From assembly GCA_964504875.1 (NCBI GenBank), contig CAZDFJ010000004.1, positions 23,870-87,869 of the forward strand: a stretch of 64,000 nucleotides of DNA. Reading direction: 5' to 3'. Position numbers and translations under genes: made by a program. Positions 1 through 64,000 of this stretch are shown here, piece after piece. The stretch's first letter is position 1; every line of letters starts with the position of its first letter. Source of the stretch: an uncultured Burkholderiales bacterium. GTDB taxonomy: Bacteria; Pseudomonadota; Gammaproteobacteria; Burkholderiales; CAZDFJ01. Below the pieces are notes generated by a model. The model saw only the letters and a list, made by a program, of their open reading frames with translations, had not been told where the DNA came from and did no database searches.

Positions 1-139
1 TTATAATTAAAATTAATCCAATTATGTAATAAAATCAAATTGTAAGTTTTTTATCAATAGATCAAAAAAATTGTTTTTTTTGTTGCATTGCACAGAGAAA
101 AATCCGGCACGATTTCTGTATTATTGCTTCAATCTGCTT

Positions 140-158
140 GATTATTCAATCATTATTG
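140..158. promoter_or_regulatory. Possible Fur-box-like AT-rich dyad upstream of the flavodoxin gene
   Basis: The sequence gattattcaatcattattg contains AATCATTAT, which matches the right half of the GATAATGATAATCATTATC Fur consensus. The left half matches poorly. Flavodoxins are often iron-regulated. The call is weak. Confidence 0.2.
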
Positions 159-367
159 CATCAAAATAATTTAATTATTTAGGCTGAAAAGAGAAAAAAT
201 CCAAGAACGACATTGTTTCTCTCTGTTCGCATAAATAAAAAAACAGCATACACGAAAAAAGATACAAAAAAAATATCTTTATAATTCTTTTCGTATCATA
301 TATTTTAGTGTATCTTATAAAGAAAAATACTTATTCGACAAGATAATTTATTCCGTGGGCAAAAAAT

Positions 368-820
368 ATGGCAAATATTCTCATTCTTGTTGGGACTGAA
401 TCAGGCAATGCGCAAATGGTTGCTGACTATCTTGATGAAGTGCTCACAAAAATCGGACATAACATTGAAATTATTTCTGAAGAGGCAGAAGCCGCTGCAA
501 TTGATTTTCCAGATCGTGAAGTGGTTTTGATTTGTACGTCAACGCATGGTGATGGTGAATTGCCGGATTGTCTTATTCCGCTTTATGAAAGTTTGAAAGC
601 TGATCAGCCTGATTTATCCAATATTCGTTATGGGGTGATTGCATTGGGGGATCAGACTTATAGTCAAACATTCTGTCAAGCTGGAAAAGATATGGATAAA
701 ATTTTTGCAACATGTGGTGCACAAAAAGTGGGAGAGCGTCTAGAAATTGATGCTTGTACACAACCTTTGCCGGATGAAGATGCAGCGACATGGGCAAAAG
801 AATGGGTTACATTACTGTAA
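368..820 (+). CDS. mioC: MioC-like short-chain flavodoxin (FMN-binding)
   Basis: The 150-aa product carries LVGTESGNAQ (FMN phosphate loop), TSTHGDGELPD and YGVIALGDQTY. It is colinear with E. coli MioC as recalled. Confidence 0.75.
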   Translation: MANILILVGTESGNAQMVADYLDEVLTKIGHNIEIISEEAEAAAIDFPDREVVLICTSTHGDGELPDCLIPLYESLKADQPDLSNIRYGVIALGDQTYSQTFCQAGKDMDKIFATCGAQKVGERLEIDACTQPLPDEDAATWAKEWVTLL

Positions 821-859
821 AAATAAAAAACGAAAAAATTAAAGATGGAGAGATTTTTC

Positions 860-2539
860 ATGGCAACAAATTTTTTTGAAAAACATCAAACAACATTAGC
901 GGGTGCATTAAAAGCGATTCAGGAACGTAATTTCTTTTCGCCTTATTCAGAAATGCCTAGTCCAAAAATTTATGGTGAAACGGCAAAAGATGAGGCAGAA
1001 GCAAATTTTAAAGCTTGGTTACATCAAGATTTTCCATTGGAGCTAGCAGGCACAATCGGGAAAGTCGGGAAAGAAACGTCTCCATTTGGTTTTGAGTTAG
1101 CAATTCACTATCCACGTGTGGATGTGGATCAAACAATTCAAGCTGCCCAAGTGGCAATGCAAACATGGAGCAAAGCCTCTGTAGACGTCCGTGCGGGCGT
1201 TTGCTTAGAAATTTTAGATCGTTTAAACAAGAAAAGTTTTGAAATCGCTTTTGCAGTGCAACATACAACGGGTCAAGCTTTTTTGATGTCTTTTCAAGCC
1301 GGTGGACCGCATGCGCAAGATCGTGGGTTAGAGGCGCTTGCATATGCTTATGCGGCGATGAAACGCGTTCCAGAAACGGCCTATTGGGAGAAGCCTCAAG
1401 GCAAAAATCCTCCTTTACAAATGAACAAAAAATTTAACCTGATCCCAAGAGGTATTGGGTTGATTATTGGGTGTTGTACTTTCCCAACCTGGAACACTTA
1501 TTCAGCGCTTTTTGCTAATTTAGCCACTGGAAATGCGGTTTTAATGAAACCCCATACAGGTTCTATTCTACCTGTTGCTATTACGATTAAGATTATTCGT
1601 GAAGTCCTGACAGAAGCGGGGTTTGATCCTAATTTAGTGACAATGGTTGCGAATAATCCAGGTGAGCCGGCTGCCTCTGCTTTGGCAGTGCGCCCAGAAG
1701 TCAAAATTATTGACTTTACAGGAAGTTCTAAAAATGGGTTGTGGCTTGAGGAAAATGCAAAGCAAGCGCTTGTTTTTACTGAAAAAGCAGGGGTCAATTG
1801 TGTAGTGATTGACAGCACAGATGATTTTAAAGGAATGATACGTAATATTGCGTTTTCTTTAAGTTTATATACTGGGCAAATGTGTACTGCTCCCCAAAAT
1901 TTTTATATTCCAAAAGAGGGAATTCAAGCAGGGGATCAGCATTTAAGTTTTGAAGAAGTTGTGCAAGGTATCGCAGAAGGTGTAACCAAATTCTTGGATA
2001 AATTAGGACCCAATGCGGTAGAAGTATTAGGCGCCGTGCAAAATGAAGGGGTTTTAGATCGTGTCAAAAAAGCCGCGACATTAGGTGAAGTTGCGCTGGA
2101 AAGCCGCGCATTGGATCATCCAGTTTTTCCAAATGCCCGGGTTGCGACTCCATTGATTATTAAATTAACAAGCCAAGATCAAGATAAATTTATGGAAGAA
2201 TGGTTTGGGCCAGTTTCTTTCATGATTGCGACAGAAAATACAGCAGAAAGTTTGCGCTTGGCTGCAACCGGTTCAAAAGAACACGGGGCGATTACCATGG
2301 CAGTATATTCTCAGGATGATGCAGTTTTAGCACAAGCAGAAGAAGCAGCTATTGAGGGAGGCGTGGCTTTGTCTTGCAATTTGACAGGGGGCGTTTTTGT
2401 CAATCAATCTGCTGCATTTAGTGATTATCACGTTTCTGGAGCCAATCCTGCAGGCAATGCTTGCTTATCTGATGATGCTTTCGTCGCAAGTCGCTTCCGC
2501 GTTGTGCAAGTCCGCGCACATCCAAAAGCTAACGCTTAA
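860..2539 (+). CDS. paaN: PaaN-type NAD(P)-dependent aldehyde dehydrogenase (ring-opening / semialdehyde dehydrogenase family)
   Basis: The product is a ~560-aa ALDH-superfamily protein. It has a catalytic Cys context YTGQMCTAPQNFYIP and the N-terminal FFSPYSEMPSPKIYGE typical of PaaN-like proteins. The ORF track starts at 845, but the GGAGAG RBS favours the ATG at 860. Confidence 0.7.
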   Translation: MATNFFEKHQTTLAGALKAIQERNFFSPYSEMPSPKIYGETAKDEAEANFKAWLHQDFPLELAGTIGKVGKETSPFGFELAIHYPRVDVDQTIQAAQVAMQTWSKASVDVRAGVCLEILDRLNKKSFEIAFAVQHTTGQAFLMSFQAGGPHAQDRGLEALAYAYAAMKRVPETAYWEKPQGKNPPLQMNKKFNLIPRGIGLIIGCCTFPTWNTYSALFANLATGNAVLMKPHTGSILPVAITIKIIREVLTEAGFDPNLVTMVANNPGEPAASALAVRPEVKIIDFTGSSKNGLWLEENAKQALVFTEKAGVNCVVIDSTDDFKGMIRNIAFSLSLYTGQMCTAPQNFYIPKEGIQAGDQHLSFEEVVQGIAEGVTKFLDKLGPNAVEVLGAVQNEGVLDRVKKAATLGEVALESRALDHPVFPNARVATPLIIKLTSQDQDKFMEEWFGPVSFMIATENTAESLRLAATGSKEHGAITMAVYSQDDAVLAQAEEAAIEGGVALSCNLTGGVFVNQSAAFSDYHVSGANPAGNACLSDDAFVASRFRVVQVRAHPKANA

Positions 2540-2553
2540 CCTTCAAAAATAAT

Positions 2554-2617
2554 AAAAGCACTCTTTTTGTATAAATCCGCTTTAAAAATAAAGCAGATTA
2601 GGGGGTGCTTTTTTTTG
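2554..2617 (+). terminator. Probable Rho-independent terminator after the aldehyde dehydrogenase gene
   Basis: An outer stem pairs AAAAGCAC with GTGCTTTT. It encloses an inner hairpin GCTTTA/TAAAGC and is followed by a T-run. Confidence 0.45.
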
Positions 2618-2656
2618 CAAAAAATTGTCAATTAAAACAAAAATGGAGACAAAACA

Positions 2657-3433
2657 ATGTGTTATGAATTTATTTTGGTCGAAACACACGGAAAAGTTGG
2701 TTTAATTCAATTTAATCGTCCAAAGGTTTTAAATGCATTAAGTGAGTCATTAATGGCAGAAGTGAGTGACGCTTTATTCAAATTTGAAGCGGACCCAGAA
2801 ATTGGCGCGATTGTTTTGACTGGAAATGAAAAAGCTTTTGCAGCGGGGGCAGATATCGGGGCGATGAAAGATTGGAATTATGCAGATGTCTATAATCGTG
2901 ATTATGTGACGCTTATTTGGGAAGATATGATTCGTATTCGTAAGCCTGTTATTGCGGCCGTTGCTGGTTTTGCATTGGGTGGCGGCTGCGAAGTCGCGAT
3001 GATGTGTGATTTTATCATTGCCGCTGATAATGCTGAGTTTGGACAACCTGAAGTGTCTATAGGAACGATGCCGGGTTTGGGTGGGACGCAACGTTTAACA
3101 CGTTTGGTTGGGAAATCTAAAGCAATGGATATGTGTTTAACGGGCCGACGAATTGATGCGACTGAAGCAGAAAGAATTGGCTTAGTGAGTCGTATTGTGA
3201 CAAAAGAATTGTTAAAAGAAGAAGCAATTAAGATTGCGGCACAAATTGCAAGTTTTTCTCAACCTGTTGTGAAAATGATTAAAGAATCTGTGAATCGTAG
3301 TTATGAAATGACATTAAAAGAAGGATTATTATTTGAACGTCGGGCGTTACATGCAACTTTTGGGCTCGAGGATCAAAAAGAAGGAATGAATGCGTTCATA
3401 GAAAAACGTCGTCCCCAGTTTAAAAATAGATAA
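2657..3433 (+). CDS. Enoyl-CoA hydratase (crotonase family)
   Basis: The 258-aa product carries the crotonase signatures FAAGADIGAM and GFALGGGCEVAMMCDF. A GGAGA RBS precedes the start. Confidence 0.85.
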   Translation: MCYEFILVETHGKVGLIQFNRPKVLNALSESLMAEVSDALFKFEADPEIGAIVLTGNEKAFAAGADIGAMKDWNYADVYNRDYVTLIWEDMIRIRKPVIAAVAGFALGGGCEVAMMCDFIIAADNAEFGQPEVSIGTMPGLGGTQRLTRLVGKSKAMDMCLTGRRIDATEAERIGLVSRIVTKELLKEEAIKIAAQIASFSQPVVKMIKESVNRSYEMTLKEGLLFERRALHATFGLEDQKEGMNAFIEKRRPQFKNR

Positions 3434-3455
3434 TTGACATTAAAACAAAAAATAA

Positions 3456-3491
3456 AAACACACAGAAAGTCAAAATCTGTGTGTTTTTTTT
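3456..3491 (+). terminator. Bidirectional Rho-independent terminator
   Basis: The stem pairs AACACACAG with CTGTGTGTT. An A-run lies upstream and a T-run downstream, between convergent genes. Confidence 0.7.
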
Positions 3492-3511
3492 ATTGAAAAT
3501 TATAATAATTT

Positions 3512-3880
3512 TTATGTTGTAATCAGACATTGTTTGATTGCTGACTTTTTTATAAGATTTTCCATATTTTTAGGAAGATAAACCAGTTGAAGTTGTTTTC
3601 CTTGGCGTTTCAAAAAAAAGTGGAGCTCTTGTAAAATGCCAAAACACATGCTGTCAATTAATTTAATTTTTGTAAAGTTAATCCGCAAAATTTGATGGCC
3701 ATTCATTTCGTTTTCAAAAATATGACTTAAGTATTTCCGAAATAAATAAAGCGTATCGTGTGTAAAACGCCCATGAATAAAGAGTTCAACGAGGTTTAAT
3801 GTTGCGTCACAACGCACAGATAATGAAAAAACTGTATTTTTAAATAAGAGGCGTGAATTGGGATCACTATTTGAACACAT
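3512..3880 (-). CDS. Single-domain STAS protein (anti-sigma-factor-antagonist-like), paralog 1
   Basis: The 122-aa product aligns along its whole length with the ORFs at 4720..5142 and 3962..4335. Shared blocks are G(R)xTxDxLxLFRxY, NEM, IDSxxFG and GKxLxL. The putative phospho-acceptor Ser is retained (LIDSMCFG). An AAGGAAG RBS is present. Confidence 0.7.
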   Translation of the reverse strand: MCSNSDPNSRLLFKNTVFSLSVRCDATLNLVELFIHGRFTHDTLYLFRKYLSHIFENEMNGHQILRINFTKIKLIDSMCFGILQELHFFLKRQGKQLQLVYLPKNMENLIKKSAIKQCLITT

Positions 3881-3961
3881 CTTTCTGTCTTCCTTTTATT
3901 ACAAATGTAAAAATATAAAATAATTGATCAAGTAGAGAGTGTGAAATAATTTGCGGAGAAG

Positions 3962-4335
3962 TTACGGAGGCGGGCAAGGAAAAGAAGAATGTGTGTGAAT
4001 AATAAGGGCACTCTGCCTTAATGAAGTATGAAGAAATAATTTTTCTAAATGACGAGGCAGATTTTTAAATTGAAGGGATTTAGATTGTCCGTCTAATAAA
4101 CAATCAAGTTGGATAGCAAAGCCAAAGAAGGTAATGTCAATACCAATTGCGTGTGTGAGGTCAATCATCAGTGTGTGTGCTTTCTCCATTATTTCAGAGT
4201 TCACAACACAATGGATTTGATGCTTGAAAAGCCGAAAGTTGACGAAATTGAGTTCGCCATGTACGGAAATAGTAGCTACCCCCCCCCCCCCATGGGATTT
4301 TGACCAATTATTTTTAGTATAAATTGACTATTCAT
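3962..4335 (-). pseudogene. STAS paralog 3, frame-disrupted at a poly-G tract (phase-variable gene or frameshifted pseudogene)
   Basis: The ATG at 4335 reads MNSQFILKIIGQNPMGGGG and then hits TAG at 4278..4276. The STAS body (VATISVHGELNFVNFRLFKHQ... to the stop at 3962) is open in the adjacent frame from 4327. Adding 1 G or removing 2 G restores a ~124-aa protein colinear with the paralogs. Confidence 0.7.
4279..4291 (-). repeat. Homopolymeric tract, 13 x G on the coding (minus) strand
   Basis: Direct count gives c at 4279-4280, ten c at 4281-4290 and c at 4291. The plus-strand antisense ORF translation YPPPPMGF confirms the run. It is by far the longest G/C homopolymer I found in the window. 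Confidence 0.95.
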
Positions 4336-4657
4336 TTCTTTTTTTATAAAATAAAAATAGTTCTACAATCAATAGGACACAAATTAAATTGATTATAAGC
4401 ATAAATTGCAGAATGTAAACAAAAAATTGTTTATAAATTTAATAAAAATAGTATTTTAATTGTAAATATCTTTTTTATTTTAGCTAATATAAACATTTAA
4501 TTAAAATAAATTAATAAAATAGATAATATTTATTATTATTTAATGAAACTATTTTTTTGAAAATCTCAATATTTAAAAAAAGAAAAAATGCCAGAAAGAA
4601 ATTTATTTTTATAAAAAATATAAAATAAAAAGAGATGTTTTGATGAGAATTAAATAA

Positions 4658-4689
4658 AAAAACAGCAAAATAAATTTTGCTGTTTTTTG
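4658..4689 (-). terminator. Rho-independent terminator downstream of STAS paralog 2
   Basis: The stem pairs CAGCAAAA with TTTTGCTG and is flanked by A/T runs on both sides. Confidence 0.6.
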
Positions 4690-4719
4690 TAAGAAATTAA
4701 AGCAGAAGTCTCTATTTGT

Positions 4720-5142
4720 TTACCAAGGGAGCCATGTATTCTGTTTTTTTTCTGTGATAGGCCGAGAATCATCCAATACAACGCAGGCATTAAAAGGAGA
4801 GTTTAATAAAAGTTCACGTGTATTTTCAGGAGGGTTAAGGATTTTGAGCTTTTTCCCCGCCTTTTCTAAAGTCCGATAAAGATGAATAACCATACCGAAA
4901 CCTGTACTGTCAATATGATCGGTCAGATTGCAATCAATCAACAAGGTGTGATGTTGTGGCATTTCGTTATCAAGCAAGTAAGTGGTATAGCGTCGGAAAA
5001 GTGATAAATTATCATAAGTCAATCTTCCTGTTACAATAAGCTTGAGCATATCATCTTCAATCATATGGGAAAGAATGAGTGATTGAGACTGAAAACAATT
5101 ATAAAGTCCCACATCAAAAGTATGAAAAGATAAGTTATTCAT
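4720..5142 (-). CDS. Single-domain STAS protein (anti-sigma-factor-antagonist-like), paralog 2
   Basis: The 140-aa product has the STAS core LLIDCNLTDHIDSTGFGMVIHLYRTLEKAGKKLKIL with the conserved DS(T/S)G phospho-acceptor motif. A GAGGGGA RBS is present. An extended -10-like TGCTAGAAT lies on the minus strand at 5188..5196. Confidence 0.75.
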   Translation of the reverse strand: MNNLSFHTFDVGLYNCFQSQSLILSHMIEDDMLKLIVTGRLTYDNLSLFRRYTTYLLDNEMPQHHTLLIDCNLTDHIDSTGFGMVIHLYRTLEKAGKKLKILNPPENTRELLLNSPFNACVVLDDSRPITEKKQNTWLPW

Positions 5143-5323
5143 GATTCGTCCCCTCGTGTTTTTATTTAAATCGGCATTATTTGTGTTATTCTAGCATAAA
5201 TAACCCTATAAATATAGCAAAAAAAACAAAAAATGCTAATTTATCTCAAATAAAAAATAAATTTTCAAAAAATATAATTGGTTTTTTTAGAAAAAATTAT
5301 TTTTTTCAATTTTCAATAAAAAA

Positions 5324-5350
5324 AACTCTATCTAAAAAAAAGATAGAGTT
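5324..5350 (-). terminator. Rho-independent terminator of the ilvE/zf-CHCC transcription unit
   Basis: A perfect 10-bp stem pairs AACTCTATCT with AGATAGAGTT. A/T runs flank it. Confidence 0.65.
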
Positions 5351-5394
5351 TTAATAAAAATTTCTGAACAACATAAATAGAAGAACAGAAAAGA

Positions 5395-5592
5395 TTAATG
5401 ATGTCCTTTTAAGACAATCCCTTCTTTTAACTTATATTTTGTGCCGCAATATGGACATGTTGCCTCACCCCGTTCAACTGGAATAAACACACGAGGATGC
5501 GCATCCCACAAATCCATGTTGGGCATAGGACAGTGAAGCGGTAAATCTTTTTCAGTCACTTCAATAATACGTTCTGTGATTTTTTCTGCCAT
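5395..5592 (-). CDS. zf-CHCC zinc-finger protein (NDUFS6-like)
   Basis: The 65-aa product carries LHCPMP...CPYCGTKY, the CHCC metal-ligand pattern. It lies immediately downstream of ilvE, as is common in betaproteobacteria. Confidence 0.7.
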   Translation of the reverse strand: MAEKITERIIEVTEKDLPLHCPMPNMDLWDAHPRVFIPVERGEATCPYCGTKYKLKEGIVLKGHH

Positions 5593-5615
5593 TTTTTTTG
5601 TCCAATAAAGTCAAA

Positions 5616-6542
5616 TTATTTCTGAACGTAAGCTAACCAATTTTTCTCGGCGCAAGCTTGCCCTCGCACTGCTTTAAAGAAAATATCTTGCAATTTTGTT
5701 GTAATGGGGCCCCGTTTTCCTTGCCCAATTTGACGATGATCTAACTCGCGAATAGGCGTGATTTCTGCCGCTGTTCCTGTAAAAAAGGCTTCGTCTGCCG
5801 TATAGACTTCATCACGGGTAATGCGTTTTTCAATGACAGGAATACCTAAATCGGCTGCGATTTCGATAACAGAAGCGCGGGTAATGCCTTCTAAACAAGA
5901 AGTTAAATCTGGCGTATATAATTTGCCTTTTTTAACAATAAAAACATTTTCGCCTGAACCTTCAGCAACAAAACCGTCCACATCTAATAATAAAGCTTCG
6001 TCGTAAGCATCTGTGGCTGCTTCTTGGTGCGCCAAAATGGAATTAGCATATGTTGTAACAGATTTTGCACGACACATATTCACATTCACATGATGACGCG
6101 AGAAAGACGAAGTTTTAACACGAATTCCACTTTCTAATGCTTCAGGACCTAAATAAGCGCCCCAGTACCATGCTGCAACCGCAACGTGTACGCTTAATGT
6201 TTTGGCGGAAATGCCCATTGCTTCGGAGCCATAAAATGCGATAGGGCGAATATAAGCAGATTGCAAATTATTTTCACGCACGACATCTAAATGCGCTTGA
6301 TTAATAATTTCTTTGTCGAACGGCATTTTCATTCCGAAAATGTGTGCAGAATTAAACAAGCGATCAGTGTGATCTTGTAAGCGAAAAATTGCAGGACCGT
6401 TTGTAGTTTCGTATGCGCGAACGCCTTCAAAAACGCCCATTCCATAATGTAATGTATGGGTTAAAACATGGGTTTTCGCATCGCGCCAAGGAACCATTTG
6501 GCCATCAAGCCAAATAAGGCCGTCTTTATCTGCCATTGACAT
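5616..6542 (-). CDS. ilvE: Branched-chain amino acid aminotransferase (class IV)
   Basis: The 308-aa product carries VFEGVRAY, EGSGENVF, GITR and FFTGTAAEITPI. Confidence 0.9.
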   Translation of the reverse strand: MSMADKDGLIWLDGQMVPWRDAKTHVLTHTLHYGMGVFEGVRAYETTNGPAIFRLQDHTDRLFNSAHIFGMKMPFDKEIINQAHLDVVRENNLQSAYIRPIAFYGSEAMGISAKTLSVHVAVAAWYWGAYLGPEALESGIRVKTSSFSRHHVNVNMCRAKSVTTYANSILAHQEAATDAYDEALLLDVDGFVAEGSGENVFIVKKGKLYTPDLTSCLEGITRASVIEIAADLGIPVIEKRITRDEVYTADEAFFTGTAAEITPIRELDHRQIGQGKRGPITTKLQDIFFKAVRGQACAEKNWLAYVQK

Positions 6543-7034
6543 AATTTTCTACCAATTAAAAATTAAAAAAAGAAAAATTATAAATATACTTATGATTAAA
6601 GATCATATCAAATTAAATTGATCATTATAGAATAGCATAAAATAAATGAATGATACAAAATCACCGTACACATTTACGATATTTTTTCAACAATAAGGCT
6701 GTTTTATTCTGAGAAAAAAAATGGTAGGACTTTAATTTAGGGAAAAATGATAAAAAAAATATATAATTTGCCTTGCGGTAAATTGCATACGTGAAGAATG
6801 TACGATAATATAACTTCTTGTTGTCTCAACACGCGTACGTCATTTTGAACTGTCTGCCCCATCAAACCCACATCACTTTTTCTGAATATTTCTGTTGAAA
6901 GATCATATTAGAATTTTTAATAGGGGAAGACGTGAAAACAAAATAGGCGCGCCACCAAATAATCAGAAAATATGAGTTCGTCATATTGCCACTTGTATTT
7001 TTTAAGAGCCATTCAAATATAGATAGATTGAAGC

Positions 7035-8126
7035 ATGAATGTAAATTTAGTAAATCAATTAGTGCGTCCAGAAATTTTAGCTTTGAGCGCTTATCATGTG
7101 CCTGAGAGCGCGGGCTTACTTAAAATGGATGCCATGGAAAATCCATATCAACTCCCAGAACAAGAACAAGCTCAATTAGGCGAAATTATTCAAACGGCAG
7201 AAATTAACCGTTATCCTGAACCGCATGCCCCAGCATTAAAAGCAATCATCAAAAAACAATTTGCGATTCCAGAAGAATATGATTTATTGCTGGGAAATGG
7301 TTCAGATGAAATTATTCAAATCATTGCGATGACACTGGCTCAACCCCATGCCACGATTTTAGGGGTGGAACCTAGTTTTGTGATGTACAAAATGATTGCC
7401 ACTTTTTTGCAGATGCAATATGTGGGGGTTCCTTTGCGCCTTGAGGATTTTCAATTAGATGTTCCAGCGATGCTGGCCGCTATTGAAACACATCAACCCG
7501 TAGTGATTTTCTTGTCTTACCCAAATAACCCAACAGGTAATTTGTTTGATTTAAAAGATATTAAAAAAATTATTGAGGCGACATCCGGATTAGTAGTCAT
7601 TGACGAAGCATACCATGCGTTTGCCCAAGAAAGCTTCTTAAGTGAATTAGCGCCTTATGCTGACAAAGTCGTCATTATGCGAACCCTTTCAAAATTGGGA
7701 TTAGCAGGATTGCGTTTAGGCTTTATGATGGGCCATCCCGCATGGATTCGAGAATTTGATAAAGTCCGTTTGCCCTATAATGTCAATAGTCTCACCCAAA
7801 AAGCGGCCTATTTTGCATTAGAAAAAGTCGACCTTTTGAATAATCAAGCAGCCATATTAGTTCAACAAAGAAGTGTGTTATTTGAGGCATTACAAAAATT
7901 GGGGGGCGTTCCCTTTGAAAGTCGCGCCAATTTTATTTTATGTCGTTTTCCTCATGCCGAAAATATTTTTATGCGTTTAAAAACAGATTTTCATATTTTG
8001 ATTAAATATATGGGTAAAGCGCATCCTTTCTTAGTTGATTGCTTACGTTTTACTGTGGGATCTCCTGAAGAAAATCAATTATTAATCCAAGCCTTAACCG
8101 CGATTTTGCGGGGGGAATTGTTATAA
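7035..8126 (+). CDS. hisC: Histidinol-phosphate aminotransferase
   Basis: The 363-aa product carries YPNNPTGN and [15 protein letters not shown] (PLP lysine). hisB lies immediately downstream. Confidence 0.9.
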
Positions 8127-8140
8127 CCAAGGGTGAGTTT

Positions 8141-8743
8141 ATGAACCAATCTCCAAATCGCGTGGCCAACGTAAGTCGTTATACGCTTGAAACCCAAATT
8201 GATATTATCTTAAATTTAGATGGGACGGGCGAAGGAAATTTGTCGAGTGGTGTACCTTTTTTTGATCATATGCTTGATCAAATTGTTCGACATGGTTTGT
8301 TTGATATTACGTTAAAAGCTGTAGGGGATTTACATATTGATGCCCATCATACACTTGAAGATGTGGGTATTACCTTAGGACAAGCCTTTGCCAAGGCTGT
8401 AGGTGATAAGCGCGGTCTCGTTCGCTATGGGCACGCCTATGTGCCCTTAGATGAATCACTTTCACGCGTTGTAATTGATTTATCAGGTCGTCCCGGTTTA
8501 TATTTCGATGCGAATTTTAGCCGTGCTACGATTGGTGAATTTGAAACGGATTTGATTTACGAATTTTTTCAAGGCTTTGTGAATCATGCAAATGTAACCT
8601 TACATATTGACAATCTCAAAGGCAGAAATGCGCATCATCAAGCCGAAACCATTTTTAAAGCATTTGGACGCGCCTTGCGAATGGCAGTGAGTTTTGATTC
8701 GCGCGCCCAACATTTAATCCCATCTACTAAAGGAAGTTTGTAA
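8141..8743 (+). CDS. hisB: Imidazoleglycerol-phosphate dehydratase
   Basis: The 200-aa product carries the IGPD signatures [11 protein letters not shown] and GRNAHHQAE. Confidence 0.9.
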
Positions 8744-8746
8744 TTT

Positions 8747-9811
8747 ATGACGAACCAAGTCAATTCTCAAAAAAATAGTTTAAGTTATCGTGATGCGGGT
8801 GTCGATATTGATGCCGGAGATCAACTTGTTGAAAATATTAAACCATTAGCGAAAAAAACAACGCGTCCAGAAGTATTAGCCAGTATTGGCGGTTTTGGCG
8901 CGCTCTTTGAATTGAGCAAAAATTATAAAAATCCCGTTTTGGTTTCTGGGACAGATGGCGTCGGGACAAAATTAAAGCTCGCTTTTCAATTTAATAAACA
9001 CGATACCGTTGGAATTGATCTCGTGGCCATGAGCGTGAATGACATTTTAGTACAAGGCGCAGAACCTTTGTTTTTCTTGGATTATTTTGCGTGTGGAAAA
9101 TTAGATGTCAAAACAGGGACAGATGTTGTCAGTGGAATTGCAAAAGGTTGTGAATTATCAGGATGTGCCTTAATTGGGGGCGAAACTGCTGAAATGCCTG
9201 GAATGTATCCAGATGGCGAATATGATTTAGCGGGCTTTGCAGTGGGCGCCGTTGAGAAGGACCAAATTATTACGGGCGAAACGATTCAAGCAGGCGATGT
9301 GATTTTAGGATTAGCTTCGAGTGGCGCGCATTCCAATGGCTATTCTTTAATTCGTAAAATTATTGATACCGTGCCATGTGATTTGGATGCTGAATTTGAC
9401 AATGGAAAAACATTACGGGAGGCACTCATTGCCCCAACGCGTTTATATGTGCGTTCAGTTTTGTCTTTAATTCGTCATGAAACCTTGGAAGTTAAAGGAC
9501 TTGCACATATTACAGGCGGTGGATTATTAGAAAATATTCCACGTGTGTTGCCAGAAAATTGTCAAGCAATTTTACGTGAAGAGAGCTGGGCATTACCGAA
9601 ATTATTCAAATGGTTACAAACACAAGGTAATGTTGAACAAAACGAAATGTATCGCGTATTTAATTGTGGTATTGGTATGGTTGTCATTGTTTCTGCTGAA
9701 CAAGCTGATGCCGCCCAAGCCCATTTAGCGGCACAAGGGGAAACCGTTTATCGTTTAGGTGAAATTGCCGCCTATACCGATCAAACTGAAAAACAAGTAA
9801 AAATTATTTAA
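8747..9811 (+). CDS. purM: Phosphoribosylformylglycinamidine cyclo-ligase (AIR synthetase)
   Basis: The 354-aa product carries [11 protein letters not shown] and [11 protein letters not shown]. Confidence 0.9.
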
Positions 9812-9833
9812 TTCATTTCAATGAAATAATAAA

Positions 9834-10763
9834 ATGACAAAAACAGCTTTTCTTTTTCCGGGACAAAGTTCTCAATCGGTTGGTATGATGCAAGCGTATG
9901 GTCATTTGCCAGCAATTAAAAAAACATTTGAAGAAGCCAGTGATTTATTAGGCCAAGATATGTGGGACTTGGTCCAAAATGGGCCCACTGAAGCATTAAA
10001 CCAAACCACAAACACGCAACCTGTTATGTTAACCGCGGGCGTAGCCGTTTATCGGGCTTGGCAGGAAATGGGCGGTTTTCAACCTGATTTTGTGGCGGGC
10101 CATAGTTTGGGTGAGTATAGCGCGCTCGTCGCGGCCGAGGTTTTAACTTTTGCTGAAGCTTTGCCTTTAGTGCGCTTTCGTGCCGAATCGATGCAAAATG
10201 CCGTACCTGAAGGAATAGGAGGCATTGCTGCAATTTTAGGTTTGGATAGTGACACTGTTAAAGCAGTCTGCGCTGAAGCTGCTCAAAATGATGTGCTTGA
10301 AGCAGTGAATTTAAATTCACCTGAACAAACTGTAATTGCAGGACATAAAGTTGCAGTTGAGCGGGGTATGGTTTTAGCAAAATCTAAAGGCGCAAAACGG
10401 GCATTGATGTTGCCAATGAGTGCGCCTTCTCATTGTGCATTGATGCGTCCTGCTGCCGAAAAATTAGCTGAAAAATTGACAACAATCGTGTTTAAAGCCC
10501 CCCGTTTGGCGATAATTAATAATGTTGATGTTGCCAGCGAAACAGATCCTGAAAAGATTAAAGCGGCTTTAGTGCGACAATTATATTGTCCTGTTCGTTG
10601 GGTAGAACTTATCCAATCTCTAGCCGCGCAAGGGGTCAGCTTTGCGGCAGAATGTGGTCCGGGTAAAGTGTTAGCGGGCTTAAATAAACGTATTGTAAAA
10701 GAGATGGCAGTAGAAGCATTAACGACACAAGCCGCTTTAGAACATTTACGGGCCCAAGCGTAA
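9834..10763 (+). CDS. fabD: Malonyl-CoA:ACP transacylase
   Basis: The 309-aa product carries FPGQSSQ and the GHSLGEYSALV active-site Ser motif. Confidence 0.9.
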   Translation: MTKTAFLFPGQSSQSVGMMQAYGHLPAIKKTFEEASDLLGQDMWDLVQNGPTEALNQTTNTQPVMLTAGVAVYRAWQEMGGFQPDFVAGHSLGEYSALVAAEVLTFAEALPLVRFRAESMQNAVPEGIGGIAAILGLDSDTVKAVCAEAAQNDVLEAVNLNSPEQTVIAGHKVAVERGMVLAKSKGAKRALMLPMSAPSHCALMRPAAEKLAEKLTTIVFKAPRLAIINNVDVASETDPEKIKAALVRQLYCPVRWVELIQSLAAQGVSFAAECGPGKVLAGLNKRIVKEMAVEALTTQAALEHLRAQA

Positions 10764-10912
10764 TAAAATAGATTAATATTCATCGCGCCTTCTTTTTATG
10801 AGGTAATCAATAAGAAGAAGGCAAAATAATCGTGCTTGAACGAAATAAATATTTGATCTTTCAAGATTAAATCCGCCATTTATTTATTAACACAACAATA
10901 AGAACGAAAATT

Positions 10913-11290
10913 ATGATTTTTGGAATCGGAACGGATCTTGTCTTATGCTCCCGCATCGAGCGCGGGTATAATCGTTTTCAAGAGCGATTTGTTCAGCATT
11001 TATTAGCCCCGGATGAGATGAACGAGTTTCTTAGTCAAAATCATCCCATTTCTTTTCTAGCTAAACGCTTTGCTGCAAAAGAAGCGTTCTCTAAAGCTGT
11101 TCACACGGGATTATTACACCCCGTTTCACTTTCTAATATTTCGATTCAACATGATCATCTTGGTCAGCCCTTTTTTCACTTTGCGCCGCCGCTCGCTGAA
11201 TGGTTAGCCATGCGGGGCATCACGCAGACGCATTTATCATTAACAGATCAGGGTGATTTTGTTGTCGCTTTTGTTGTGGTTGAATCTTAA
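10913..11290 (+). CDS. acpS: Holo-[acyl-carrier-protein] synthase
   Basis: The 125-aa product carries GIGTDLV and FAAKEAFSKA. Confidence 0.85.
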   Translation: MIFGIGTDLVLCSRIERGYNRFQERFVQHLLAPDEMNEFLSQNHPISFLAKRFAAKEAFSKAVHTGLLHPVSLSNISIQHDHLGQPFFHFAPPLAEWLAMRGITQTHLSLTDQGDFVVAFVVVES

Positions 11291-11607
11291 GCCAAAAGTG
11301 ATTTTGAATGAAATATCATAATAAACGAATGAGACCATTTCTTGTCTTTTTCAAAAATGCATTCAAAAAATATTAAAAATGTACTTTGTTTGGCACTTTT
11401 AGTTTAATTTTAAACATGTTAGACTACAGGGGCAAAATAGAACGTTTTTAGACAAATCGTTTTATTTTTTGACACAAAATAATATTTTTTAGTCATATGT
11501 ATGATGAAAATTATCGCGTTATCTCAGTCTATTTTTATGCTATTTTTTTAAATAAACAAAGATAATAGTCATTTAAAAAATTTTTCTTGATTTAAATATA
11601 AAAAATA

Positions 11608-12567
11608 ATGAGTCTTGGTTATCTCATGCTTGATCTGGCTGGAACAGAATTGAGTCTAACAGATGAGCGACGTTTATTACATCCTGCTTGTGCAGGGGTG
11701 ATTCTTTTTTCTAGAAATTATCAAAATCGACTACAACTCAAGGCATTAACAAATGCAATCCGATCACTACGACCAGAATTATTGATTGCAGTGGATCATG
11801 AAGGTGGACGCGTTCAACGTTTTCGTGAAGGATTTTCAAAAATTCCACCCATGGCGTCTTTTGGTGAAATTGCGCAAAATGATATGAAATTGGCTCAAAA
11901 GAAAGTGTTTGATGTCGGCTATCAAATTGCCACTGAATTAATTGAATGTGGCATAGATTTTAGTTTTACGCCTGTATTAGATTTAAATTATGGGCGAAGC
12001 CAAGTGATAGGTGATCGGGCTTTTTCTTCTAATCCAACTGTTGTTTTAAATTTGGCTTCTCAATTGATGTATGGGTTACGGAAAGGGGGCATGATTGCAG
12101 TAGGAAAGCATTTTCCGGGGCATGGGTATGTCACACAGGATTCTCACTTTGAAATTCCATTAGATACGCGTTCTTTTTCAGATATTATGAAACATGATTT
12201 GCTTCCTTTTCATGGTCTGATTCAAGCGGGATTAGCGGCAATTATGCCGGCTCATGTGATTTATACACAAGTGGACAGTTTTCCCCCTTGTTTTTCTGTT
12301 TTTTGGTTGCAAAAAGTGTTACGTGGCCAGCTTGGTTTTGAAGGGGTCATTATGAGTGATGACTTAAGTATGGGCGGAGCACATAGTGTCGGAAGTAATG
12401 TTCAAGAACGCACAGCAGATGCCTTGAAAGCAGGATGTGATTTGGTTTTAATCTGTAATGATCCTGATTCAGTAGATGCAATTTTGTATGAACATGATCG
12501 TCTCAAAAAAAATGTGAATATCAAAAATGCCATTCGGTTACAAAAATTACGTGTTGAGTGGCAATAA
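11608..12567 (+). CDS. nagZ: Beta-N-acetylhexosaminidase (GH3, peptidoglycan recycling)
   Basis: The 319-aa product carries AVDHEGGRVQRF, KHFPGHG and MSDDLSM. Confidence 0.85.
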   Translation: MSLGYLMLDLAGTELSLTDERRLLHPACAGVILFSRNYQNRLQLKALTNAIRSLRPELLIAVDHEGGRVQRFREGFSKIPPMASFGEIAQNDMKLAQKKVFDVGYQIATELIECGIDFSFTPVLDLNYGRSQVIGDRAFSSNPTVVLNLASQLMYGLRKGGMIAVGKHFPGHGYVTQDSHFEIPLDTRSFSDIMKHDLLPFHGLIQAGLAAIMPAHVIYTQVDSFPPCFSVFWLQKVLRGQLGFEGVIMSDDLSMGGAHSVGSNVQERTADALKAGCDLVLICNDPDSVDAILYEHDRLKKNVNIKNAIRLQKLRVEWQ

Positions 12568-12582
12568 AAAAAGGAGGGCGAA

Positions 12583-13959
12583 ATGGAGTGGCTGTTGAAT
12601 TTTTTAAGTGGTTTTCATATAAAAGGCGTGTCCCTTCTGGGATGGTTACAGCAATTTCAACGTATTTCTTTTTTAGCCCAATTTTTTGTTGTTGGCTTAG
12701 TGGTTTTAATGTCTCGTCATTTTAGTCTTTTATCTAATCGTAAAATGATTAAAATACGGGGAGCAACCCCTTTTGTTTATACATGTATTGATGCTTTTTG
12801 TCGGATTTCTTTTCCAGTTTATGCGTTACTGATGACCATTGTGGCCCAATCTTTGTTGACAAATTATCATTTTTCAATAAAGATTTTTCATGTCGTCGTG
12901 CCTCTTCTCCTTGCTCTTGCAGCCATTCGGCTCAGTCTTTATATTATTCGTCAAACATTTGCGCGAGATAGTCATTTACTTAAAACAACAGAACGTTTTA
13001 TCACTGTAACTGTCTGGGTGACTTTTGCATTACATTTATTGGGTGTGCTCGACACAATTTTTATCATGCTCAATGATATTGGATTTCGTGTCGGTCGTTC
13101 TTATATTTCTATTCTCTTTGTATTGGATGCAATTGTCATTATTGGAATGGTGACAATTGTCATGTTTTGGCTCATGCGTTTGGCAGAAGAGCGGTTAATG
13201 CGGGCTGAACAACTTGAAGTCAATTTACGTATTGTTTTAAGTAAGGTATTGCGGGCAGTTTTTATTTTATTAAGCTTATTATTGTCATTGCCTTTAGCAG
13301 GGATTGATATTACGGCCCTTTCTGTGTTTGGGGGGGCATTAGGTGTGGGGTTGGGGTTTGGGCTTCAAAAAATTGCCAGTAATTATGTAAGTGGTTTTAT
13401 TATTTTGCTAGAAAAATCAATTAAATTAGGCGATCTCCTTAAAGTTGGGGAGAGCTACGGACAGGTTTCACAATTGAATACGCGTTATATTGTGATAAAA
13501 GACCTCAGTGGAATCGAGTTTATTATTCCAAATGAAACTTTAATTGGGACCACGGTCATTAATTATTCGCACACCAATAGCAAAATGCGGGTAGCGATTC
13601 CAGTTGTGGTGGGATATCAATCAGATATTGCTTTTGTTAAGGCATTAATTTTGGAAATTACTACATCCCATGCCCGTGTTTTATCTGATCCTGCGCCAAA
13701 TGTTTTTGTGAAGAATTTTGCGGATAGTGGTATTGAATTGGAGATAGGTTTGTGGATTAGTGATCCAGAGCTAGGCGTTTTGGCCGTGCGTTCTTATATT
13801 TTGGAAAATTTATTAACTGCCTTTGCAGAACATCACATAGAAATTCCTTATCCATATAGACAATTGGTTTTTTCTTCAGAGATGACTCAATCTGATGGGC
13901 AGACAGAAGCATTATTAGGGCAAAAAAATACTATTACGACCACAAAAACTAATGTTTAA
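12583..13959 (+). CDS. MscS-family mechanosensitive channel
   Basis: The 458-aa product has a multi-TM N-terminus followed by the MscS core ASNYVSGFIILLEKSIKLGD and a beta domain. Confidence 0.8.
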   Translation: MEWLLNFLSGFHIKGVSLLGWLQQFQRISFLAQFFVVGLVVLMSRHFSLLSNRKMIKIRGATPFVYTCIDAFCRISFPVYALLMTIVAQSLLTNYHFSIKIFHVVVPLLLALAAIRLSLYIIRQTFARDSHLLKTTERFITVTVWVTFALHLLGVLDTIFIMLNDIGFRVGRSYISILFVLDAIVIIGMVTIVMFWLMRLAEERLMRAEQLEVNLRIVLSKVLRAVFILLSLLLSLPLAGIDITALSVFGGALGVGLGFGLQKIASNYVSGFIILLEKSIKLGDLLKVGESYGQVSQLNTRYIVIKDLSGIEFIIPNETLIGTTVINYSHTNSKMRVAIPVVVGYQSDIAFVKALILEITTSHARVLSDPAPNVFVKNFADSGIELEIGLWISDPELGVLAVRSYILENLLTAFAEHHIEIPYPYRQLVFSSEMTQSDGQTEALLGQKNTITTTKTNV

Positions 13960-15211
13960 GCCTATGGCGCAATAAAGCAATCCGTTCGGTTAGTGGGGGA
14001 TGCGTTTCATACACAAGATTATACCAAGGATCAGAAAGAAAATAAGAAGAACCATCCCCTCCTAATTTAAGAAAAACATGAATCAAAGCAGTGGAATGGA
14101 CCTTTTCACTTGCGTATTGATCTGCCTCTAACTCGGCCCGTTGGGCCATAAAATTAGCAAGAGGTTGTAATGGAAAAGCAAAAATAGGTAAGATCATGAT
14201 CATTAAAAGTAATCCAGCGGCGCCTCCTATTTTTTCCACATGAAGCCCTAAATAAAACCAATCTTGAGTGAATAAAAGCTGGCAGAAATATAACAATATA
14301 AAACTGGTAATGCTCATAAATCCAAAGCGTTGATAATGATGTTTATGATAAATATGCCCTAATTCATGTGCAATCACGGCTTTAATTTCTTCCAAATTAA
14401 GACGCGAAAAGAGCTGCTCATGAAGTACAATTTGTTTAGATTGACCCACACCAGTGAAATAGGCCAACCCGCGATCAGAAAGAGATGTATTAGGGGCGGT
14501 GACAAAAATCGATTGAATAGAAAATCCACATTGTTGCATGAATTGTAGACATTCTTGTTGAAAATCAAGATCAGTAAGAGGGCGCGTTTGCACGAAAAAA
14601 GGATCAATCCAAATTGGAAAAATAAACATAATAAATAAAATAAAACTATTGAAAAAGATCCATAAAGCAAACCACCATGCTGTAATATGCTGCATAATCC
14701 ACAATAAAATTAGTATAAAGGGAATACCTAATATCAGACCCAGACTAATTTCTTTCATAAATTGCCGACTTTTTTCAAGCCATATTGCCTTAATATTTTT
14801 TTCAAGCGGCATATAAAGTATTAGGCTAAAAATGCTATTAACACAATATGAAATTAAAAAAGTAGACAGAAAAAGAGCAAGTCCAAATTTATAAGCGGCT
14901 TGATCTGGCGGATAGCATGCTTGCCAATAATGTATGAGTTTATTGAAGCCCGAACCCCAAGTCATTCCTAAAAGAAAGAGGGCTTCTAAGAGAATTTGAA
15001 TATTCTGTATTTTTATTTTTTTTATAGTATAATCAGTGAGTTGCGTATGATATGTTGTGCTGGCTAAACCATGAAATTCGACAGGAATGTAATCCCGATG
15101 TCGATAGAGATGATGGATTTGTCGTCGGTTAATCCATAACTTGAGAAGAGTATAGCTACTTAGAAAAACGAAAAAAACAAAAGTAAAAAAGGTCTGAGCA
15201 TCTAAAATCAT
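13949..15211 (-). CDS. Integral-membrane M48 (Ste24/HtpX-type) zinc metalloprotease
   Basis: The 420-aa product has a multi-TM N-terminal half, the HELGH zinc motif (AHELGHIYHKHH) and a downstream E(LEAD) motif. It lies 27 nt downstream of the preceding gene on the same strand. Confidence 0.8.
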   Translation of the reverse strand: MILDAQTFFTFVFFVFLSSYTLLKLWINRRQIHHLYRHRDYIPVEFHGLASTTYHTQLTDYTIKKIKIQNIQILLEALFLLGMTWGSGFNKLIHYWQACYPPDQAAYKFGLALFLSTFLISYCVNSIFSLILYMPLEKNIKAIWLEKSRQFMKEISLGLILGIPFILILLWIMQHITAWWFALWIFFNSFILFIMFIFPIWIDPFFVQTRPLTDLDFQQECLQFMQQCGFSIQSIFVTAPNTSLSDRGLAYFTGVGQSKQIVLHEQLFSRLNLEEIKAVIAHELGHIYHKHHYQRFGFMSITSFILLYFCQLLFTQDWFYLGLHVEKIGGAAGLLLMIMILPIFAFPLQPLANFMAQRAELEADQYASEKVHSTALIHVFLKLGGDGSSYFLSDPWYNLVYETHPPLTERIALLRHRLKH

Positions 15212-15238
15212 GTAAAACCAACAAAGATGATTTGATCA

Positions 15239-15739
15239 TTAACGTACTTGTGTTTCTTTATACTGAAACATAAGGGGAACACGGCGCGGTTTTCGTTTTG
15301 CACAATAAAGCTTGCTTTGGGTCGGGCCGTAATCAATCAACATGCTGCCTGCCGCAGAACGATATTGATTGGGTTTGTGAATCGGAAAAAATCGAACAGC
15401 CGCATTGCTTTCTAGGGCTTTTTTTGCCTCTTCTACCGAAGAAGCAATCACTACACCTACAAATTCATATTCGCTTGCGGGATGGTTGACAAAACCTTCT
15501 TGTAATTTTAACCCGAAAAGGGTCTCAGAAACGCTAAACCATTCTGCTTCGCCTTCAGTACGAAGTGGTTCTTTGTAAAAATCTCGTAAATACTGTCTAA
15601 AAAATGCGCCACTGACTTCGTCATGGCACAATAGTGCCGATCCAAAAATCGTATTAAATGTTGTGGGGCCTGCGGTAACAGTGCAAACAGCACACAGACA
15701 AATCAGCCCAAAAAAAGATGAAAAGACAAACTTATTCAT
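15239..15739 (-). CDS. Exported protein of unknown function
   Basis: The 166-aa product has an N-terminal signal-peptide-like segment MNKFVFSSFFGLICLCAVCTVTA. I recognise no family. Its start is 11 nt after the stop of the RsbT-like gene. Confidence 0.5.
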   Translation of the reverse strand: MNKFVFSSFFGLICLCAVCTVTAGPTTFNTIFGSALLCHDEVSGAFFRQYLRDFYKEPLRTEGEAEWFSVSETLFGLKLQEGFVNHPASEYEFVGVVIASSVEEAKKALESNAAVRFFPIHKPNQYRSAAGSMLIDYGPTQSKLYCAKRKPRRVPLMFQYKETQVR

Positions 15740-15750
15740 GAAGAAATCGT

Positions 15751-16182
15751 TTAGAAAGAATCATAGAAACGCGCACGCATTATGGAAATAGTGACACAAG
15801 TTCCTTCAGTTGTGGATTGTAAAGAAAACTCATCCATGAGTCGGCGCGTCCCGGGTAATCCCCCACCCAAACTGTTTGTATTAGTACTGTAATTATCTTG
15901 CAATGCAAGCTCTATATTGGGAATGCCGGGACCACTATCTCGCACAATGACTTTCATTTTAATAAAATGATGCGCCAAATTCGACTCGTCAACAATTGTA
16001 CATTCTCCAGCATACGCATATTTGATGACGTTGCGTGTCAACTCAGAAATGGCAGTAGCAATTTTGGTTTGATCAACTGTATTAAAGCCAATTGCCCGAG
16101 CCATTTCGCGACCCATCCGTCGTGCAATAATAATATCATTCTGCACTTGTAAGGGAATGACGTGTTGTTTTATTTCAAACAT
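15751..16182 (-). CDS. RsbT-like anti-sigma regulatory factor / switch Ser-Thr kinase (HATPase_c_2)
   Basis: The 143-aa product is colinear with Bacillus RsbT as recalled. Shared blocks are DIIIARRMGREMARAIGFNTVDQTKIATAISELTRN, DSGPGIP and GLPGTRRLMDEFSL. Confidence 0.75.
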   Translation of the reverse strand: MFEIKQHVIPLQVQNDIIIARRMGREMARAIGFNTVDQTKIATAISELTRNVIKYAYAGECTIVDESNLAHHFIKMKVIVRDSGPGIPNIELALQDNYSTNTNSLGGGLPGTRRLMDEFSLQSTTEGTCVTISIMRARFYDSF

Positions 16183-16732
16183 GCAATGTCCATGAGTAAG
16201 CCAATCTTTTACCAGGTTTTTATTTAAAAACGATTTATTTTGTTGTCCAGTTTATTCTTGTGCTACAAAGGCCTTTTATGTCATTTTAGTTGTAGTATCA
16301 CTTGAGCATTATAATTAAACTAAACTGCACACAAAAAAGTAAAAGCATCGATTCTGATAGTTTTATTCTGTAGAGAGTCTCTATTTATCTTTGAGAGAGT
16401 TGGGTTAAAAAGAACACATGATTATTTTTTGCAAATTATTATTCAGACATAAATAATTTTTCAAAGAGAAATGTCTAGTATGATTCATACGCATTTTTCC
16501 AAATATAAAAATAGGGCGTATTTTACTAATATTTTTTATGTAAGAAAATTGCAAATCGTTTTATTAGAATTATTATTAGCCAAAATTATTATATACTAAA
16601 AAGAATTCTAAGCATAGTTTAATGCAAACGGGGGTAAAGTACACCCTTTTTCTTATAAGAAAAATTGTTATGTGGAAAATCATGATGTTTAGATTTTCAA
16701 AAACTTTCAAAAAGATTATGATTGTCTATAAT

Positions 16733-17395
16733 ATGAATAATATCATTTGCTTGTTAGTGGCAATAACAACATTATTTTTGGGAGGCTGTAGCCATCTTGA
16801 ATCTTCACAAAAGTTAGATGTGATTACAGGGGAGAATGGAGCAAATCAGTGTCCACTTTTGCCAAAACAAGTCAATTATTTTGATGTTCAAGGGAAAATA
16901 GGGGTAAAGCAAGAGGAAAAAGGCCTATTCGGCCAATTTTTTTGGCATCATGATCAAATCAAAAATGATGATTATTTAATTTTTTATAATCCATTAGGTC
17001 AGGTTGTTGCAGGCCTTTATCAAGAACAAGAAAAGATCCGATTTGTGGCCGAAGGCCAATCGGAAATGACCAATCGTCCTGAAGAAAAAATGCAAGAGCG
17101 TTTAGGATGGTCTATTCCTCTTGCCGCACTACATTATTGGATTTTAGCTAAACCTGATCCGAGAACATGGGCAATGCCCACATGGAATGCATTGAATCAA
17201 GTTGTCCAAATTAAACAAGATCAATGGATAATTGATTATTTGGATTATCAATTAGTCTCAATTCAAGCGGAAAATACAGGGATTTATAGTGTCCCAAAAA
17301 CTATCCGGTTACGCCATGAAAAGCAGCCATTAGAAATTAAAATAGTCGTGCAATCATGGCAATTTAAGGCGTCTTCAAAGACGTTGTTAAAATAA
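16733..17395 (+). CDS. lolB: Outer-membrane lipoprotein LolB
   Basis: The product has a lipobox LFLGGC after the internal Met at 16733. The ORF track starts at 16622, so the exact start is uncertain. LolB-like blocks are FFWHH, YNPLGQ and GWSIPLAALHYWILAKP. Confidence 0.7.
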   Translation: MNNIICLLVAITTLFLGGCSHLESSQKLDVITGENGANQCPLLPKQVNYFDVQGKIGVKQEEKGLFGQFFWHHDQIKNDDYLIFYNPLGQVVAGLYQEQEKIRFVAEGQSEMTNRPEEKMQERLGWSIPLAALHYWILAKPDPRTWAMPTWNALNQVVQIKQDQWIIDYLDYQLVSIQAENTGIYSVPKTIRLRHEKQPLEIKIVVQSWQFKASSKTLLK

Positions 17396-17451
17396 TTATT
17401 TTCTGAAAGATTCTAAAAAAATAATTTATTTTTGATGGCAGAATACACATT

Positions 17452-17811
17452 ATGTACCGTTTCATAAAAAATTTATTTGGATATAGTTTATTAGGTTTGT
17501 TCGTTTTGTTGAGTGGATGTGCAGAGCGTGAAAGCCCACAAATTAATGCGGAAAAATTTTGTAAGGCAATGCAAGCAGATGATTTAGAAGAGGCGAGTCA
17601 CTACACAACAGAACATACGCGAACCATGTTAGAGAAGTTGGTGGATGTGCCTCCAGAAGATCGTCGTATACCAAGCAGTTGTAAACCCATTAGAGAAGTG
17701 GTAACGCGTGATGCAGCAGAAGTCTTTTTCAAAGGAGAAAATGGAAAAGAAGAATCTATTAATTTAATTTTTGTAGATAATCGTTGGCAAGTCGCATCAA
17801 AGAAACAATAA
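17452..17811 (+). CDS. Small lipoprotein of unknown function
   Basis: The 119-aa product has a signal peptide with the lipobox LLSGC. Confidence 0.55.
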   Translation: MYRFIKNLFGYSLLGLFVLLSGCAERESPQINAEKFCKAMQADDLEEASHYTTEHTRTMLEKLVDVPPEDRRIPSSCKPIREVVTRDAAEVFFKGENGKEESINLIFVDNRWQVASKKQ

Positions 17812-18513
17812 ATGGATGAATACAGGTTGACTTTTTATGAAGCCTATAAAATGAAAATCTGGTTTAGTCGGATGCTTTTTTTGTTAATGCTTTGTGTGAT
17901 GTTGGGAGGATTGCGGCATGACATTTTTACGTTGCGAACCCAGTCACCTTTATTTTATCAAATGCTTAAGCAAACAATGCAGATCATTCAACCAGGTGAT
18001 TTAATTTTTACAAGAGGACAAGGTTTTTTTAGTCATTATTTTGCAAAAATGTCTGTTCATGATCAACGTTTTTCACATGTAGGCTTCATTGTTGAAGATT
18101 CTTTTCATTCTATGGGTGTCAGACATGCCCTAGCTGATGAAATCACTGCGCAAGGATCGGTACAGACTAGTACACTGTATCAATTTTTGGCAGATAGTCA
18201 AGAATGGGCCATTTATCGATTGCGTTTTTCCCCTTCACAGCGGCAAAATATGATTAATTTTTCTCTTTTGCTTGAGAAAAAACAAACACCGTTTGATTAT
18301 CATTTTGATTTAACGGACCAAGGTAAGGCAGTGTATTGCACTGAGCTTGTTTGGTATAGCGTCAAACAAGCGACTGGAATCGATCTGATTGCAAATAAAT
18401 ATCATTCATCTACGGCAAAAAAACGTATTGTTACACTCGATGACTTATCTCAAAATCCTTTAGTCTTTCTTGTCAATGATTTTAGGGTGTCAGCTTTGTC
18501 AGTTTTACATTAA
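17812..18513 (+). CDS. YiiX/YaeF-family permuted papain-like (NlpC/P60-related) hydrolase
   Basis: The 233-aa product carries GDLIFTRG, SHVGFI and the catalytic Cys context YCTELVW typical of the permuted papain fold. Confidence 0.6.
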   Translation: MDEYRLTFYEAYKMKIWFSRMLFLLMLCVMLGGLRHDIFTLRTQSPLFYQMLKQTMQIIQPGDLIFTRGQGFFSHYFAKMSVHDQRFSHVGFIVEDSFHSMGVRHALADEITAQGSVQTSTLYQFLADSQEWAIYRLRFSPSQRQNMINFSLLLEKKQTPFDYHFDLTDQGKAVYCTELVWYSVKQATGIDLIANKYHSSTAKKRIVTLDDLSQNPLVFLVNDFRVSALSVLH

Positions 18514-18548
18514 GTTTACTTACTGACACAATTCATTAATGAAAAGCA

Positions 18549-19601
18549 TTGCTTTACTTATTGAACCCATACAAGATGAAACGATCAGAGCTTCCGTTAA
18601 TTGCGGTCACAACAGGTGAACCCGCAGGCATTGGACCAGATCTATGTGTATTAATGGCACAATCTGGAATCCCTTTTCCAATGCGTTTTATCGTAATTGG
18701 AGATAAACAAGTATTGATTGAGCGGGCGAAACGGCTCAATTGTGAAATTAACATTATTGATTATAATACGCATTATTTGGATTTACCTGTCTTAAAAAAG
18801 GGTGAATTATGTGTGTTGCATATTCCTGTGCACGAAAGAGTGGTGCCGGGACATTTGAATCCAGAAAATAGCCACTACGTGTTGCGGATTTTAAAACGGG
18901 CTATTCAAGGATGTGAACTGGGTGAATTTGGGGCGATGGTCACTTGCCCAACACATAAAGGGGTGATTAATGAAGCAGGAATTCATTTTACCGGTCACAC
19001 TGAGTTTTTAGCGGAACATACGGGAGCAGAACGGGTTGTGATGATGCTTGTTGGGCATCAATTGCGTGTGGCTTTAGCGACAACGCATCTGGCGGTCCGC
19101 GATATTCCTCATGCAATTACACAAGAGAATTTGACACAAGTGATTCATGTATTACATCGTGAATTACAACAAAAATTTAGAATTCCCGCGCCGCGTATTT
19201 TGGTTTGTGGATTAAATCCTCATGCTGGGGAAGGAGGACATCTTGGCATGGAGGAAATAGAAATTATTTCACCAGTTTTAGAGCGCCTGCGCCGGGTGGG
19301 TATGATTTTAATTGGGCCGTTACCAGCTGATACCGTCTTTACGCCCCACTGGCTTGAAAAAGGCGATTGTGTTTTAGCAATGTACCACGATCAGGGATTA
19401 CCTGTTTTAAAACACACCAGCTTTGGAAATGGTATTAATGTGACATTAGGTTTGCCAATTATTCGGACCTCTGTTGATCATGGGACCGCTTTAGAATTGG
19501 CAGGCACAGGACAAATTGATTGTGGCAGTCTTTTTGCTGCAATGAGTTTAGCTCATCAACTTGCAGGAGGCAGTATTTATGCAGCGGCACCAACCGCGTA
19601 A
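18549..19601 (+). CDS. pdxA: 4-hydroxythreonine-4-phosphate dehydrogenase
   Basis: The product carries GEPAGIGPD, GHTEFLA, NPHAGEGGH and TSVDHGTA. The start may be the internal Met at 18576. Confidence 0.9.
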   Translation: MLYLLNPYKMKRSELPLIAVTTGEPAGIGPDLCVLMAQSGIPFPMRFIVIGDKQVLIERAKRLNCEINIIDYNTHYLDLPVLKKGELCVLHIPVHERVVPGHLNPENSHYVLRILKRAIQGCELGEFGAMVTCPTHKGVINEAGIHFTGHTEFLAEHTGAERVVMMLVGHQLRVALATTHLAVRDIPHAITQENLTQVIHVLHRELQQKFRIPAPRILVCGLNPHAGEGGHLGMEEIEIISPVLERLRRVGMILIGPLPADTVFTPHWLEKGDCVLAMYHDQGLPVLKHTSFGNGINVTLGLPIIRTSVDHGTALELAGTGQIDCGSLFAAMSLAHQLAGGSIYAAAPTA

Positions 19602-20385
19602 GCGATTTGGACAACATTTTTTAACAGATTATTCTGTTATTGATGGATTGATTCGAGAAATTTCACCGCGAAAAAATGATTTTATGATAGAAATTGGCCC
19701 CGGTTTAGCCGCTTTGACACGGCCTATTTCTGAATATTTAGATCATTTATATGTGGTTGAATTAGATAGGGATTTGGCAAAAAATTTACGAGAAACTTTC
19801 TCGGCAGAGCACTTAACGGTTTTTGAGCAAGATGTCTTGACTTTTGATTTTGGGCAATTTGCAGAACAAAAAGAGCCACCTCTCCGTGTAATTGGAAATT
19901 TACCCTATAATATTTCTAGTCCGATTTTGTTTCATTTAGCACAATATAAAGACAATATTGATGATATGCACTTTATGTTACAAAAAGAAGTTGTCGATCG
20001 TATTGTTGCGATGCCTTCTACTGCGGCATATAGTCGTCTTTCTGTGATGTTGCAAGTTAATTTCGAGGTTGATTCGCTATTTGATGTCCCTCCTGAGGCG
20101 TTTGATCCCCCTCCAAAAGTTGATTCTGCGATCGTGCGTTTGATTCCTAAAAAACTGCCGGATTGGCAGAAAGAACCGAATTTTGTAACTTGTTTTAAAG
20201 AAGTGGTGACGGCTGCTTTTTCACAGCGGCGCAAAACATTAAGGAATACATTGAAACGATTTTTAACAGATGAAGATTTTGTTGCGCTTGCGCTTGATCC
20301 ACAACTTCGTGCAGAAAATTTACCTGTTCAGACTTATCAAAAAATAGCTTGTTTTTTGTTAGAAAAGAATCCATTATCACAATGA
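19579..20385 (+). CDS. rsmA: 16S rRNA (adenine1518/1519-N6)-dimethyltransferase
   Basis: The product carries FGQHFL, EIGPGLAALT and GNLPYNISSPI. The ORF track starts at 19561, and the ATG at 19579 gives the usual N-terminus. The gene overlaps the pdxA 3' end, matching classical pdxA-ksgA linkage. Confidence 0.9.
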   Translation: MQRHQPRKRFGQHFLTDYSVIDGLIREISPRKNDFMIEIGPGLAALTRPISEYLDHLYVVELDRDLAKNLRETFSAEHLTVFEQDVLTFDFGQFAEQKEPPLRVIGNLPYNISSPILFHLAQYKDNIDDMHFMLQKEVVDRIVAMPSTAAYSRLSVMLQVNFEVDSLFDVPPEAFDPPPKVDSAIVRLIPKKLPDWQKEPNFVTCFKEVVTAAFSQRRKTLRNTLKRFLTDEDFVALALDPQLRAENLPVQTYQKIACFLLEKNPLSQ

Positions 20386-20479
20386 AACTAAATTTTCTTA
20401 ACATTGTCCGATAATTTGACTATCATAATGTTTAAGTAAAAACAGTTTGAATTATTAAGATAAAAAAAGGAGCAAAAAA

Positions 20480-21172
20480 ATGATACCTGAATATGATATA
20501 GGTTATGGTCAAACGACGTCGGTAGAGGCGCGTAATAAGGTTTTACAAAATACGTATGCTTTGTTGGGGGTGAGTATGATCCCAACAGCCATTGGTGCGT
20601 TTTTGGGAAAATCTGTCATTAATTTTGGTTTTTTAGCCGCCTCGCCAATTTTAGGTGCCTTGGCCTTTTTTGGAATTATGATGTTAATGTTTTGGGGCAT
20701 TTCTGCAAACCGTAATAATGCAATGGGTGTTGTTTTATTATTACTCATGACATTTTTTATGGGAATTATGTTAGGGCCTATTTTGCAAGTGGCCGCAAAA
20801 CTAAGAAATGGTGGGGAACTTGTCACCATTGCCGCAGGGAGTACCGCCTTAATTTTCTTTGGGCTTTCTACTTATGCTCGTGTTACCAAACGTGATTTTA
20901 GTTTTTTAGGTAACTTCTTGTTTGTGGGTGTGATTGCATTATTAGTTTTAAGCGTGGCTAATATGTTTTTCCATTTGCCGTTGTTGCATTTGCTCATTAG
21001 TGCTATGGCGGTCATGATTTTTTCTTTGTACATTTTGTTTGATATTAAACAAATCGTAGATGGTGGCGAAACAAATTATGTGATCGCAACCTTACAAATT
21101 TATTTAGACATCTATAATATCTTTGTTAATTTATTGCAATTATTGATGGCATTATTTGGTCAGCGTGATTAA
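20480..21172 (+). CDS. BAX-inhibitor-1/YccA-family membrane protein
   Basis: The 230-aa product has seven predicted TM segments and the typical N-terminus ...ARNKVLQNTYALLGVSM. Confidence 0.8.
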   Translation: MIPEYDIGYGQTTSVEARNKVLQNTYALLGVSMIPTAIGAFLGKSVINFGFLAASPILGALAFFGIMMLMFWGISANRNNAMGVVLLLLMTFFMGIMLGPILQVAAKLRNGGELVTIAAGSTALIFFGLSTYARVTKRDFSFLGNFLFVGVIALLVLSVANMFFHLPLLHLLISAMAVMIFSLYILFDIKQIVDGGETNYVIATLQIYLDIYNIFVNLLQLLMALFGQRD

Positions 21173-21204
21173 TTAATTATGATTAATCAATAAGTTGCTT
21201 CTCA

Positions 21205-21237
21205 AAGCTCCCTAAATTTTTAGGGGGCTTTTTTTTT
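21205..21237 (+). terminator. Rho-independent terminator
   Basis: The stem pairs AAGCTCCCTA with TAGGGGGCTT (one mismatch) and is followed by T9. Confidence 0.7.
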
Positions 21238-21392
21238 ACCCAGATTAATTTTTCTAAATTTTACTATCAAAGTTGATTGTACTAGTTAAGTGTTATTAAT
21301 TATACTTATAACGTAATAACAAATACTGATGATCAAATCATATTGTTATTTAAGCGCAGTATATAAAAATAATATTTAATAAGGAAAATAGA

Positions 21393-23414
21393 GTGGTGAA
21401 AAATAGTGTATTAAATCGGCTCTTATTGTGGATTTTGGGTGTCGCTTTTCTCAGTTTTGGTTTTACAATTGGTGTCATTACATATAAAAATAGCCAAATG
21501 ACACGAACCCTCGCATTAGAAAATATGCGTCATTTAGCTAAGGAAGAAGCTGGAACAATTCAAGTTGCTTTTTCGACCAGGGCTGAAGCGATTCGTACTC
21601 TTGCTCAAACAATTGCGCAGTTACAACGAGAAAAAGCCCTTTCAAGAGAACAACTTAGTGGCATTATTAAAACAGTTTTTGCGCGTTATCAAGATTTGGA
21701 AGGAATTTGGTTTATTGCTGAGAAAAATGGACTGGATCAAGATGCCACATATCAAACAAATCCCATTTATGATCAAGGGCGTCTGACGCTTTATTATGTA
21801 CGTGATCAACAAAATCAAATTCAGTTGAAAAAACCGAATGTGGATTATCAACCGGATTATCAAGCGCCCTTTTATCGTGTGGCTCAAGAAACGAAAAAAG
21901 AATCGATTGCTTCCCCTTATTTGAATCGTAATACAGCCCGTTCTAAATTAATTACTTCAATTAGCATTCCCGTCTTATTAGATGAACAACTTTTAGGCGT
22001 GATCGGCATTGATATCGCTTTAGATACATTACAAGAGGAATTGAGTCGAATTCATCCCTATAAAAATATGGGACTTGTTGCGGTTCTTGCCCAAGATGGG
22101 ACATTTGTCACCCATAAAGAACAAAGAAAAGTCGGAAAAAGAATTCAGGACGTGAATGATAAGTTATTACCTTCAGAATTGCAAAGTGCATTGGGCGCAT
22201 TACAACGCGGGGAGTTTATACAAATTTCAGGCGAGAAAATCGATTCAGAATTAGTTTTCACGCCGCTTCAAATCGGAGAGGCGCAACAAAAATGGTCTTT
22301 GGCGGTCATTGTCCCTCGTCATGCAATTTTAGGCGATTTGAGACACACGACTTCTTTAGCTATTGGCATGGGCCTGAGCGCACTTGTGCTCATTGGATTA
22401 ATTATTTTTCAAATTATTAAAAAATTAATTCATCAACCGCTTTCAGAAGCGATTCATTTTGCTAATGATTTGTCTAATGGCGATTTATCCACACAACTTG
22501 AGATTGTTCAACGCGATGAAATGGGCAATATGCTTTATGCCTTGCAGAAAATGCAAAAGGGTTGGGTCGAAATAATCAAAAAAATCAAGGTGGATGCAGA
22601 AGAATTAGGACATGCGACAACGCAAGTTTTTGATCATGCTCAAAATGTTTCATTGTCTTCGCAAAAACAAAGCTTAACCGCAGTTGAAGTGGCTCAATCT
22701 ATTGAGATGATGGTCTGCACAATGGATCAGATTGCGAATAATTCCCAAGAAGCGCGGCAGACTTCGCAACAAGCAGGAGAACGTTCTGCAAAAGGGAGTG
22801 ATATGCTTCAATTAGTGACAAAAGAAATGGAGGTGTTATCCAAGGCCGTTACAGAATCTTCTCATGTCATTCAATTATTAAATCAACAATCTGAATCAAT
22901 TTCTTCTATTACAGGTGTAATTAGAGATATTGCGGAGCAAACCAATTTATTGGCCTTAAATGCGACGATTGAAGCCGCGCGCGCCGGCGAAACTGGCCGA
23001 GGTTTTTCAGTTGTTGCCGATGAAGTCCGTAAACTCGCAGAAAAAACAGCGGAGTCCACAAAAGAAATTGCGATGATGATCGATCAAATTCAATCTTATG
23101 CGGCGTCTGCCACGGCTTGTATGGACCAAAATGTCAAACAAGTTGAGAAAAGTGTTGTGCTTGTTCAAGATGCAGAAAATTTAATTCACGAAATTAAATC
23201 TGGATCAGCGCAGGTTGTTGACACGATTTATGCGATTTCCAGCGCCCTCATTGCACAAAATCAAACAAGTAAAAAAATTTCGGGTAATATTGAGGAAATT
23301 GCTGCAATGTCTGAGGGAAATGAGCAACTGATTGGGCGCGTGACTGATTCAATGCAGCAACTGAATCAATTATCTGTTTCATTGCAAAAGGCAGTAGAAA
23401 CGTTCAAGTTATAA
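21393..23414 (+). CDS. Methyl-accepting chemotaxis protein (Cache-type periplasmic domain, HAMP)
   Basis: The 673-aa product has two TM segments, a Cache-like block [16 protein letters not shown], and the hairpin-tip signature [36 protein letters not shown]. It has a GTG start. Confidence 0.9.
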
Positions 23415-23431
23415 AAATAAAAATAGGAGCT

Positions 23432-23941
23432 ATGATGCGTATTGGACAAGGTTTTGATATTCATGCATTAGTTTATGATCGTCCTTTAATTATTGGAGGC
23501 GTCACGATTCCTTTTGAAAAAGGGTTGGCTGGACATTCTGATGCAGATGTTTTAATTCATGCAATTTGTGATGCTTTATTGGGTGCGGCTGGGTTAGGTG
23601 ATATTGGCCGCCATTTTCCTGATACTGATCCAAAATATAAAAATATTAATAGTCGATTATTATTGCGTAGTGTAGTGAATAAATTACAAATAGAATCACT
23701 TTATATTGCGAATATTGATGCAACAATTATTGCACAAGCTCCAAAATTAGCGCCTTATATTCCAACAATGCAACAGTACTTAGCTGAAGATTTAGGGATT
23801 GCTGCTGAAAAAATTAATGTCAAAGCAAAAACAATGGAAAAATTGGGGGCGATCGGTAGAGGTGAAGGCATGGCTGCGGAAGCCATTTGCTTATTGCTAC
23901 CTTATTCAAAAGGAGAAGGGAGTCTTATTGCGTTTGCTTAG
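23432..23941 (+). CDS. ispF: 2-C-methyl-D-erythritol 2,4-cyclodiphosphate synthase
   Basis: The product carries [20 protein letters not shown] and [10 protein letters not shown]. Confidence 0.9.
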
Positions 23942-24085
23942 TCTTGCGTTATTCTCTTTAAAAAACTTATAAAAAATAATAAAAATCAATAGCTGATTAA
24001 ATCACGAAAAGGGTAGAATCAAAAGAAAGAGATGATGGTTTTATGTTGTTTTTGTGAATAATAAGCATTAAGTAGAGATAAATGC

Positions 24086-26956
24086 ATGAATGATTTGGAT
24101 CAGACTGCTTGTTTGTATTTAACCCATAAAGATTTTTTTAATCAAGCTGTTTTTAATAATCCTATTATAGGGGTTGCGTTTTTAACGAAAAGTGGGAATT
24201 TTTTAGAGGTCAATCAAAGACTTTTAGAAATGCTTGATATTTCCACAAAAGAAGAAATTCTCACTAAAAATTGGAAAGATTTTACTGTTATTGAACAGTC
24301 TGATAAATTTGAATCAATATTTTCTGATTGTCTTCAGAAAATGGAAAGTAATGAATCTGTATCGGTCACACAAAATTATTACTTACAAAATAAGACTGGA
24401 TTTTCTATCTTTTGTCGTGTTCATATCGTGTCATTATCTTTGTCATGTCCATTACAAATTTTAGAAAGTCCCGCGTTTTTAATTTTTGTGGAGAATATCA
24501 CTGAAGAAAATATTTATAAACAAATGTTTCAAGTGAATCCGGCTCCGAAAATTTTAGTTTTGCCTGAGTCGGGCGTCATTGTTGATGCAAATTATGCGGC
24601 TAGTTTGTTTTATGGCTATTCTGTTGTGCAATTGAAAAATATGACTGTTTATGATTTGTGTATTTTGCCCAAAGAAACAGTGGAATATCATATTCAAAAT
24701 ACCGTCTATTCTCCTCAAGGATTTACATTCGAATCACAGCATCGTCTGGCTGACGGTAGTTCGCGGGATGTTGAAGTATCCAATGCCTGTATTCGCATTG
24801 GGAAACAAGTTTATTTATATTCAATTATTCAAGATGTGACGGTAAAAAATCGAGCTCAAACGGCGCTTTCTCAAGAGGTGCATCGACATGATACTTTATT
24901 GAAATCCATGCGGGAAGGTTTTCATGTCATAAATAGCGAGGGAAAAATTTTAGAAGTGAATCAAGCCTGTTGTGATTTAACAGGATATTCTCGTGCCGAA
25001 TTGTTAAATTTATCTGTTAAAGAATTAGATTGTTATCTTCAACCAGACGTAGTTCTGCTTCAAAAAATACAAACTTTCTTTTTAGAAGAAAGTGTGACAT
25101 TTGAGACGATGTGGAAGCGAAAAGATCAAATTCGTATCTCAATTGAAATCAAAACAAGTGTTTTCTTTTCAGGGAGTGCCGCCCTTTTATTTTGTACAGC
25201 GCGGGATATCACAGAACGCAAAAAAGCGGAATTGGCGTTACGTGAAAATGAGGCTTGTCTGCGAGAAATCACCAATACGATTGCAGAGGGCTTATATGTT
25301 TTAGATGAGCGGGGACAAATTGTCTTTAGTAATCCAGAAGTTTCTCGATTATTAGGGTGGACTCAAGAAGAATTGTATCAGCGAGATGCTCATGGCTTAT
25401 TTCATCATATAAAAAATGAAGGGAAAAATTTATTACATAAAAATTGTCAAATTGATCAGGTTGTTTTGGAAGGAAATATTTTTCGTGGGGTTGCCTCGTT
25501 TGTGCAGCGAAATGGCCAGATTCTGCCTGTCTCTGTTGTTGCAACGCCTATGATTCGAGAAAATAAAATTGTAGGTTCTATTGTCACATTTCAGGATTTG
25601 AGGGAGTTAAAAGCTGCCGAAGAAGAAAAATATCAGACAGAAAGACGGTTTAAAAAAATTTCAGAAGCCTTACCTGGAGTGGTGTATCAATTACATTTTA
25701 ATGTTTCAAAACGAGAAATGGAATTTGGGTTTTTAAGTCAAGGCGCGCGGGCTTTATTTGATATAGAAGAAGAACGAAATCTGTCTGATCTGCGTTTTGC
25801 TGAAACAATGGAAATGGTTGTTCCTGAGGATTGTGAAAAAATCGCCAAAAGTACGCAATATTCTGCGATATTACTTCAACCATGGAATTTAGAATTTCGA
25901 ATTCGTACACCAAAAGGCGTACACAAGTGGATTCATGGACATTCTATGCCGGAAAAAGATGAAGCAGGCAATATTGTTTGGAATGGTTTTCTGGTTGATA
26001 TTACAAAGCATAAAGAAGAAGAGGAAGCAGTCTGGCTAGAGCGCGAAAAATTTAAGCTAGCAATTGAGGCATCCGAGGCAGGATATTATGATCATGATTT
26101 ACAATTTGAACATGTACATATTGACATGCATGTTGCGCAAATCTTAGGATATGAATTAGTAGATGTTCCACAAGGAAGCGAAATTGTTTCGTGGTGGTTA
26201 AGTCGTATTATGCCAGATTATCGTGATTTAGTTTGTCATGAATACCACAAACTATTAGATAAAGAAATGGATCATCTTGTTTTAGAATATAAAATTAAAC
26301 ATCGTTCGGGCGCATCCCGCTGGCTTCGTGTTACGAGTAAAATTATTACGTTTCAAAATAATATTTCTCACCCATATGATGAAATTGTCGGAATTATCTT
26401 AGATATTACTTCAGTGCGGCGGGCGCAGGAAAAGCTTGAAATTCTTGCCAATTATGATCAATTAACACATTTGGGAAATCGACATGCCTTTACGCATTAT
26501 TTACCCAAATGGATTGAAAAAGCCTATCGTCATAATCAACAATTTGCTTTATGCTTTTTAGATTTAGACGGTTTTAAATTAGTAAATGATCAATATGGGC
26601 ATGATATAGGGGATTTATTACTGAAAGAAGTTGCAAAACGTCTGAATTTGTGTTTATTTCACCCAAAAGATACGGCATATCGGGTGGGCGGGGATGAATT
26701 TATTTTATTGATTCGTCATCAGGCAAGTTTTAAGCAATATTTGACAGAGTTAGCAAATCGTGTTATTGAAAATCTCAGTGTTGCTTTTTTGATTGGTGAA
26801 AAAAGTGTGCATATTGGGGTCAGTATTGGTATTGCTATTTATCCAGATCATACAATGGAAATGAATCATTTGATTAAATATGCAGATAGTGCGATGTATG
26901 AAGCCAAAAATAATGGGAAAAATACATACCGGTTTTATCAAGAAAGCATTGAGTAA
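24086..26956 (+). CDS. Multi-PAS/PAC diguanylate cyclase (GGDEF)
   Basis: The 956-aa product has at least four PAS/PAC-like repeats. The C-terminal GGDEF domain has an intact RVGGDEFILL active site. No EAL domain is present. Confidence 0.85.
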   Translation: MNDLDQTACLYLTHKDFFNQAVFNNPIIGVAFLTKSGNFLEVNQRLLEMLDISTKEEILTKNWKDFTVIEQSDKFESIFSDCLQKMESNESVSVTQNYYLQNKTGFSIFCRVHIVSLSLSCPLQILESPAFLIFVENITEENIYKQMFQVNPAPKILVLPESGVIVDANYAASLFYGYSVVQLKNMTVYDLCILPKETVEYHIQNTVYSPQGFTFESQHRLADGSSRDVEVSNACIRIGKQVYLYSIIQDVTVKNRAQTALSQEVHRHDTLLKSMREGFHVINSEGKILEVNQACCDLTGYSRAELLNLSVKELDCYLQPDVVLLQKIQTFFLEESVTFETMWKRKDQIRISIEIKTSVFFSGSAALLFCTARDITERKKAELALRENEACLREITNTIAEGLYVLDERGQIVFSNPEVSRLLGWTQEELYQRDAHGLFHHIKNEGKNLLHKNCQIDQVVLEGNIFRGVASFVQRNGQILPVSVVATPMIRENKIVGSIVTFQDLRELKAAEEEKYQTERRFKKISEALPGVVYQLHFNVSKREMEFGFLSQGARALFDIEEERNLSDLRFAETMEMVVPEDCEKIAKSTQYSAILLQPWNLEFRIRTPKGVHKWIHGHSMPEKDEAGNIVWNGFLVDITKHKEEEEAVWLEREKFKLAIEASEAGYYDHDLQFEHVHIDMHVAQILGYELVDVPQGSEIVSWWLSRIMPDYRDLVCHEYHKLLDKEMDHLVLEYKIKHRSGASRWLRVTSKIITFQNNISHPYDEIVGIILDITSVRRAQEKLEILANYDQLTHLGNRHAFTHYLPKWIEKAYRHNQQFALCFLDLDGFKLVNDQYGHDIGDLLLKEVAKRLNLCLFHPKDTAYRVGGDEFILLIRHQASFKQYLTELANRVIENLSVAFLIGEKSVHIGVSIGIAIYPDHTMEMNHLIKYADSAMYEAKNNGKNTYRFYQESIE

Positions 26957-27005
26957 GCCATTTTTTTCTTCGTTCCTGTTTTGATTAACTTTTAGGCAAA
27001 AAATT

Positions 27006-27575
27006 ATGCCCGTTGCAAAAAATCGTCGAAAGCTTCAGAAAAAACAAAATAAAAAATTAGAATTTAAACAATTTCAGGCGATTATGCCTGTTTCGGATAT
27101 TCTGCCTAAAAAATCAGAGATTACCCGTCCTCTGACAGCACACATGAATGATAACCATGATAAATTGCCAAAAAATCCGTATGATCGGGATTTTTTAATT
27201 TATCATACTTTTGCGCAAGAAGATCCGAATCAAACACGTATTCCTACATATGTGATTCAATCGCCTAATATCAGTCTTGAAGCAAATTGGGTTTATATGC
27301 GGTTATTGACGCATGATACGAAATTGCCATTTGATTTTGAGCTCGTTGCAAAAGAATTACAAGGCTCGGTAAAACAAGTAAAAAAAGCAATGGATTTGCT
27401 TGAGAAGGAAAAATATGTCTATCGAGAATACATGCCGGATGGGCGGACAATTTATTATATTTTAGAGTCACCTATAGAACATGAACGGCTTTTGCGAGAA
27501 GTCTTATATAAAGATAATCCAAGTTTACGTGAAAAGCGCGCGATCCCGCATGGTAGTCAATTAGATTTGTTTTAA
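27006..27575 (+). CDS. Hypothetical protein with a basic N-terminus and a possible winged-helix DNA-binding domain
   Basis: The 189-aa product starts with the Lys/Arg-rich MPVAKNRRKLQKKQNKK. The segment VAKELQGSVKQVKKAMDLLEKEKYVYREYMPDGRTIYYIL looks like a wHTH. No family is recognised. Confidence 0.35.
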   Translation: MPVAKNRRKLQKKQNKKLEFKQFQAIMPVSDILPKKSEITRPLTAHMNDNHDKLPKNPYDRDFLIYHTFAQEDPNQTRIPTYVIQSPNISLEANWVYMRLLTHDTKLPFDFELVAKELQGSVKQVKKAMDLLEKEKYVYREYMPDGRTIYYILESPIEHERLLREVLYKDNPSLREKRAIPHGSQLDLF

Positions 27576-27614
27576 TCCATTGGCAAAAAAGATCAACAAT
27601 AAGATGAGAACGGG

Positions 27615-28811
27615 ATGAATATTTTAGAGCACAATCAAAAGAAAATTTTATTAGGTGTAACAGGGGGTATTTCTGCATATAAAGTCGCAGAACTTTGTCG
27701 ATTATTGATCAAAAATCAATATCAAGTACAAGTGATTATGACAGAAAGTGCACAACATTTTATTACGCCAGCGACATTTCAGGCTTTAACAAACCAACCT
27801 GTTTTTACGGATTTATGGGATGAACGTATCGGAAATGGGATGGCGCATATTGATTTATCGCGACAATCTGATGCAATTTTAATTGCGCCCGCTAGTGCGA
27901 ATTTTATCGCAAAATTAGCCCAAGGCATGGCCGATGATTTATTATCGACACTTTGTTTGGCAAGAACGTGTCCTTTGATTGTTGCCCCCGCAATGAACCG
28001 GCAAATGTGGGAAAATCCTGCCACTCAACGCAATATACATTTATTAAAGCAAGATGGCGTGAGTTTTTTTGGCCCAGCTTGTGGCGTGCAAGCTTGCGGT
28101 GAGGTGGGTATGGGTCGCCTACTTGAGCCAGAAGAATTAGTGATTCGAACGAATGGCTTTTTTCAAGAAAAATCTTTAAAAAATAAACGTATTTTGATTA
28201 CGGCAGGACCTACTTTTGAGCCGATTGATGCGGTGCGAGGGATTACAAACACCAGTTCTGGAAAAATGGGTTATGCGATTGCTCAAGCAGCGTGTGATGC
28301 GGGCGCGCATGTGATTTTAGTCAGTGGACCCACCGCTTTACCCAAACCAGTTGGCTTAAAGTTATACATTGGTGTACATACTGCGCAAGAAATGTTTGAA
28401 GCGGTCCAATCCAATGTGCTGGATACAGAGGTGTTTATTAGCGTGGCAGCTGTGGCGGATTATCATGTTAAAAATCCAAATACCCATAAAATTAAAAAAA
28501 CAGCAGATCATTTAGTCATTGAATTAGAAAAAAATCCAGATATTTTATCGTATGTGTCGCATTTAGAAAAACCACCCTATTGTGTGGGTTTTGCGGCGGA
28601 AAGTCAGAATTTACTTCAATTTGCCGAAGAAAAACGTCGGCGCAAGAAATTGCCCTTATTAGCAGCCAATTTAGTGCAAACGGCCATGAATCAATCTGAA
28701 AATGAATTAATTTTATTAGATGATCATGGTCAGACGGTTTTACCGCGTTCGGCAAAATCAATTCAAGCGCGTCAATTAATTGAGGCAATTGCCCAACGAT
28801 TAGATAGATAA
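27615..28811 (+). CDS. coaBC: Bifunctional phosphopantothenoylcysteine decarboxylase / phosphopantothenate-cysteine ligase
   Basis: The 398-aa product carries GVTGGISAYK, PAMNRQMW and ITNTSSGKMG. Confidence 0.9.
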   Translation: MNILEHNQKKILLGVTGGISAYKVAELCRLLIKNQYQVQVIMTESAQHFITPATFQALTNQPVFTDLWDERIGNGMAHIDLSRQSDAILIAPASANFIAKLAQGMADDLLSTLCLARTCPLIVAPAMNRQMWENPATQRNIHLLKQDGVSFFGPACGVQACGEVGMGRLLEPEELVIRTNGFFQEKSLKNKRILITAGPTFEPIDAVRGITNTSSGKMGYAIAQAACDAGAHVILVSGPTALPKPVGLKLYIGVHTAQEMFEAVQSNVLDTEVFISVAAVADYHVKNPNTHKIKKTADHLVIELEKNPDILSYVSHLEKPPYCVGFAAESQNLLQFAEEKRRRKKLPLLAANLVQTAMNQSENELILLDDHGQTVLPRSAKSIQARQLIEAIAQRLDR

Positions 28812-28849
28812 AAAAAAGCCCGTTCTTCAATAAGTCAAGAAGAGCGGGC
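28811..28849 (-). terminator. Rho-independent terminator downstream of the S41 protease gene, between convergent genes
   Basis: The stem pairs GCCCGTTCTTC with GAAGAGCGGGC. The T-run lies on the minus strand (A8 at 28811-28817 on plus). Confidence 0.65.
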
Positions 28850-28879
28850 GAATTAAATAAGACCAAAAATCAATGCTGT

Positions 28880-30349
28880 TTATTTTTTCTGCATAATTTG
28901 AATGCCTTTCAATAAATTGACGGCTTGATTGAGCTGATAGTCATTTTTCGAGGCGATTTCTGGTAGTTTGACTTCTTTGTGTTCTTTATCTTTTTTCGCG
29001 CCTTTGGCTGGTTTTTTCTTGTCAGTTTGTGCGCCAGAAGCAGTGTCATTTTCATCCGGTTTTGATTTGACTTCGTCGCCTTGTTGGTTTGCCAAATGAC
29101 GTTCTAAATCTGCCTCTCTTAAATTAAAGCCCATGGCTTCACTTGGGTTGACGGTGCCCTCTTCAACAACAATATCTGGCACAATCCCTTTAGCTTGAAT
29201 AGCTCGCCCATTTGGTGTGTAATAACGGGCTGTTGTTAATTTAATGGCCGTGCCGTTACCCAAAGGTAAAATGGTTTGTACTGAGCCTTTACCAAAGGTT
29301 TGTGTACCCATAATAATGGAACGTTTGTGATCTTGTAATGCGCCCGCCACAATTTCAGAAGCAGAGGCAGAGCCCCCATTGACTAAAGTGACCATCGGCA
29401 CAGATTTGACGTGTGTAGGTAGGGCAGCAAAAATATCTTCTTGACCAGGCCGTAAATAATTTTCTTGCGTCGCTGTCAAGCGCATTTTTGAATCTTCTGC
29501 CCGTCCGTCTGTATACACAACTAAAACATTTTTGGGTAAGAAAGCCGCAGAAACGCCCACAGCCGCATTCAATAATCCTCCTGGATCATTTCTCAAATCT
29601 AAAACTAAACCGCGCAATTGCCCTTTGTTTTGTTTATACAAAGTGTCAATCGCAATAGAAAGGTTTTTCAATGTATTTTCTTGGAATTGGGTCACACGAA
29701 TGTAGCCATAACCTGGCTCAACCATTTTGTATTTCACGCTATTAATTTTAATAACTGCGCGTTTCAGGGTGAAAATCAGCGGTTTTGCTTCATTTTTGCG
29801 CATCACCGTCAATTTAATGATTGTATTGGGCCGGCCCCGCATTTTTTTAACAGCATCATTGAGTGAAAGACCTTTGACAGGAGTATCGTCGATTTTGATA
29901 ATTAAATCGCCGCTTTTTATCCCTGCCCGAAAAGCTGGCGTATCTTCAATCGGAGAAACAACTTTAACGAATCCGTCTTCCATACCAACCTCAATGCCCA
30001 AGCCGCCAAACTCGCCTTGGGTTCCTACTTGGAGCTCTTTAAAAGCATCGGCATCCAGATAAGAAGAATGGGGATCTAACCCAGATAACATGCCATTGAT
30101 GGCTTCAGAAATTAATTTTTTATCTGTCACGGCTTCAACATAGTCACTTTTAATTTTGCCGTAGACTTCTGTAAAAGTTCGGAGTTCATCTAAAGGTAAC
30201 GGCGCCTCAATTTCTTTATCGGCTACTGCAGAATAATGAAGTGTGAGCAAAGCGCCCAAACAGGTTCCTAATCCTATTAGTCCTGCTTGCTTCATTTTAT
30301 AACGTATACGATTTTTTGGTTCAACAAATGGGGTTTTTGATGGATTCAT
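28880..30349 (-). CDS. ctpA: Carboxy-terminal processing protease (S41 family, PDZ domain)
   Basis: The 489-aa product has a PDZ block GDLIIKIDD and the catalytic region NGGSASASEI ... FGKGSVQT. Confidence 0.85.
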   Translation of the reverse strand: MNPSKTPFVEPKNRIRYKMKQAGLIGLGTCLGALLTLHYSAVADKEIEAPLPLDELRTFTEVYGKIKSDYVEAVTDKKLISEAINGMLSGLDPHSSYLDADAFKELQVGTQGEFGGLGIEVGMEDGFVKVVSPIEDTPAFRAGIKSGDLIIKIDDTPVKGLSLNDAVKKMRGRPNTIIKLTVMRKNEAKPLIFTLKRAVIKINSVKYKMVEPGYGYIRVTQFQENTLKNLSIAIDTLYKQNKGQLRGLVLDLRNDPGGLLNAAVGVSAAFLPKNVLVVYTDGRAEDSKMRLTATQENYLRPGQEDIFAALPTHVKSVPMVTLVNGGSASASEIVAGALQDHKRSIIMGTQTFGKGSVQTILPLGNGTAIKLTTARYYTPNGRAIQAKGIVPDIVVEEGTVNPSEAMGFNLREADLERHLANQQGDEVKSKPDENDTASGAQTDKKKPAKGAKKDKEHKEVKLPEIASKNDYQLNQAVNLLKGIQIMQKK

Positions 30350-30721
30350 AGGGTATCCAAATAAGAGTTAACTAATAATTTAATTAAATTTTTATATAAG
30401 TGACATAACGTGATTTGTATTAAAATTTATAACTGAATCACGCAATCGCATCTTGACTGATTCAGGATAGAAGGGATATTTGTTGCGCATCAGTTTTCCA
30501 TCTATCCTCTCATCAATTCTGTTTTTTAGTATTTCAGTCAAATAAATTAGATTACTTTATGTCACAAAATGATTGACAATAAAAGAATGGGCAGCGTTAT
30601 ATTTTATAATGAACAGGCAATTTTAATAAGCTTGTGTTCTTTGAAAAAAAATACCATCGCACAATATTCAGATAAAAAATTATTTTTATTTTATAATAAA
30701 GTTTTAGATATTTGAGAATAA

Positions 30722-31180
30722 TTAGGGTAGTTCTTGTGTTTTCATGGTGTCGTGAAGGTGAATACAATCTTTTTGTTGGCATTCTACATACAGATAAAGA
30801 GAATGCGCGTGTAATTTGAATCCCCGATCAGTGGCTATTTTCTCTTGTTGTGCTTCAATTGCAGAATCACAGAACTCTTCTACATGTCCACATTTAACAC
30901 AAACCAAATGGTCGTGATGTTGTCCTTGGCTTAATTCAAAGATTGCTTTATTTCCGCCATCAAAGTGATGACGAATTAAAATACCAGCGTTTTCGAATTG
31001 GGTCAAAACACGGTACACCGTTGCGATTCCAACATCCAGTCCTTCTTTCATGAGCAAACGATAGACATCTTCTGCGCTCAAATGGCGGTTGTCTACTTGT
31101 TCAAAAAGGTTAAGGATTTTTAGACGTGCCGAGGTTGCTTTCAACCCGCTGCTTTTAATTAAATATTCTGGATGATTCAT
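30722..31180 (-). CDS. fur: Ferric uptake regulator
   Basis: The 152-aa product has the w[18 protein letters not shown] and the metal sites [16 protein letters not shown]. Confidence 0.9.
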
Positions 31181-31523
31181 ACAGCATTGTTATGGCATTA
31201 TTCCGTTTAGATCAAGCCTGCTTAAACAAGTTCACGGTGTAAGCCATTCCTCCCGAGTGTAATCAAATAAATAAACTTAGCTAATTAGTCAACTTTTTAT
31301 TAAGTTACTATTTTAGCAAAATGTTTCGTGTTTGCCGAAAATTTGTGTAAAAATTTATGATGTTCAGAATTATTTCAAGTTTTCTTTAAGATTTGCTTTA
31401 CTTCGTGCGTATAACTTTACTTTATTTTTTTCGTTAAAAAAAGTTAGCTAAATAAAGCGATTGCGTTAAAATGAAAATGACTTATTAGATCGTACATTTT
31501 GTTGGAATTGGACCAGATTAAGC

Positions 31524-32375
31524 ATGAATAATAGTAGTCATTCTGAAGTACTCAGACAACGTGAGTTTGCATTTAGCCGAGAAGATTTTTTGCGTATTAA
31601 AAAATTGATTTACGAACACGCAGGCATCTCTTTAAATGATAATAAACAAGAAATGGTATATAGCCGTTTGGCGCGGCGTTTAAGACAGCATAATTTTCAA
31701 TCATTCAAAGAATACTTGGATTATTTACAAGTTGTTCCTGACGAATGGGAGGCTTTCACGAACGCCTTGACGACAAATTTAACCTCATTTTTTCGAGAGG
31801 CTCATCATTTTCCCATTTTGGCTGAACATTTATTAAAATTAAAACATCAACCGATTCGTATTTGGAGTGCCGCCGCTTCTACAGGAGAAGAACCTTATTC
31901 TATTGCAATTACTGTGGTAGAGACGCTTAATCAGTTGAATCCTTCTGTTGAGATTTTGGCAACAGATTTGGATACACATGTGTTGCAAAAAGCTCGAGAA
32001 GCAATTTATGCGGTCGATCGTGTTGAAAAAATGGATCCGGAGCGTGTGAAACGTTTTTTCTTGCGCGGAAAAAATCAATTTGATGGCTTTGTGCGGGCGC
32101 GTCCTGAATTATGTCGCATTATAGATTTTAAGCAACTTAATCTATTGGACGAAAATTGGAATATCAAAGGGCCATTTGATGTGATTTTTTGCCGAAATGT
32201 CATGATTTATTTTGATAAAGAAACACAATATAAAATTCTTAAAAAATTTGTGCCATTACTGAGGCCAGACGGTTTGTTATTTACAGGGCATTCAGAAAGC
32301 TTTTTGCATGCAACAGATTTATTTAAGCCATTAGGGAAAACAGTGTATCGCCTTGCTCATACTTCGCATAAATAG
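31524..32375 (+). CDS. cheR: Chemotaxis protein methyltransferase
   Basis: The 283-aa product has a CheR N-terminal helical domain plus a SAM domain: TSFFRE, IWSAAASTGEEPYSIA and FCRNVMIYFD. Confidence 0.9.
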   Translation: MNNSSHSEVLRQREFAFSREDFLRIKKLIYEHAGISLNDNKQEMVYSRLARRLRQHNFQSFKEYLDYLQVVPDEWEAFTNALTTNLTSFFREAHHFPILAEHLLKLKHQPIRIWSAAASTGEEPYSIAITVVETLNQLNPSVEILATDLDTHVLQKAREAIYAVDRVEKMDPERVKRFFLRGKNQFDGFVRARPELCRIIDFKQLNLLDENWNIKGPFDVIFCRNVMIYFDKETQYKILKKFVPLLRPDGLLFTGHSESFLHATDLFKPLGKTVYRLAHTSHK

Positions 32376-32408
32376 TTAATTAGAAAATATATTGGAGACC
32401 AAAATTAT

Positions 32409-33029
32409 ATGGTGATACAAGATTATACAGAAACACTTAGTCCTAATTTGTATTTTGATCGACATTTCAATATGGAGGCGGGCAAGATTTTACCAGGGGA
32501 ATATTATGTAACGAGGCGGGACATGCTTCTTGTGACTGTATTAGGTTCCTGTGTTTCAGCATGTATTCGGGATGCTATATCTGGAATAGGCGGAATGAAT
32601 CATTTTATGTTGCCTGATAGCGGTTCCTCAGATAAAGAAAGTTTGCTAAGCTCTTCTGCGCGTTATGGGACATACGCTATGGAAGTCTTAATTAATGAAT
32701 TATTAAAATTAGGGGCAAAGCGAGCAAATTTGGAAGCAAAAGTTTTTGGGGGCGGGCGCGTCTTAAAAGGTTTTACGGTTGGGAATGTTGGGCAAAGAAA
32801 TGCTGATTTTGTTTTAGAATTTTTAAAAACAGAAAATATTCGGGTTGTTGCCCAAGATTTACTCGATGTTTATCCTCGAAAAGTTTATTTTTTTCCAAAA
32901 ACCGGTAAAGTGCTTGTGAAGAAATTGAAAAGTACACATGGGGATGAAAATATTCTTAAAGATGAAAGAGAATACAATCGACGGATTGTGCAGTCACCTA
33001 TTAGTGGGGATATTGATCTCTTTACTTAA
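32409..33029 (+). CDS. cheD: Chemoreceptor glutamine deamidase
   Basis: The 206-aa product carries LGSCVSACIRD ... GGMNHFMLPD ... AKVFGGG. Confidence 0.85.
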   Translation: MVIQDYTETLSPNLYFDRHFNMEAGKILPGEYYVTRRDMLLVTVLGSCVSACIRDAISGIGGMNHFMLPDSGSSDKESLLSSSARYGTYAMEVLINELLKLGAKRANLEAKVFGGGRVLKGFTVGNVGQRNADFVLEFLKTENIRVVAQDLLDVYPRKVYFFPKTGKVLVKKLKSTHGDENILKDEREYNRRIVQSPISGDIDLFT

Positions 33030-33145
33030 TCAAAAAAATAAATTTATAATCATACATGTTTAATAAGAAAACAGTGTTTATAGGTAAAGAGAAAAAAAAA
33101 TGCTGAGTATATGTGAGGAAATATCAGCTTTTAAAAGGATTGTTT

Positions 33146-34249
33146 ATGAAACTAAAGGTACTCGTTGTTGATGATTCAGCATTAATCCGGAGTGTTTTAA
33201 AGGAAATTATTAATAGCCAGCCAGATATGGAAGTTGTTGGGGCGGCTCCTGACCCTTACGTTGCAAGGGATTTGATTAAAAAATTAAATCCTGATGTGCT
33301 GACACTGGATGTGGAAATGCCGCGGATGGATGGATTAGACTTTTTAGAAAAGTTAATGAGATTACGTCCTATGCCAGTGGTGATGGTTTCAACTTTGACA
33401 GAACGGGGGTCAGATGTGACATTTCGTGCCCTTGAGTTGGGGGCAGTAGATTTTATTACAAAACCAAAGTTAGATATTAGTCGTGGCTTACAGCAGTATA
33501 GTGATGAAATTACAGATAAGATTCGTGCCGCTGCACGGGCTAAGATAAAACGACTTCATGCATTACAAACCATGGTAAAAGGACATGAGCCTGAACAAGC
33601 GCGGCCTGTGGCACCTATTGCTCATGTTCCGACTTTGGGAAATGCGTTCATGACAACAGAAAAGGTAATATTAGTAGGGGCTTCTACCGGTGGCACAGAA
33701 GCAATCAAAGATTTTCTAATAGAACTGCCTCCAGATTGTCCAGGCATTTTAATCACACAACATATGCCAGAAGCGTTTACCCGTTCTTTTGCGAATCGCC
33801 TGAATAATTTATGTCGTATTACTGTAAAAGAGGCGGAGCATAATGAACGTATTCTTCCTGGACATGCGTATATTGCGCCAGGCCACTCCCATTTGTTGAT
33901 CCGCAAAAATGGGGCAAATTATGTCACAGAATTGAGTCAAGCGGCGCCTGTTAATCGTCATCGGCCTTCAGTAGATGTTTTATTTCGGTCTGCTGCGGAA
34001 ATTGTAGGTAAAAATGCGATTGGCATTATTATGACAGGCATGGGTAAGGATGGGGCACTAGGCATGTTAGAAATGAAACAAGCCGGGGCTTTTAACTTTG
34101 CGCAGGATGAGGCGAGTTGTATTGTTTTTGGTATGCCAAAAGAAGCCATTGCTGTGGGGGCAGTCGATGAAATTATTACGATTAAAGAAATGGCCCACGC
34201 TGTGATGACATATTTAACGAGCTTGGGAAAAAGAAATTTTCGGGTGTAA
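33146..34249 (+). CDS. cheB: Chemotaxis response regulator protein-glutamate methylesterase
   Basis: The product has REC ([19 protein letters not shown]) and an esterase domain ([19 protein letters not shown]). The ORF track starts at 33113, and the ATG at 33146 gives the canonical N-terminus. Confidence 0.9.
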
Positions 34250-34776
34250 TATTCCCAAAAAATAAATATTAAAAATAATAAAACTGTTTTTCCAGAAGCA
34301 GAAAAATAATATATGAAGCTTATAATTTTGACCTAGTCTATTTATTTTATGGTCAAATATAGTATTTTCCTTATATTTGGAAGGAAAGAATAACAAAAAA
34401 CGAATTTGATTTGCTATAATAAACATCATATAGAATTGCCAATATTTTTCTTTATGAAAAATACTAGAAAAATAAAATTTTTTATTATCTATCATGGAAA
34501 AAATACAGGTTTTTTGTTAAGCAGGCCTTAAGTGTATTGCTTTGAAAGCCAAGGTATCAAGAGTACATGAAAAAAATTGTAGTTCATAAAAAGATATGAT
34601 TGATGTGTAATCGATTATATTAGGTACTTTTCATAAAGAAGTATTTATGATTTAGTCAGTGAAGTAATCTATCAAAAAGTAGTCAATCTGATCATCTCCT
34701 GTTCTAATCTCTTAAAAAGAAAATGACAAGATTGAACATATTTTAGCGTACCTTAGTATTTTTGAGGATGATAAGC

Positions 34777-35082
34777 ATGCAAGTAAATTTGCAAGTTAAA
34801 GAAGGAAAAGCAAAGCTGGTATTAAGCGGGCGATTTGATTTTAATTCCCACCGTGAATTTCGTAGCGGTTGTGATGAAGCGATGAATTCTCCTAAAATTA
34901 ATGAAATTGAAATTGATTTAGGCGGCGTGGATTATCTGGACAGTTCAGCATTAGGGATGCTTTTATTATTACGTGAGCGCGCAGTCGCTTCTAATAAAAA
35001 ATTGGCCTTGGCGAATTGTCGGGGAACAGTCAAACAAGTGCTCGATGTTGCAAATTTTAGTCAACTCTTCACGATTCGTTAA
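34777..35082 (+). CDS. Canonical STAS anti-sigma-factor antagonist (SpoIIAA/RsbV/CrsA-like)
   Basis: The ~101-aa product has YLDSSALGMLLLLRE with the conserved phospho-acceptor Ser. A GAGGA RBS lies 8 nt before the ATG at 34777. The ORF track starts at a TTG at 34762. Confidence 0.8.
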   Translation: MQVNLQVKEGKAKLVLSGRFDFNSHREFRSGCDEAMNSPKINEIEIDLGGVDYLDSSALGMLLLLRERAVASNKKLALANCRGTVKQVLDVANFSQLFTIR

Positions 35083-35806
35083 GCGTTGATTCATCGCCAT
35101 AAATCAGTGAATTCTTCCACACATCCTGTTTATGTAAAATTTAATTTTGATGTGATGTTTTATGATTATTTATATAAATAACTAACAAGAAAACATCAAA
35201 AAATCATTTTAAAAATAGAGTGAATATGAATAGGATGTGATCAGTATTGTGATGCGCTCAAATGCTTAGTTTTATCCATTTTCTTGAAAATAGCAGCCGC
35301 TGAATTTTTGTCTTTTCGAGTTTGTTGAGACAGAGTTAATACTGTTTTTTTAACTTTAATCAGCAAACCAATTAACTCTCTTCTCATCTAATTTAGAAGA
35401 AAAGCAATCATTCGTCTATGAAAAATATGATTAATCTATTTTTATTGCGGGGCTTTCAGAAAGGCTAATAAATATGCGGGTTATTTTTTGCAAATCTTAT
35501 TGAAATGTAAAAAATAAGATCATCCGTGAAAAAATATAGATTTTTCACTATTAATTGCACGATTTTTCCATTAGAATAATACGGTTTTATAGTTGTTATG
35601 AGTATGGTATTTTTATCATTTCGATTTTGGTCGGCAATTAAAGCTAACAGTTAATTTTTATTAATTTTAATAGGTCATTATTTATTGAAATAATAATAGT
35701 GTGAAGACTTTACATCTTTTATCATGTGATAATTATGAAATAAAGTATAAAAATTTACTGTTAAGTATTAATCATTTTTAGTCTTTTTGCAGCGAGTGCT
35801 TCAACA

Positions 35807-37534
35807 ATGCAAGGAAAAATTAAGGTTTTGGTCGTTGATGATTTGGAACAAAATTTACTGTTAATCAGTCGATTTGTAACAAAATTAGGACATCAAGTAG
35901 TCACGGCAAAGAATGGTGAAGAAGCGATTCGATGCTATCAGGAAGAACGTCCCGATGTAATCCTCATGGATATTATGATGCCGGGGATGGATGGGTATGA
36001 GGCGACCGCACGGATTAAAGCACTTGAAACAAACAAGTGGGTCCCCGTTGTTTTTCTGAGTGCGATGACACAAGATGAAAGTTTGGTACGCGGCTTGGAT
36101 GTCGGAGGGGATGACTATCTGACAAAGCCAGTGAATCTTGTTGTATTGAAAGCAAAGATTAATGCGATGTTACGTATTGCCGAGTTGCAGGAATATCTTG
36201 CAGAAAAAAATGATAAGCTGGAAAGCTATTATTTTATGGCAGAGGAGGAGAAACGTGTAGCGAAACACCTCATGGAGCATATTATTAATGCTGAAAAATT
36301 ACATGATGAATCGCTAGAGTTTTTTACTGAACCTGCGCAAGGATTTAATGGTGATTTGCTTGCTGCTGCCCGTTCGCCAGGGAATATTTTACATGTGTTA
36401 CTTGCAGATGGGACAGGGCATGGTCTGTCTGCTGCCATTAACGTCATGTTATTAATTCAGCCTTTTTACGCTATGACAGAAAAAGGATTTTCCCTTCCGA
36501 GTATTGTCGAGGAAATGAATCGCAAATTGAAAGCGGTTATGCCAGCGGATCGTTTTGTGGCTGCAACTTTTGTCTCGATTGATATGCGAAATCATCTTAT
36601 TGAAGTATGGAATGGGGGCAATCCTGCTTTAATTGTTTTAGATAATGAAGGTCAAATTATTAAACAATTTCGGGCAAAACACTTACCATTGGGTATTTTA
36701 AATGAGAATGAATTTCGTTCTTATACTGAGATTTATCAGTGGGAAAGACCTGTTCAAGTAGTGCTTTGTTCGGATGGTGTAACAGAGGCAGAAAATACAG
36801 AAAATAAAATGTTTGGCATTGATGGTGTGATTAGTAGTCTACAACGTCATCAACCTGTTGATCGTTTAACTTGCTTAATGAATGATATTAAAACGCATTT
36901 AAACGGCCGGCCTGCTGTAGATGATTTATCTATGGCGTTGATTCATTGCCCAATGCATGAAGAACAATCTCATAAATTTGTGGAACAAAATGCCAATTAT
37001 GTGCATACCCTCGAACAAGGGATTGGTTATTGGAAATTTGAATTGGGACTCAGCGCCCATGAATTGAAATATATTGACGTTGTTCCGATTATGTTGAATG
37101 TCATTAATGAAATTCATATTGCACGTGAACATGCCTCACAACTCTTTTTGATTGTGTCAGAATTGTATAACAATGCATTAGATCATGGTATTTTAAAATT
37201 AAATTCGCAATTAAAATCACAGCCTGAAGGGATGGATCGTTATCTGACAGAGCGAAAACAACGTTTACAAAATTTAGAGCAAGGAAGTATTGAGATTCGT
37301 TGTGAAAGTGTGATTTTTAACCAAAAAGCTTGTATTAAAATTCATGTGCGAGATAGTGGTCAAGGTTTTGATTTTCATCATATTGATAAAACAAATGATC
37401 ATCATATTACCAACCCAAGTGAATTAATGATTCGACCTTTTGGGAGAGGAATACATTTAGTGAAGCATCTTGCCAGCCATGTGCAATACTTGGGACAAGG
37501 CAATGAAGTTGTGGTCTATTATGAATTAAGTTAA
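35807..37534 (+). CDS. Three-domain response regulator: REC, PP2C/SpoIIE phosphatase and HATPase anti-sigma kinase (CrsR-like)
   Basis: The 575-aa product has REC (VLVVDD, ILMDIMMPGMDG, DYLTKP). It also has PP2C (GDLLAA, LLADGTGHGLSAA, CSDGVTE) and a C-terminal RsbW-like HATPase (SELYNNALDHG, VRDSGQGFD, GRGIHLV). Confidence 0.8.
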   Translation: MQGKIKVLVVDDLEQNLLLISRFVTKLGHQVVTAKNGEEAIRCYQEERPDVILMDIMMPGMDGYEATARIKALETNKWVPVVFLSAMTQDESLVRGLDVGGDDYLTKPVNLVVLKAKINAMLRIAELQEYLAEKNDKLESYYFMAEEEKRVAKHLMEHIINAEKLHDESLEFFTEPAQGFNGDLLAAARSPGNILHVLLADGTGHGLSAAINVMLLIQPFYAMTEKGFSLPSIVEEMNRKLKAVMPADRFVAATFVSIDMRNHLIEVWNGGNPALIVLDNEGQIIKQFRAKHLPLGILNENEFRSYTEIYQWERPVQVVLCSDGVTEAENTENKMFGIDGVISSLQRHQPVDRLTCLMNDIKTHLNGRPAVDDLSMALIHCPMHEEQSHKFVEQNANYVHTLEQGIGYWKFELGLSAHELKYIDVVPIMLNVINEIHIAREHASQLFLIVSELYNNALDHGILKLNSQLKSQPEGMDRYLTERKQRLQNLEQGSIEIRCESVIFNQKACIKIHVRDSGQGFDFHHIDKTNDHHITNPSELMIRPFGRGIHLVKHLASHVQYLGQGNEVVVYYELS

Positions 37535-37592
37535 GCTCAATATGAGAACAGCATCTTTCTTAAACAATAAAAAAGATGCTGTGAAAAAACAG

Positions 37593-38948
37593 TTACTTAC
37601 TTTGACGTAATTGTTCAATTTTTTGTTCGAGGTAATGAATGCTCATTCCCCCTTTAACAAAAGTTTGGTCATACATTAATTCGTGATGTAAAGGAATATT
37701 TGTATGAATACCTTCAACAATAAACTCGCTTAAGGCAACACGCATGCGGGCAATCGCTTGATCACGCGTATCACCATAGGCAATAATTTTGCCAATCATT
37801 GAGTCATAATATGGTGGTACATAATAGCTTTGATAGGCATGTGTGTCTACACGGATACCTGGTCCACCAGGCATATGGAAAGTCGTAATTCGTCCAGGAG
37901 AGGGGATGAATTTATAGGGATCTTCAGCATTGATTCGACACTCAATAGCATGGCCATGAAATTGAACTTCGTCTTGTTGAATCGGTAGCGGATAACCTGC
38001 TGCAATCCAAAGCTGGGCTTGCACGATATCAATACCAGTGATTAATTCTGTGACAGGATGTTCGACCTGTACACGCGTATTCATCTCAATAAAATAAAAC
38101 TCACCGTTTTCGTACAAGAATTCAAATGTTCCTGCGCCACGATAGCCAATGCTCCGACAGGCTTCTGCACAACGTTCTCCAACACGCATAATGGCATCAC
38201 GTGGAACCAGTGGAGCGGGCGCTTCTTCAATAATTTTCTGGTGACGACGTTGCATAGAGCAATCACGTTCACCTAAATAAATCGCATGCCCTTCTTCATC
38301 TGCAAGTATTTGAATTTCAATATGGCGTGGATTTTCAAGAAATTTTTCCATATAGACTTGCGGATTACCAAATGCCGTTTGGGCTTCTGTACGGGTCATG
38401 GCAACGGCACTCAATAATGCGCCTTCTGCATGCACCACACGCATTCCTCGACCGCCCCCACCCCCTGCTGCCTTAATAATGACAGGATAGCCAATGTCTC
38501 GTGCTGTTTTCAGGATTTCTTCTGGATCATCACCTAATGCGCCTTCTGAGCCAGGTACACAAGGTACGCCTGATTTGCGCATTGCATCTTTCGCGCAGAC
38601 TTTGTCACCCATCAGACGAATGGTATCTGGTCGCGGTCCGATAAAAACAAAACCACTATTTTCAACCCGTTCGGCAAAGTCAGCATTTTCTGATAGAAAA
38701 CCATAGCCAGGATGAATCGCTTCCGCATCGGTGACTTCTGCAGCACTAATGATTGCTGGAATATTGAGATAACTTTGTCCTGAAGGAGCAGGACCAATAC
38801 AGACAGATTCATCTGCTAATTTTACATATTTTGCATCCGCATCTGCTTGAGAATGAACAACAACAGTTTTGATTCCTAATTCTCGGCAAGCCCGCTGAAT
38901 ACGTAATGCGATTTCCCCACGGTTGGCAATTAAAACTTTTTCAAACAT
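37593..38948 (-). CDS. accC: Acetyl-CoA carboxylase, biotin carboxylase subunit
   Basis: The 451-aa product carries [11 protein letters not shown], the ATP-grasp block GGGGRGMRV, and [14 protein letters not shown]. Confidence 0.95.
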
Positions 38949-38975
38949 AGTTTAGTTCCGTTTGATTGACTGCAA

Positions 38976-39437
38976 TTAACCGATGACAAATAAAGGCTCA
39001 CCATATTCAACGGGTTGACCATTTTCAATTAAGATAGCTTTGACAATCCCTGCTTTATCTGCTTCAATTTCATTCAATAATTTCATCGCTTCAATAATAC
39101 ATAAGGTGTCCCCAACACTTACGCTTTGTCCAACTTCTACAAAGGGTTTCGCGCCTGGTGCAGAAGCACGATAGAATGTCCCAACCATTGGAGAGTTTAA
39201 GACGGTTCCTTCAGGTAAGCTAGAGCTGGTATTTTCAACAATAGGCGGGGCTTCTTGCGCTGCGTTTGGTGTGACATGTGTAGTGTTTAATTGAGGTGGA
39301 TATAAATAAGGAGCGGGGGCAGGTTGTGTGGTCACGCGTGTAATGCGGACTTTTTCTTCGCCTTCTGTAATTTCAAGTTCTGCAATCCCAGACTCTTGTA
39401 CCAAGTCAATTAACTTCTTTAATTTTCTTAAATCCAT
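38976..39437 (-). CDS. accB: Acetyl-CoA carboxylase, biotin carboxyl carrier protein
   Basis: The 153-aa product has a Pro/Ala-rich linker and the biotinylation motif [13 protein letters not shown]. Confidence 0.95.
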
Positions 39438-39478
39438 AGTAATAAATAATCATCAAAAATAATTAATCAAATTTGAAA

Positions 39479-39913
39479 TTAGTATTCAAGTGCAAATTGT
39501 AATGCAAGATAGTAACTTTTTTCGCCGAAACCACTGATCACACCAACCGCCACGTCACTTAAATAAGAATGATGACGAAAAGCTTCGCGTGAAAAAACAT
39601 TAGAAAGATGAACTTCCACGAAAGGAATACCAACACCTAATAATGCATCACGAATCGCTACGCTTGTGTGTGTAAAAGCGGCAGGATTGATAATAATGAA
39701 ATCAATTTGATTTTGGCGGGCCGCATGAATTTGTTCAATTAAGACATATTCAGCATTGCTTTGACAAGTGGTAAGTTTTGCCTCCGCTTTTTCAGCCAAC
39801 ACAGATAAATGCGCATTAATTAGCTCAAGTGTTGTGTGACCATACACAGCAGGCTCACGCGTACCCAAAAGATTTAAATTAGGTCCATGTAAGACAAGAA
39901 TATTTTTTGCCAT
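39479..39913 (-). CDS. aroQ: Type II 3-dehydroquinate dehydratase
   Basis: The 144-aa product carries [15 protein letters not shown] and [12 protein letters not shown]. The aroQ-accB-accC order is conserved. Confidence 0.9.
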
Positions 39914-40318
39914 TTTCAGGGATAATCCATGTATTTGCTGGGAAATGTAATTATTTTAACATAAAATTTTCTTGTCGTTATGAATTATCGAGTATTTATT
40001 GCTGCTCTGCACAAAAATATTCACCCTAAAAAAAAGCTTCAAAAAAAGCAATCTTTCATAAAACGATAATAAAATCTAAATATAATCAGAAAATGGCAAT
40101 AAATTTAATTTTTTATCTTTTTAAGTAAATTTTTTCTAAAAGGCTTGACAGCTCATAAAAAAAAAAGACACAATATAAACAGATCGAGCAATAAAAATAA
40201 AAATAAAATCGATATGATAGGAATCTGAACAAAGCAATAGTGAAGTCAAATCTATATGTTGCTCACCACATTTGATTAATTCAAAAAACATCACTTTCCA
40301 AAGTGAGGAGGAGTTTTT

Positions 40319-42283
40319 ATGTCAGGTGCAATCGAATCTGTATTAAAAGAAAATCGTATTTTTCCCCCATCAGAAGAATTTTTAGCCCAAGCGAACGTCA
40401 AGGGCATGGAAGGCTATAATGCATTGTGTGCTGAAGCTGAAAAAGATTACACAGGCTTTTGGGGTAAATTAGCAAAAGAAAACATTGCATGGTTTAAAGA
40501 TTTTACAGAAGTTTTGGATGAATCCAATGCCCCGTTTTATAAATGGTTTTATGATGGTGAGTTAAACGTTTCTTATAATTGTTTAGATCGTCATCTTGAA
40601 ACAAAAGGCGACAAAGTTGCGATCATTTTTGAGGCGGATAGTGGGGATGTCACAAAAGTCACATACAAAGAGCTTTATCACAAAGTATGTCAATTTGCAA
40701 ATGGCTTAAAATCCTTGGGTGTGCAAAAAGGAGATCGCGTTGTCATTTACTTGCCAATGAGCGTAGAAGCGGTTGTAGCGATGCAAGCTTGCGTTCGTTT
40801 GGGAGCAATTCATTCAGTGGTGTTCGGTGGATTCTCAGCGAAAAGCTTGCATGAGCGTGTTGTTGATGCTCAAGCCAAATTAATTATTACAGCAGATGGT
40901 CAATTCCGTGGTGGCCGCAATATTCCATTAAAACCCGCAGTAGATGAGGCCTTGAGTTTAGAAGGCTCTGAATGCATCCAAAATGTCGTTGTTTATCAAC
41001 GGACAAAAGGTGAAGTGGTTTGGGGTGAACGGGATCTGTGGTGGCATGATGTTGTGGCGGGCAAAGAAGAAGAATGTCCCGCAGAGCCTATGAACGCAGA
41101 AGATCCACTCTTTATTTTGTATACTTCTGGTTCAACTGGAAAACCAAAAGGCGTACAACATTCAACTGGAGGTTATTTACTTGGCGCGATTATGAGTTTG
41201 CGTTGGGTTTTTGACTACAAAGAAAGTGATATTTTCTGGTGTACAGCGGATGTGGGTTGGATTACAGGACATACTTATGTTGCTTATGGCCCGTTAGCGG
41301 TAGGGGCGACTGAAGTAATTTTTGAAGGGGTGCCTACTTATCCAGATGCTGGGCGTTTCTGGAAAATGATTCAAGATCATAAAGTCACAACGTTCTATAC
41401 TGCGCCAACAGCTATTCGTTCCTTAATTAAATTAGGTGGCGATTTACCAGATCAATATGATTTATCCAGCTTGCGTTTATTAGGTAGTGTGGGTGAACCA
41501 ATCAATCCTGAAGCATGGATGTGGTATTACGAAAAAATTGGTGGCAGCCGTTGCCCAATTGTTGACACATGGTGGCAAACTGAAACAGGTTCAAATATGA
41601 TCGCGCCATTACCAGGAGCGGTTGCAACAAAACCAGGTTCTTGCACATTACCATTGCCAGGGATTATGGCAGATGTTGTGGATGAAAATGCCCAATCTAC
41701 AGAATTAGGAACAGGTGGTTACTTAGTGATCAAACGTCCTTTCCCATCTCAATTACGAACCATTTGGAATGATCCAGATCGTTTCAAAACAAGTTATTTC
41801 CCACCTGATTTTGCCGGATTCTACTTGGCTGGGGATTCTGCCCATCGTGATTTAGACGGCTATACATGGATTATGGGTCGGATTGATGATGTCTTGAACG
41901 TTTCTGGTCACCGTTTAGGAACGATGGAAATTGAATCTGCATTAGTAGCTCATGAATTAGTGGCAGAAGCAGCAGTTGTAGGTAAACCACATGATGTGAA
42001 AGGGGAATCTATTGTTGCTTATGTAGTCTTGAAAGGTGTCCGTCCTGAAGGCGATGGTGCCAAAGAAATCGCTGATAAATTGCGTTCTTGGGTTGCTCAA
42101 GAGATTGGACCGATTGCAAAACCTGACGAAATTCGCTTCGGTGAAAACTTACCTAAAACACGCTCTGGTAAAATTATGCGTCGTTTGCTTCGTTCTTTGG
42201 CACGTGGCGAAGAAATCAAATCAGATGTTTCTACTTTAGAAAATCCAGGGATTTTAGATCAACTGAAATCTTCAGGAAGTTAA
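40319..42283 (+). CDS. acs: Acetyl-CoA synthetase (AMP-forming)
   Basis: The 654-aa product carries [18 protein letters not shown] and the C-terminal [11 protein letters not shown]. Confidence 0.95.
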
Positions 42284-42335
42284 TTTTTACTAAAATAATA
42301 GAATAAGAATCTTAAGTTATTTTTGATATATCAAT

Positions 42336-42369
42336 AAGGATCATGCAAATGCATGATCCTTTTTTTTTA
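42336..42369 (+). terminator. Rho-independent terminator of acs
   Basis: A 12-bp stem pairs AAGGATCATGCA with TGCATGATCCTT and is followed by T9. Confidence 0.8.
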
Positions 42370-42507
42370 GACATAAAATTTGTAAAATGGCATGATTTTT
42401 GAATACTTTTTAGAAAAATTGGGCAGGTAATACACGAGAAGTGCTAGACGAAAATAAAAATTAATGTTATTTAATAAAAAACAAACAAAAATAAAAAGGA
42501 TTAAAAA

Positions 42508-44604
42508 ATGTTATGGTTAACCAAAATGTCAATTCGGATGAAATTAACTTTATCTGTGACATTGATTACATTAATTGGATTAATACTAACAGTCAGTGTG
42601 ATTGTGAAGCAAGGGAAAGAATCCTTGCAAGATATCACGTTTCAACATGCTGAGATCACGGCTCATAAGGAAGCTGTTGAAGTCGAGGCTTATTTAAATC
42701 ATGGAATGGAAATTGCGCGGGGAATTGCCCGAGATTTTGAGATTTTAAAACAAAATCATATTATTAATCGTGCGTTATACAATCAAATTTTGATTCGTGC
42801 ATTGAAATCCAATCCTGATTTTATTGCAGCCTGGACGATTTGGGAACCCAATGCCCTTGATCAAAATGATGCGGCATATATAGGTCAACAGGGTACGGAT
42901 CCAAAAGATGGACGTTATATTCCCTACTTTAATCGCAAAACAGCAGATGGAAGTATTGCATTAGATACAGCTGTTGATAAACCAGAAGATTATCAAGCGG
43001 ATTTTTACGGGGGTGTAAAAGCAACACAAAAGGAAGTGATTGCAAAGCCGGCTTCTTATATGATTAATGGTCAACCCACGCTCTTAAGTGGCTTAATTGT
43101 GCCATTAATTATTAATAATCAATTTGTTGGTGTGGTAGGCATTGATATTGATTTAAATGCTTTGCAAAAAAAATTAGCGAAAATTCACTTGTATGATAAA
43201 GGATTTGTGACATTAATTGCACATGATGGAACGCGGGTCACATGGCATGATCCTCAAAAAATTGGAAAGCCTTTTGAAGAAAGTTCAAAATTACCCCATC
43301 CCTTAATTCAAAAGGTAAAAGATAAAATCCAAAGTGGGGAAAAATATCATTTACGTATTCCGGAAATTAATCGAGAATGGTATCTTAATCCTGTTTATAT
43401 AGGCAATACACAAACTCCATGGGGATTAGTAGGTGCTTTTCCATTAGATATTGTGACTAAAAAAAGTGATTATTTAATTCAATTAGGTATGGTTTTGAGC
43501 GCAGGAACTCTTTTTTTTCTAGTCGGATTAATTAGTATTAGTTTATACTTTTTTGTGAATAAGCCATTATCTAAATTGATTTTTAAAATTAAAGATGCCA
43601 GTCAAAATGGTAAATTTGATGTCGATTTTAGAGTGCATCAAAAAGATGAAATAGGAGAATTAACACAGCATTTGCATATTATGGTTTCTGTTTTATCTTC
43701 TGGATTAGAAGAAATTAAACAAATGATGCAGTGCCTATCTCAGGGTGATTTAACACAAAAAATGTCTAAAAAATACGTTGGCGATTTAGCGGTGGTTTCA
43801 CGAGATGCTAATAGCGCTATTGAAGCATTATCTGTATTAATTACACATTTAAAATTGAACGTCACACAAATGTATCAAATTGCATATGAAGTGTCGCAAG
43901 GCAATGAATCACTTTCAACGCGGACAAATGAACAAGCGCGCTGTGTTGAAAATGCAACAGATAAAATAAATAAAATGCGGGAACAGATTGCGCAAAACGT
44001 TCAGTCTGCTGAGCAGATTAATAAAATTATTATAGAAATGGTCACGCTGGTTCAAAAAGGGCGGGTTTCAACGGATCAAACGGTGCAGGCTGTGGAAGAA
44101 ATTGCCATGCGTGCTCAAAGTATTGCGCATATTACAAATCTGATTGATGAAATAGCTGAACAGACAAATTTGTTAGCCTTAAATGCTTCAATTGAATCTG
44201 CGCGCGCGGGCGAAGCGGGGCGGGGGTTTGCTGTTGTTGCAAGTGAGGTGCGGGCTTTAGCACAGCGCTCTGCAAAAGCGGCCAAGGAAATAAAAGGATT
44301 GACACAACGTTCAGTGGAGAAAGTCGCAGAAGGTCAAACATTAATCCATCATACAGAAATAATTAGTCATGAGATGGAAAAAACAATTGGAGTGGTCTCT
44401 AATTTTATGTCTGAAATTTTGAATGCGTCGCGTAATCAAAACGAAAATGCCCATGAAATCGGAAACATGATGCAATCTATTCAAGATATGACGACTCAAA
44501 ATGATATTTTAGTAGAACGACTTAATCAGTTGGGTAATGCGCTCGAAACCCAATCGCAAGATGTCACGCAATCTATTGCAACGTTTAAGGTAATGACAAA
44601 CTAA
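42508..44604 (+). CDS. Methyl-accepting chemotaxis protein (double-Cache-type sensor, HAMP)
   Basis: The 698-aa product carries GRYIPYFNR and [12 protein letters not shown] (Cache). Its hairpin tip is [36 protein letters not shown]. The start may be the Met at 42526. Confidence 0.9.
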
Positions 44605-44624
44605 GGGAAGAGAATGAAAAGAGG

Positions 44625-44728
44625 AGGTGGCGAGCCCGACCCACGGCACTTGTCGACAATGACATGGCTGCTTCCTTCCGGACCTGACCTGGTGTGCCAT
44701 TTAACAATGCGTGGAGACCCGCCATTGT
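44625..44728 (-). ncRNA. ffs: Signal recognition particle 4.5S RNA
   Basis: The minus strand reads ...GGCGGGUCUCC...ACCAGGUCAGGUCCGGAAGGAAGCAGCC...GGGCUCGCCACC. The 28-nt ACCAGGUCAGGUCCGGAAGGAAGCAGCC block is identical to the conserved domain IV of E. coli 4.5S RNA. The 5' and 3' ends are complementary. End coordinates are good to about 5 nt. Confidence 0.85.
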
Positions 44729-44749
44729 ATTGGCGAAACACCAAAAAAC

Positions 44750-44840
44750 TGGCGGAAAGAGCGGGATTCGAACCCGCGGTACGGTATTACCGTACACACG
44801 CTTTCCAGGCGTGCACCTTCAACCACTCGGTCACCTTTCC
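44750..44840 (-). tRNA. tRNA-Ser (anticodon GGA), with long variable arm and encoded CCA
   Basis: The minus strand reads GGAAAGGTGACCGAGTGGTTGAAGGTGCACGCCTGGAAAGCGTGTGTACGGTAATACCGTACCGCGGGTTCGAATCCCGCTCTTTCCGCCA. The acceptor stem pairs GGAAAGG with TCTTTCC. The anticodon loop is CUGGAAA. A variable-arm hairpin is present, and the T-loop is GGTTCGAATCC. Confidence 0.9.
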
Positions 44841-44878
44841 GTATTATTTGGAAACAACGTTTCAAATATGAGAAGCGT

Positions 44879-44906
44879 ATTATAGCATATTTTTGCTCAA
44901 TGTCAA
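44879..44906 (-). promoter_or_regulatory. Near-consensus sigma70 promoter driving tRNA-Ser (and probably ffs)
   Basis: The minus strand has TTGACA (44906..44901), a 16-nt spacer and TATAAT (44884..44879). The -10 box lies about 38 nt upstream of the mature tRNA 5' end. Confidence 0.7.
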
Positions 44907-44912
44907 GTAAAT

Positions 44913-46097
44913 TTAGCGAATTGGCCAATCCAGTGCTTTCCCTAATTCATTTTTTGGAATGTGAGAATCAAACAAAATAGATGTAGGCATTTCATAAGCG
45001 TGTAATCGTGTTTGTATCCATTGTCTAAAATGATCATGAAACGCTTGTTTTTCTTGGAGGGCGGGATCTTTTAAGACAATGCGAGCTTTTAATAGATGTT
45101 GAACATGGTCTGATCGTACAACACATTCTTTAATATCAGGATGTTGCTCAAAAACATATTCAATATGCTCAGGATAAACGCAATGTTGGTCTATATAAAT
45201 TGCTGTATCAATGCGTTTTCCCACCCAAAAATGTTGGTTATCTTCCCAAATTAATTGATTAGATAAACGATAGGATAAGATTGTCCCATTTTGACAATAT
45301 CGAAGTAGATAATTTGATTGCGGATCGTGCTGCCAGTAGGGAAAAAGTCGATAGGGATCATTGAAATGATCACGATAACCGACACATCCCGTTTTAGTAG
45401 AAATATAAAAATCTGTGAAATATTGCAATTCAAGTGTTTGTAAAGTAGAAATAATTTCGGGTCGACAAGGAGCGATGGCACTGATCCCATGCGTTTGTTT
45501 TGGAAATGAAAGAAAAGTGAGACAGATAGTTTTCCAAATAGTTGGGGTGCCAATAATTAAATCACTGGTTTGAAATTTAATCGAAGCGAGTTGTTTTATA
45601 GAACTTTCAATAACGGCAATGTCCAAAAACTTAGGCAAGATAATTGTGAATAAAAAACCATAAAAATGATGACAAGGCACAAAACTAATAATTCGTTTTG
45701 AGTCAGAAAGCATTTGAATAAGGAAGCTAACTTCTTGTGTGAAAAAAAGCAGAGTGTGCTCATAGTGTTCTACTAAATCAACACTACCTGATGATGAAAA
45801 AGTCAGTGCAGTTTTATTCCAGTGTATTTGAATAAAATCAATCCATTGTTTTAATGTAGATAATTTTAAGAAAATCTCGTCTGAAAGGGGAATATGAATT
45901 TGAAAAAATCTTTGTATTGCATTAGTTAGGCGAATCTGTTCAGTAAAATTAATATTTAAATATTGGATAAAATTAGTGTGCTTCTCCCAATTTAATTCAG
46001 TAAAATTGTTTGAATCAATATAACGGCTTTGGGAGAGCTCAGCAATAATAATATGCTTGATTATCCGAAAAAAATCTGTTTCTGTTAAGTCAATCAT
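44913..46097 (-). CDS. ANL-superfamily (adenylate-forming, acyl-CoA/acyl-protein synthetase-like) protein with a degenerate P-loop
   Basis: The 394-aa product has TFSSSGSVD in place of the (T/S)SG(T/S)TGxPK motif. Its C-terminal subdomain is ANL-like: ARIVLKD...YEMPTSILFDSHIPKNELGK. Confidence 0.5.
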   Translation of the reverse strand: MIDLTETDFFRIIKHIIIAELSQSRYIDSNNFTELNWEKHTNFIQYLNINFTEQIRLTNAIQRFFQIHIPLSDEIFLKLSTLKQWIDFIQIHWNKTALTFSSSGSVDLVEHYEHTLLFFTQEVSFLIQMLSDSKRIISFVPCHHFYGFLFTIILPKFLDIAVIESSIKQLASIKFQTSDLIIGTPTIWKTICLTFLSFPKQTHGISAIAPCRPEIISTLQTLELQYFTDFYISTKTGCVGYRDHFNDPYRLFPYWQHDPQSNYLLRYCQNGTILSYRLSNQLIWEDNQHFWVGKRIDTAIYIDQHCVYPEHIEYVFEQHPDIKECVVRSDHVQHLLKARIVLKDPALQEKQAFHDHFRQWIQTRLHAYEMPTSILFDSHIPKNELGKALDWPIR

Positions 46098-47008
46098 AGA
46101 AGAAAAGTTCTGATGAAAAAAGCCTTTTGCTTTTTTTCTTTTAAAAAAAAATTGATGAAACTTAATAAATTACACCAAATTTAAGGGTAAATAATTTAAT
46201 AAAAACTGAATTGTAAGCTTCTATTTTATATAAAAAATAACTTGTTTAACAATAAAGATAGATTACTTAATATGAAATATGATACACATTCCTGTAAACG
46301 ATGTCATTAGTTAAAAATGTCTGCTAAGCAAGTGGTTATTAAAATCATTCGAAAAAATTTAATAGTTATTGATTAACATACTGATGTCATAAGTAAATGT
46401 GTTATAATTCTGGACAAAATAAATGCTGATAGCTAGATAAATACGCTAAATGAAATAAATATAAGAAAAATAGGGAAAGATAGTGTGTTTTGACGGGCTT
46501 TTAAAGATTTTTTTATTAAAAAAAACTGAACTCAAAATGCGATTTTGGTTTTTTTTAATGTAATAAAAACAGTTATAATGTTATTTTTATTTGTAATAAT
46601 AAAAATAATTATAATCGTTAAAAATACTGTAAATGTCCCTAAACGATATGTTGTATTTTTAATAATAATACAAAAACATATTTTTGGTCTGCGACGTTGT
46701 TTCCCTAAAATGATAGGTCAGATATAAGATTCAGTAAAAAAAAATTACTGTAGAATGATAAAATATAGAAAGTAATCTCATCTTCACGTGAAGATTGGAA
46801 GGCTCGGCATAGGGTAGGCACCGTGACGAGCAGTGCGTGATGAATAAAAAAATAAATGTTTTGAGAAGAGCAAAGCAGATATTTAGCATGTTTTTATTCA
46901 TCAACATATGTGGGTTAATTTCAAAAAAATGGTTATCTAAATTTTATTGGAAATTAACTATTATTATAGTCACCATTTTAATCTATCCAAATTTTTTATT
47001 GAAACACT

Positions 47009-47290
47009 ATGGACACTCAAACAAAAGAAATTATTATTCAAGGTCTTACGAGTAGTGGTAGAACATTTCGTCCAAGCGACTGGGCAGAACGACTTTCTGG
47101 GGCATTGTCTAGCTTCGGGACAGATCAGCGTATGCGGTATTCTCCGTATGTGCGGCCTATGACACTAAAAGGGATAAAATGCGTTGTTGTTGATATGCGC
47201 CTAAAAGATTCTCAACCACGTGCATATAACTTCTTAATAGGGTTTGCCCGCGATAATGATTTACAAGTAATTGATGAACAAGTTTCTTAG
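47009..47290 (+). CDS. Small conserved protein, DUF3579-like
   Basis: The 93-aa product contains GRTFRPSDWAERL...YSPYVRP, recalled as characteristic of the betaproteobacterial DUF3579 family. Overlapping AT-rich ORFs in other frames look spurious. Confidence 0.5.
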   Translation: MDTQTKEIIIQGLTSSGRTFRPSDWAERLSGALSSFGTDQRMRYSPYVRPMTLKGIKCVVVDMRLKDSQPRAYNFLIGFARDNDLQVIDEQVS

Positions 47291-47761
47291 GATTATAAAG
47301 AGAACCAAGGAGGATAAAAGCGCGATAGAGCATAGACACATCGACTTTTCCAAGCGCAATGTGTGTGTTCTATACAACGCTTCATTATAAAATTTGACAA
47401 GAATAAAAAGCGGAGAACGCCAAGCACTTTCTGAGTCTAGCGAAATAAAATATATGCATTTATTCCTAAGAACCAAGTGTAAAAAATAAAATTAGGTGAA
47501 TAAACGCATTATTTTTTTGCCGCTTCGCGCAAAATTTTTTGTGATGAGCTGGCTCAATCAATCTAAGTATCCAGTTTTCAAAAGACAAATAAAAAAAGAG
47601 AAGTAATATTTAGTTACCAAATTCATGTTATGTCTTGAAAAATTTTAAAATAGAGTTTGGTATTTATACATCAAAAGTGTGTAAATAAAATATGCATTTT
47701 TTTATCCATAGTGCATGAAATTGAATCAGAGACAATAAAAATATGCTCATTTATCTTCGTG

Positions 47762-47800
47762 AATTGAAACGTCATAAAAAGGCGTTTCAATTATTTTTTA
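47762..47800 (+). terminator. Orphan Rho-independent terminator in an intergenic region
   Basis: A 10-bp stem pairs AATTGAAACG with CGTTTCAATT and is followed by ATTTTTTATGTTTTTT. It lies 470 nt downstream of the nearest plus-strand stop and 40 nt upstream of the cbiX-like start. Confidence 0.55.
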
Positions 47801-47839
47801 TGTTTTTTCGTCATCAATATATTTTATTTTTTATTTGAA

Positions 47840-48226
47840 ATGACATTACAAGCTTTAATTCTTTTTGGACATGGTTCACGTGATGCCCGTTGGGTTGAAC
47901 CGCTCTTACAATTTCAATCTATTTTACAAGGGATGTTGAAAGAACATTGGCAAATAGAACTTGCCTTTTTAGAATTTATGACACCTAATTTAGAACAATG
48001 TTTAAATCATTTTCTTGAAAAAACAGCCATCAGAAAGATCTCCATTTTGCCGATGTTTATTGGAATGGGACAGCATTTACGCCATGATTTACCGCTTCTT
48101 TTAGAAAAATTATCTCAACAATATCCACAATTAGAATTACAGCTTTTAACCAGTTTTGGGGAAAACACCTCGCTTTTACAGGCGGCGGCTTGTGCGTTAA
48201 GTTCTCAACTCCATTCATCACAATAA
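47840..48226 (+). CDS. cbiX: CbiX-type (small) sirohydrochlorin chelatase
   Basis: The 128-aa product has LILFGHGSRD (catalytic His) and ILPMFIGMGQHLRHDLP, typical of short CbiX. Confidence 0.7.
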   Translation: MTLQALILFGHGSRDARWVEPLLQFQSILQGMLKEHWQIELAFLEFMTPNLEQCLNHFLEKTAIRKISILPMFIGMGQHLRHDLPLLLEKLSQQYPQLELQLLTSFGENTSLLQAAACALSSQLHSSQ

Positions 48227-48253
48227 TCTTTATTATATCCGCGCTTATCATCT

Positions 48254-48862
48254 ATGTCGCTTTTCTTGCATCCAACAACTTTACTTTGCTTGTGGGGTGT
48301 CTTTGTTTTTTCTCTTTCTCTTTTATCAATTCAATTGCAATTATTACTTGTCTTAATTTCCTTTGGGATATTATTTTATTTTAAACAATCACCCTTAAAA
48401 AGCATAAAACAAAGCCGTTATTTTTTAGGTATGATTTTTCTTGTGAATATTCTCACTAGTTCTGGTGATTGGCAAATAAGTTTATACAGTGGATTAATAC
48501 AAAGTATTCGTTTCTTAAATATGGCAATAAGTATTCATATTTTATTATTGTTATTAACAAAAGAAATGTTGTTGATGGGGTTATATTATTTATTTTATCC
48601 ACTGCGTTTTTTGCAAATTCATTCTGATATCTTAGTGATGCGTTTGTGGCTGACATTACAGTATTTTGAAAAATTTATTGCAGAAAAACAACAATATTCG
48701 GTTTCTGATTGGCATTTATTGCTGCAATATTTCATTCAAAAAGAGAGTGCTCAAAAGTGTGAAATTTATTTGCCTTCGAAAAAGTTTCACTTTTTGGATA
48801 AATTCATTTTTCTAATCATAATTAGCTTTATAATTTTTTATATTACGTATAAAATAATTTGA
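48254..48862 (+). CDS. Multi-pass membrane protein, possibly CbiQ/EcfT-like
   Basis: The 202-aa product has 4-5 hydrophobic segments. The family guess rests only on topology and adjacency to the cbiX-like gene. Confidence 0.3.
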   Translation: MSLFLHPTTLLCLWGVFVFSLSLLSIQLQLLLVLISFGILFYFKQSPLKSIKQSRYFLGMIFLVNILTSSGDWQISLYSGLIQSIRFLNMAISIHILLLLLTKEMLLMGLYYLFYPLRFLQIHSDILVMRLWLTLQYFEKFIAEKQQYSVSDWHLLLQYFIQKESAQKCEIYLPSKKFHFLDKFIFLIIISFIIFYITYKII

Positions 48863-48982
48863 TTTTGTTATATTCAATTTCTTTTCGTTATAAAAAATTG
48901 TTGTAAATATAGATGTGATTGCAGACTTTTTTCTATCTAAAATTATTGTTTCTTCACAATTATTGGATACATATTACAAAAT

Positions 48983-51040
48983 ATGAAAATAAACTTAAGA
49001 GTTAAATTGTTATTAACAGTCAGCTTAATTTCATTATTGGGATTTGGGTTAACGGTTTTTATGATTAGTCGGGATGTGTCGCAGTTTATGCTCACATTTG
49101 CGCTTCAGGATACAAAAGAAATCGCGCGCCATTATGCTGCTGAGGTGGACGGGGAATTAGACAGTATTATGTCTGTTCCACGTACAATTGCTAGTTTTTT
49201 TGAATCTGAAATTAAAGATAAAAAAATTGATCGAGATATGGCTGATCATGTGTTACGCAATATTTTAGATAAAAATAAACAATTGCTAGCTACATGGATC
49301 TGTTTTGAACCGAATGCTTTTGATGGGAAAGATGCAGAATTTGTTGGAAAAGCAGGAACAGATAAGACAGGGCGTTATATTCCTTACTGGAACCGTGCGT
49401 CAGGAGAAATCAAGTTAGAGCCGCTTGTGGATTATGAAAAAGAAACAAGTGCGGGAGATTATTATAATTTGCCCCGAAAGTTGAAACGTGAGGTCGCAAT
49501 TGATGCTTATGACTATCCCATTTCTGGAGTCAATGTTTTAATTACAAGCTTGACTATTCCTGTCTTTTTGGATGGGCAAGTGATTGGTGTGGCAGGGATT
49601 GATCTTGCTTTAGCAGATATTCAGAAAAAATTGCAGCAATTGCATCCTTATGAAACAGGTACGGTAGAATTGCTTTCAAGTACAGGTAGTTTTGTTTCGC
49701 ATCATGATTCTAAAATGATTGGGAAAGACATTACTGTTGCCTATCCCAATATTACAGGCATTAAAGAAGTCATTCAAAAAAATAGTGAATATTATTTCAC
49801 AGATGAAAAAACCAATCGATTGCATGTTTTTATTCCTATTCATGTAGGGAAGAATCAATCAGCATGGTTCGTCATGGTCACAATTCCTATGGAAGAAATG
49901 ATGAAACATGTTGTTAAAGTACGACAAAATGCAATGATTATGGGTTTAATTGCCACTGTTGTGATTATTATTGTTTTATTATTATTTATTCATTCATTGG
50001 TTACAAATCCGCTTTCTATTGTGGTCTCACATATTAAAAATATTGTCGATCGATGTGATTTTTCATTAACAATTCCTATAAAGCGTCATGATGAAATTGG
50101 TAAAGCTGTTTCTTCAATTAATCATTTAATTGAAACAAATAAACAGGCGATTAATAGTATTAATTCTATTATGGGAAGTGTTTCAAGGGGTGATTTAAGC
50201 CAAAGGATCAATCATGAATTTAGCGGTGATTTTCATGTATTAAAAACGAATATTAATTCTTCGTTGGATCGTTTTGCGAGTATCTTGCAACAAGTCACAG
50301 ATAGTACTTATCGCATTGCAACAACGGTGTTACAAACAAGTCGGGCGATTGATCAAGTTGCCCACGGATCAAATTCGCAATTAGAAACAATTTCTGAGGT
50401 CGTGCGTTCTATCAGTGAAAGTGCGCAGGCTATTTCTAGCGTACAACAAAGTATGGAAAAAGCGCGGGAAAATGCGGCCTCGACGGCATCATTAACTGAT
50501 CATGGTCAGGCAGAAATGCAACAAATGGTGCAAGTGGTTAACCAAATTGCAGAGAACAGCGAACAAATTAATCGTATTACCAATGTGATTGGGGAAATTG
50601 CAGAAAAAACAAATTTATTGGCGTTGAATGCGGCCATTGAGTCGGCACGGGCTGGGGAAACAGGCCGCGGTTTTGCAGTGGTGGCAGACGAAGTCCGAAA
50701 ATTAGCAGAAGGTTCGGCCGCCCAAGTGAGCGGAATTGTAACTTTAGTTAATCATGCAGTTGAAAAGGCGCAAGTTAGTGTGAATATTGCTGAAACAGTA
50801 AGTGGTGAAATTTCACAAATTACAGAAGCCGTTCATGCCAATCAAGTTCTTTTCCAAGAAGTCATTTCTGCGGTCACACAACAAAAACGGGCTATTTTGC
50901 TTCTTGAAGAAAGTGCGGGGCAATTACGGTCGATTGCAGAAAATAATGCAAGCGCGGCGGAAGAAGTTGCCTCGACTGCAATAGAATTATCAAAAGTCGC
51001 AGAAAGCACACGTTCACAATTAGAAACCTTTAAGTTTTAA
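48983..51040 (+). CDS. Methyl-accepting chemotaxis protein (double-Cache-type sensor, HAMP)
   Basis: The 685-aa product carries GRYIPYWNR and [12 protein letters not shown] (Cache). Its hairpin tip is [36 protein letters not shown]. Confidence 0.9.
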
Positions 51041-51054
51041 GTATTATCAGCATT

Positions 51055-51086
51055 AAAAAGCCCCATCAAAGGGGCTTTATTTTTAA
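51055..51086 (+). terminator. Bidirectional Rho-independent terminator between convergent genes
   Basis: The stem pairs AAAGCCCC with GGGGCTTT and is flanked by A-run and T-run sequences. Confidence 0.75.
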
Positions 51087-51110
51087 ATCATTTGATGTGG
51101 TTTCAGAAAA

Positions 51111-52448
51111 TTAGGCGGCATTCTCAAATAAGATTTTCCATTGACCATTTTCTTTATGCCAGTACTGACGTTTGCGCATTTGTTGATTTAAGTTGTTACT
51201 TTTGTAATCTTGCCAAAAAGTCACGACGATTAAATCTTTATTATTTGGATATTCAAAAACGCTTAGTTGAGAAAGCTTGACATCAATAAAAGTCTTGGTC
51301 GCATTGACTGCCACTTTCTGTTTTGCAAAGTTATAAAAATCTTGTCCATTTTGACGGTATTGAGTGGAATAATAGCTCAGATATTTTGTGACATCTCGGG
51401 ATGCCCAATCTTTGCGCCAATTTTCTACTTCTGTCAAAATTTCTTTTTCAAGAGGATGCTCTGTTTGTGGATCAGCCCATTCGATTTTGTCGCTAATAAT
51501 AACAGGGGTTGTCCCAATTTGAAGCATTTGCCGAATGTTTTTTAAATCATCGTTAGTGACAACAACACAACCATTGCTGGCGCGGGGAGGACGACTATAT
51601 GTGTCGCTAGGCGTACCATGTAGCCAAATCCCATGTCCGGTCCGGCCATGTTGTTTGTCCCATTCATTAGGATAATTTAACGGATAAGCCCCATCCCCAT
51701 AAAGATCCGCGAGTTTATTTTTGGGGAGATTCGCGACCACAAAATAGACACCAATTGGGGTACGTTGATCCCCTTCCCGTAATTTATCTACGCCATTTTT
51801 ACCTACCGTCATGTAGTAATCACTATGGTAATAGGCAGTCCCATTTTTATTTTCAAAAAGATACAGACGCGATTCACTACTATCTGCGACGAGCAAATAA
51901 CGTTGTTCTGGCTGTAAATGTACCAGATAACGGGGCACTTTTCCAATAGGAATTGTTTGCGTATAACGTTTTAGACGACTTAATGCCTCTGCCCGAAGAT
52001 CATCAACTTGTTCAGAATGGGCATATTCTCCCCCCATTGCTTGAATAGGTTGGGATTGTGCCAGTAACAAATCTGCTTTAATCAATTGTGCTAATCGATA
52101 ATTGGGGCTCATTTCTAACAAACTTTCTGTTGCATGAAGCGCTTCACCCAACTGATTTTTTTTAATTAAATCAAAAATTTTTACTAAAGCTAACTCGATT
52201 TTCTTTGAGTCTACAGCCTCTTTAGATTGAGAAAGAGGGCGGGCGGAAGACGTTTCAGGGCGAATCATAGATTGCGCATAGGCACTCCCTACAGATTCTA
52301 AACCAGATTGTCCAACAAAATTACTTGTTGAATCAGGCTTGCTTTCGGAGCGACCGCCATCGTTCACATATCCTGCTGCTATCCATGTGATGCCAAATAG
52401 ACATGCTGCTGCCATTGGATAGCGATATTTGTATAAACCACTAGCCAC
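51111..52448 (-). CDS. L,D-transpeptidase family protein (YkuD domain) with a C-terminal NTF2-like domain
   Basis: The 445-aa product has the catalytic motif HGIWLHGTP...SNGCVVV. Confidence 0.8.
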   Translation of the reverse strand: MASGLYKYRYPMAAACLFGITWIAAGYVNDGGRSESKPDSTSNFVGQSGLESVGSAYAQSMIRPETSSARPLSQSKEAVDSKKIELALVKIFDLIKKNQLGEALHATESLLEMSPNYRLAQLIKADLLLAQSQPIQAMGGEYAHSEQVDDLRAEALSRLKRYTQTIPIGKVPRYLVHLQPEQRYLLVADSSESRLYLFENKNGTAYYHSDYYMTVGKNGVDKLREGDQRTPIGVYFVVANLPKNKLADLYGDGAYPLNYPNEWDKQHGRTGHGIWLHGTPSDTYSRPPRASNGCVVVTNDDLKNIRQMLQIGTTPVIISDKIEWADPQTEHPLEKEILTEVENWRKDWASRDVTKYLSYYSTQYRQNGQDFYNFAKQKVAVNATKTFIDVKLSQLSVFEYPNNKDLIVVTFWQDYKSNNLNQQMRKRQYWHKENGQWKILFENAA

Positions 52449-53562
52449 CAGTTCGTTCCTCTTGAATTTGCCATTTGTTTTGTTTATTCCGCTCTAACAC
52501 TAATGTTTTCGCGGTTGTGTTATGTAAATGATCCGAACTATAATACTGTCTAAAAGAGATCATTACTTTCTTGTCAGAAAGCGGTTTAACTTTAATATTT
52601 TCCAGACGAACTTGAATTGATTTTGGGCGAATAATCCGATCTCGTCGTTGACTCTCCCACTGTTTGCGGGATGTATTTCCTGGAGGATTAAACGATGCGC
52701 CATAATACCCTAAATAGCCATTCACGTTTTTAGACGACCACGCAGCGGCCCAACCTTTTGCCGTTTCTACTGCTTCTTTTTCTGTCTCGCCTGTTCCATT
52801 TGTTGGAGGCGTCCCATTGTTATTGTTTGTTCCCACCGTTTTGTTGGGCAAACTTAATTTAAGCTCTTCCCCATTTAAAGCTGTAGCGGGTTTTTTGGGG
52901 GGTTCCACAGTCGTTGCGGCTACAGGAGGCTTGGGTGTGGCGACCACTTTCGGCGGATGGACAGGCGTATTTTGCGCGAGCGTTGTCACAACACGCGGCG
53001 GCGTACTCACTGAATGTTTTGCCGTTTGTGGACTTTGTGCATTTGGGATAGCAGAAGAAACTTCACGAACAAGAACCAATTTCGCTGGTTTAATACTATT
53101 TGCTTTCTCTTTATCTAATTGTAACGCTTTATTGTAAGCAACGCTTGCTAAATAAGAATAAATATTAGATAAATTATCGTGAGCAGCAGAATAAGCGGGA
53201 TGCGTCTTGATAGCGAGCTCCAACGCATAACGAGCTTTATTATATTGGCCGGCGCTTGCATAAAGTACTGCAAGATTGTTATAAGGTTCGGGAACGGTCG
53301 GAAAATCTTGAGTCAACTGATAAAATACTTGAATCGCCTCTTGTGTCTTGCCTTGTTCAGAAAGAATAAGACCTTTTGTAAAACGGCCTTCCAAATTGCG
53401 AGGATTTTGTCTGACATAATTCTCTATTTTTTCAAAGGCTTGTGTGTAATTGCCTTGTTTCATGTAGCTATTCGCGTCTGCTAGGTCGTCCGCATAGACC
53501 ATACTCAAAGAATTTAATATCAGTCCAGTGAGAAGCAATGTTTTAAGTAAGTGCTGTTTCAT
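52441..53562 (-). CDS. Exported TPR-repeat protein with a Pro-rich linker and a C-terminal NTF2-like domain
   Basis: The 373-aa product has a signal peptide, TPR repeats (YNNLAVLYASAGQYNKA), a PPxV-rich linker, and a C-terminal domain similar to that of the downstream L,D-transpeptidase. Its 3' end overlaps the next gene's start by 8 nt. Confidence 0.7.
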   Translation of the reverse strand: MKQHLLKTLLLTGLILNSLSMVYADDLADANSYMKQGNYTQAFEKIENYVRQNPRNLEGRFTKGLILSEQGKTQEAIQVFYQLTQDFPTVPEPYNNLAVLYASAGQYNKARYALELAIKTHPAYSAAHDNLSNIYSYLASVAYNKALQLDKEKANSIKPAKLVLVREVSSAIPNAQSPQTAKHSVSTPPRVVTTLAQNTPVHPPKVVATPKPPVAATTVEPPKKPATALNGEELKLSLPNKTVGTNNNNGTPPTNGTGETEKEAVETAKGWAAAWSSKNVNGYLGYYGASFNPPGNTSRKQWESQRRDRIIRPKSIQVRLENIKVKPLSDKKVMISFRQYYSSDHLHNTTAKTLVLERNKQNKWQIQEERTGG

Positions 53563-53671
53563 TATGCAAAAGAAATAAGAAGATTATAGTTGAAAACAAA
53601 AACATTGTGTGTTATCTAGTAAGATTAATTTTTTCGTGATTAATTATTGTATCAGAGTCGTGCTTACTATT

Positions 53672-55102
53672 ATGTCTGTTAAAACTCGTTTCGCACCAAG
53701 CCCAACTGGCTTGGTTCATTTTGGAAATATTCGTACAGCTTTATTTAACGCCTTATTTGCACGTAAACATCAAGGCACTTTTTTGTTACGGATCGAAGAT
53801 ACTGATTTAGAGCGTAGCCAAGATCAATATACTCAAGCGTTAAAAGAAGATCTTGTCTGGCTAGGTTTAGATTGGCAAGAAGGTCCTGCATTTTCTGACA
53901 ATCAGCATGGGCAGTATCATCAATCAGAACGAACGGCCATTTACGAGCAGTACTTAAACCAATTGATTGAAAAAGGCTATGTTTATCCTTGTTTTTGTAC
54001 TCCTGTTGAGCTTGAAATTTCTCGAAAAGTTCAAGCCGCTTCTGGAAAGCCACCCCGTTATAGCGGGAAATGTACCCATTTAAAAACAGAAGAAGCCGCG
54101 GCCAAAAAGGCACAAGGTTTGCCTTACACCTTACGTTTTCGTATGCCCAAAAGTCAACAGATTATATTTAATGATCTTGTTCGTGGGACACAAAAATTCA
54201 ATTCTGATGAAATTGGCGATTTTATTATCCGTCGCTCTGACGGCACGTTTGCTTTTTTCTTTGTGAATGCCGTCGATGATGCGCTGATGCAGGTATCGCA
54301 CGTTCTGCGGGGCGAAGATCATCTGACAAATACACCCCGTCAAATTGCTATTTTAGAAGCATTAGGTTTGCCTATTCCAACTTATGGGCATATTTCTCTT
54401 ATTGTGGATCAAAAAGGGGCGCCTCTTTCCAAACGTAATGGAAGTCTTTCAATTCAAGAATTACGTGCGTTAGGTTTTTTCCCAATAGCGATTAATAATT
54501 ATTTAGCACGATTAGGGCATCATTACGCAGATAATCGTTTACTTTCTTTAGATGATTTATCGAATCAATTTGAAAGTGAACATTTGGGTCGTGCGCCTGC
54601 CTGTTATGATCGAACTCAATTAGATTATTGGCAAGGGTTAGCATTGCAACAAGCTTCTAATGAAACGGTGTTAGTCTGGTTAAAAAATCATATAGACACG
54701 ATTGCGTGGGCAAAAATCCCCGATTCAGACCAAAATGCGTTTGTTCAAGCGCTTCGTGCCAATATTACTCAACCACACGAAATCCTTCCATGGATTGATG
54801 TTGTCTATGACGCGCTTCCTATTCTTTCTGATGAAGGACAAACAGTACTTCAAAATACGGCGTCATCTTTTTTTGCGCAGGCTATAGCAATCTTGCAAGC
54901 TCAAAATGTAGTCGATTATAAAACATTTACGCAAAATCTGAAACAAGCGACACAAACAAGCGGGAAAAATCTTTTTATGCCATTGCGTGTTGCCTTGACA
55001 GGACAAACCCACGGCCCAGAAATGAGCCAACTGTTAACGTTAATTGGACAAGAAAAAGCATTAAAACGTTTAGCACACGTTCAGCAGTTTGCAAAAGCCT
55101 AA
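53672..55102 (+). CDS. gltX: Glutamate-tRNA ligase
   Basis: The product has MSVKTRFAPSPTGLVHFGN (HIGH region) and the KMSKS-like PLSKRNG. The ORF track starts at 53609, and the ATG at 53672 gives the canonical N-terminus. Confidence 0.9.
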   Translation: MSVKTRFAPSPTGLVHFGNIRTALFNALFARKHQGTFLLRIEDTDLERSQDQYTQALKEDLVWLGLDWQEGPAFSDNQHGQYHQSERTAIYEQYLNQLIEKGYVYPCFCTPVELEISRKVQAASGKPPRYSGKCTHLKTEEAAAKKAQGLPYTLRFRMPKSQQIIFNDLVRGTQKFNSDEIGDFIIRRSDGTFAFFFVNAVDDALMQVSHVLRGEDHLTNTPRQIAILEALGLPIPTYGHISLIVDQKGAPLSKRNGSLSIQELRALGFFPIAINNYLARLGHHYADNRLLSLDDLSNQFESEHLGRAPACYDRTQLDYWQGLALQQASNETVLVWLKNHIDTIAWAKIPDSDQNAFVQALRANITQPHEILPWIDVVYDALPILSDEGQTVLQNTASSFFAQAIAILQAQNVVDYKTFTQNLKQATQTSGKNLFMPLRVALTGQTHGPEMSQLLTLIGQEKALKRLAHVQQFAKA

Positions 55103-55219
55103 TATTTTTGAAATTGCAGGGAGGGATCTCCCACGGTCTGACGGAAAATAAGGTAAAATAGAGGTTAGTTTGTCCAAATATCATTAATAATATTTATAAC
55201 ATGTTGATGACATAGAGGA

Positions 55220-56863
55220 ATGCCAATGGAACGTGAATCAATGGAATATGATGTCGTGGTGGTTGGCGCTGGTCCTGCTGGATTAACAGCGGCGATTCGT
55301 TTGCGCCAATTAGCGATAGAACATGGGGAAGAATTAAGCGTTTGTGTACTAGAAAAAGGCTCAGAAGTAGGAGCGCATATTCTTTCTGGTGCTGTGTTAG
55401 AACCACGTGCTTTAAATGAATTATTCCCAGATTGGAAAGAGCGTGGTGCGCCTCTAAACACACCAGCAAAAAAAGATAGTTTTTTATATTTAACAAAAGA
55501 AACACACATTCAGTTACCTACGCCGCCTCAAATGCATAATGATGGAAATTATATTATTAGCTTGGGGAATTTCTGTCGTTGGTTAGGACAACAAGCAGAA
55601 GAGTTAGGGGTTGAGATTTATCCAGGTTTTGCAGCGGCGCAAGTGTTATTTACACCAGATGGCAAAAAAGTGCGGGGTGTATTAACAGGAGATGTTGGGA
55701 TTGGTAAAGATGGCGAACCTACTGATAATTTCCAACCAGGAATGGAACTCCTCGCTAAGCAAACAATTTTCGCAGAAGGCTGTCGCGGTTCTTTAACAAA
55801 AGCATTGTTTGAAAGATTTGATTTACGAAAAGGCGTCGATCCTCAAACTTATGGGATTGGTATTAAAGAATTATGGGAAATTGATCCAGCAAAACATAAA
55901 CAAGGCGCGATTACACATACGGTTGGTTGGCCATTGGATGGCGACACATACGGTGGTTCTTTCTTATATCATTTGGAAAATAACCAAGTTGCAGTCGGGT
56001 TTGTAGTGGGCTTAGACTATCAAAATCCGCATTTAAGTCCTTATGAAGAGTTTCAACGCTTTAAGACGCATCCAAGTATTCGCGGAATTTTTGAAGGCGG
56101 CCGTCGCCTTTCTTATGGCGCGCGGGCTTTAAACGAAGGCGGTTTTCAATCTTTGCCTAAGTTAACTTTCTCGGGTGGTATTTTAATTGGGGATACGGCA
56201 GGTTTCTTAAATGTTCCTAAAGTTAAGGGGACACATACTTCCATGAAATCTGCATTGGTCGCGGCTGAGGCTCTATTTGAGCATTTGCGTTCAGTTGATC
56301 CCACCGCAGAAAATACGCATTATCCTGAAAAATTAAAAGAAAGTTGGGTGTGGGAAGAATTGTATGAATCTCGCAATATTCGTCCTGCTTTCCGTTGGGG
56401 ATTATGGCCGGGCATGATTTATAGTGCGATTGACACTTATATTTTACGGGGGTATGCACCCTGGACGCTCCGACATCATCATGATCATACACAGCTTAAA
56501 AAAGCGTGGGAAGCACCACGGATTGACTATCCTAAACCAGATGGGAAATTGACTTTTGATCGCCTTTCTTCCGTGTTTATTTCAAATGCGAATCATGAAG
56601 AAAATCAACCTGCGCACTTACGGTTGAAAGATCAAAATGTTCCAGTTCAAGTCAATTTGGCTTTATATGAAGCTCCTGAACAGCGTTATTGTCCAGCAGG
56701 TGTGTATGAAATTGTACGAGATGATGCAGGATTGAATCCACGATTACAAATTAATGCCCAAAATTGCGTGCATTGTAAGACATGTGATATTAAGGATCCC
56801 ACGCAAAATATTAATTGGACAACCCCAGAAGGGGGAGGTGGTCCAAATTATCCAAATATGTAA
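55220..56863 (+). CDS. Electron-transfer flavoprotein:ubiquinone oxidoreductase
   Basis: The 547-aa product has an FAD fold [11 protein letters not shown] and a C-terminal 4Fe-4S motif [12 protein letters not shown]. Confidence 0.9.
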
Positions 56864-56971
56864 TCACCTTCATCGTGCTTTTTAAAAAAGACAATGCTTT
56901 TCACATGGATGAGAAGCATTGGCTTTTTCTCTTATTTTCTTCAATTAATTTTCTTCTGAATAGTTCGTTTT

Positions 56972-57934
56972 ATGTCTGTATTAGTCACAGGAGTTGCGGG
57001 TTTTATTGGAATGCATACTGCGCGGGCATTATTGGCGCAAGGGCAAACGGTTATTGGGATTGATAATCTCAATGATTATTACAGTCCAACTCTCAAAAAA
57101 GATCGGTTAGCACAATTAGCCTCCTTACCACAATTTCATTTTCAATTGTTAGATATGACTGATAATGAAGCACTTTCAATATTATTCAAGCAATATAATA
57201 TTAAAAAAGTGATTCATTTGGCCGCCCAGCCGGGTGTGCGTTATTCGTTACAAAATCCACATATTTATATTCAATATAATATTGTTGCTTTTTTGAATTT
57301 ATTAGAAGCGTGTCGTCATTTTCAAGTGGAACATTGCGTTTATGCCAGCAGTTCAAGCGTGTATGGCGACACAAATGATGTTCCATTTCAGGTGACACAA
57401 AATACGGATCATCCTATCAGTTTATATGCGGCTACAAAAAAATCAAATGAGCTCATGGCGCATAGTTATAGTCATTTATACCAATTGCGTCTAACAGGAT
57501 TGCGGTTTTTTACGGTGTATGGGCCATGGGGCCGACCGGATATGTCGCCAATTTTATTTGCGGATGCCATTTCTCAAGGAAAATCGATTAAAGTTTTCAA
57601 TCACGGGCAATTAGAGCGGGATTTTACTTATATTGATGATATTGTAGAAGGCGTGGTTCGGATTTTAGATTACCAAAACGACAAGCTGTATAATTTATTT
57701 AATATTGGAAATAATCAGCCTGTTCAACTCATGATTTTTATTGAAACATTAGAAAAATTATTAGGTAAAGAAGCCATGAAAGAATATTTGCCTATGCAAG
57801 CGGGAGATGTACATAGTACATATGCGGATGTGAGCGCATTAACCCAAGCGGTTAATTTTTTGCCCCATACACCGCTTGAATTAGGGTTAACAAAGTTTGT
57901 CACATGGTATCGAGATTATTATCAATCATGTTAA
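56972..57934 (+). CDS. NAD-dependent nucleotide-sugar epimerase (UDP-glucuronate 4-epimerase-like SDR)
   Basis: The 320-aa product carries VTGVAGFIG, the catalytic YAATK, and the N-terminal IGIDNLNDYY typical of this subfamily. Confidence 0.75.
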   Translation: MSVLVTGVAGFIGMHTARALLAQGQTVIGIDNLNDYYSPTLKKDRLAQLASLPQFHFQLLDMTDNEALSILFKQYNIKKVIHLAAQPGVRYSLQNPHIYIQYNIVAFLNLLEACRHFQVEHCVYASSSSVYGDTNDVPFQVTQNTDHPISLYAATKKSNELMAHSYSHLYQLRLTGLRFFTVYGPWGRPDMSPILFADAISQGKSIKVFNHGQLERDFTYIDDIVEGVVRILDYQNDKLYNLFNIGNNQPVQLMIFIETLEKLLGKEAMKEYLPMQAGDVHSTYADVSALTQAVNFLPHTPLELGLTKFVTWYRDYYQSC

Positions 57935-57967
57935 AAAAAGCCCCGGATTAAAGGGGCTTTTTTTTTG
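57934..57967 (+). terminator. Bidirectional Rho-independent terminator between convergent genes
   Basis: The stem pairs AAGCCCC with GGGGCTT and has A7 upstream and T9 downstream. Confidence 0.75.
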
Positions 57968-57971
57968 AAGA

Positions 57972-59858
57972 TTAACTTTTTGCTTCTTGATTAAGCATGA
58001 CCTTAATGGTTGCTTTTTGCCGAATTGATTTAAGATATGTTTCCCAAATACTTTGAGCAAGGAACTGACGGAATTGGGTTTGATAATACTGGCGTCGATC
58101 GTCTGTAATCGCAGTGAGTGGAATCACTTTATTGACCTTAATTAGGGTAATGCCCCCATTGGCGCCTTCCCCCGTGAGATAAGCTGGCATTTTAGGGGGG
58201 GCAACTTGGAAAATTGCTTTCGCCGTTTTATCATTGATTCCTGCGACCATCATGCGTTGGCGTGAAAAACCTTGTGGTTCGTTCCATTGAAGATCTGCGA
58301 CAGTCTCGCCTTTTTCCAAACGTGTAATGGTTTCTTTTGCATAATCCATCGCGCGTTTTTGGGCTAACTCTGTTTGTACCATTTTGAATACATCGGTTTT
58401 GACTTCAGAAAGGGGGCGTTGACGAGCAGGTTGTTGTTCTGACACTCGCGCTGAAATTAAGGTATTCGGCCCGACTTCAATCGCAGGGGTATTGCGTTTA
58501 TTTTTTAACACATCATCTGTGAAGACTGCATCTAACAATTTTTTATTGCCCAATACACCTGGAAGGGGATTTTTTTGATTCATCCATTCACTATGTGTTA
58601 CGGTCAATTTAAACTTATCAGCAACCGGTTGCAAACTAGCGGATTGTTCATATGCAATCGTGTTAAATTCTTCCGCAAGCTTGCTAAATTGTTCATTTGC
58701 TTTTTTCAGCATCATTTCTTTTTGCAATTGATCTTTGATTTTTTCAAAGGTCATTTGTGCCCCAGCTTTAATATTCGTGAGGTAAATAATATGATAGCCA
58801 AATTCTGTTTCAATGGGGCCCCGAATTTCGTGGGGCTTCATATTAAAAACGGCATCATCAAAAGCTTTGACCATCATTCCATGTGAAAAATAGCCTAAAT
58901 CTCCACCATGTTCAGCCGAACCTGGATCTTTTGAATATTTCTTCGCCAATTCTGCAAAATGAGCAGGATTTTTTTTAACTTCTGCAAGAATACGTTCCGC
59001 TTCCGCTTTGGCATTGGGCGTATCTTTAGAAATTAAAATATGACTGGCCTGCCGTTCTTCATCGCTTTTATATTTCTCTTTCGTTTCCTCATAATATTTT
59101 TTCAATTCAGCATCGCTAATTTGAATTTGTTTTGTCAACTCTTCTGCTGAAAAAACAACATAATCAAGTTTCACCTGATGGGGTAAGGCATACTCTTTTT
59201 GATGTTTATTGTAATAATCAGAGAGTTCTTTTTCAGTAGGATGGACTTGACTGATAAAATGATCTAAATTAATAGGAGAAAAGCTAATTTCACGTTGTTC
59301 ATCATTGAGACGAATAAGCAGATCCAATTGTGCTTTACTCATTTGACGGGTGTCCAATAAAGCCATTTTAATTGGATTGGTGATTAAATCTTGACGAACC
59401 AGCCCTTCAAATTGTACAGGCGTAAAGTTTTGTTGCTTTAAAACTGCTTCATAACGTTTTTGAGAAAATTCGCCGTTTTCTAAAAAAACTGGAATTTGAG
59501 CGATAAAACTAGCCACTTGTTGGTCCGAAACAGTAATGCCTTGTTTTTTAGCTTCTTGAATTAAAAGCTTTTCGTCAATCAGACGGGTTAATACTTCTTT
59601 TTTTAATTCAGCGCTTTCTAAGAAAGCAGGCGCATTCCCGCCCAACATTTGGCGTAAACGATTTTGTTCTTGTTTATATGTATTTTGAAATTCTTGTTGT
59701 GAAATAGATTCACCATTGACTTCTGCAACAGCGTTTTGATCGCCATTATGACGAACATAGGAATCAACGCCCCACAGGGCAAAAGGGACAGAAATTAAGC
59801 TCAGGAGAATTTTGGCAACTCTTCCCTGCGTATGTTTTCTAAAAAAATCTAAACTCAT
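57972..59858 (-). CDS. ppiD: Periplasmic chaperone / peptidyl-prolyl isomerase
   Basis: The ~628-aa product has an N-terminal membrane anchor after MSLDFFRKH and a parvulin domain (ASHILI ... GGDLGYF ... GYHIIYL). The ORF track starts at a TTG at 59879, and the ATG at 59858 is preferred. Confidence 0.85.
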   Translation of the reverse strand: MSLDFFRKHTQGRVAKILLSLISVPFALWGVDSYVRHNGDQNAVAEVNGESISQQEFQNTYKQEQNRLRQMLGGNAPAFLESAELKKEVLTRLIDEKLLIQEAKKQGITVSDQQVASFIAQIPVFLENGEFSQKRYEAVLKQQNFTPVQFEGLVRQDLITNPIKMALLDTRQMSKAQLDLLIRLNDEQREISFSPINLDHFISQVHPTEKELSDYYNKHQKEYALPHQVKLDYVVFSAEELTKQIQISDAELKKYYEETKEKYKSDEERQASHILISKDTPNAKAEAERILAEVKKNPAHFAELAKKYSKDPGSAEHGGDLGYFSHGMMVKAFDDAVFNMKPHEIRGPIETEFGYHIIYLTNIKAGAQMTFEKIKDQLQKEMMLKKANEQFSKLAEEFNTIAYEQSASLQPVADKFKLTVTHSEWMNQKNPLPGVLGNKKLLDAVFTDDVLKNKRNTPAIEVGPNTLISARVSEQQPARQRPLSEVKTDVFKMVQTELAQKRAMDYAKETITRLEKGETVADLQWNEPQGFSRQRMMVAGINDKTAKAIFQVAPPKMPAYLTGEGANGGITLIKVNKVIPLTAITDDRRQYYQTQFRQFLAQSIWETYLKSIRQKATIKVMLNQEAKS

Positions 59859-60097
59859 AATTAAAAAGCGAAAACTCAAAAAATAAAAGATAAATGCATA
59901 TTAGTCAATCATAGAAGATTTTAGTTGTGTTTCTGTTCCATTAAACTTATCTAAGTCGATTATGCATAAGATTTAGTGTTAATTTCCTGTTTGAATAGAG
60001 ATCAAAATCTCTCCTTTCACAGGCGGACACGGTCGAACGCACCGCGCATATACAAGACAAATTAATGTTGATTCATGTTCCTCATTTTAGTCAATCA

Positions 60098-61099
60098 TTA
60101 GGACTGAATTTGTTTTGAGCCCAATTTGACACGTGGATCAACAAGCATGTAGGAGAAATCAGTCAAAATCAGGCCAATAATGTAAAGCACACTTCCAATA
60201 AAAACCATGGCTCGGAGCGTTGCAAAATCCTGTGCTTGAATGGCATCAAGGGTATAACTGCCTAGGCCTGGGATTGCAAAAAATGCCTCCATGATCAGAC
60301 TACCCATAAAAAGAAGCGGTAACACAGAAATAGTGCCCGTTAAAATTGGAATCATTGCATTGGGCAAAACGTGCTTAAATAATACATGAAATTCAGATAA
60401 TCCTTTAGCCCGTGCAGTACGAACATATTCTTTGCCGAGCTCTTCTAGAAAAAGCAACCGATACCAGCGAATGCCCCCTCCGAGGTTGGCGATCACACCA
60501 ATTAATACAGGCAATAACACAAACTTAAGCGCATCTAATCCATATTCGTAACCAGAAATAGGAACAAGTTGCCATAATTTGCTCACAAAATATTGTCCCG
60601 CAATAATATAAAACAAGCCAGAAATAGACATCAGAAAGATGCAAAACATGACGCCCGCTTTATCGATCCACGTAAGCCTAAAAAAAAGCAGCCACAAAGC
60701 CAGTACAATATTGACAAAAATACTCAATATAAAAGTGGGTAATGCGATGGCGAGACTAGGCATCATGCGTTGGGAAATATCTTGTAAAATATCCCGTCCA
60801 TTATCACCCTGACCAAATTCAAACAAGAACATTTTCATTGATTTTTGAAAAAAAATGGTTTGAGTCATTTTTTCAGGGGGAGTCATTGTTTCCGCATTAT
60901 TATAAAATAATGGGAGATTATAGCCATGCTCAATTTTCCAGTGTTCGATAACAAGTGGGGTTAAGTGTTTGTTTCCTAAATGCATTCTGGCCATATCATC
61001 AGGGGTATTTACAATAAAAAATAACACAAAAGTTAAAACATTTACCCCAATCAAGATCGGAACCGTATAGAGAACGCGTCGTAAAAAATAATTCCACAT
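60098..61099 (-). CDS. ABC transporter permease (peptide/opine type, DppB/YejB-like)
   Basis: The 333-aa product has six TM segments and the EAA-loop region YVRTARAKGLSEFHVLFKHVLPNA. Confidence 0.8.
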   Translation of the reverse strand: MWNYFLRRVLYTVPILIGVNVLTFVLFFIVNTPDDMARMHLGNKHLTPLVIEHWKIEHGYNLPLFYNNAETMTPPEKMTQTIFFQKSMKMFLFEFGQGDNGRDILQDISQRMMPSLAIALPTFILSIFVNIVLALWLLFFRLTWIDKAGVMFCIFLMSISGLFYIIAGQYFVSKLWQLVPISGYEYGLDALKFVLLPVLIGVIANLGGGIRWYRLLFLEELGKEYVRTARAKGLSEFHVLFKHVLPNAMIPILTGTISVLPLLFMGSLIMEAFFAIPGLGSYTLDAIQAQDFATLRAMVFIGSVLYIIGLILTDFSYMLVDPRVKLGSKQIQS

Positions 61100-61232
61100 T
61101 TAGTACATTCTACTCAAGATGGCCTAAAACACCAAATACACTATACACAAAACTATTCGTCATGCGTTATCTCGCTTGTTTCAAAATCTGCGTGATAATG
61201 AAGCACGAAGTAAAATTGCTCATGGCTTTGAT

Positions 61233-61496
61233 CTACTTTTTTTTATGTTCAGGAAGTGGAATATTGAGTTCTAGTACTTCATAATCGCCATGTCTATCTA
61301 GAGAAACCTTGATTTGAGACACATCAATTTCGATATATTTAGCGACGGCCCGTAAAATTTCTTGTCGTAATGCGGGCAAATAATCAGGGGCATCGCCGCG
61401 CCCTGAACGTTCATGGGCCAAAATAATTTGAAGACGTTCAACCGCCACGTCCGCTGATTTTTTTTGCGATCCAATTAGATAGTCTAAAAATCCCAC
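61233..61496 (-). CDS. minE: Cell division topological specificity factor
   Basis: The product carries (M)GFLDYLIGSQKKSADVAVERLQIILAHER. The GTG start at 61496 has a GGAGG RBS 8 nt upstream. The ORF track's start at 61535 would overlap minD by 35 nt. Confidence 0.9.
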   Translation of the reverse strand: MGFLDYLIGSQKKSADVAVERLQIILAHERSGRGDAPDYLPALRQEILRAVAKYIEIDVSQIKVSLDRHGDYEVLELNIPLPEHKKK

Positions 61497-61500
61497 GTGA

Positions 61501-62325
61501 TTAGCCTCCGAAAATCCGTTGCCAGAAGCCACCATTTGGTTGCGTGCGTTTATCTAAAAAACGCATTGGCCGTTCTTCACCTAAGAAGCGGGCGACGACA
61601 TCTGTATAAGCTGTTGCAACATCTTCTTTTTGATTATGAATCACCGGAATACCCGTGTTAGAAGCATGTAAAACGGCTTCAGATTCGGGGACAACGCCAA
61701 TCATAGGAATACCTAAAATATCTTTCATTTGTTCAACGCTCAGCATTTCACCATTACTGACGCGCTTTGGATCATAGCGCGTAATTAACAAATGTTCCTT
61801 AATGGGTTCTAAATCTTCGATGGCGCGTTTTGATTTGGCAGCAAGGAGACCTAACATCCGATCAGAATCACGGACAGAAGAGACTTCCGGATTGGTGACA
61901 ACCAGTGCCTCATCAGCATAATATAATGCCATGAGTGCCCCGTTTTCAATCCCCGCTGGAGAATCACAAATGATATATTCAAATCCTCCTGCTTTCAGAT
62001 CTTCCATGACAGTGCCGACACCTTCAACTGTGAGAGCATTTTTGTCGCGTGTTTGTGATGCGGGTAGAATAAATAAATTTTCTCCGCAGTTTTTATCTTT
62101 GATTAAGGCTTGTTGTACGGACGCTTCTTTATGGATCACATTCACAAAATCATATACAACACGACGCTCACATCCCATAATTAAATCAAGATTGCGTAAA
62201 CCCACATCAAAGTCAATTACGACGGTTTTATGTCCGCGCAATGCGAGTCCAGTAGCAAAATTTGCACTGGTTGTGGTTTTTCCAACGCCCCCCTTCCCAG
62301 AGGTAACAACTATTATTTTGGTCAA
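61501..62325 (-). CDS. minD: Septum site-determining ATPase
   Basis: The 274-aa product has the deviant Walker A VTSGKGGVGKTT and a C-terminal amphipathic helix. Confidence 0.95.
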   Translation of the reverse strand: MTKIIVVTSGKGGVGKTTTSANFATGLALRGHKTVVIDFDVGLRNLDLIMGCERRVVYDFVNVIHKEASVQQALIKDKNCGENLFILPASQTRDKNALTVEGVGTVMEDLKAGGFEYIICDSPAGIENGALMALYYADEALVVTNPEVSSVRDSDRMLGLLAAKSKRAIEDLEPIKEHLLITRYDPKRVSNGEMLSVEQMKDILGIPMIGVVPESEAVLHASNTGIPVIHNQKEDVATAYTDVVARFLGEERPMRFLDKRTQPNGGFWQRIFGG

Positions 62326-62840
62326 TTTCGTTATTCCTATTGGCTAGCAACAAAAATTACGTGATATTTCAATTTAATTAATTGAAGACTGTGACTTAAA
62401 AAAAAGCAAAGTAAGCCACTACTTGTATTGGCACAGAAATGTGCGCATGATATTTTTTAGTCTATTATTTATATTTTATATAGGTGGTAATAATTTTTAT
62501 ATTTATTATTTTTATATGAAAAGATGATTAAAATATACTAAAATATGCTGAATCTGCATTGATTCCATCACTTAAAAAATCTAAAATAATTTAGTAAGTA
62601 GATTTACTTTTGTTTTTATGAAATATTCTTGAATTTCTTTCATCTCATGTCATTTTAATTTTTCTTATTTTAGCATTAAATAAATGTGCTGCGCTATTTG
62701 ATTACTCGGAATCAATATAATTTTCGTTAGGATTGAATCAAGACAAAATAAGAGATTCCGCGAAAAATCATAAGATAAAGCTTTTTTCAGATTAAAATAA
62801 TCTTTTTATATTCATTCCTTTCTGAAGAGATTATTAAAAG

Positions 62841-64000
62841 ATGAGTCAAGAGAGTGCATTTCGCTATCAATATGAGATTGATCCACAAAGCGATTCAACG
62901 GCTGCCCGCATCTTGAAATTAGTTGGCCAAAATAAAAAAGTTTTGGAATTGGGTTGCGCTGCTGGCAGCATGACACGTGCCCTTACAAATTTGAATCATT
63001 GTGTTGTGACGGGAATTGAAATCGATGCGGAAAGTGCGGAACAAGCCCGTCCATTTTGCCAACATTTGATTATTGCGAATTTGGAATCCCTTGATTGGGA
63101 AAAAACATTTGAAACAGAAAAATATGATGTCATTATTGCGGCAGATGTTCTAGAACATTTAATGCATCCTGAAGCCTGTTTGGCAAAACTTCAAAAATTG
63201 TTAATGCCTGAAGGATATTTTGTCTTATCTTTGCCAAATGTCGGACATAATGGTGTAATTGCCGCGCTCTTAAATCAAACTTTTCCGTATAAAAAAACGG
63301 GGATTTTAGATGAAACCCATTTACGATTTTTTTCTAAACAAGATATTGAATCATTATTGAGTCAAGCAGGATTTTTAATTGAAACCTGTGAAGCTGTTAA
63401 AGCCAGAACCGAAGGGAGTGAATTTGTTCGCTATTGGTTGAATTTACCAGAAAAACAACGTCAATTAATCGATTTGCACTATGAAGGCGATGTTTATCAA
63501 TATGTGATTCGGGCTTATCCCGCCACTCAATTTGGTGAAAATTGTGTTTTAAAACAAAATCTGGCTACATTAGAAAGCCAAAATATTGAAAGTATTCAAC
63601 AAAAAGATTTTCAAAACAAAAGAAATCAAGAATTATTAGAAATTTTAAGATTATATCAAGATTATGTCAGTCAACTTGAATTAAGAATTACTTCTGTAGA
63701 AGCAAATTCAATTCATATTGGAAGGTTTAAGCAATCAATTTTAGGACGGATTCTTTTATTTTTTTGGAGAAAAATAAGAGCTTTCCGTCAACAAAATAAT
63801 AAAATTCAAATTCTAGATGCTTATAATATTTGGTTTTTTCAACATTATCTTTTTTCTCCAGAGGAAATGCACCGATTACGAAAAGCTAATTTTTTCTTAC
63901 CAGATTTACCGAAAATATCACTTTTGTATTTAATTGATAATATAATTCCTATATCTCAACTAAATAAATCATTAAACAGCATTATTACCCAAACTTATTT
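62841..64000 (+). CDS. Class I SAM-dependent methyltransferase fused to a coiled-coil and the start of a probable glycosyltransferase domain (partial, runs off the window)
   Basis: My own translation from the ATG at 62841 is open to the window end. It contains VLELGCAAGSMT (motif I) and DVIIAADVLEHL. A coiled-coil-like segment follows (NLATLESQNIESIQQKDFQNKRNQELLEILRLYQDYVSQLE). After that comes PKISLLYLIDN, which resembles the start of a GT2 fold. Confidence 0.6.
   Translation, partial: MSQESAFRYQYEIDPQSDSTAARILKLVGQNKKVLELGCAAGSMTRALTNLNHCVVTGIEIDAESAEQARPFCQHLIIANLESLDWEKTFETEKYDVIIAADVLEHLMHPEACLAKLQKLLMPEGYFVLSLPNVGHNGVIAALLNQTFPYKKTGILDETHLRFFSKQDIESLLSQAGFLIETCEAVKARTEGSEFVRYWLNLPEKQRQLIDLHYEGDVYQYVIRAYPATQFGENCVLKQNLATLESQNIESIQQKDFQNKRNQELLEILRLYQDYVSQLELRITSVEANSIHIGRFKQSILGRILLFFWRKIRAFRQQNNKIQILDAYNIWFFQHYLFSPEEMHRLRKANFFLPDLPKISLLYLIDNIIPISQLNKSLNSIITQTY

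What the first reader, a model, noticed from the sequence alone, without database searches (positions are those of the whole stretch)
3512..5142. Tandem triplet of divergent single-domain STAS genes with no kinase, phosphatase or sigma factor beside them
Three same-strand genes of 122, ~124 (restored) and 140 aa share a colinear STAS core. The core reads G-x-(L/F)-T/N-x-D/V-x-L-x-LF(R/K), then NEM/SEI, then L-(L/R/M)-I-(D/N), then IDSxxFG, then GK/SKxL. They are otherwise highly diverged, so this is an old duplication and not a recent repeat. They lie between an enoyl-CoA hydratase gene and the ilvE unit. They are embedded in spacers that are visibly more AT-rich than the surroundings (3881-3961, 4336-4719, 5143-5394). 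At least two independent terminators are present (4658-4689, 3456-3491). Partner-switch antagonists are normally encoded next to their kinase (RsbW, SpoIIAB, BtrW). Here the only candidate kinases are 11 kb away (RsbT-like, 15751..16182) and 31 kb away (CrsR-like, 35807..37534). A multi-copy, individually regulated antagonist battery feeding one or two kinases would be an unusual architecture. It is my best candidate for an undescribed regulatory module in this window.
Basis: partly seen in the sequence, partly recalled or inferred. Interest (0 to 1): 0.75.

Follow-up and report, generated by a model that had tools for sequence, protein, structure and literature searches.

The report
Three orphan STAS genes, one phase-variable
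Three neighbouring genes for small STAS-type "switch" proteins are real, conserved in sister species and have no kinase beside them. The middle gene is broken by a run of 13 G that probably turns it on and off at random, which is a modest twist on a well-known bacterial signalling theme.

Summary
Three minus-strand paralogues encode single-domain STAS proteins of the SpoIIAA/RsbV type: A at 4720-5142, B at 3962-4335 and C at 3512-3880. They lie between ilvE/zf-CHCC and a paa-type enoyl-CoA hydratase gene, with no kinase, phosphatase or sigma gene beside them.

- **Conservation:** The same A-B-C array sits at the same place in two sister lineages. There it is under purifying selection (dN/dS about 0.1) but evolves 5-10 times faster than its flanks. 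It is absent beside ilvE in 80 other betaproteobacterial genomes.
- **Phospho-site:** A has canonical DSTG, C has DSMC and B has Ile in place of Ser.
- **Poly-G tract:** B is "broken" only by a 13-G tract in codons 15-19. Fourteen G restore the frame. Assemblies show 13, 13, 13, 14, at least 15 and at least 19 G, and many contigs break at this tract.
- **Fourth STAS gene:** A canonical STAS gene (34762-35082) sits next to the CrsR/HsbR-like gene.

Best reading: these are trans-acting partner-switch antagonists, and B is a phase-variable member that cannot be phosphorylated. The partners are unproven. This is a new variant of a known kind and of moderate interest.

The parts
4720..5142 (-). STAS gene A (140 aa), with a canonical phospho-site motif IDSTGFG (Ser79). 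It is its own transcription unit.
   Evidence: Pfam STAS 35.3 bits and STAS_2 29.0 bits. The AF2 model has pLDDT 82, and its best fold matches are SpoIIAA, TM1442 and RsbV with TM 0.76-0.82. Orthologues in L094 and L096 are 54-57% identical, with dN/dS 0.11 between the sisters.
5211..5239 (-). Candidate sigma-70 promoter of A (TTAGCA-17-TATATT with an extended TG).
   Evidence: Consensus scan. The TT(A/T)GCA block is conserved in the sister species. This is a consensus match only.
4657..4688 (-). Intrinsic terminator after A.
   Evidence: A 14-15 bp perfect stem followed by a T run. A terminator of different sequence lies at the same place in L094 and L096.
4336..4719 (.). A-B spacer, 384 bp at 14.8% GC, the most AT-rich intergenic stretch of the window.
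4392..4419 (-). Promoter of B, or of B and C together: TTTACA-16-TATAAT, 11 of 12 matches.
   Evidence: Both hexamers are conserved in all three species.
3962..4335 (-). STAS gene B. It is out of frame here (OFF) and gives 124 aa when the tract has 14 G. Ile68 replaces the phosphorylatable Ser (IDITFFG).
   Evidence: Paralogy to A is 1.5e-7. The orthologues of 121 aa are intact, have no G tract and carry IDIILFG. Best reciprocal-type hit of the window B is the sister B, 65-68 bits against 34-42 bits for A or C.
4279..4291 (-). Homopolymeric tract of 13 G (C13 on the + strand) inside codons 15-19 of B, in the beta1-beta2 loop. This is the candidate slipped-strand switch.
   Evidence: It is the only G/C run longer than 7 in 64 kb. 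Tract lengths are 13 in the window, L001 and L006; 14 (in frame) in L098; at least 15 in L005; and at least 19 in L003. Contigs L099, L102, L103, L104, L106 and L004 end at or beside it.
3512..3880 (-). STAS gene C (122 aa), motif IDSMCFG (Ser77 kept, Gly lost), with its own AAGGAAG ribosome-binding site. It lies 81 bp after B with no terminator between, so it is probably co-transcribed with B.
   Evidence: Pfam STAS 24.2 bits. No terminator is predicted in 3881-3961. Orthologues are 59% identical, with dN/dS 0.08 between the sisters.
3448..3494 (.). Bidirectional terminator shared by C and the convergent enoyl-CoA hydratase gene.
   Evidence: Inverted repeat I8, 19-nt arms, 89% complementary, flanked by T runs (sequence).
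15751..16182 (-). Candidate partner 1: an orphan RsbT-type serine kinase (143 aa, HATPase_c_2) in an operon with a 166-aa secreted protein and an M48 peptidase.
   Evidence: Pfam. It is 50-58% identical to proteins annotated as RsbT. It is orphan in the sister species too (L107). No link to A/B/C was tested.
35807..37534 (+). Candidate partner 2: a REC-PP2C-HATPase_c_2 protein (575 aa) with the HsbR/CrsR architecture.
   Evidence: Pfam. A full-length homologue in L091 (35.5% identity) is followed by an MCP gene and a distant member of the A/B/C clade.
34762..35082 (+). Fourth STAS gene of the window (D, 106 aa, canonical DSSA motif). It is the likely cognate partner of the HsbR/CrsR-like protein.
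   Evidence: Pfam STAS 55 bits and STAS_2 58 bits. It is the only other STAS ORF in the window.

Best explanation
The locus is a genus-specific array of three paralogous STAS-domain-only proteins of the SpoIIAA/RsbV (anti-sigma-factor antagonist) type. It is organised as two transcription units: A alone, then B with C.

The copies have specialised at the site that a partner kinase would phosphorylate:
- A keeps the canonical D-S-T-G.
- C keeps the Ser but not the Gly.
- B carries Ile in every species, so it cannot be switched off by serine phosphorylation.

In the species of this window, B has also acquired a 13-G tract in the loop between its first two strands. Slipped-strand changes of tract length would put the gene in frame (11, 14 or 17 G) or out of frame (12 or 13 G). 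B, and possibly C downstream through polarity, would then be expressed in only part of the population.

The inferred mechanism is as follows. The three proteins act in trans, by partner switching, on one or more HATPase_c_2 kinase or anti-sigma-type proteins encoded elsewhere. A and C are the regulated (phosphorylatable) antagonists. B is a phosphorylation-insensitive competitor whose presence is set stochastically.

Shown here: the fold, the paralogy, conservation and purifying selection, the site differences, the tract and its frame logic, and the transcription signals. Inferred: tract switching in vivo, the partner-switch role, and the identity of the partners.
For: Fold and family:
- Pfam STAS for A and C and for the B orthologue.
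- A profile search of PDB sequences puts SpoIIAA, TM1081, RsbV and TM1442 on top.
- Foldseek with the AF2 model of A does the same, with TM 0.76-0.82.
- The Ser of A and C aligns with the phospho-Ser of SpoIIAA and RsbV.

Real genes kept as a unit:
- The same order and the same flanks are found in L094, L095 and L096.
- dN/dS is 0.08-0.11 for all three between the two sister lineages.
- The B promoter and the terminator after A are conserved.

Lineage-specific and fast-evolving:
- No homologue lies beside ilvE in 80 other betaproteobacteria.
- Only 280 hits at E<=1e-3 were found among 1.84 billion representative proteins, with a gap after the orthologues.
- dN is 0.33-0.67 against 0.03-0.08 for the flanks.

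Switch:
- G13 is unique in the window. Base-composition arithmetic gives a chance expectation of about 4e-5 (my estimate, not a tool result).
- Both reading frames around the tract are open, and one extra G joins them.
- A 14-G in-frame version exists in L098. Tracts of at least 15 and at least 19 G, and many contig breaks, occur at this site.
- The sister species have no tract there.

Link to kinases:
- Two HATPase_c_2 proteins lie in the window.
- A distant member of the clade (P0153) lies directly after an HsbR-like REC-PP2C-kinase homologue and an MCP gene.
Against: - No kinase, phosphatase, sigma or anti-sigma gene is adjacent in any of the three species, so no partner is identified by context.
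- The HsbR/CrsR-like protein already has a canonical STAS neighbour.
- The RsbT-type kinase belongs to a family that normally works with RsbS/RsbR-type STAS proteins. A/B/C do not resemble those.
- Every assembly that spans the whole of B shows 13 G, the OFF state (window, L001, L006).
- No full-length in-frame B protein with 3-6 Gly is on record among about 15 billion proteins.
- The 14-G observation sits in the first 31 bases of a contig and carries a neighbouring mismatch.
- Contig ends in poly-G can be artefacts of short-read chemistry.
- B of this species is by far the most diverged copy, only 31-33% identical to its orthologue. That could equally mean relaxed selection.
- Other distant relatives of the clade sit behind a porin-like gene and lack the Ser, which hints at roles other than kinase-driven switching.
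Confidence: 0.5

Rival explanations
1. B is simply a decaying pseudogene, or the 13-G run is a homopolymer sequencing error. The locus would then be a functional pair (A and C) plus a relic, and there would be no phase variation.
For: All three full-span assemblies give 13 G. No in-frame full-length product is on record. B is the fastest-evolving copy, with dN 0.64-0.67. Its window version falls below the Pfam cut-offs.
Against: - Apart from the tract, both frames are free of stops over 124 codons, and all family-invariant residues are kept.
- A 13-G run does not arise by chance in 37% GC DNA, and such runs are mutationally unstable (established knowledge of simple-sequence contingency loci).
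- One assembly has 14 G in frame and others have longer tracts.
- The strong promoter is conserved.
Confidence: 0.17
2. The three proteins are non-canonical STAS-only proteins. Their output is not a serine-kinase/anti-sigma partner. They might bind another target directly, as proposed for SypA, RbaV, HmpV or HsbA with its diguanylate cyclase, or serve as accessory subunits of a membrane system. Phosphorylation would play little or no role.
For: No kinase is adjacent. B and the distant relatives P0008, P0009, P0151, P0152 and P0153 lack the Ser. P0009 and P0152 lie 13 bp after a 489-aa porin-like gene in two species. Non-canonical STAS-only proteins are documented (PMC8256260).
Against: A keeps the full DSTG motif in all three species and C keeps the Ser. 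Sequence and fold are closest to kinase-bound SpoIIAA and RsbV. The MlaB model scores 23.6 bits against a cut-off of 90, and no mla or SulP genes are nearby.
Confidence: 0.22
3. The triplet replaces RsbR/RsbS. The three STAS proteins would form a stressosome-like scaffold that sequesters the orphan RsbT-type kinase (15751-16182) and is phosphorylated by it.
For: The kinase is a clear RsbT relative. Its homologues sit in rsbR-rsbS-rsbT-rsbX modules. Here and in the sister species it has no STAS gene beside it. The triplet and the orphan kinase are found in the same two sister-species samples.
Against: The A/B/C profile scores RsbS at 2-4 bits and RsbR at -1.8 bits, against 18.9 for SpoIIAA and 24.7 for the window's canonical STAS. 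No stressosome protein appears in the PDB sequence search up to E=10. There is no RsbR-type sensor domain, and no RsbX or RsbU_N gene in the window. The kinase is 84% conserved between species while the STAS genes are 31-59% conserved, which is a poor sign of co-evolution.
Confidence: 0.08
4. The array is horizontally acquired cargo, such as a defence, phage or mobile-element module, unrelated to host signalling.
For: GC is lower than in the neighbours, 31-38% against 40-42%. The array is absent from other betaproteobacteria at this site. It evolves fast.
Against: There are no PADLOC or PHROGs matches. There are no integrase, transposase, tRNA or flanking repeats. Synteny is stable and selection is purifying across species.
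Confidence: 0.03

Closest known systems
SpoIIAA / RsbV anti-sigma-factor antagonists (Bacillus partner-switching modules)
   Same: Single STAS domain of about 110-140 aa. They are the best sequence and fold matches. A carries the D-S-T-G phospho-site in the same alignment column.
   Different: They are not encoded with their kinase, phosphatase or sigma factor. Scores are far below the TIGR00377 cut-off, 21.6-26.6 bits against 53.45. There are three diverged copies in tandem, one without the Ser and with a poly-G tract.
HsbA/HsbR (P. aeruginosa PA3347/PA3346) and CrsA/CrsR (Shewanella): a STAS protein plus a REC-PP2C-kinase response regulator
   Same: The window has exactly this pair (34762-35082 and 35807-37534) after cheR-cheD-cheB. 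This matches the PA3346/PA3347 description in PMC8256260. A distant relative of A/B/C follows an HsbR-like gene in L091.
   Different: A/B/C are 30 kb away and share little with the cognate STAS D (0-35 bits). It is untested whether they are extra substrates or competitors.
Several unlinked antagonists acting on one kinase: Chlamydia RsbV1/RsbV2 (PMC8256260) and M. tuberculosis RsfA/RsfB on UsfX (my own knowledge; RsfB-UsfX structure 8ih8)
   Same: More than one STAS-only antagonist per system, with different sensitivity to phosphorylation. RsfA is regulated without phosphorylation, as B would have to be.
   Different: Those are not tandem paralogue arrays and none is known to be phase-variable.
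RsbS/RsbR stressosome scaffold with the RsbT kinase
   Same: Several STAS paralogues serving one small HATPase_c_2 kinase. An RsbT-type kinase is present and orphan.
   Different: A/B/C are not of the RsbS/RsbR sequence type. They have no sensor domains and are not adjacent to the kinase.
Simple-sequence-repeat contingency genes, including phase-variable regulators (reviews PMC11868660 and PMC8355987, listed; Campylobacter flgR/flgS and Bordetella bvgS from my own knowledge)
   Same: A long intragenic G/C homopolymer near the 5' end whose length sets the reading frame.
   Different: No STAS or anti-sigma-antagonist gene was found described as phase-variable. Switching here is inferred from assemblies and has not been measured.

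Membership tests
STAS domain (Pfam PF01740/PF13466), SpoIIAA-like fold | Match to the Pfam STAS models above the gathering score | tested here: met
   A scores 35.3 bits and C 24.2 bits against a cut-off of 22.6. The window B does not reach it (STAS_2 21.3 against 29.2, STAS 13.8). Its L096 orthologue does, at 24.2 bits, and B is a significant paralogue of A and C.
STAS domain (Pfam PF01740/PF13466), SpoIIAA-like fold | Alternating beta-alpha fold superposable on SpoIIAA/RsbV | tested here: met
   The AF2 model of A has pLDDT 82 and pTM 0.75. Foldseek gives SpoIIAA at 4e-7 with TM 0.76, and RsbV with TM 0.82. B and C were not modelled.
Anti-sigma-factor antagonist (TIGR00377 / partner-switching SpoIIAA-RsbV class) | Score above the NCBIfam TIGR00377 cut-off | tested here: not met
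   A scores 26.6 bits and C 21.6 bits against a cut-off of 53.45. B gave no hit.
Anti-sigma-factor antagonist (TIGR00377 / partner-switching SpoIIAA-RsbV class) | Conserved phosphorylatable Ser in a D-S-(S/T)-G motif at the start of helix 2 | tested here: inconclusive
   A has DSTG in all species, so the feature is met. C has DSMC or DSMS, with the Ser kept and the Gly lost. B has DIT or DII, with no Ser in any species, so the feature is not met.
Anti-sigma-factor antagonist (TIGR00377 / partner-switching SpoIIAA-RsbV class) | Encoded next to its HATPase_c_2 kinase/anti-sigma factor and/or PP2C phosphatase | tested here: not met
   Neither is within 10 kb in the window, L001, L094 or L096. The nearest HATPase_c_2 genes are 11 and 31 kb away.
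Anti-sigma-factor antagonist (TIGR00377 / partner-switching SpoIIAA-RsbV class) | Binds, and is phosphorylated by, a cognate kinase, releasing a sigma factor or other output | not testable with these tools
   This needs two-hybrid or pull-down assays and in vitro phosphorylation.
RsbS/RsbR stressosome STAS proteins | RsbS/RsbR-type sequence and an rsbR-rsbS-rsbT gene order | tested here: not met
   The profile scores RsbS at 2-4 bits and RsbR at -1.8 bits, against SpoIIAA at 18.9 bits. The RsbT-like gene has no STAS neighbour.
MlaB (STAS subunit of the Mla lipid transporter) | Match to NF033618 above the cut-off, and mlaFEDC neighbours | tested here: not met
   A scores 23.6 bits against a cut-off of 90. 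No ABC transporter genes are adjacent.
SulP/SLC26 transporter C-terminal STAS domain (fragment) | Contiguous transmembrane SulP domain, or similarity above the TIGR00815 cut-off | tested here: not met
   Score is 15.1 bits against a cut-off of 380. No SulP ORF or remnant is found in the window locus or the sister loci.
Simple-sequence-repeat phase-variable (contingency) gene | Homopolymer of about 9 nt or more inside the 5' part of the ORF, whose length decides the frame | tested here: met
   G13 lies at 4279-4291 in codons 15-19. With 13 G there is a stop directly after the tract. With 14 G the ORF reads through for 124 aa.
Simple-sequence-repeat phase-variable (contingency) gene | Tract length varies within and between populations, with ON and OFF forms both present | tested here: inconclusive
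   There are 13 G in three assemblies, 14 G in one contig tip, and at least 15 and at least 19 G at two contig ends. Six more contigs break at or beside the tract. These are short-read assemblies, and no full-length ON product is on record.

The most novel reading that the evidence does not exclude
B is a phase-variable antagonist that is immune to phosphorylation. When its G tract is in frame, B permanently occupies the kinase or anti-sigma partner that A and C engage reversibly. That would lock a whole partner-switch output (for example motility, biofilm or a stress regulon) in one state in a random subpopulation. This would be a 'phasevarion' built on a STAS partner switch instead of on a DNA methyltransferase.
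Probability: 0.2. Interest if true: 0.7.

Novelty: new variant of a known kind. Interest (0 to 1): 0.42.

Why it matters
Partner-switching modules are usually read from gene neighbourhood. Here a conserved set of three antagonists has no neighbour to explain it. The set shows a clean division of labour at the phospho-site: a canonical Ser, an altered Ser, and no Ser.

If the poly-G tract really switches B, this would be the first case I could find of simple-sequence phase variation acting on a STAS antagonist. Stochastic bet-hedging would then be wired directly into a post-translational signalling switch.

The locus would also be a compact natural system for asking how several antagonists compete for one kinase.

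If the tract turns out to be fixed, the locus is just another group of orphan STAS-only proteins in a poorly sampled betaproteobacterial genus.

Tried and rejected
1. A word-indexed homology search with A found only A itself. With a 7-sequence alignment it found only 7 proteins.
2. Scanning 80 betaproteobacterial ilvE loci for STAS neighbours found none. The same scan showed there is no close genome in the species collection; the best ilvE identity is 77-78%. The organism was not identified beyond 'low-GC betaproteobacterium'.
3. Two JGI metagenome scans, with the A and C orthologue alignments, found no relatives. The 9-sequence alignment was too diverged to search with.
4. A sigma-28-like GCCGATTT lies upstream of A at 5168-5175. 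It is not conserved in the sister species and is not enriched in the window, so it was rejected.
5. PADLOC and PHROGs gave no hits. Defence and phage readings were rejected.
6. Rfam and tandem-repeat scans of the spacers found nothing.
Only A was modelled, with a 3-sequence alignment.
8. An exact look-up of ten reconstructed in-frame B proteins found none on record.
9. A literature search for sample accessions gave nothing, so the habitat is unknown.
10. The stressosome-replacement idea was tested by profile scores and disfavoured.
Full report
**1. What is in the sequence**

Between a convergent enoyl-CoA hydratase gene (2657-3433, +) and the ilvE/zf-CHCC unit (5395-6542, -) lie three minus-strand reading frames.

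- A (4720-5142, 140 aa) passes Pfam STAS at 35.3 bits, and C (3512-3880, 122 aa) at 24.2 bits; the cut-off is 22.6.
- The middle gene B is listed only as an 80-aa ORF (3962-4204). Translation in three frames shows an ATG at 4335 that reads MNSQFILKIIGQNPMGGGG and then stops.
- The stop arises because the frame changes inside a run of 13 G (window 4279-4291, C13 on the + strand). The next frame is open for 109 codons to the stop at 3962.
- One more G joins the two frames into a 124-aa protein.
- The three proteins are significant paralogues: A-C 5e-15, A-B 1.5e-7 and B-C 1e-5. They share a colinear core with 17 invariant positions.

**2. Fold and class**

- A profile of the three proteins, and later of nine orthologues, was searched against PDB sequences. 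It finds SpoIIAA, TM1081, RsbV and TM1442 first, then SLC26 STAS domains and MlaB. No stressosome protein appears up to E=10.
- An AlphaFold2 model of A (pLDDT 82) superposes best on SpoIIAA bound to SpoIIAB, TM1442, RsbV and RsfB, with TM 0.76-0.82.
- The same profile scores the window's own canonical STAS protein at 24.7 bits and SpoIIAA at 18.9 bits. It scores RsbS at only 2-4 bits and RsbR at -1.8 bits.
- The proteins are therefore STAS-only proteins of the anti-sigma-antagonist type. They are a very diverged branch of it: TIGR00377 gives 21.6-26.6 bits against a cut-off of 53.45.

**3. Conservation**

- HMMER against 1.84 billion representative proteins found only 280 hits at E<=1e-3. After A, B and C themselves came an orthologue of C (P0002) and one of B (P0004), and then a gap to 1e-10.
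- The contigs carrying these orthologues are L094, L095 and L096. They show the same gene order: ilvE - zf-CHCC - A (141 aa) - B (121 aa, intact) - C (122 aa) - enoyl-CoA hydratase - PaaN - flavodoxin.
- Flanking proteins are 87-94% identical to the window's. A is 54-57% identical, C 59% and B only 31-33%.
- Between the two sister lineages, dN/dS is 0.08-0.11 for all three genes. They are constrained genes that nevertheless evolve 5-10 times faster than their neighbours.
- The window B is still closest to the sister B: 65-68 bits against 34-42 bits for A or C.
- None of 80 ilvE loci from other betaproteobacteria has a relative beside it. JGI metagenomes gave nothing. The array appears confined to a small, poorly sampled lineage.

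**4. Differentiated phospho-site**

In the column that aligns with the phosphorylated Ser of SpoIIAA and RsbV:
- A has D-S-T-G in all three species.
- C has D-S-M-C or D-S-M-S.
- B has D-I-T or D-I-I.

B therefore cannot be regulated by serine phosphorylation at the canonical site, and this has been true since before the species split.

**5. The poly-G tract**

- The tract is the only G/C run longer than 7 in the 64 kb. It is absent from the sister species, where the corresponding loop reads KKHYEQIN.
- It encodes the Gly loop between strands 1 and 2.
- Twenty-odd contigs of the same species (99.4-99.9% identical) were fetched through A and C:
  - three span the tract with 13 G (window, L001, L006);
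  - L098 has 14 G and reads in frame;
  - L005 and L003 end inside tracts of at least 15 and at least 19 G;
  - L099, L102, L103, L104, L106 and L004 end in or within a few bases of it.
- This is what a hypermutable tract would produce. It is also what short-read chemistry can do at long G runs. The 14-G contig tip carries a neighbouring mismatch.
- No full-length in-frame B protein with 3-6 Gly is on record.
- I rate phase variation as likely (about 0.65-0.7) but not shown. Transcriptional slippage on the tract could also give some in-frame mRNA from a 13-G template; that is inference.

**6. Transcription signals**

- A has its own promoter-like site and a strong terminator at 4688..4657. A terminator of different sequence occupies the same position in the sister species.
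- The 384-bp A-B spacer has 14.8% GC, the lowest intergenic value in the window. It ends in a TTTACA-16-TATAAT promoter conserved in all three species.
- B and C are 81 bp apart with no terminator between them, and C has its own AAGGAAG ribosome-binding site. They are probably co-transcribed, so the state of B might affect C through polarity; that too is inference.
- The other spacers are no more AT-rich than is usual for this genome.

**7. Candidate partners**

The window holds exactly four STAS ORFs and two HATPase_c_2 proteins.

- *HsbR/CrsR-like protein.* The 575-aa REC-PP2C-kinase (35807-37534) follows cheR-cheD-cheB and a canonical 106-aa STAS gene at 34762-35082 (Pfam 55 bits).
  - This is the HsbR/HsbA (PA3346/PA3347) arrangement described in PMC8256260. 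This kinase is therefore not an orphan.
  - A full-length homologue of it in L091 (35.5% identity) is followed by an MCP gene and by P0153, a distant member of the A/B/C clade. That gives a weak contextual link between this clade and HsbR-like proteins.
- *RsbT-like protein.* The 143-aa protein (15751-16182) is 50-58% identical to annotated RsbT proteins.
  - Its relatives lie in rsbR-rsbS-rsbT-rsbX modules.
  - Here and in the sister species it is orphan, in an operon with a 166-aa secreted protein and an M48 peptidase.
  - It is tempting to pair the orphan kinase with the orphan STAS genes. However, A/B/C are not of the RsbS/RsbR type, and the kinase is far more conserved (84%) than they are.
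- Other distant clade members (P0009, P0152) sit 13 bp behind a porin-like gene and lack the Ser. This keeps a non-kinase role open.

**8. Interpretation**

The best-supported account is a genus-specific, conserved set of trans-acting STAS antagonists. It would comprise one canonical phosphorylatable member (A), one altered member (C) and one non-phosphorylatable member (B). In this species B has come under a simple-sequence ON/OFF switch. The partner-switch mechanism and the partners are inferred, not shown.

Rivals are listed with their tests: B as a pseudogene, non-canonical STAS-only function, stressosome replacement, and acquired cargo.

- Defence and phage origins were checked and rejected.
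- A sigma-28 promoter upstream of A was checked and rejected.

**9. Novelty**

- STAS-only proteins that are unlinked to a kinase, present in several copies, or acting on non-sigma targets are well documented (PMC8256260).
- What I could not find described is a conserved tandem trio with a graded phospho-site, or any phase-variable STAS antagonist.
- I classify the locus as a new variant of a known kind, of moderate interest. The interest depends on read-level proof that the tract varies.

Noticed in passing
window 31524-37534: cheR, cheD and cheB are followed by a canonical 106-aa STAS gene (34762-35082, DSSA motif) and a REC-PP2C-HATPase_c_2 gene. Together these form an HsbR/HsbA- or CrsR/CrsA-type module attached to a chemosensory cluster.
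   Followed up: partly
window 13949-16182 (- strand); L107 4458-7506: An orphan RsbT-type kinase sits in an apparent operon with a 166-aa signal-peptide protein that has no Pfam family, and an M48 membrane peptidase. The arrangement is conserved in the sister species, where an IS605 OrfB fragment lies upstream. RsbT relatives elsewhere sit in rsbR-rsbS-rsbT-rsbX modules.
   Followed up: partly
L092 21-1920; L093 129-2027: Distant relatives of the A/B/C clade (P0152, P0009) have no Ser at the phospho-site. They lie 13 bp downstream of a 488-489-aa porin-like gene (weak Porin_O_P/BBP2 matches), next to tatABC, in two species. A porin plus STAS pairing is unexplained.
   Followed up: no
L091 6015-10489: A REC-PP2C(-kinase) homologue of the window's 575-aa protein is followed by an MCP gene and a 162-aa STAS protein (P0153) with DQIG in place of DSTG.
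   Followed up: partly
search result, (P0005, P0006, P0007, P0011, P0012 and others): Many of the next-best hits to the A/B/C profile are proteins of about 225-330 aa with two STAS domains in tandem. These are fused versions of what is encoded here as separate neighbouring genes.
   Followed up: no
window 4336-4719: This spacer has 14.8% GC, the most AT-rich intergenic stretch of the window. Most short-read contigs of this species stop in it or at the adjacent G tract. The gene caller placed a spurious 69-aa ORF in the equivalent spacer of L094.
   Followed up: partly
window 46098-47839: This 1.7-kb stretch has no ORF of 110 aa or more and no Rfam match. It holds only short overlapping ORFs, including a 93-aa one at 47009-47290.
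   Followed up: no
window 44626-44840 (- strand): Small SRP RNA (64 bits) lies directly beside tRNA-Ser(GGA). This is the only GC-rich intergenic stretch (49% GC).
   Followed up: no
L107 11567-13771: The sister-species contig carries a 734-aa leucine-rich-repeat protein near the RsbT-like operon. This is a possible hint of a host-associated lifestyle, which would fit the use of a contingency tract.
   Followed up: no

What the first reader, a model, noticed from the sequence alone, without database searches (positions are those of the whole stretch)
4279..4291. A 13-nt poly-G tract splits a STAS-domain gene: candidate slipped-strand phase-variation switch, currently OFF
On the minus strand, the ATG at 4335 opens MNSQFILKIIGQNPMGGGG. 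The reading frame runs through a 13-G run and hits TAG immediately after it (4278..4276). The remaining ~105 codons run from VATISVHGELNFVNFRLFKHQ... to the stop at 3962. They are open in the neighbouring frame from 4327 and align residue for residue with the two flanking STAS paralogs. Adding one G or removing two G fuses both parts into a ~124-aa protein the same size as its paralogs (122 and 140 aa). In this low-GC genome a G13 run is far outside expectation. The next longest G/C runs I saw are 7 nt. Its position just after the start codon is the classic layout of translational contingency loci in Neisseria, Haemophilus, Bordetella and Campylobacter. I am not aware of phase variation of a partner-switching (anti-sigma antagonist-like) component being reported. 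It would put a stochastic ON/OFF switch on top of a signalling cascade.
Basis: partly seen in the sequence, partly recalled or inferred. Interest (0 to 1): 0.85.

Follow-up and report, generated by a model that had tools for sequence, protein, structure and literature searches.

The report
Poly-G frameshift switch in STAS gene
A run of 13 G bases, unique in this AT-rich bacterial DNA, breaks the reading frame of a small signalling (STAS) gene; the run differs in length between near-identical wild populations, so it most likely acts as a random on/off switch, a known mechanism in a gene class where I found no earlier report of it.

Summary
A G13 run on the minus strand (4279..4291) splits a STAS-fold gene into a 19-codon head and a 105-codon body. 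Lengths of 8, 11, 14, 17 or 20 G restore a 122-126 aa protein.

New evidence:
- The same species (99.2-99.9% nt identity) occurs in at least 15 public metagenome assemblies. The tract is 13 G in three spanning assemblies and 14 G (in frame) in one partial contig. Contigs from two other samples end in at least 15 and at least 19 G.
- 11 of 68 contig ends, from 10 samples, fall within 31 nt of the tract.
- Two sister lineages carry an intact, syntenic 121-aa ortholog with the same promoter, dN/dS 0.09, and no G run.
- The Gly codons map to the beta1-beta2 loop of an RsbV/SpoIIAA-like model.
- No strain shows another lesion in the gene.

Best reading (about 0.6): a real hypermutable slipped-strand switch, mostly OFF, gained recently in this lineage. 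The protein lacks the canonical phospho-serine, so its role in partner switching is inferred.

Rivals: a recent neutral pseudogene (0.25), a sequencing error (0.07), and slippage recoding (0.05). Read-level heterogeneity could not be tested. This is a new member of a known kind. Interest is moderate.

The parts
4279..4291 (-). G13 homopolymer (C13 on the + strand). This is the hypermutable tract. It encodes Gly16-19 and sets the reading frame.
   Evidence: sequence and rarity; frame logic; lengths of 13, 14, at least 15 and at least 19 G in other assemblies of the same species.
4276..4335 (-). Head of the split gene. ATG 4335 opens MNSQFILKIIGQNPMGGGG, ending at TAG 4278..4276 in the 13-G state.
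   Evidence: The N-terminus is homologous to MNGRLTLQFSKKHY... of the intact orthologs P0002 and P0004. It is predicted as strand beta1, residues 6-10.
3962..4279 (-). Body of the split gene: 105 codons plus stop in the neighbouring frame (VATISVHGELN...PCPPP). This is the STAS core, with IDITFFG in place of the D-S-x-G phospho-site motif.
   Evidence: AF2 model, pLDDT 76.9. Foldseek hits to RsbV and SpoIIAA. Open by chance in 0.24% of shuffles. No other indel or stop in 8-9 strains.
4392..4419 (-). Sigma-70-like promoter TTTACA-N16-TATAAT (11 of 12), 57 nt upstream of the ATG.
   Evidence: The same TTTACA...TATAAT is kept upstream of the intact ortholog in L118 and L119; L120 has a variant -35 hexamer (TTTACT) before the same TATAAT.
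3512..3880 (-). Downstream STAS paralog (122 aa, IDSMCFG). It lies 81 nt after the split gene with no terminator between them, so it is probably co-transcribed (inference).
   Evidence: The same arrangement occurs in L118, L119 and L120.
4720..5142 (-). Upstream STAS paralog (140 aa, IDSTGFG). It is a separate transcription unit.
4657..4688 (-). Terminator-like hairpin plus T-run after the 140-aa gene. It insulates the split gene's transcription unit.
15751..16182 (-). RsbW/SpoIIAB-like serine kinase or anti-sigma candidate (143 aa, HATPase_c_2). A possible partner of the STAS trio (inference only).
34762..35082 (+). Canonical anti-sigma-factor antagonist (106 aa, DSSALG; TIGR00377 above its cut-off).
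35807..37534 (+). Receiver-PP2C(SpoIIE)-HATPase_c_2 protein (575 aa). It has the domain order I recall for Pseudomonas HsbR (PA3346) and lies next to cheR/cheD/cheB. It shows that the organism runs partner-switching modules.
   Evidence: Review PMC8256260 covers the PA3346 system.

Best explanation
The tract is a real, hypermutable G homopolymer inside the 5' part of a functional STAS-fold gene, the middle gene of a genus-specific trio of STAS paralogs.

Mechanism. Slipped-strand mispairing during replication adds or removes G residues.
- Lengths of 3n+2 (11, 14, 17...) give a 123-125 aa protein whose extra glycines sit in the beta1-beta2 hairpin loop.
- Other lengths end translation after 18-21 or 45-49 codons, which is a null allele.
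- In this window and in two other spanning assemblies the modal state is 13 G, which is OFF.
- The tract arose recently in this lineage. Sister lineages have YEQIN at the site and no G run.

Shown:
- The tract, the frame logic and the STAS fold.
- The intact, constrained ortholog and the conserved promoter.
- Tract-length differences between populations.
- The absence of other lesions.

Inferred:
- Switching is reversible within lineages.
- When ON, the protein cannot be switched off by phosphorylation, because it has Ile at the Ser58-equivalent position. It would then act as a constitutive antagonist or competitor toward an RsbW-type kinase. In that case the DNA switch would be the main way to turn it off.
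- The OFF state may also lower expression of the downstream 122-aa paralog through polarity.
For: - The run is unique. It is the only G/C run over 7 nt in 64 kb, with an i.i.d. expectation of 5e-5.
- Codon choice does not explain it. GGG is only 22% of Gly codons, and the other Gly4 and Gly5 runs in the window's proteins are not homopolymers.
- Tract length varies among 99.2-99.9% identical populations. It is 13 G in the window, SRR12487045 and ERR7015337. It is 14 G (in frame) in SRR22236277. Contigs end in at least 15 G in SRR28032192 and at least 19 G in SRR29928727.
- Contig ends cluster at the tract. 11 of 68 true contig ends, from 10 samples, lie within 31 nt of it, against 0.5 expected (binomial 3e-12).
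- No other indel or stop occurs in the ORF in any strain. The 105-codon body is open by chance in only 0.24% of shuffles.
- A syntenic, intact 121-aa ortholog exists in two sister lineages. Its dN/dS is 0.087, against 0.11 and 0.077 for the flanking paralogs. The promoter is conserved.
- The AF2 model has pLDDT 76.9 and pTM 0.71. Gly16-19 lie in a low-confidence loop between beta1 (6-10) and beta2 (20-28). Foldseek best hits are RsbV, RsfB and SpoIIAA at probability 1.0.
- The gene has its own promoter, and a terminator follows the upstream gene.
- Partner-switching parts are present in the window.
Against: - No read-level data were available, so heterogeneity within a sample or clone is not shown.
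- The single 14-G allele sits at the extreme end of a contig and carries an extra C-to-A change 4 nt before the tract. It is weaker evidence than a spanning contig.
- Contig breaks at long G runs can also come from Illumina errors.
- No complete ON allele exists as a called protein in the 5.8-billion-cluster database.
- All three intraspecies SNPs in the gene are nonsynonymous.
- The protein is only 31-33% identical to its ortholog, while the flanking paralogs keep 54-58%. This fits relaxed constraint.
- Only one such tract is seen in 64 kb, so there is no sign of a genome-wide set of phase-variable genes.
- The canonical phospho-Ser is missing and no kinase gene is adjacent, so the signalling role is unproven.
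Confidence: 0.6

Rival explanations
1. Recent pseudogene. The middle STAS gene has become dispensable in this lineage. A G run expanded by slippage in a loop-coding segment, and the gene is now inactivated. Tract-length variation is neutral mutational noise and is not used as a switch.
For: - All three contigs that span the whole gene have 13 G, which is OFF.
- No complete ON protein is in the database.
- 3 of 3 intraspecies SNPs are nonsynonymous. Under the sister clade's constraint this has P of about 0.02, my estimate.
- The middle gene is the most diverged of the trio, at 33% identity against 54-58% for its neighbours.
Against: - The ORF is otherwise intact in every strain. Chance openness is 0.24%.
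- The promoter and start context are conserved.
- A long uninterrupted tract is kept in every sample where it is visible, at 10 to 19 or more G. A neutral tract would be expected to pick up interruptions.
- A 14-G in-frame allele exists.
- Mechanistically, a G13 tract will revert at high frequency whether or not this is selected.
Confidence: 0.25
2. Homopolymer sequencing or assembly error. The true tract is 14 G (or another in-frame length) everywhere, and the gene is an ordinary intact gene.
For: - Long G runs are error-prone on several sequencing platforms.
- Most assemblies break at the tract.
- One contig shows 14 G.
Against: - Three assemblies agree on 13 G: the window's 97-kb contig, the Logan contig from SRR12487045 and the Logan contig from ERR7015337. 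They differ from one another by SNPs, so they are not copies of one assembly.
- Contigs ending in at least 15 and at least 19 G cannot come from a fixed 14-G tract by one-step stutter.
Confidence: 0.07
3. Recoding. RNA-polymerase slippage or ribosomal frameshifting on the G13 run makes a steady fraction of full-length protein from the 13-G allele. The gene would then be constitutively expressed at a low level rather than switched at the DNA level.
For: By general knowledge, long homopolymers promote transcriptional slippage. The stop codon lies directly after the run.
Against: - No stimulatory structure or known frameshift motif was looked for beyond the run itself.
- The sister species need no such device.
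- DNA-level length polymorphism is seen directly.
- This mechanism can coexist with the DNA switch and need not replace it.
Confidence: 0.05

Closest known systems
Translational contingency loci with poly-G/C tracts in the ORF (Neisseria lgt, hmbR, pgtA; Campylobacter jejuni phasome genes)
   Same: An uninterrupted G tract of 8 or more lies in the 5' part of an ORF. Gain or loss of G shifts the frame ON or OFF. Length varies between close relatives. The tract is absent from the ortholog in sister species (PMC2192423, PMC3786947 and PMC6321876, listed; PMC8355987).
   Different: The targets there are mostly surface structures, restriction-modification systems and glycosyltransferases of host-adapted pathogens, and each genome carries many such loci. 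Here the target is a cytoplasmic STAS protein in an uncultured low-GC betaproteobacterium known only from metagenomes. Only one tract is visible in 64 kb.
Bordetella pertussis bvgS C6/C7 homopolymer phase variation
   Same: A homopolymer frameshift inside a signal-transduction gene switches a whole regulon stochastically (PMC1891110). This is the closest precedent for a switch placed on a signalling cascade.
   Different: bvgS is a two-component sensor kinase and its tract is short (C6). Here the tract is a long G13 in a small STAS paralog whose output is unknown.
Campylobacter jejuni flgR/flgS and Klebsiella rmpA repeat-mediated regulator switching
   Same: Homopolymer indels turn regulators on and off (PMC8355987; bioRxiv 10.1101/2025.09.12.675794, abstract).
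   Different: The flgR and flgS tracts are short A/T runs and the review describes their mutations as non-reversible. rmpA is a transcription factor. Neither is a partner-switching component.
SpoIIAA/RsbV anti-sigma-factor antagonists (STAS-domain-only proteins)
   Same: The same fold and size. The best structural matches are RsbV (6m36), RsfB (8ih8) and SpoIIAA (1th8, 1tid). Review: PMC8256260.
   Different: The canonical Ser at the N-terminus of helix 2 is Ile, in the orthologs as well. No adjacent kinase or sigma gene is present. Sequence scores are below family cut-offs. The three paralogs sit in tandem.

Membership tests
SSR (slipped-strand) phase-variable gene / contingency locus | Uninterrupted mononucleotide repeat long enough to be hypermutable (about 8 or more G/C) inside the ORF or promoter | tested here: met
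   G13 at 4279..4291, codons 15-19 of the ORF.
SSR (slipped-strand) phase-variable gene / contingency locus | A change of repeat number moves the gene between an in-frame and an out-of-frame state, with no other lesion | tested here: met
   In-silico length series. No other indel or stop in 8-9 strains.
SSR (slipped-strand) phase-variable gene / contingency locus | Repeat number differs between closely related strains or populations | tested here: met
   13 G in three assemblies, 14 G in one, and contigs ending in at least 15 and at least 19 G, with 99.2-99.9% identical flanks. Caveat: the non-13 values come from contig ends.
SSR (slipped-strand) phase-variable gene / contingency locus | High-frequency, reversible switching within a clonal lineage, with mixed lengths in reads or colonies | not testable with these tools
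   No raw reads or cultures. Indirect only: contig ends cluster at the tract in 10 samples.
SSR (slipped-strand) phase-variable gene / contingency locus | The ON and OFF states differ in phenotype | not testable with these tools
   Needs an isolate or heterologous expression.
Anti-sigma-factor antagonist (SpoIIAA/RsbV-type STAS protein) | STAS fold | tested here: met
   AF2 model, pLDDT 76.9. Foldseek hits to RsbV and SpoIIAA, probability 1.0, TM 0.6-0.77. Pfam STAS_2 E=3e-4, below the gathering score.
Anti-sigma-factor antagonist (SpoIIAA/RsbV-type STAS protein) | Phosphorylatable Ser directly after the conserved Asp at the start of helix 2 (D-S-x-G) | tested here: not met
   The split gene has IDITFFG and the orthologs have IDIILFG. 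The paralogs keep IDSTGFG and IDSMCFG. The position of SpoIIAA Ser58 is from my own knowledge.
Anti-sigma-factor antagonist (SpoIIAA/RsbV-type STAS protein) | Cognate RsbW-type kinase/anti-sigma factor and PP2C phosphatase, usually adjacent | tested here: inconclusive
   None is adjacent. An RsbW-like gene lies at 15751..16182 and a receiver-PP2C-kinase gene at 35807..37534 in the same window. No link to the trio is shown.
MlaB (STAS partner of the MlaFEDB lipid transporter) | Encoded with mlaF/E/D/C and matching the NF033618 equivalog | tested here: not met
   The neighbours are ilvE, a zf-CHCC gene and paa genes. The fused protein has no NCBIfam hit. The 140-aa paralog scores 23.6 bits against a cut-off of 90.
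Decaying pseudogene | Several independent lesions, or loss of promoter or start | tested here: not met
   There is a single frameshift, at the tract. The promoter and start are kept. A hint of relaxed constraint remains.

The most novel reading that the evidence does not exclude
A partner-switching network holds a naturally non-phosphorylatable STAS antagonist whose activity is gated by a heritable, stochastic DNA switch (the G tract) instead of by kinase and phosphatase. This would produce bet-hedging subpopulations in an uncultured betaproteobacterium. It would be the first contingency locus in a partner-switching cascade I am aware of, and it would have evolved de novo within one genus.
Probability: 0.3. 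Interest if true: 0.7.

Novelty: new member of a known kind. Interest (0 to 1): 0.55.

Why it matters
Simple-repeat phase variation is well understood, but it has been catalogued almost only in host-adapted pathogens and mostly for surface or restriction-modification genes.

This case would extend it in three ways:
- To a cytoplasmic STAS protein, a member of the family that gates alternative sigma factors and related outputs.
- To an organism known only from metagenomes.
- To a tract that arose recently, which can be seen because sister lineages keep the intact gene without it.

It also shows that public metagenome assemblies can give population evidence for a contingency locus, through tract-length differences and contig breaks.

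If the protein does act on an RsbW-type kinase, a genetic coin-flip would replace the phospho-switch that the protein has lost.

Tried and rejected
- Word-indexed homology search with the fused protein returned only its own 75-aa ORF. Searches with P0002 and with the 140-aa paralog found one further cluster each. The family is nearly orphan.
- Exhaustive phmmer over 1.84 billion representatives gave only self, the ortholog P0002 and one spurious repeat protein.
- Two JGI metagenome scans found nothing, one with a DNA pattern across the tract and one with an ortholog alignment.
None of the 80 loci it returned has STAS genes after ilvE-zf-CHCC.
- More look-ups with ilvE, flavodoxin, enoyl-CoA hydratase and the zf-CHCC protein added samples but no new contig that spans the tract.
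- The run accessions are not mentioned in the paper library, so the habitat is unknown.
- MlaB identity was considered and rejected.
- An alternative start at ATG 4293 was considered and rejected. The upstream 14 codons are homologous to the ortholog's N-terminus and form strand beta1 in the model.
- The antisense ORF 4109..4303 (+) is judged spurious.
- Rfam finds no RNA family at the locus.

Full report
**1. The observation**

On the minus strand, ATG 4335..4333 opens MNSQFILKIIGQNPMGGGG. The frame runs through thirteen G (4291..4279) and meets TAG at 4278..4276. The neighbouring frame continues from 4279 as VATISVHGELNFVNFRLFKHQ... for 105 codons, to the stop at 3964..3962.

The run is the only G/C homopolymer longer than 7 nt in the 64-kb window, which has 36.9% GC. 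The i.i.d. expectation for a run of 13 or more is 5e-5.

An in-silico length series gives these outcomes:

| Tract length (G) | Product |
|---|---|
| 8, 11, 14, 17, 20 | 122-126 aa full-length protein |
| 10, 13, 16, 19 | stop directly after the tract |
| 9, 12, 15, 18 | 45-48 aa out-of-frame peptide |

GGG makes up only 22% of glycine codons in the window's genes. The other Gly4 and Gly5 runs in its proteins are not homopolymers at the DNA level. A need for four glycines therefore does not explain the tract.

**2. What the gene is**

- The flanking genes (122 aa, 3512..3880; 140 aa, 4720..5142; both minus strand) hit Pfam STAS above the gathering score. The fused middle protein hits STAS_2 and STAS only below it.
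- The three proteins align at 26-30% identity.
- An AlphaFold2 model of the fused 124-aa protein, built from a 5-sequence alignment, has mean pLDDT 76.9 and pTM 0.71. It shows the STAS order of strands and helices.
- In that model beta1 is residues 6-10 and beta2 is 20-28. The glycines (16-19) lie in the low-confidence loop between them.
- Foldseek against the PDB ranks RsbV (6m36), TM1442, RsfB (8ih8) and SpoIIAA (1th8, 1tid) first, all at probability 1.0.

The tract therefore codes for a hairpin loop, a place where a variable number of glycines should be tolerated. That last point is an inference.

The canonical phospho-serine is the residue after the conserved Asp at the start of helix 2, which is Ser58 of SpoIIAA by my own knowledge. 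It is present in the paralogs (IDSTGFG, IDSMCFG) but is Ile in the split gene (IDITFFG).

**3. Relatives**

The protein is almost an orphan.
- The word-indexed search found only its own 75-aa ORF.
- An exhaustive phmmer search of 1.84 billion representatives found one real relative, P0002 (121 aa, 39% identity over the body).

P0002 is the syntenic ortholog in a sister lineage (L118 and L119). The gene order there is ilvE, zf-CHCC, STAS-141, middle gene, STAS-122, enoyl-CoA hydratase, aldehyde dehydrogenase, flavodoxin, paaA. P0004 is 88% identical to P0002 and occupies the same place in L120.

Features of the orthologs:
- Both are intact.
- Both start MNGRL(T/K)LQFSKKHYEQINIA... and have no G run at the site. 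The DNA reads ...CATTACGAGCAAATCAATATTGCC....
- Both also carry Ile at the phospho-site position.
- The promoter-like TTTACA-N16-TATAAT at 4419..4392 (11 of 12) is kept upstream of the ortholog in L118 and L119. L120 has TTTACT as the -35 hexamer.
- Between L118 and L120 the middle gene has dN/dS 0.087. The flanking paralogs have 0.11 and 0.077.

The middle gene is thus a real, constrained gene in the genus, and the tract is a recent acquisition of the window's lineage.

Amino-acid identity between the window species and L118 or L120:

| Genes | Identity |
|---|---|
| Housekeeping neighbours | 87-94% |
| Outer STAS genes | 54-58% |
| Middle gene | 31-33% |

The trio evolves fast, and the middle gene evolves fastest.

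None of 80 betaproteobacterial loci fetched through ilvE has a STAS gene after ilvE-zf-CHCC. The trio appears genus-specific, and the organism is an unnamed low-GC betaproteobacterium.

**4. Population evidence**

Exact-protein look-ups of neighbouring genes recovered the same species, at 99.2-99.9% nucleotide identity, from at least 15 public metagenome assemblies.

Contigs that pass through the tract:
- 13 G in SRR12487045 and ERR7015337, as in the window.
- 14 G, the in-frame length, in SRR22236277. The gene caller there reads a 113-residue product through the tract.

Contigs from other samples stop inside the run:
- after at least 19 G (SRR29928727)
- after at least 15 G (SRR28032192)
- starting with at least 12 G (ERR7015334)
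- starting with at least 10 G (DRR804194)

Of 68 true contig ends mapped onto a 10.5-kb span, 11 fall within 31 nt of the tract. They come from 10 samples, against 0.5 expected (binomial 3e-12).

Caveats:
- The contigs were fetched through flanking genes.
- Breaks at long G runs can also reflect sequencing error.
- The 14-G allele lies at a contig end and carries an extra C-to-A change at 4295.

No strain has any other indel or stop in the gene. The 105-codon body would be open by chance in only 0.24% of shuffles.

On the other side, the only three SNPs inside the gene are all nonsynonymous: P14H, Phe-to-Leu at 4036 and Ser-to-Asn at 4011. No complete ON protein is present in the protein database.

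**5. Transcription unit**

- A terminator-like hairpin (4688..4657) follows the 140-aa gene.
- The strong promoter-like site precedes the split gene.
- No terminator lies between the split gene and the 122-aa gene 81 nt downstream.

I infer a two-gene operon, so that premature termination in the OFF state could also reduce expression of the 122-aa paralog. This was not tested.

**6. Signalling context**

The window also encodes:
- an RsbW/SpoIIAB-like 143-aa HATPase_c_2 protein (15751..16182);
- a canonical antagonist with DSSALG (34762..35082);
- a receiver-PP2C-kinase protein (35807..37534) next to cheR, cheD and cheB. It has the domain order I recall for Pseudomonas HsbR (PA3346), whose system is described in PMC8256260.

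The organism clearly uses partner switching. No data link the trio to these proteins.

**7. Interpretation**

The best-supported reading (about 0.6) is a genuine slipped-strand switch. It is a hypermutable tract that recently evolved in a loop-coding segment of a functional, independently transcribed STAS gene, and its modal state in the sampled populations is OFF.

Non-phosphorylatable SpoIIAA (S58A) binds SpoIIAB constitutively; this is from my own knowledge of the Bacillus literature. I therefore propose that the ON protein is a constitutive antagonist or competitor, and that the tract supplies the off-switch that phosphorylation cannot. This step is inference.

Rivals:
- A recent neutral pseudogene (0.25). 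Support comes from the all-OFF spanning contigs, the nonsynonymous SNPs and the fast divergence. The otherwise perfect ORF, promoter and tract argue against it.
- A sequencing error hiding an intact 14-G gene (0.07). Three differing assemblies agree on 13 G, and contig ends show at least 15 and at least 19 G.
- Transcriptional or ribosomal slippage as the main route of expression (0.05). This is compatible with the DNA switch and need not replace it.

**8. Comparison with what is known**

The layout matches translational contingency loci of Neisseria and Campylobacter (papers listed; PMC8355987).

Homopolymer switching of signalling proteins has precedents:
- Bordetella bvgS, C6/C7 (PMC1891110).
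- C. jejuni flgR and flgS (PMC8355987).
- The regulator rmpA (bioRxiv 10.1101/2025.09.12.675794).

Full-text searches combining phase variation, homopolymers or contingency loci with STAS, RsbV, SpoIIAA, anti-sigma-factor antagonist or partner switching found no report of such a case.

I file this as a new member of a known kind. The mechanism is classical. The target class, the metagenome-only organism and the visible recent origin are the new elements.

**9. Verdict**

Interest is 0.55. The decisive missing piece is a count of tract lengths in reads that span the tract, or in single-colony lineages.

Noticed in passing
window 31524..37534: A chemotaxis block (cheR 31524..32375, cheD 32409..33029, cheB 33113..34249) is followed by a canonical STAS antagonist (34762..35082, DSSALG) and a 575-aa receiver-PP2C-HATPase_c_2 protein (35807..37534). 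The domain order matches what I recall of Pseudomonas HsbR/HsbA.
   Followed up: partly
window 35083..35806: A 725-nt AT-rich stretch between the canonical STAS gene and the receiver-PP2C-kinase gene has no ORF of 50 aa or more on either strand and no Rfam hit. It is unusually long for an intergenic spacer inside what looks like one module.
   Followed up: no
window 15239..16182: A stand-alone RsbW/SpoIIAB-like kinase (143 aa, 15751..16182, minus strand) is followed by a 166-aa protein (15239..15739) with a signal-peptide-like N-terminus and no Pfam or NCBIfam match. No STAS or sigma gene is adjacent.
   Followed up: partly
window 3512..5142; L118, L119, L120: The STAS trio is inserted between ilvE-zf-CHCC and the paa/flavodoxin genes only in this genus. 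It is absent from 80 other betaproteobacterial ilvE loci. It diverges far faster (31-58% aa identity) than its neighbours (87-94%).
   Followed up: yes
L111 and L120 (both SRR29928728): The window species and the sister lineage that carries the intact ortholog P0004 occur in the same sequencing run, so the two lineages co-occur in one habitat.
   Followed up: no
window 21393..26956, 42508..44604, 48983..51040: Sensory genes are dense here: three dCache methyl-accepting chemotaxis proteins and a 956-aa multi-PAS GGDEF protein within 30 kb. This suggests a motile, signal-rich lifestyle despite the low GC content.
   Followed up: no
window 46098..47839: A stretch of about 1.7 kb has only short ORFs (93 aa or less) between an AMP-binding_C-domain gene and a CbiX-like gene.
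   Followed up: no
L118 1318..1527: In the sister lineage a 69-aa ORF is called in the spacer between the 141-aa STAS gene and the middle gene. The window has 385 nt there with no comparable ORF.
   Followed up: no

What the first reader, a model, noticed from the sequence alone, without database searches (positions are those of the whole stretch)
13949..16182. Orphan RsbT-like switch kinase apparently co-transcribed with an exported protein and a membrane M48 metalloprotease
The 143-aa product of 15751..16182 is colinear with the stressosome kinase RsbT. Shared blocks are TVDQxxIxTAISELxRN, GPGIP and GLPGxxRLMDEFSL. No RsbR or RsbS genes, RsbU N-domain phosphatase or sigma factor is adjacent. 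Upstream is a 440-bp AT-rich spacer and the divergent lolB. Instead, it is followed on the same strand by a signal-peptide protein of unknown family after 11 nt. A 420-aa polytopic HELGH (Ste24/HtpX-type) protease follows after a further 27 nt. This pairs a cytoplasmic switch kinase with envelope-located partners. It suggests a link between partner switching and regulated or quality-control proteolysis at the membrane. I do not recognise this from described stressosome or Rsb systems.
Basis: partly seen in the sequence, partly recalled or inferred. Interest (0 to 1): 0.65.

Follow-up and report, generated by a model that had tools for sequence, protein, structure and literature searches.

The report
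Detached RsbT kinase heading an envelope-protein operon
A stress-signalling kinase (RsbT) that normally sits beside its partner genes is here found alone, at the head of a probable three-gene operon with a secreted protein and a membrane protease. Comparison with other genomes indicates a young, lineage-specific gene arrangement rather than a demonstrated new signalling pathway.

Summary
On the minus strand (16182 to 13949) lie three genes: a 143-aa RsbT-family kinase, a 166-aa signal-peptide protein and a 420-aa Ste24-type M48 zinc protease. They are separated by 11 and 27 nt, with no terminator-like site between them. Upstream is a 439-bp AT-rich spacer shared with the divergent lolB.

The kinase is a genuine, intact RsbT. 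It is 50-55% identical to RsbTs in rsbS-rsbT-PP2C modules, keeps all ATP-binding boxes, and has pN/pS of about 0.2 (dN/dS about 0.1). No RsbR, RsbS, RsbX or RsbU_N homologue occurs anywhere in the 64 kb.

The same tightly spaced trio recurs in the only related lineage available. Identities there are 84% (kinase), 70% (secreted protein) and 53% (protease), synonymous sites are saturated, and one flank is rearranged. It is therefore probably an operon.

Outside that lineage the link disappears. None of 80 RsbT loci, 41 loci of the secreted-protein family or 5 Ste24-type loci shows the pairing. In 59 of 64 testable loci, rsbT sits directly behind rsbS.

Best reading: a young operon made by gene-order reshuffling, in which RsbT probably still signals through partners encoded elsewhere. 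A direct kinase-protease link is not excluded, because the protease's active site faces the cytoplasm, but nothing positively supports it.

The parts
16183..16621 (-). AT-rich spacer shared with divergent lolB. It presumably contains the promoter and 5' UTR of the trio.
   Evidence: GC is 0.23-0.30. The best sigma-70-like site is 16464-16435 (TTGAAA-18-AATAAT, 10/12), but the number of such sites in the region is no higher than in shuffles. A block TGTCnnAATAATA overlapping that -10-like hexamer is conserved in the relative L001-L003. No Rfam family matches here.
16151..16193 (-). A 43-nt block identical to the relative, spanning -11 to +32 of the kinase start codon. It begins with a 7-codon upstream mini-ORF (ATGGACATTGCATGTTTGAAATAA, 16193-16170) that overlaps the kinase ATG.
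   Evidence: This is the longest exact run in the 2.6-kb comparison, even though synonymous sites are saturated. No stable RNA fold is predicted (z +1.2 and +0.3). Its function is unknown.
15751..16182 (-). RsbT-family serine/threonine kinase (GHKL/HATPase_c_2), 143 aa, first gene of the trio.
   Evidence: Pfam HATPase_c_2 at 1.6e-12. It is 50-55% identical to RsbTs located in rsbS-rsbT-PP2C modules. It keeps nearly all positions that are >=80% conserved in 117 homologues, including the N, G1 and G2 boxes. pN 0.134 versus pS 0.633 against L001.
15740..15750 (-). 11-nt gap between the kinase and the secreted-protein gene.
   Evidence: Sequence read. No terminator-like site. The gap is 14-15 nt in relatives.
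15239..15739 (-). Periplasmic protein of an uncharacterised family, 166 aa. It has a signal peptide (cleavage predicted after TVTA), a conserved Cys38/Cys146 pair, and a clade-specific basic C-terminal tail.
   Evidence: No Pfam or NCBIfam hit. A profile search finds 98 representative clusters. C38, C146, W67, Y50 and A65 are invariant. The AF2 model has core pLDDT of about 90, an alpha/beta fold and no PDB match (best E 0.07, TM <=0.32).
15212..15238 (-). 27-nt gap between the secreted-protein gene and the protease gene.
   Evidence: Sequence read. No terminator-like site. The gap is 17 nt in relatives.
13949..15211 (-). Ste24-type (M48A) seven-helix zinc metalloprotease, 420 aa. HELGH is at residue 282 and ELEAD at residue 360. 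The catalytic domain is predicted to be cytoplasmic.
   Evidence: Pfam Peptidase_M48_N plus Peptidase_M48. Matches Ste24p 4IL3 at 3.8e-19 and ZMPSTE24 4AW6 at 7e-14. Its 3' end overlaps the convergent MscS gene by 11 nt.
3512..5142 (-). Context only (candidate partners, not shown to interact): three paralogous single-domain STAS genes with no adjacent kinase or phosphatase. They are 3512-3880, 3962-4204 (truncated, Ser replaced) and 4720-5142.
   Evidence: Pfam STAS at 2.9e-5 and 1e-8. The alignment shows an IDS motif in two of them. They resemble SpoIIAA/HsbA-type STAS proteins, not RsbS.
34762..37534 (+). Context only: a separate partner-switching pair. It comprises a STAS protein (34762-35082) and a REC-PP2C(SpoIIE)-HATPase_c_2 protein (35807-37534), downstream of cheR-cheD-cheB.
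   Evidence: Pfam hits; ORFs.

Best explanation
This is a young, lineage-specific and probably co-transcribed three-gene cluster. Its first gene is an intact, selectively maintained RsbT-family serine kinase. That kinase has been separated from the rsbR-rsbS-(PP2C)-RsbU_N genes that flank the great majority of its relatives. The other two genes encode a periplasmic protein of an uncharacterised, disulfide-containing family and a Ste24-type seven-helix zinc protease whose active site faces the cytoplasm.

Shown: the gene identities, the tight spacing, purifying selection on all three genes, conservation of the trio in the one related lineage, and absence of the pairing everywhere else.

Inferred: the three genes are transcribed from a promoter in the AT-rich spacer. 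The juxtaposition arose by gene-order reshuffling, so it gives co-expression rather than a dedicated pathway. RsbT still works as a partner-switching kinase. That means it binds and phosphorylates a STAS-domain protein and, when released, activates an effector, and these partners are encoded elsewhere. Possible partners are an unlinked rsbRS/RsbU_N set outside the window or, less likely, the orphan STAS paralogues at 3.5-5.1 kb.
For: Kinase identity:
- The kinase is a true RsbT. Homologues at 50-55% identity sit in RsbR/RsbS/RsbT/PP2C/(RsbU_N- or PAS-)GGDEF-EAL modules in Tatlockia, Ca. Lucifugimonas and a 5-Mb genome.
- In 80 metagenomic RsbT loci, 59 of 64 testable have rsbS directly upstream and 41 of 56 have a PP2C directly downstream.
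- It keeps nearly every family-conserved position, including surfaces outside the ATP site. This argues that its canonical partners are retained.

Selection and origin:
- All three genes are under purifying selection while synonymous sites are saturated.
- Base composition is host-like.

Operon status:
- The gaps are 11 and 27 nt here and 14-15 and 17 nt in relatives, with no terminator-like site.

Lack of wider linkage:
- 0 of 80 RsbT loci carry an M48 or the secreted-protein family.
- 0 of 41 loci of the secreted-protein family carry a kinase or an M48 within about 5 kb. In Sulfuricella-type loci the gene follows rimO.
- Five Ste24-type orthologue loci have the gene beside orn, followed by rsgA or a pterin-4a gene, with no kinase.
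- Neither neighbour contains a STAS or RsbU_N domain.
Against: - The trio kept its order and tight spacing over a divergence that saturated synonymous sites and rearranged the protease-side flank: MscS here, an epimerase in L001, L007 and L008. That is some evidence of selection on the arrangement.
- No canonical partner is visible in 64 kb, and the rest of the genome could not be examined.
- The secreted protein carries a C-terminal tail that is conserved in this clade and absent from its relatives elsewhere.
- The protease's catalytic face is in the same compartment as the kinase.
- Co-transcription itself is not demonstrated. The RNA-labelled runs behave like DNA.
Confidence: 0.55

Rival explanations
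1. Dedicated module. RsbT has been recruited as a stressosome-independent regulator of the Ste24-type protease, docking on or phosphorylating its cytoplasmic catalytic domain. The periplasmic protein acts as sensor, cofactor or substrate. Partner switching would then be coupled to membrane proteolysis.
For: The trio is tight and conserved in the related lineage despite a flank rearrangement. All three genes are under purifying selection. The protease active site is predicted to be cytoplasmic and therefore reachable. No canonical partner lies in the 64 kb. A clade-specific conserved tail is present on the secreted protein. In B. subtilis, RsbT can drive a stress response without RsbR/RsbS (PMC11821858).
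Against: No co-occurrence is seen outside one narrow clade. The neighbours have no STAS or RsbU_N docking domain. RsbT retains the family-conserved surface positions expected for its canonical partners. The periplasmic protein and the cytoplasm-facing active site are in different compartments. No literature link was found.
Confidence: 0.15
2. Dispersed minimal partner-switching system. The detached RsbT uses the orphan SpoIIAA-like STAS paralogues at 3512-5142 as its substrates or antagonists. These also lack a neighbouring kinase or phosphatase. The operon neighbours are irrelevant to signalling.
For: Two of the paralogues keep the phosphorylatable Ser in the (I)DS motif and have no cognate kinase nearby. 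The other kinase in the window (REC-PP2C-HATPase) has its own canonical STAS partner encoded about 0.7 kb upstream of it.
Against: The paralogues are not RsbS- or RsbR-like: there is no significant similarity to RsbS from three canonical modules. One copy is truncated and has lost the Ser. They lie 10.6 kb or more away. No interaction data exist.
Confidence: 0.2
3. The genes are adjacent but transcribed independently, from internal promoters. The arrangement would then carry no regulatory meaning at all.
For: A promoter-like hexamer pair lies inside the kinase 3' end, at 15788-15760. None of the three genes has a good Shine-Dalgarno sequence, so translational coupling is not evident.
Against: Promoter-like sites are no more frequent than in shuffled sequence: 8 found versus 10.8 expected. 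Gaps of 11-27 nt without a terminator, conserved in relatives, are typical of operons (established knowledge on intergenic distances). Weak Shine-Dalgarno sequences are general in this genome.
Confidence: 0.12
4. The kinase gene is a decaying relic of a lost stressosome locus and has no function.
For: Its usual neighbours are missing.
Against: The ORF is intact and all catalytic boxes are present. pN/pS is about 0.2 and dN/dS about 0.1 across a saturated divergence, with 80-84% amino-acid identity, higher than most neighbouring genes.
Confidence: 0.03

Closest known systems
RsbT of the RsbR-RsbS-RsbT stressosome module (B. subtilis, Listeria, Vibrio vulnificus; here seen in Tatlockia L004, Ca. 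Lucifugimonas L054 and L055)
   Same: Same protein family and length (about 135-145 aa). It is 47-55% identical, with identical N, G1 and G2 boxes and the RRLMDEF block.
   Different: There is no rsbR, rsbS, PP2C (rsbX) or RsbU_N-domain gene next to it or anywhere in the 64 kb. It heads an operon with unrelated envelope genes. It also has two small insertions and a G97N change.
RsbT loci without adjacent rsbRS but with an RsbU_N-histidine kinase output (metagenomic loci L064 and L081/L086)
   Same: These are also RsbT genes not preceded by rsbS. About 4 of 64 sampled loci are of this kind, once L130 is set aside because its rsbS lies about 400 bp upstream.
   Different: Those loci still keep the RsbU_N-type effector directly downstream. 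The window's gene has lost both sides.
Ste24p / ZMPSTE24 (M48A) and their proteobacterial homologues beside orn, followed by rsgA or a pterin-4a gene
   Same: Same two-domain architecture (Peptidase_M48_N plus M48), HExxH plus ExxxAD motifs and seven predicted helices. It is 32-37% identical to the orn-linked bacterial genes.
   Different: The genomic context is different, and it evolves fast (53% identity between the two clade members versus 91% for pdxA). Its substrate is unknown. Bacteria are not known to make CAAX-prenylated proteins (my knowledge).
SpoIIAB / RsbW anti-sigma factor kinases
   Same: Same GHKL fold and the same partner-switching logic. SpoIIAB is the best solved-structure match, at 5e-5.
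   Different: The similarity is much weaker than to RsbT (1e-5 versus 1e-35). The NCBIfam SpoIIAB and RsbW models score far below their cut-offs. No sigma factor gene is nearby.
HsbR-HsbA / CrsR-CrsA type partner switching (REC-PP2C-kinase plus STAS)
   Same: Such a pair is present in the same window, at 34762-37534. This shows that the organism uses partner switching.
   Different: It is a separate system with its own kinase domain and STAS partner. Nothing links it to the trio.

Membership tests
RsbT kinase family | GHKL/HATPase_c_2 domain of about 135-145 aa with intact N box (ExxxN), G1 box (DxGxG) and G2 box (GxGLPG) | tested here: met
   Pfam at 1.6e-12. ELTRN, DSGPGI and GGGLPG are present. 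Only 3 substitutions occur at positions >=80% conserved in 117 homologues.
RsbT kinase family | Closer to RsbTs of canonical rsbS-rsbT modules than to RsbW/SpoIIAB | tested here: met
   E is 1e-28 to 1e-37 against proteins found in rsbS-rsbT-PP2C context. This compares with 5e-5 against SpoIIAB structures and sub-threshold NCBIfam RsbW/SpoIIAB scores.
RsbT kinase family | Phosphorylates RsbS/RsbR STAS domains and activates an RsbU_N-domain effector | not testable with these tools
   This needs biochemistry or the whole genome.
Stressosome (RsbRST) module | rsbR (sensor-STAS) and rsbS directly upstream of rsbT | tested here: not met
   A 439-bp spacer and the divergent lolB lie upstream. tblastn with RsbR and RsbS from three modules finds nothing in the window. 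In 59 of 64 other RsbT loci this feature is met.
Stressosome (RsbRST) module | Feedback PP2C (RsbX) and/or RsbU_N-domain output gene downstream | tested here: not met
   The downstream genes are a secreted protein of unknown family and an M48 protease. There is no RsbX or RsbU_N hit in the window.
Stressosome (RsbRST) module | RsbR/RsbS encoded elsewhere in the same genome | not testable with these tools
   Only 64 kb are available, and no tool searches the rest of this organism's assembly.
Ste24-type (M48A) metalloprotease | N-terminal five-helix domain plus M48 catalytic domain with HExxH and a downstream Glu ligand | tested here: met
   PF16491 at 1.2e-17 and PF01435 at 2.2e-25. HELGH is at 282 and ELEAD at 360, with the predicted helices. 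Ste24p 4IL3 matches at 3.8e-19.
HtpX (M48B) | Reaches the NCBIfam HtpX equivalog score; about 290 aa with four helices | tested here: not met
   The best HtpX model scores 38.8 bits against a cut-off of 285.
Operon (single transcription unit) | Same strand, short gaps, no intervening terminator, spacing conserved in relatives | tested here: met
Operon (single transcription unit) | Transcripts spanning both junctions | tested here: inconclusive
   RNA-labelled runs X3, X18 and X19 hold 4.5-20 kb contigs that cross divergent and convergent genes at flat depth. They therefore behave as DNA.
Conserved functional gene neighbourhood (kinase with M48 with secreted protein) | Adjacency recurs in phylogenetically independent lineages | tested here: not met
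   It is present only in the window lineage and one sister lineage. It is absent from 80 RsbT loci, 41 secreted-protein loci and 5 M48 loci.

The most novel reading that the evidence does not exclude
In this lineage RsbT works without any stressosome. It directly controls a Ste24-type membrane protease by docking on, or phosphorylating, its cytoplasm-facing catalytic domain. The co-encoded periplasmic protein acts as sensor or substrate. This would be a natural case of stressosome-independent RsbT signalling wired to membrane proteolysis.
Probability: 0.1. Interest if true: 0.7.

Novelty: new variant of a known kind. Interest (0 to 1): 0.3.

Why it matters
RsbT is almost always encoded with RsbR and RsbS: 59 of 64 loci sampled here have rsbS directly upstream. 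Recent work in B. subtilis (PMC11821858) suggests RsbT can initiate a stress response without the stressosome and may itself be a sensor.

A bacterium in which an intact, strongly conserved rsbT is naturally detached from all stressosome genes would be a useful natural test of that idea, if the whole genome indeed lacks rsbR and rsbS. If the kinase instead talks to the neighbouring Ste24-type protease, it would give a first regulatory handle on bacterial Ste24 homologues. I am not aware of any described substrate or control mechanism for these, and one literature search found none.

As it stands, the evidence supports only a lineage-specific operon, so the practical value is modest. It is a lead for whoever holds the full genome or a culture.

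Tried and rejected
- RNA evidence for co-transcription. Three RNA-labelled wastewater runs hold the region, but as 4.5-20 kb contigs crossing divergent and convergent genes at flat depth. They behave like DNA, so they are uninformative.
- Genome-contig scan with the single M48 protein found no relative.
- An alignment of 34 secreted-protein homologues was too diverse for locus finding. A closer subset worked.
- Fold search of the secreted protein against the PDB gave nothing significant: best E 0.07, TM <=0.32, with only vague resemblance to small alpha/beta chaperone-like folds. No function could be assigned.
- Rfam scan found no RNA family in the spacer.
- RNA folding of the conserved 5' block showed no stable structure.
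- Shine-Dalgarno analysis showed weak sites throughout this genome, so their absence in the trio says nothing.
- Base composition showed no sign of recent horizontal transfer of the trio.
- Relic or pseudogene hypothesis for the kinase was rejected on selection and motif conservation.
- The HtpX assignment for the protease was rejected.
- Naming the organism failed, because cluster look-ups carry no names. It is an uncultured bacterium with 37% GC that recurs in wastewater and wetland metagenomes. It is beta- or gammaproteobacterial, judging from LolB (my knowledge) and from its best hits.
- A literature search found no described RsbT-M48 link.


Full report
**What is there.** The ORF list confirms three consecutive minus-strand ORFs: 15751-16182 (143 aa), 15239-15739 (166 aa) and 13949-15211 (420 aa). 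The gaps are 11 and 27 nt (sequence). Upstream lies a 439-bp spacer of GC 0.23-0.30, reaching the divergent lolB (Pfam LolB 7.4e-30). Downstream, the protease gene overlaps the 3' end of a convergent MscS-family gene by 11 nt. A consensus scan finds no terminator-like site between the three genes, and promoter-like sites are no more frequent than in shuffled sequence (8 versus 10.8).

**The kinase.**
- Pfam assigns HATPase_c_2 (1.6e-12).
- A search of 5.8 billion proteins returns 341 homologues. Apart from a 99% variant and one 84% relative, the next hits are 50-57% identical proteins of 132-145 aa, many labelled RsbT by JGI.
- I checked the context of three of them. All are canonical stressosome modules: Tatlockia (protoglobin-RsbR, RsbS, RsbT, PP2C, PAS-GGDEF-EAL), Ca. 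Lucifugimonas (RsbS, RsbT, PP2C, RsbU_N-GGDEF-EAL) and a 5-Mb genome (PAS-RsbR, RsbS, RsbT, PP2C, RsbU_N).
- In 80 further RsbT loci from metagenomes, 59 of 64 with enough sequence have an RsbS-like gene directly upstream, and 41 of 56 have a PP2C directly downstream.
- Against 117 homologues the window protein keeps practically every position that is >=80% conserved. These include ATAISELTRN (N box), DxGPGI (G1), GLPG (G2) and RRLMDEF. The only differences are I11L, G97N, I121L, two short insertions and a short C-terminal extension.
- SpoIIAB and RsbW are far more distant.

**The protease.** Pfam finds Peptidase_M48_N (five N-terminal helices) plus Peptidase_M48. The closest solved structures are Ste24p 4IL3 (3.8e-19) and ZMPSTE24. 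HtpX models score far below their cut-offs. HELGH (282) and ELEAD (360) are intact. Hydropathy and the K/R distribution place both catalytic segments (201-295 and 353-420) on the cytoplasmic side, as in Ste24 structures (my knowledge). The protease is in the membrane, but its active site shares a compartment with the kinase.

**The middle gene.**
- It has no Pfam or NCBIfam hit, and a word-indexed search found only three homologue clusters.
- A full profile search found 98 representative clusters of small proteins (about 150-170 aa).
- All of these have an N-terminal hydrophobic signal sequence and invariant C38, C146, W67, Y50 and A65. This fits a periplasmic protein with one disulfide.
- AlphaFold2 gives a confident alpha/beta core (pLDDT about 90 for residues 30-150). 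Nothing in the PDB matches it significantly (best E 0.07, TM <=0.32).
- The window clade has a conserved basic C-terminal tail (RKPRRVPLMFQYKETQVR), modelled as disordered. It is absent from P0123 and from nearly all of the other homologues aligned.

**Is the trio a unit?**
- The only related lineage in the databases (L001, L002, L003, L007, L008) has the same three genes in the same order, with gaps of 14-15 and 17 nt. Strain variants of the window organism are identical in layout.
- That lineage is not close. Synonymous sites are saturated (pS 0.63-0.78). Amino-acid identities over the global alignment are 80% (kinase; 84% by BLAST), 70% (secreted protein) and 53% (protease), against 91% for pdxA and 56% for lolB.
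- pN is well below pS for all three genes, so all are under purifying selection.
- The lolB side is retained, with an IS605 orfB fragment inserted in the spacer. The protease side differs: an epimerase instead of MscS.
- GC3 of the trio is within the host range.

Together with the spacing and the lack of terminators, I rate co-transcription as likely but unproven. The three RNA-labelled runs that hold the region carry long contigs crossing genes on both strands at uniform depth, so they behave like DNA.

**Is the trio a functional module?** Beyond that one clade the answer from comparative genomics is no.
- None of the 80 RsbT loci contains an M48 or a member of the secreted-protein family.
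- A 42%-identical homologue of the secreted protein follows a radical-SAM methylthiotransferase.
- 40 genomic loci of the family, in Sulfuricella, Herbaspirillum, Nitrosomonadales and others, have no kinase or M48 within 5 kb. In the Sulfuricella group the gene follows rimO.
- In the five Ste24-type orthologue loci examined (32-37% identity) the gene lies beside orn, followed by rsgA or a pterin-4a dehydratase gene, with no kinase.

Each of the three genes therefore has its own, different home elsewhere, and the juxtaposition is young. Neither neighbour contains a STAS or RsbU_N domain, which are the two known RsbT-docking domains.

**Partners.**
- tblastn with RsbR, RsbS, RsbX and RsbU_N from three canonical modules finds nothing in the 64 kb.
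- The window does contain other partner-switching parts. One is a canonical STAS gene (34762-35082) followed about 0.7 kb downstream by a REC-SpoIIE-HATPase_c_2 gene (35807-37534), lying downstream of cheR-cheD-cheB.
- The other is a set of three paralogous single-domain STAS genes at 3512-5142 with no neighbouring kinase or phosphatase. Two keep the (I)DS serine; one is truncated and has lost it.
- These paralogues are SpoIIAA/HsbA-like, not RsbS-like. They are possible but unproven RsbT substrates.
- RsbT genes without adjacent rsbRS do occur elsewhere. L064, L081/L086 and L087 are about 4 of 64 loci, after setting aside L130, whose rsbS lies about 400 bp upstream. The ones I inspected keep an RsbU_N-histidine kinase effector directly downstream. 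The window gene has lost both sides.

**Mechanism.** My best-supported reading (confidence 0.55) is as follows. Gene-order reshuffling placed an intact rsbT at the head of an envelope-protein operon. RsbT continues to act as a partner-switching kinase on STAS- and RsbU_N-type partners encoded elsewhere. The operon gives co-expression only. The strict retention of RsbT family-conserved positions is the main positive argument for retained canonical partners.

The rival, a dedicated RsbT-Ste24 module (0.15), rests on several points. The trio persists through a large divergence and a flank rearrangement. The protease faces the cytoplasm. The secreted protein has a clade-specific tail. B. subtilis RsbT can signal without RsbR/RsbS (PMC11821858). 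This rival has no support from co-occurrence or domain content, and I found no literature precedent. Other readings score lower: dispersed pairing with the orphan STAS paralogues (0.2, compatible with the main reading), independent transcription (0.12) and a dead relic (0.03, contradicted).

**A detail worth recording.** The longest exact match between the window and L001 over the whole 2.6 kb is a 43-nt block, 16193-16151. It runs from 11 nt upstream to 32 nt downstream of the kinase start codon, despite saturated synonymous divergence. It starts exactly at the ATG of a 7-codon mini-ORF (MDIACLK*) that overlaps the kinase ATG. It does not form a stable predicted structure. This suggests sequence-level control of kinase translation, but with two lineages only it cannot be tested further.

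**Verdict.** The kinase is a new member of the RsbT family in a new, lineage-specific gene arrangement. That makes it a new variant of a known kind, of moderate-to-low interest. The decisive test is to search the whole genome for RsbR, RsbS and RsbU_N.

Noticed in passing
window 16151-16193 (minus strand): A 43-nt block across the kinase start codon is identical to the L001 lineage, although synonymous sites are saturated. It begins at the ATG of a 7-codon mini-ORF (ATGGACATTGCATGTTTGAAATAA, 16193-16170) that overlaps the kinase ATG. No stable RNA fold is predicted.
   Followed up: partly
window 3512-5142 (minus strand): Three paralogous single-domain STAS genes (122 aa, a truncated 80 aa, and 140 aa) are separated by long AT-rich gaps and have no neighbouring kinase or phosphatase. 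The truncated copy has lost the phosphorylatable Ser.
   Followed up: partly
window 31524-37534 (plus strand): cheR, cheD and cheB are followed by a canonical STAS gene (34762-35082) and a REC-SpoIIE(PP2C)-HATPase_c_2 gene (35807-37534). This looks like a chemosensory-type cluster with a partner-switching output of the HsbR/HsbA or CrsR/CrsA kind. No cheA, cheW or cheY is seen in between. Three dCache MCP genes are scattered at 21393, 42508 and 48983.
   Followed up: partly
window 15242-15298 (minus strand); alignments A1 and A4: The secreted protein of this clade ends in a conserved basic tail (RKPRRVPLMFQYKETQVR). The tail is absent from P0123 and from nearly all of the other homologues aligned, and is modelled as disordered. 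The family (98 representative clusters) has an invariant Cys pair and no annotation.
   Followed up: partly
L001 4458-4907; also L002 and L003: In the sister lineage an IS605 OrfB fragment sits in the spacer between lolB and the kinase gene. The trio's own promoter should therefore lie within about 350 nt of the kinase. A block TGTCnnAATAATA is conserved there in both lineages.
   Followed up: partly
window 13949-13959: The convergent MscS-family gene (12583-13959, +) and the M48 gene (13949-15211, -) overlap by 11 nt at their 3' ends. This leaves no room for a terminator between them.
   Followed up: no
L064, L081 and L086 (metagenomic loci): A minority of RsbT genes lack an adjacent rsbR/rsbS but keep an RsbU_N-histidine kinase effector directly downstream, with a LuxR-type response regulator as well in L081. 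These may also be stressosome-independent RsbT systems.
   Followed up: partly
runs X3, X18 and X19 laid on window 12500-17500: Runs labelled as RNA or metatranscriptomic contain 4.5-20 kb contigs spanning both strands at flat depth, so they behave as DNA. X18 and X19 gave identical tables, as if they were the same data deposited twice.
   Followed up: no
window 16622-17395: Gene callers in public assemblies start lolB 60 nt later (237 aa instead of 257 aa). That would make the spacer about 500 bp. A 42-aa ORF is sometimes called in the spacer on the lolB strand.
   Followed up: no
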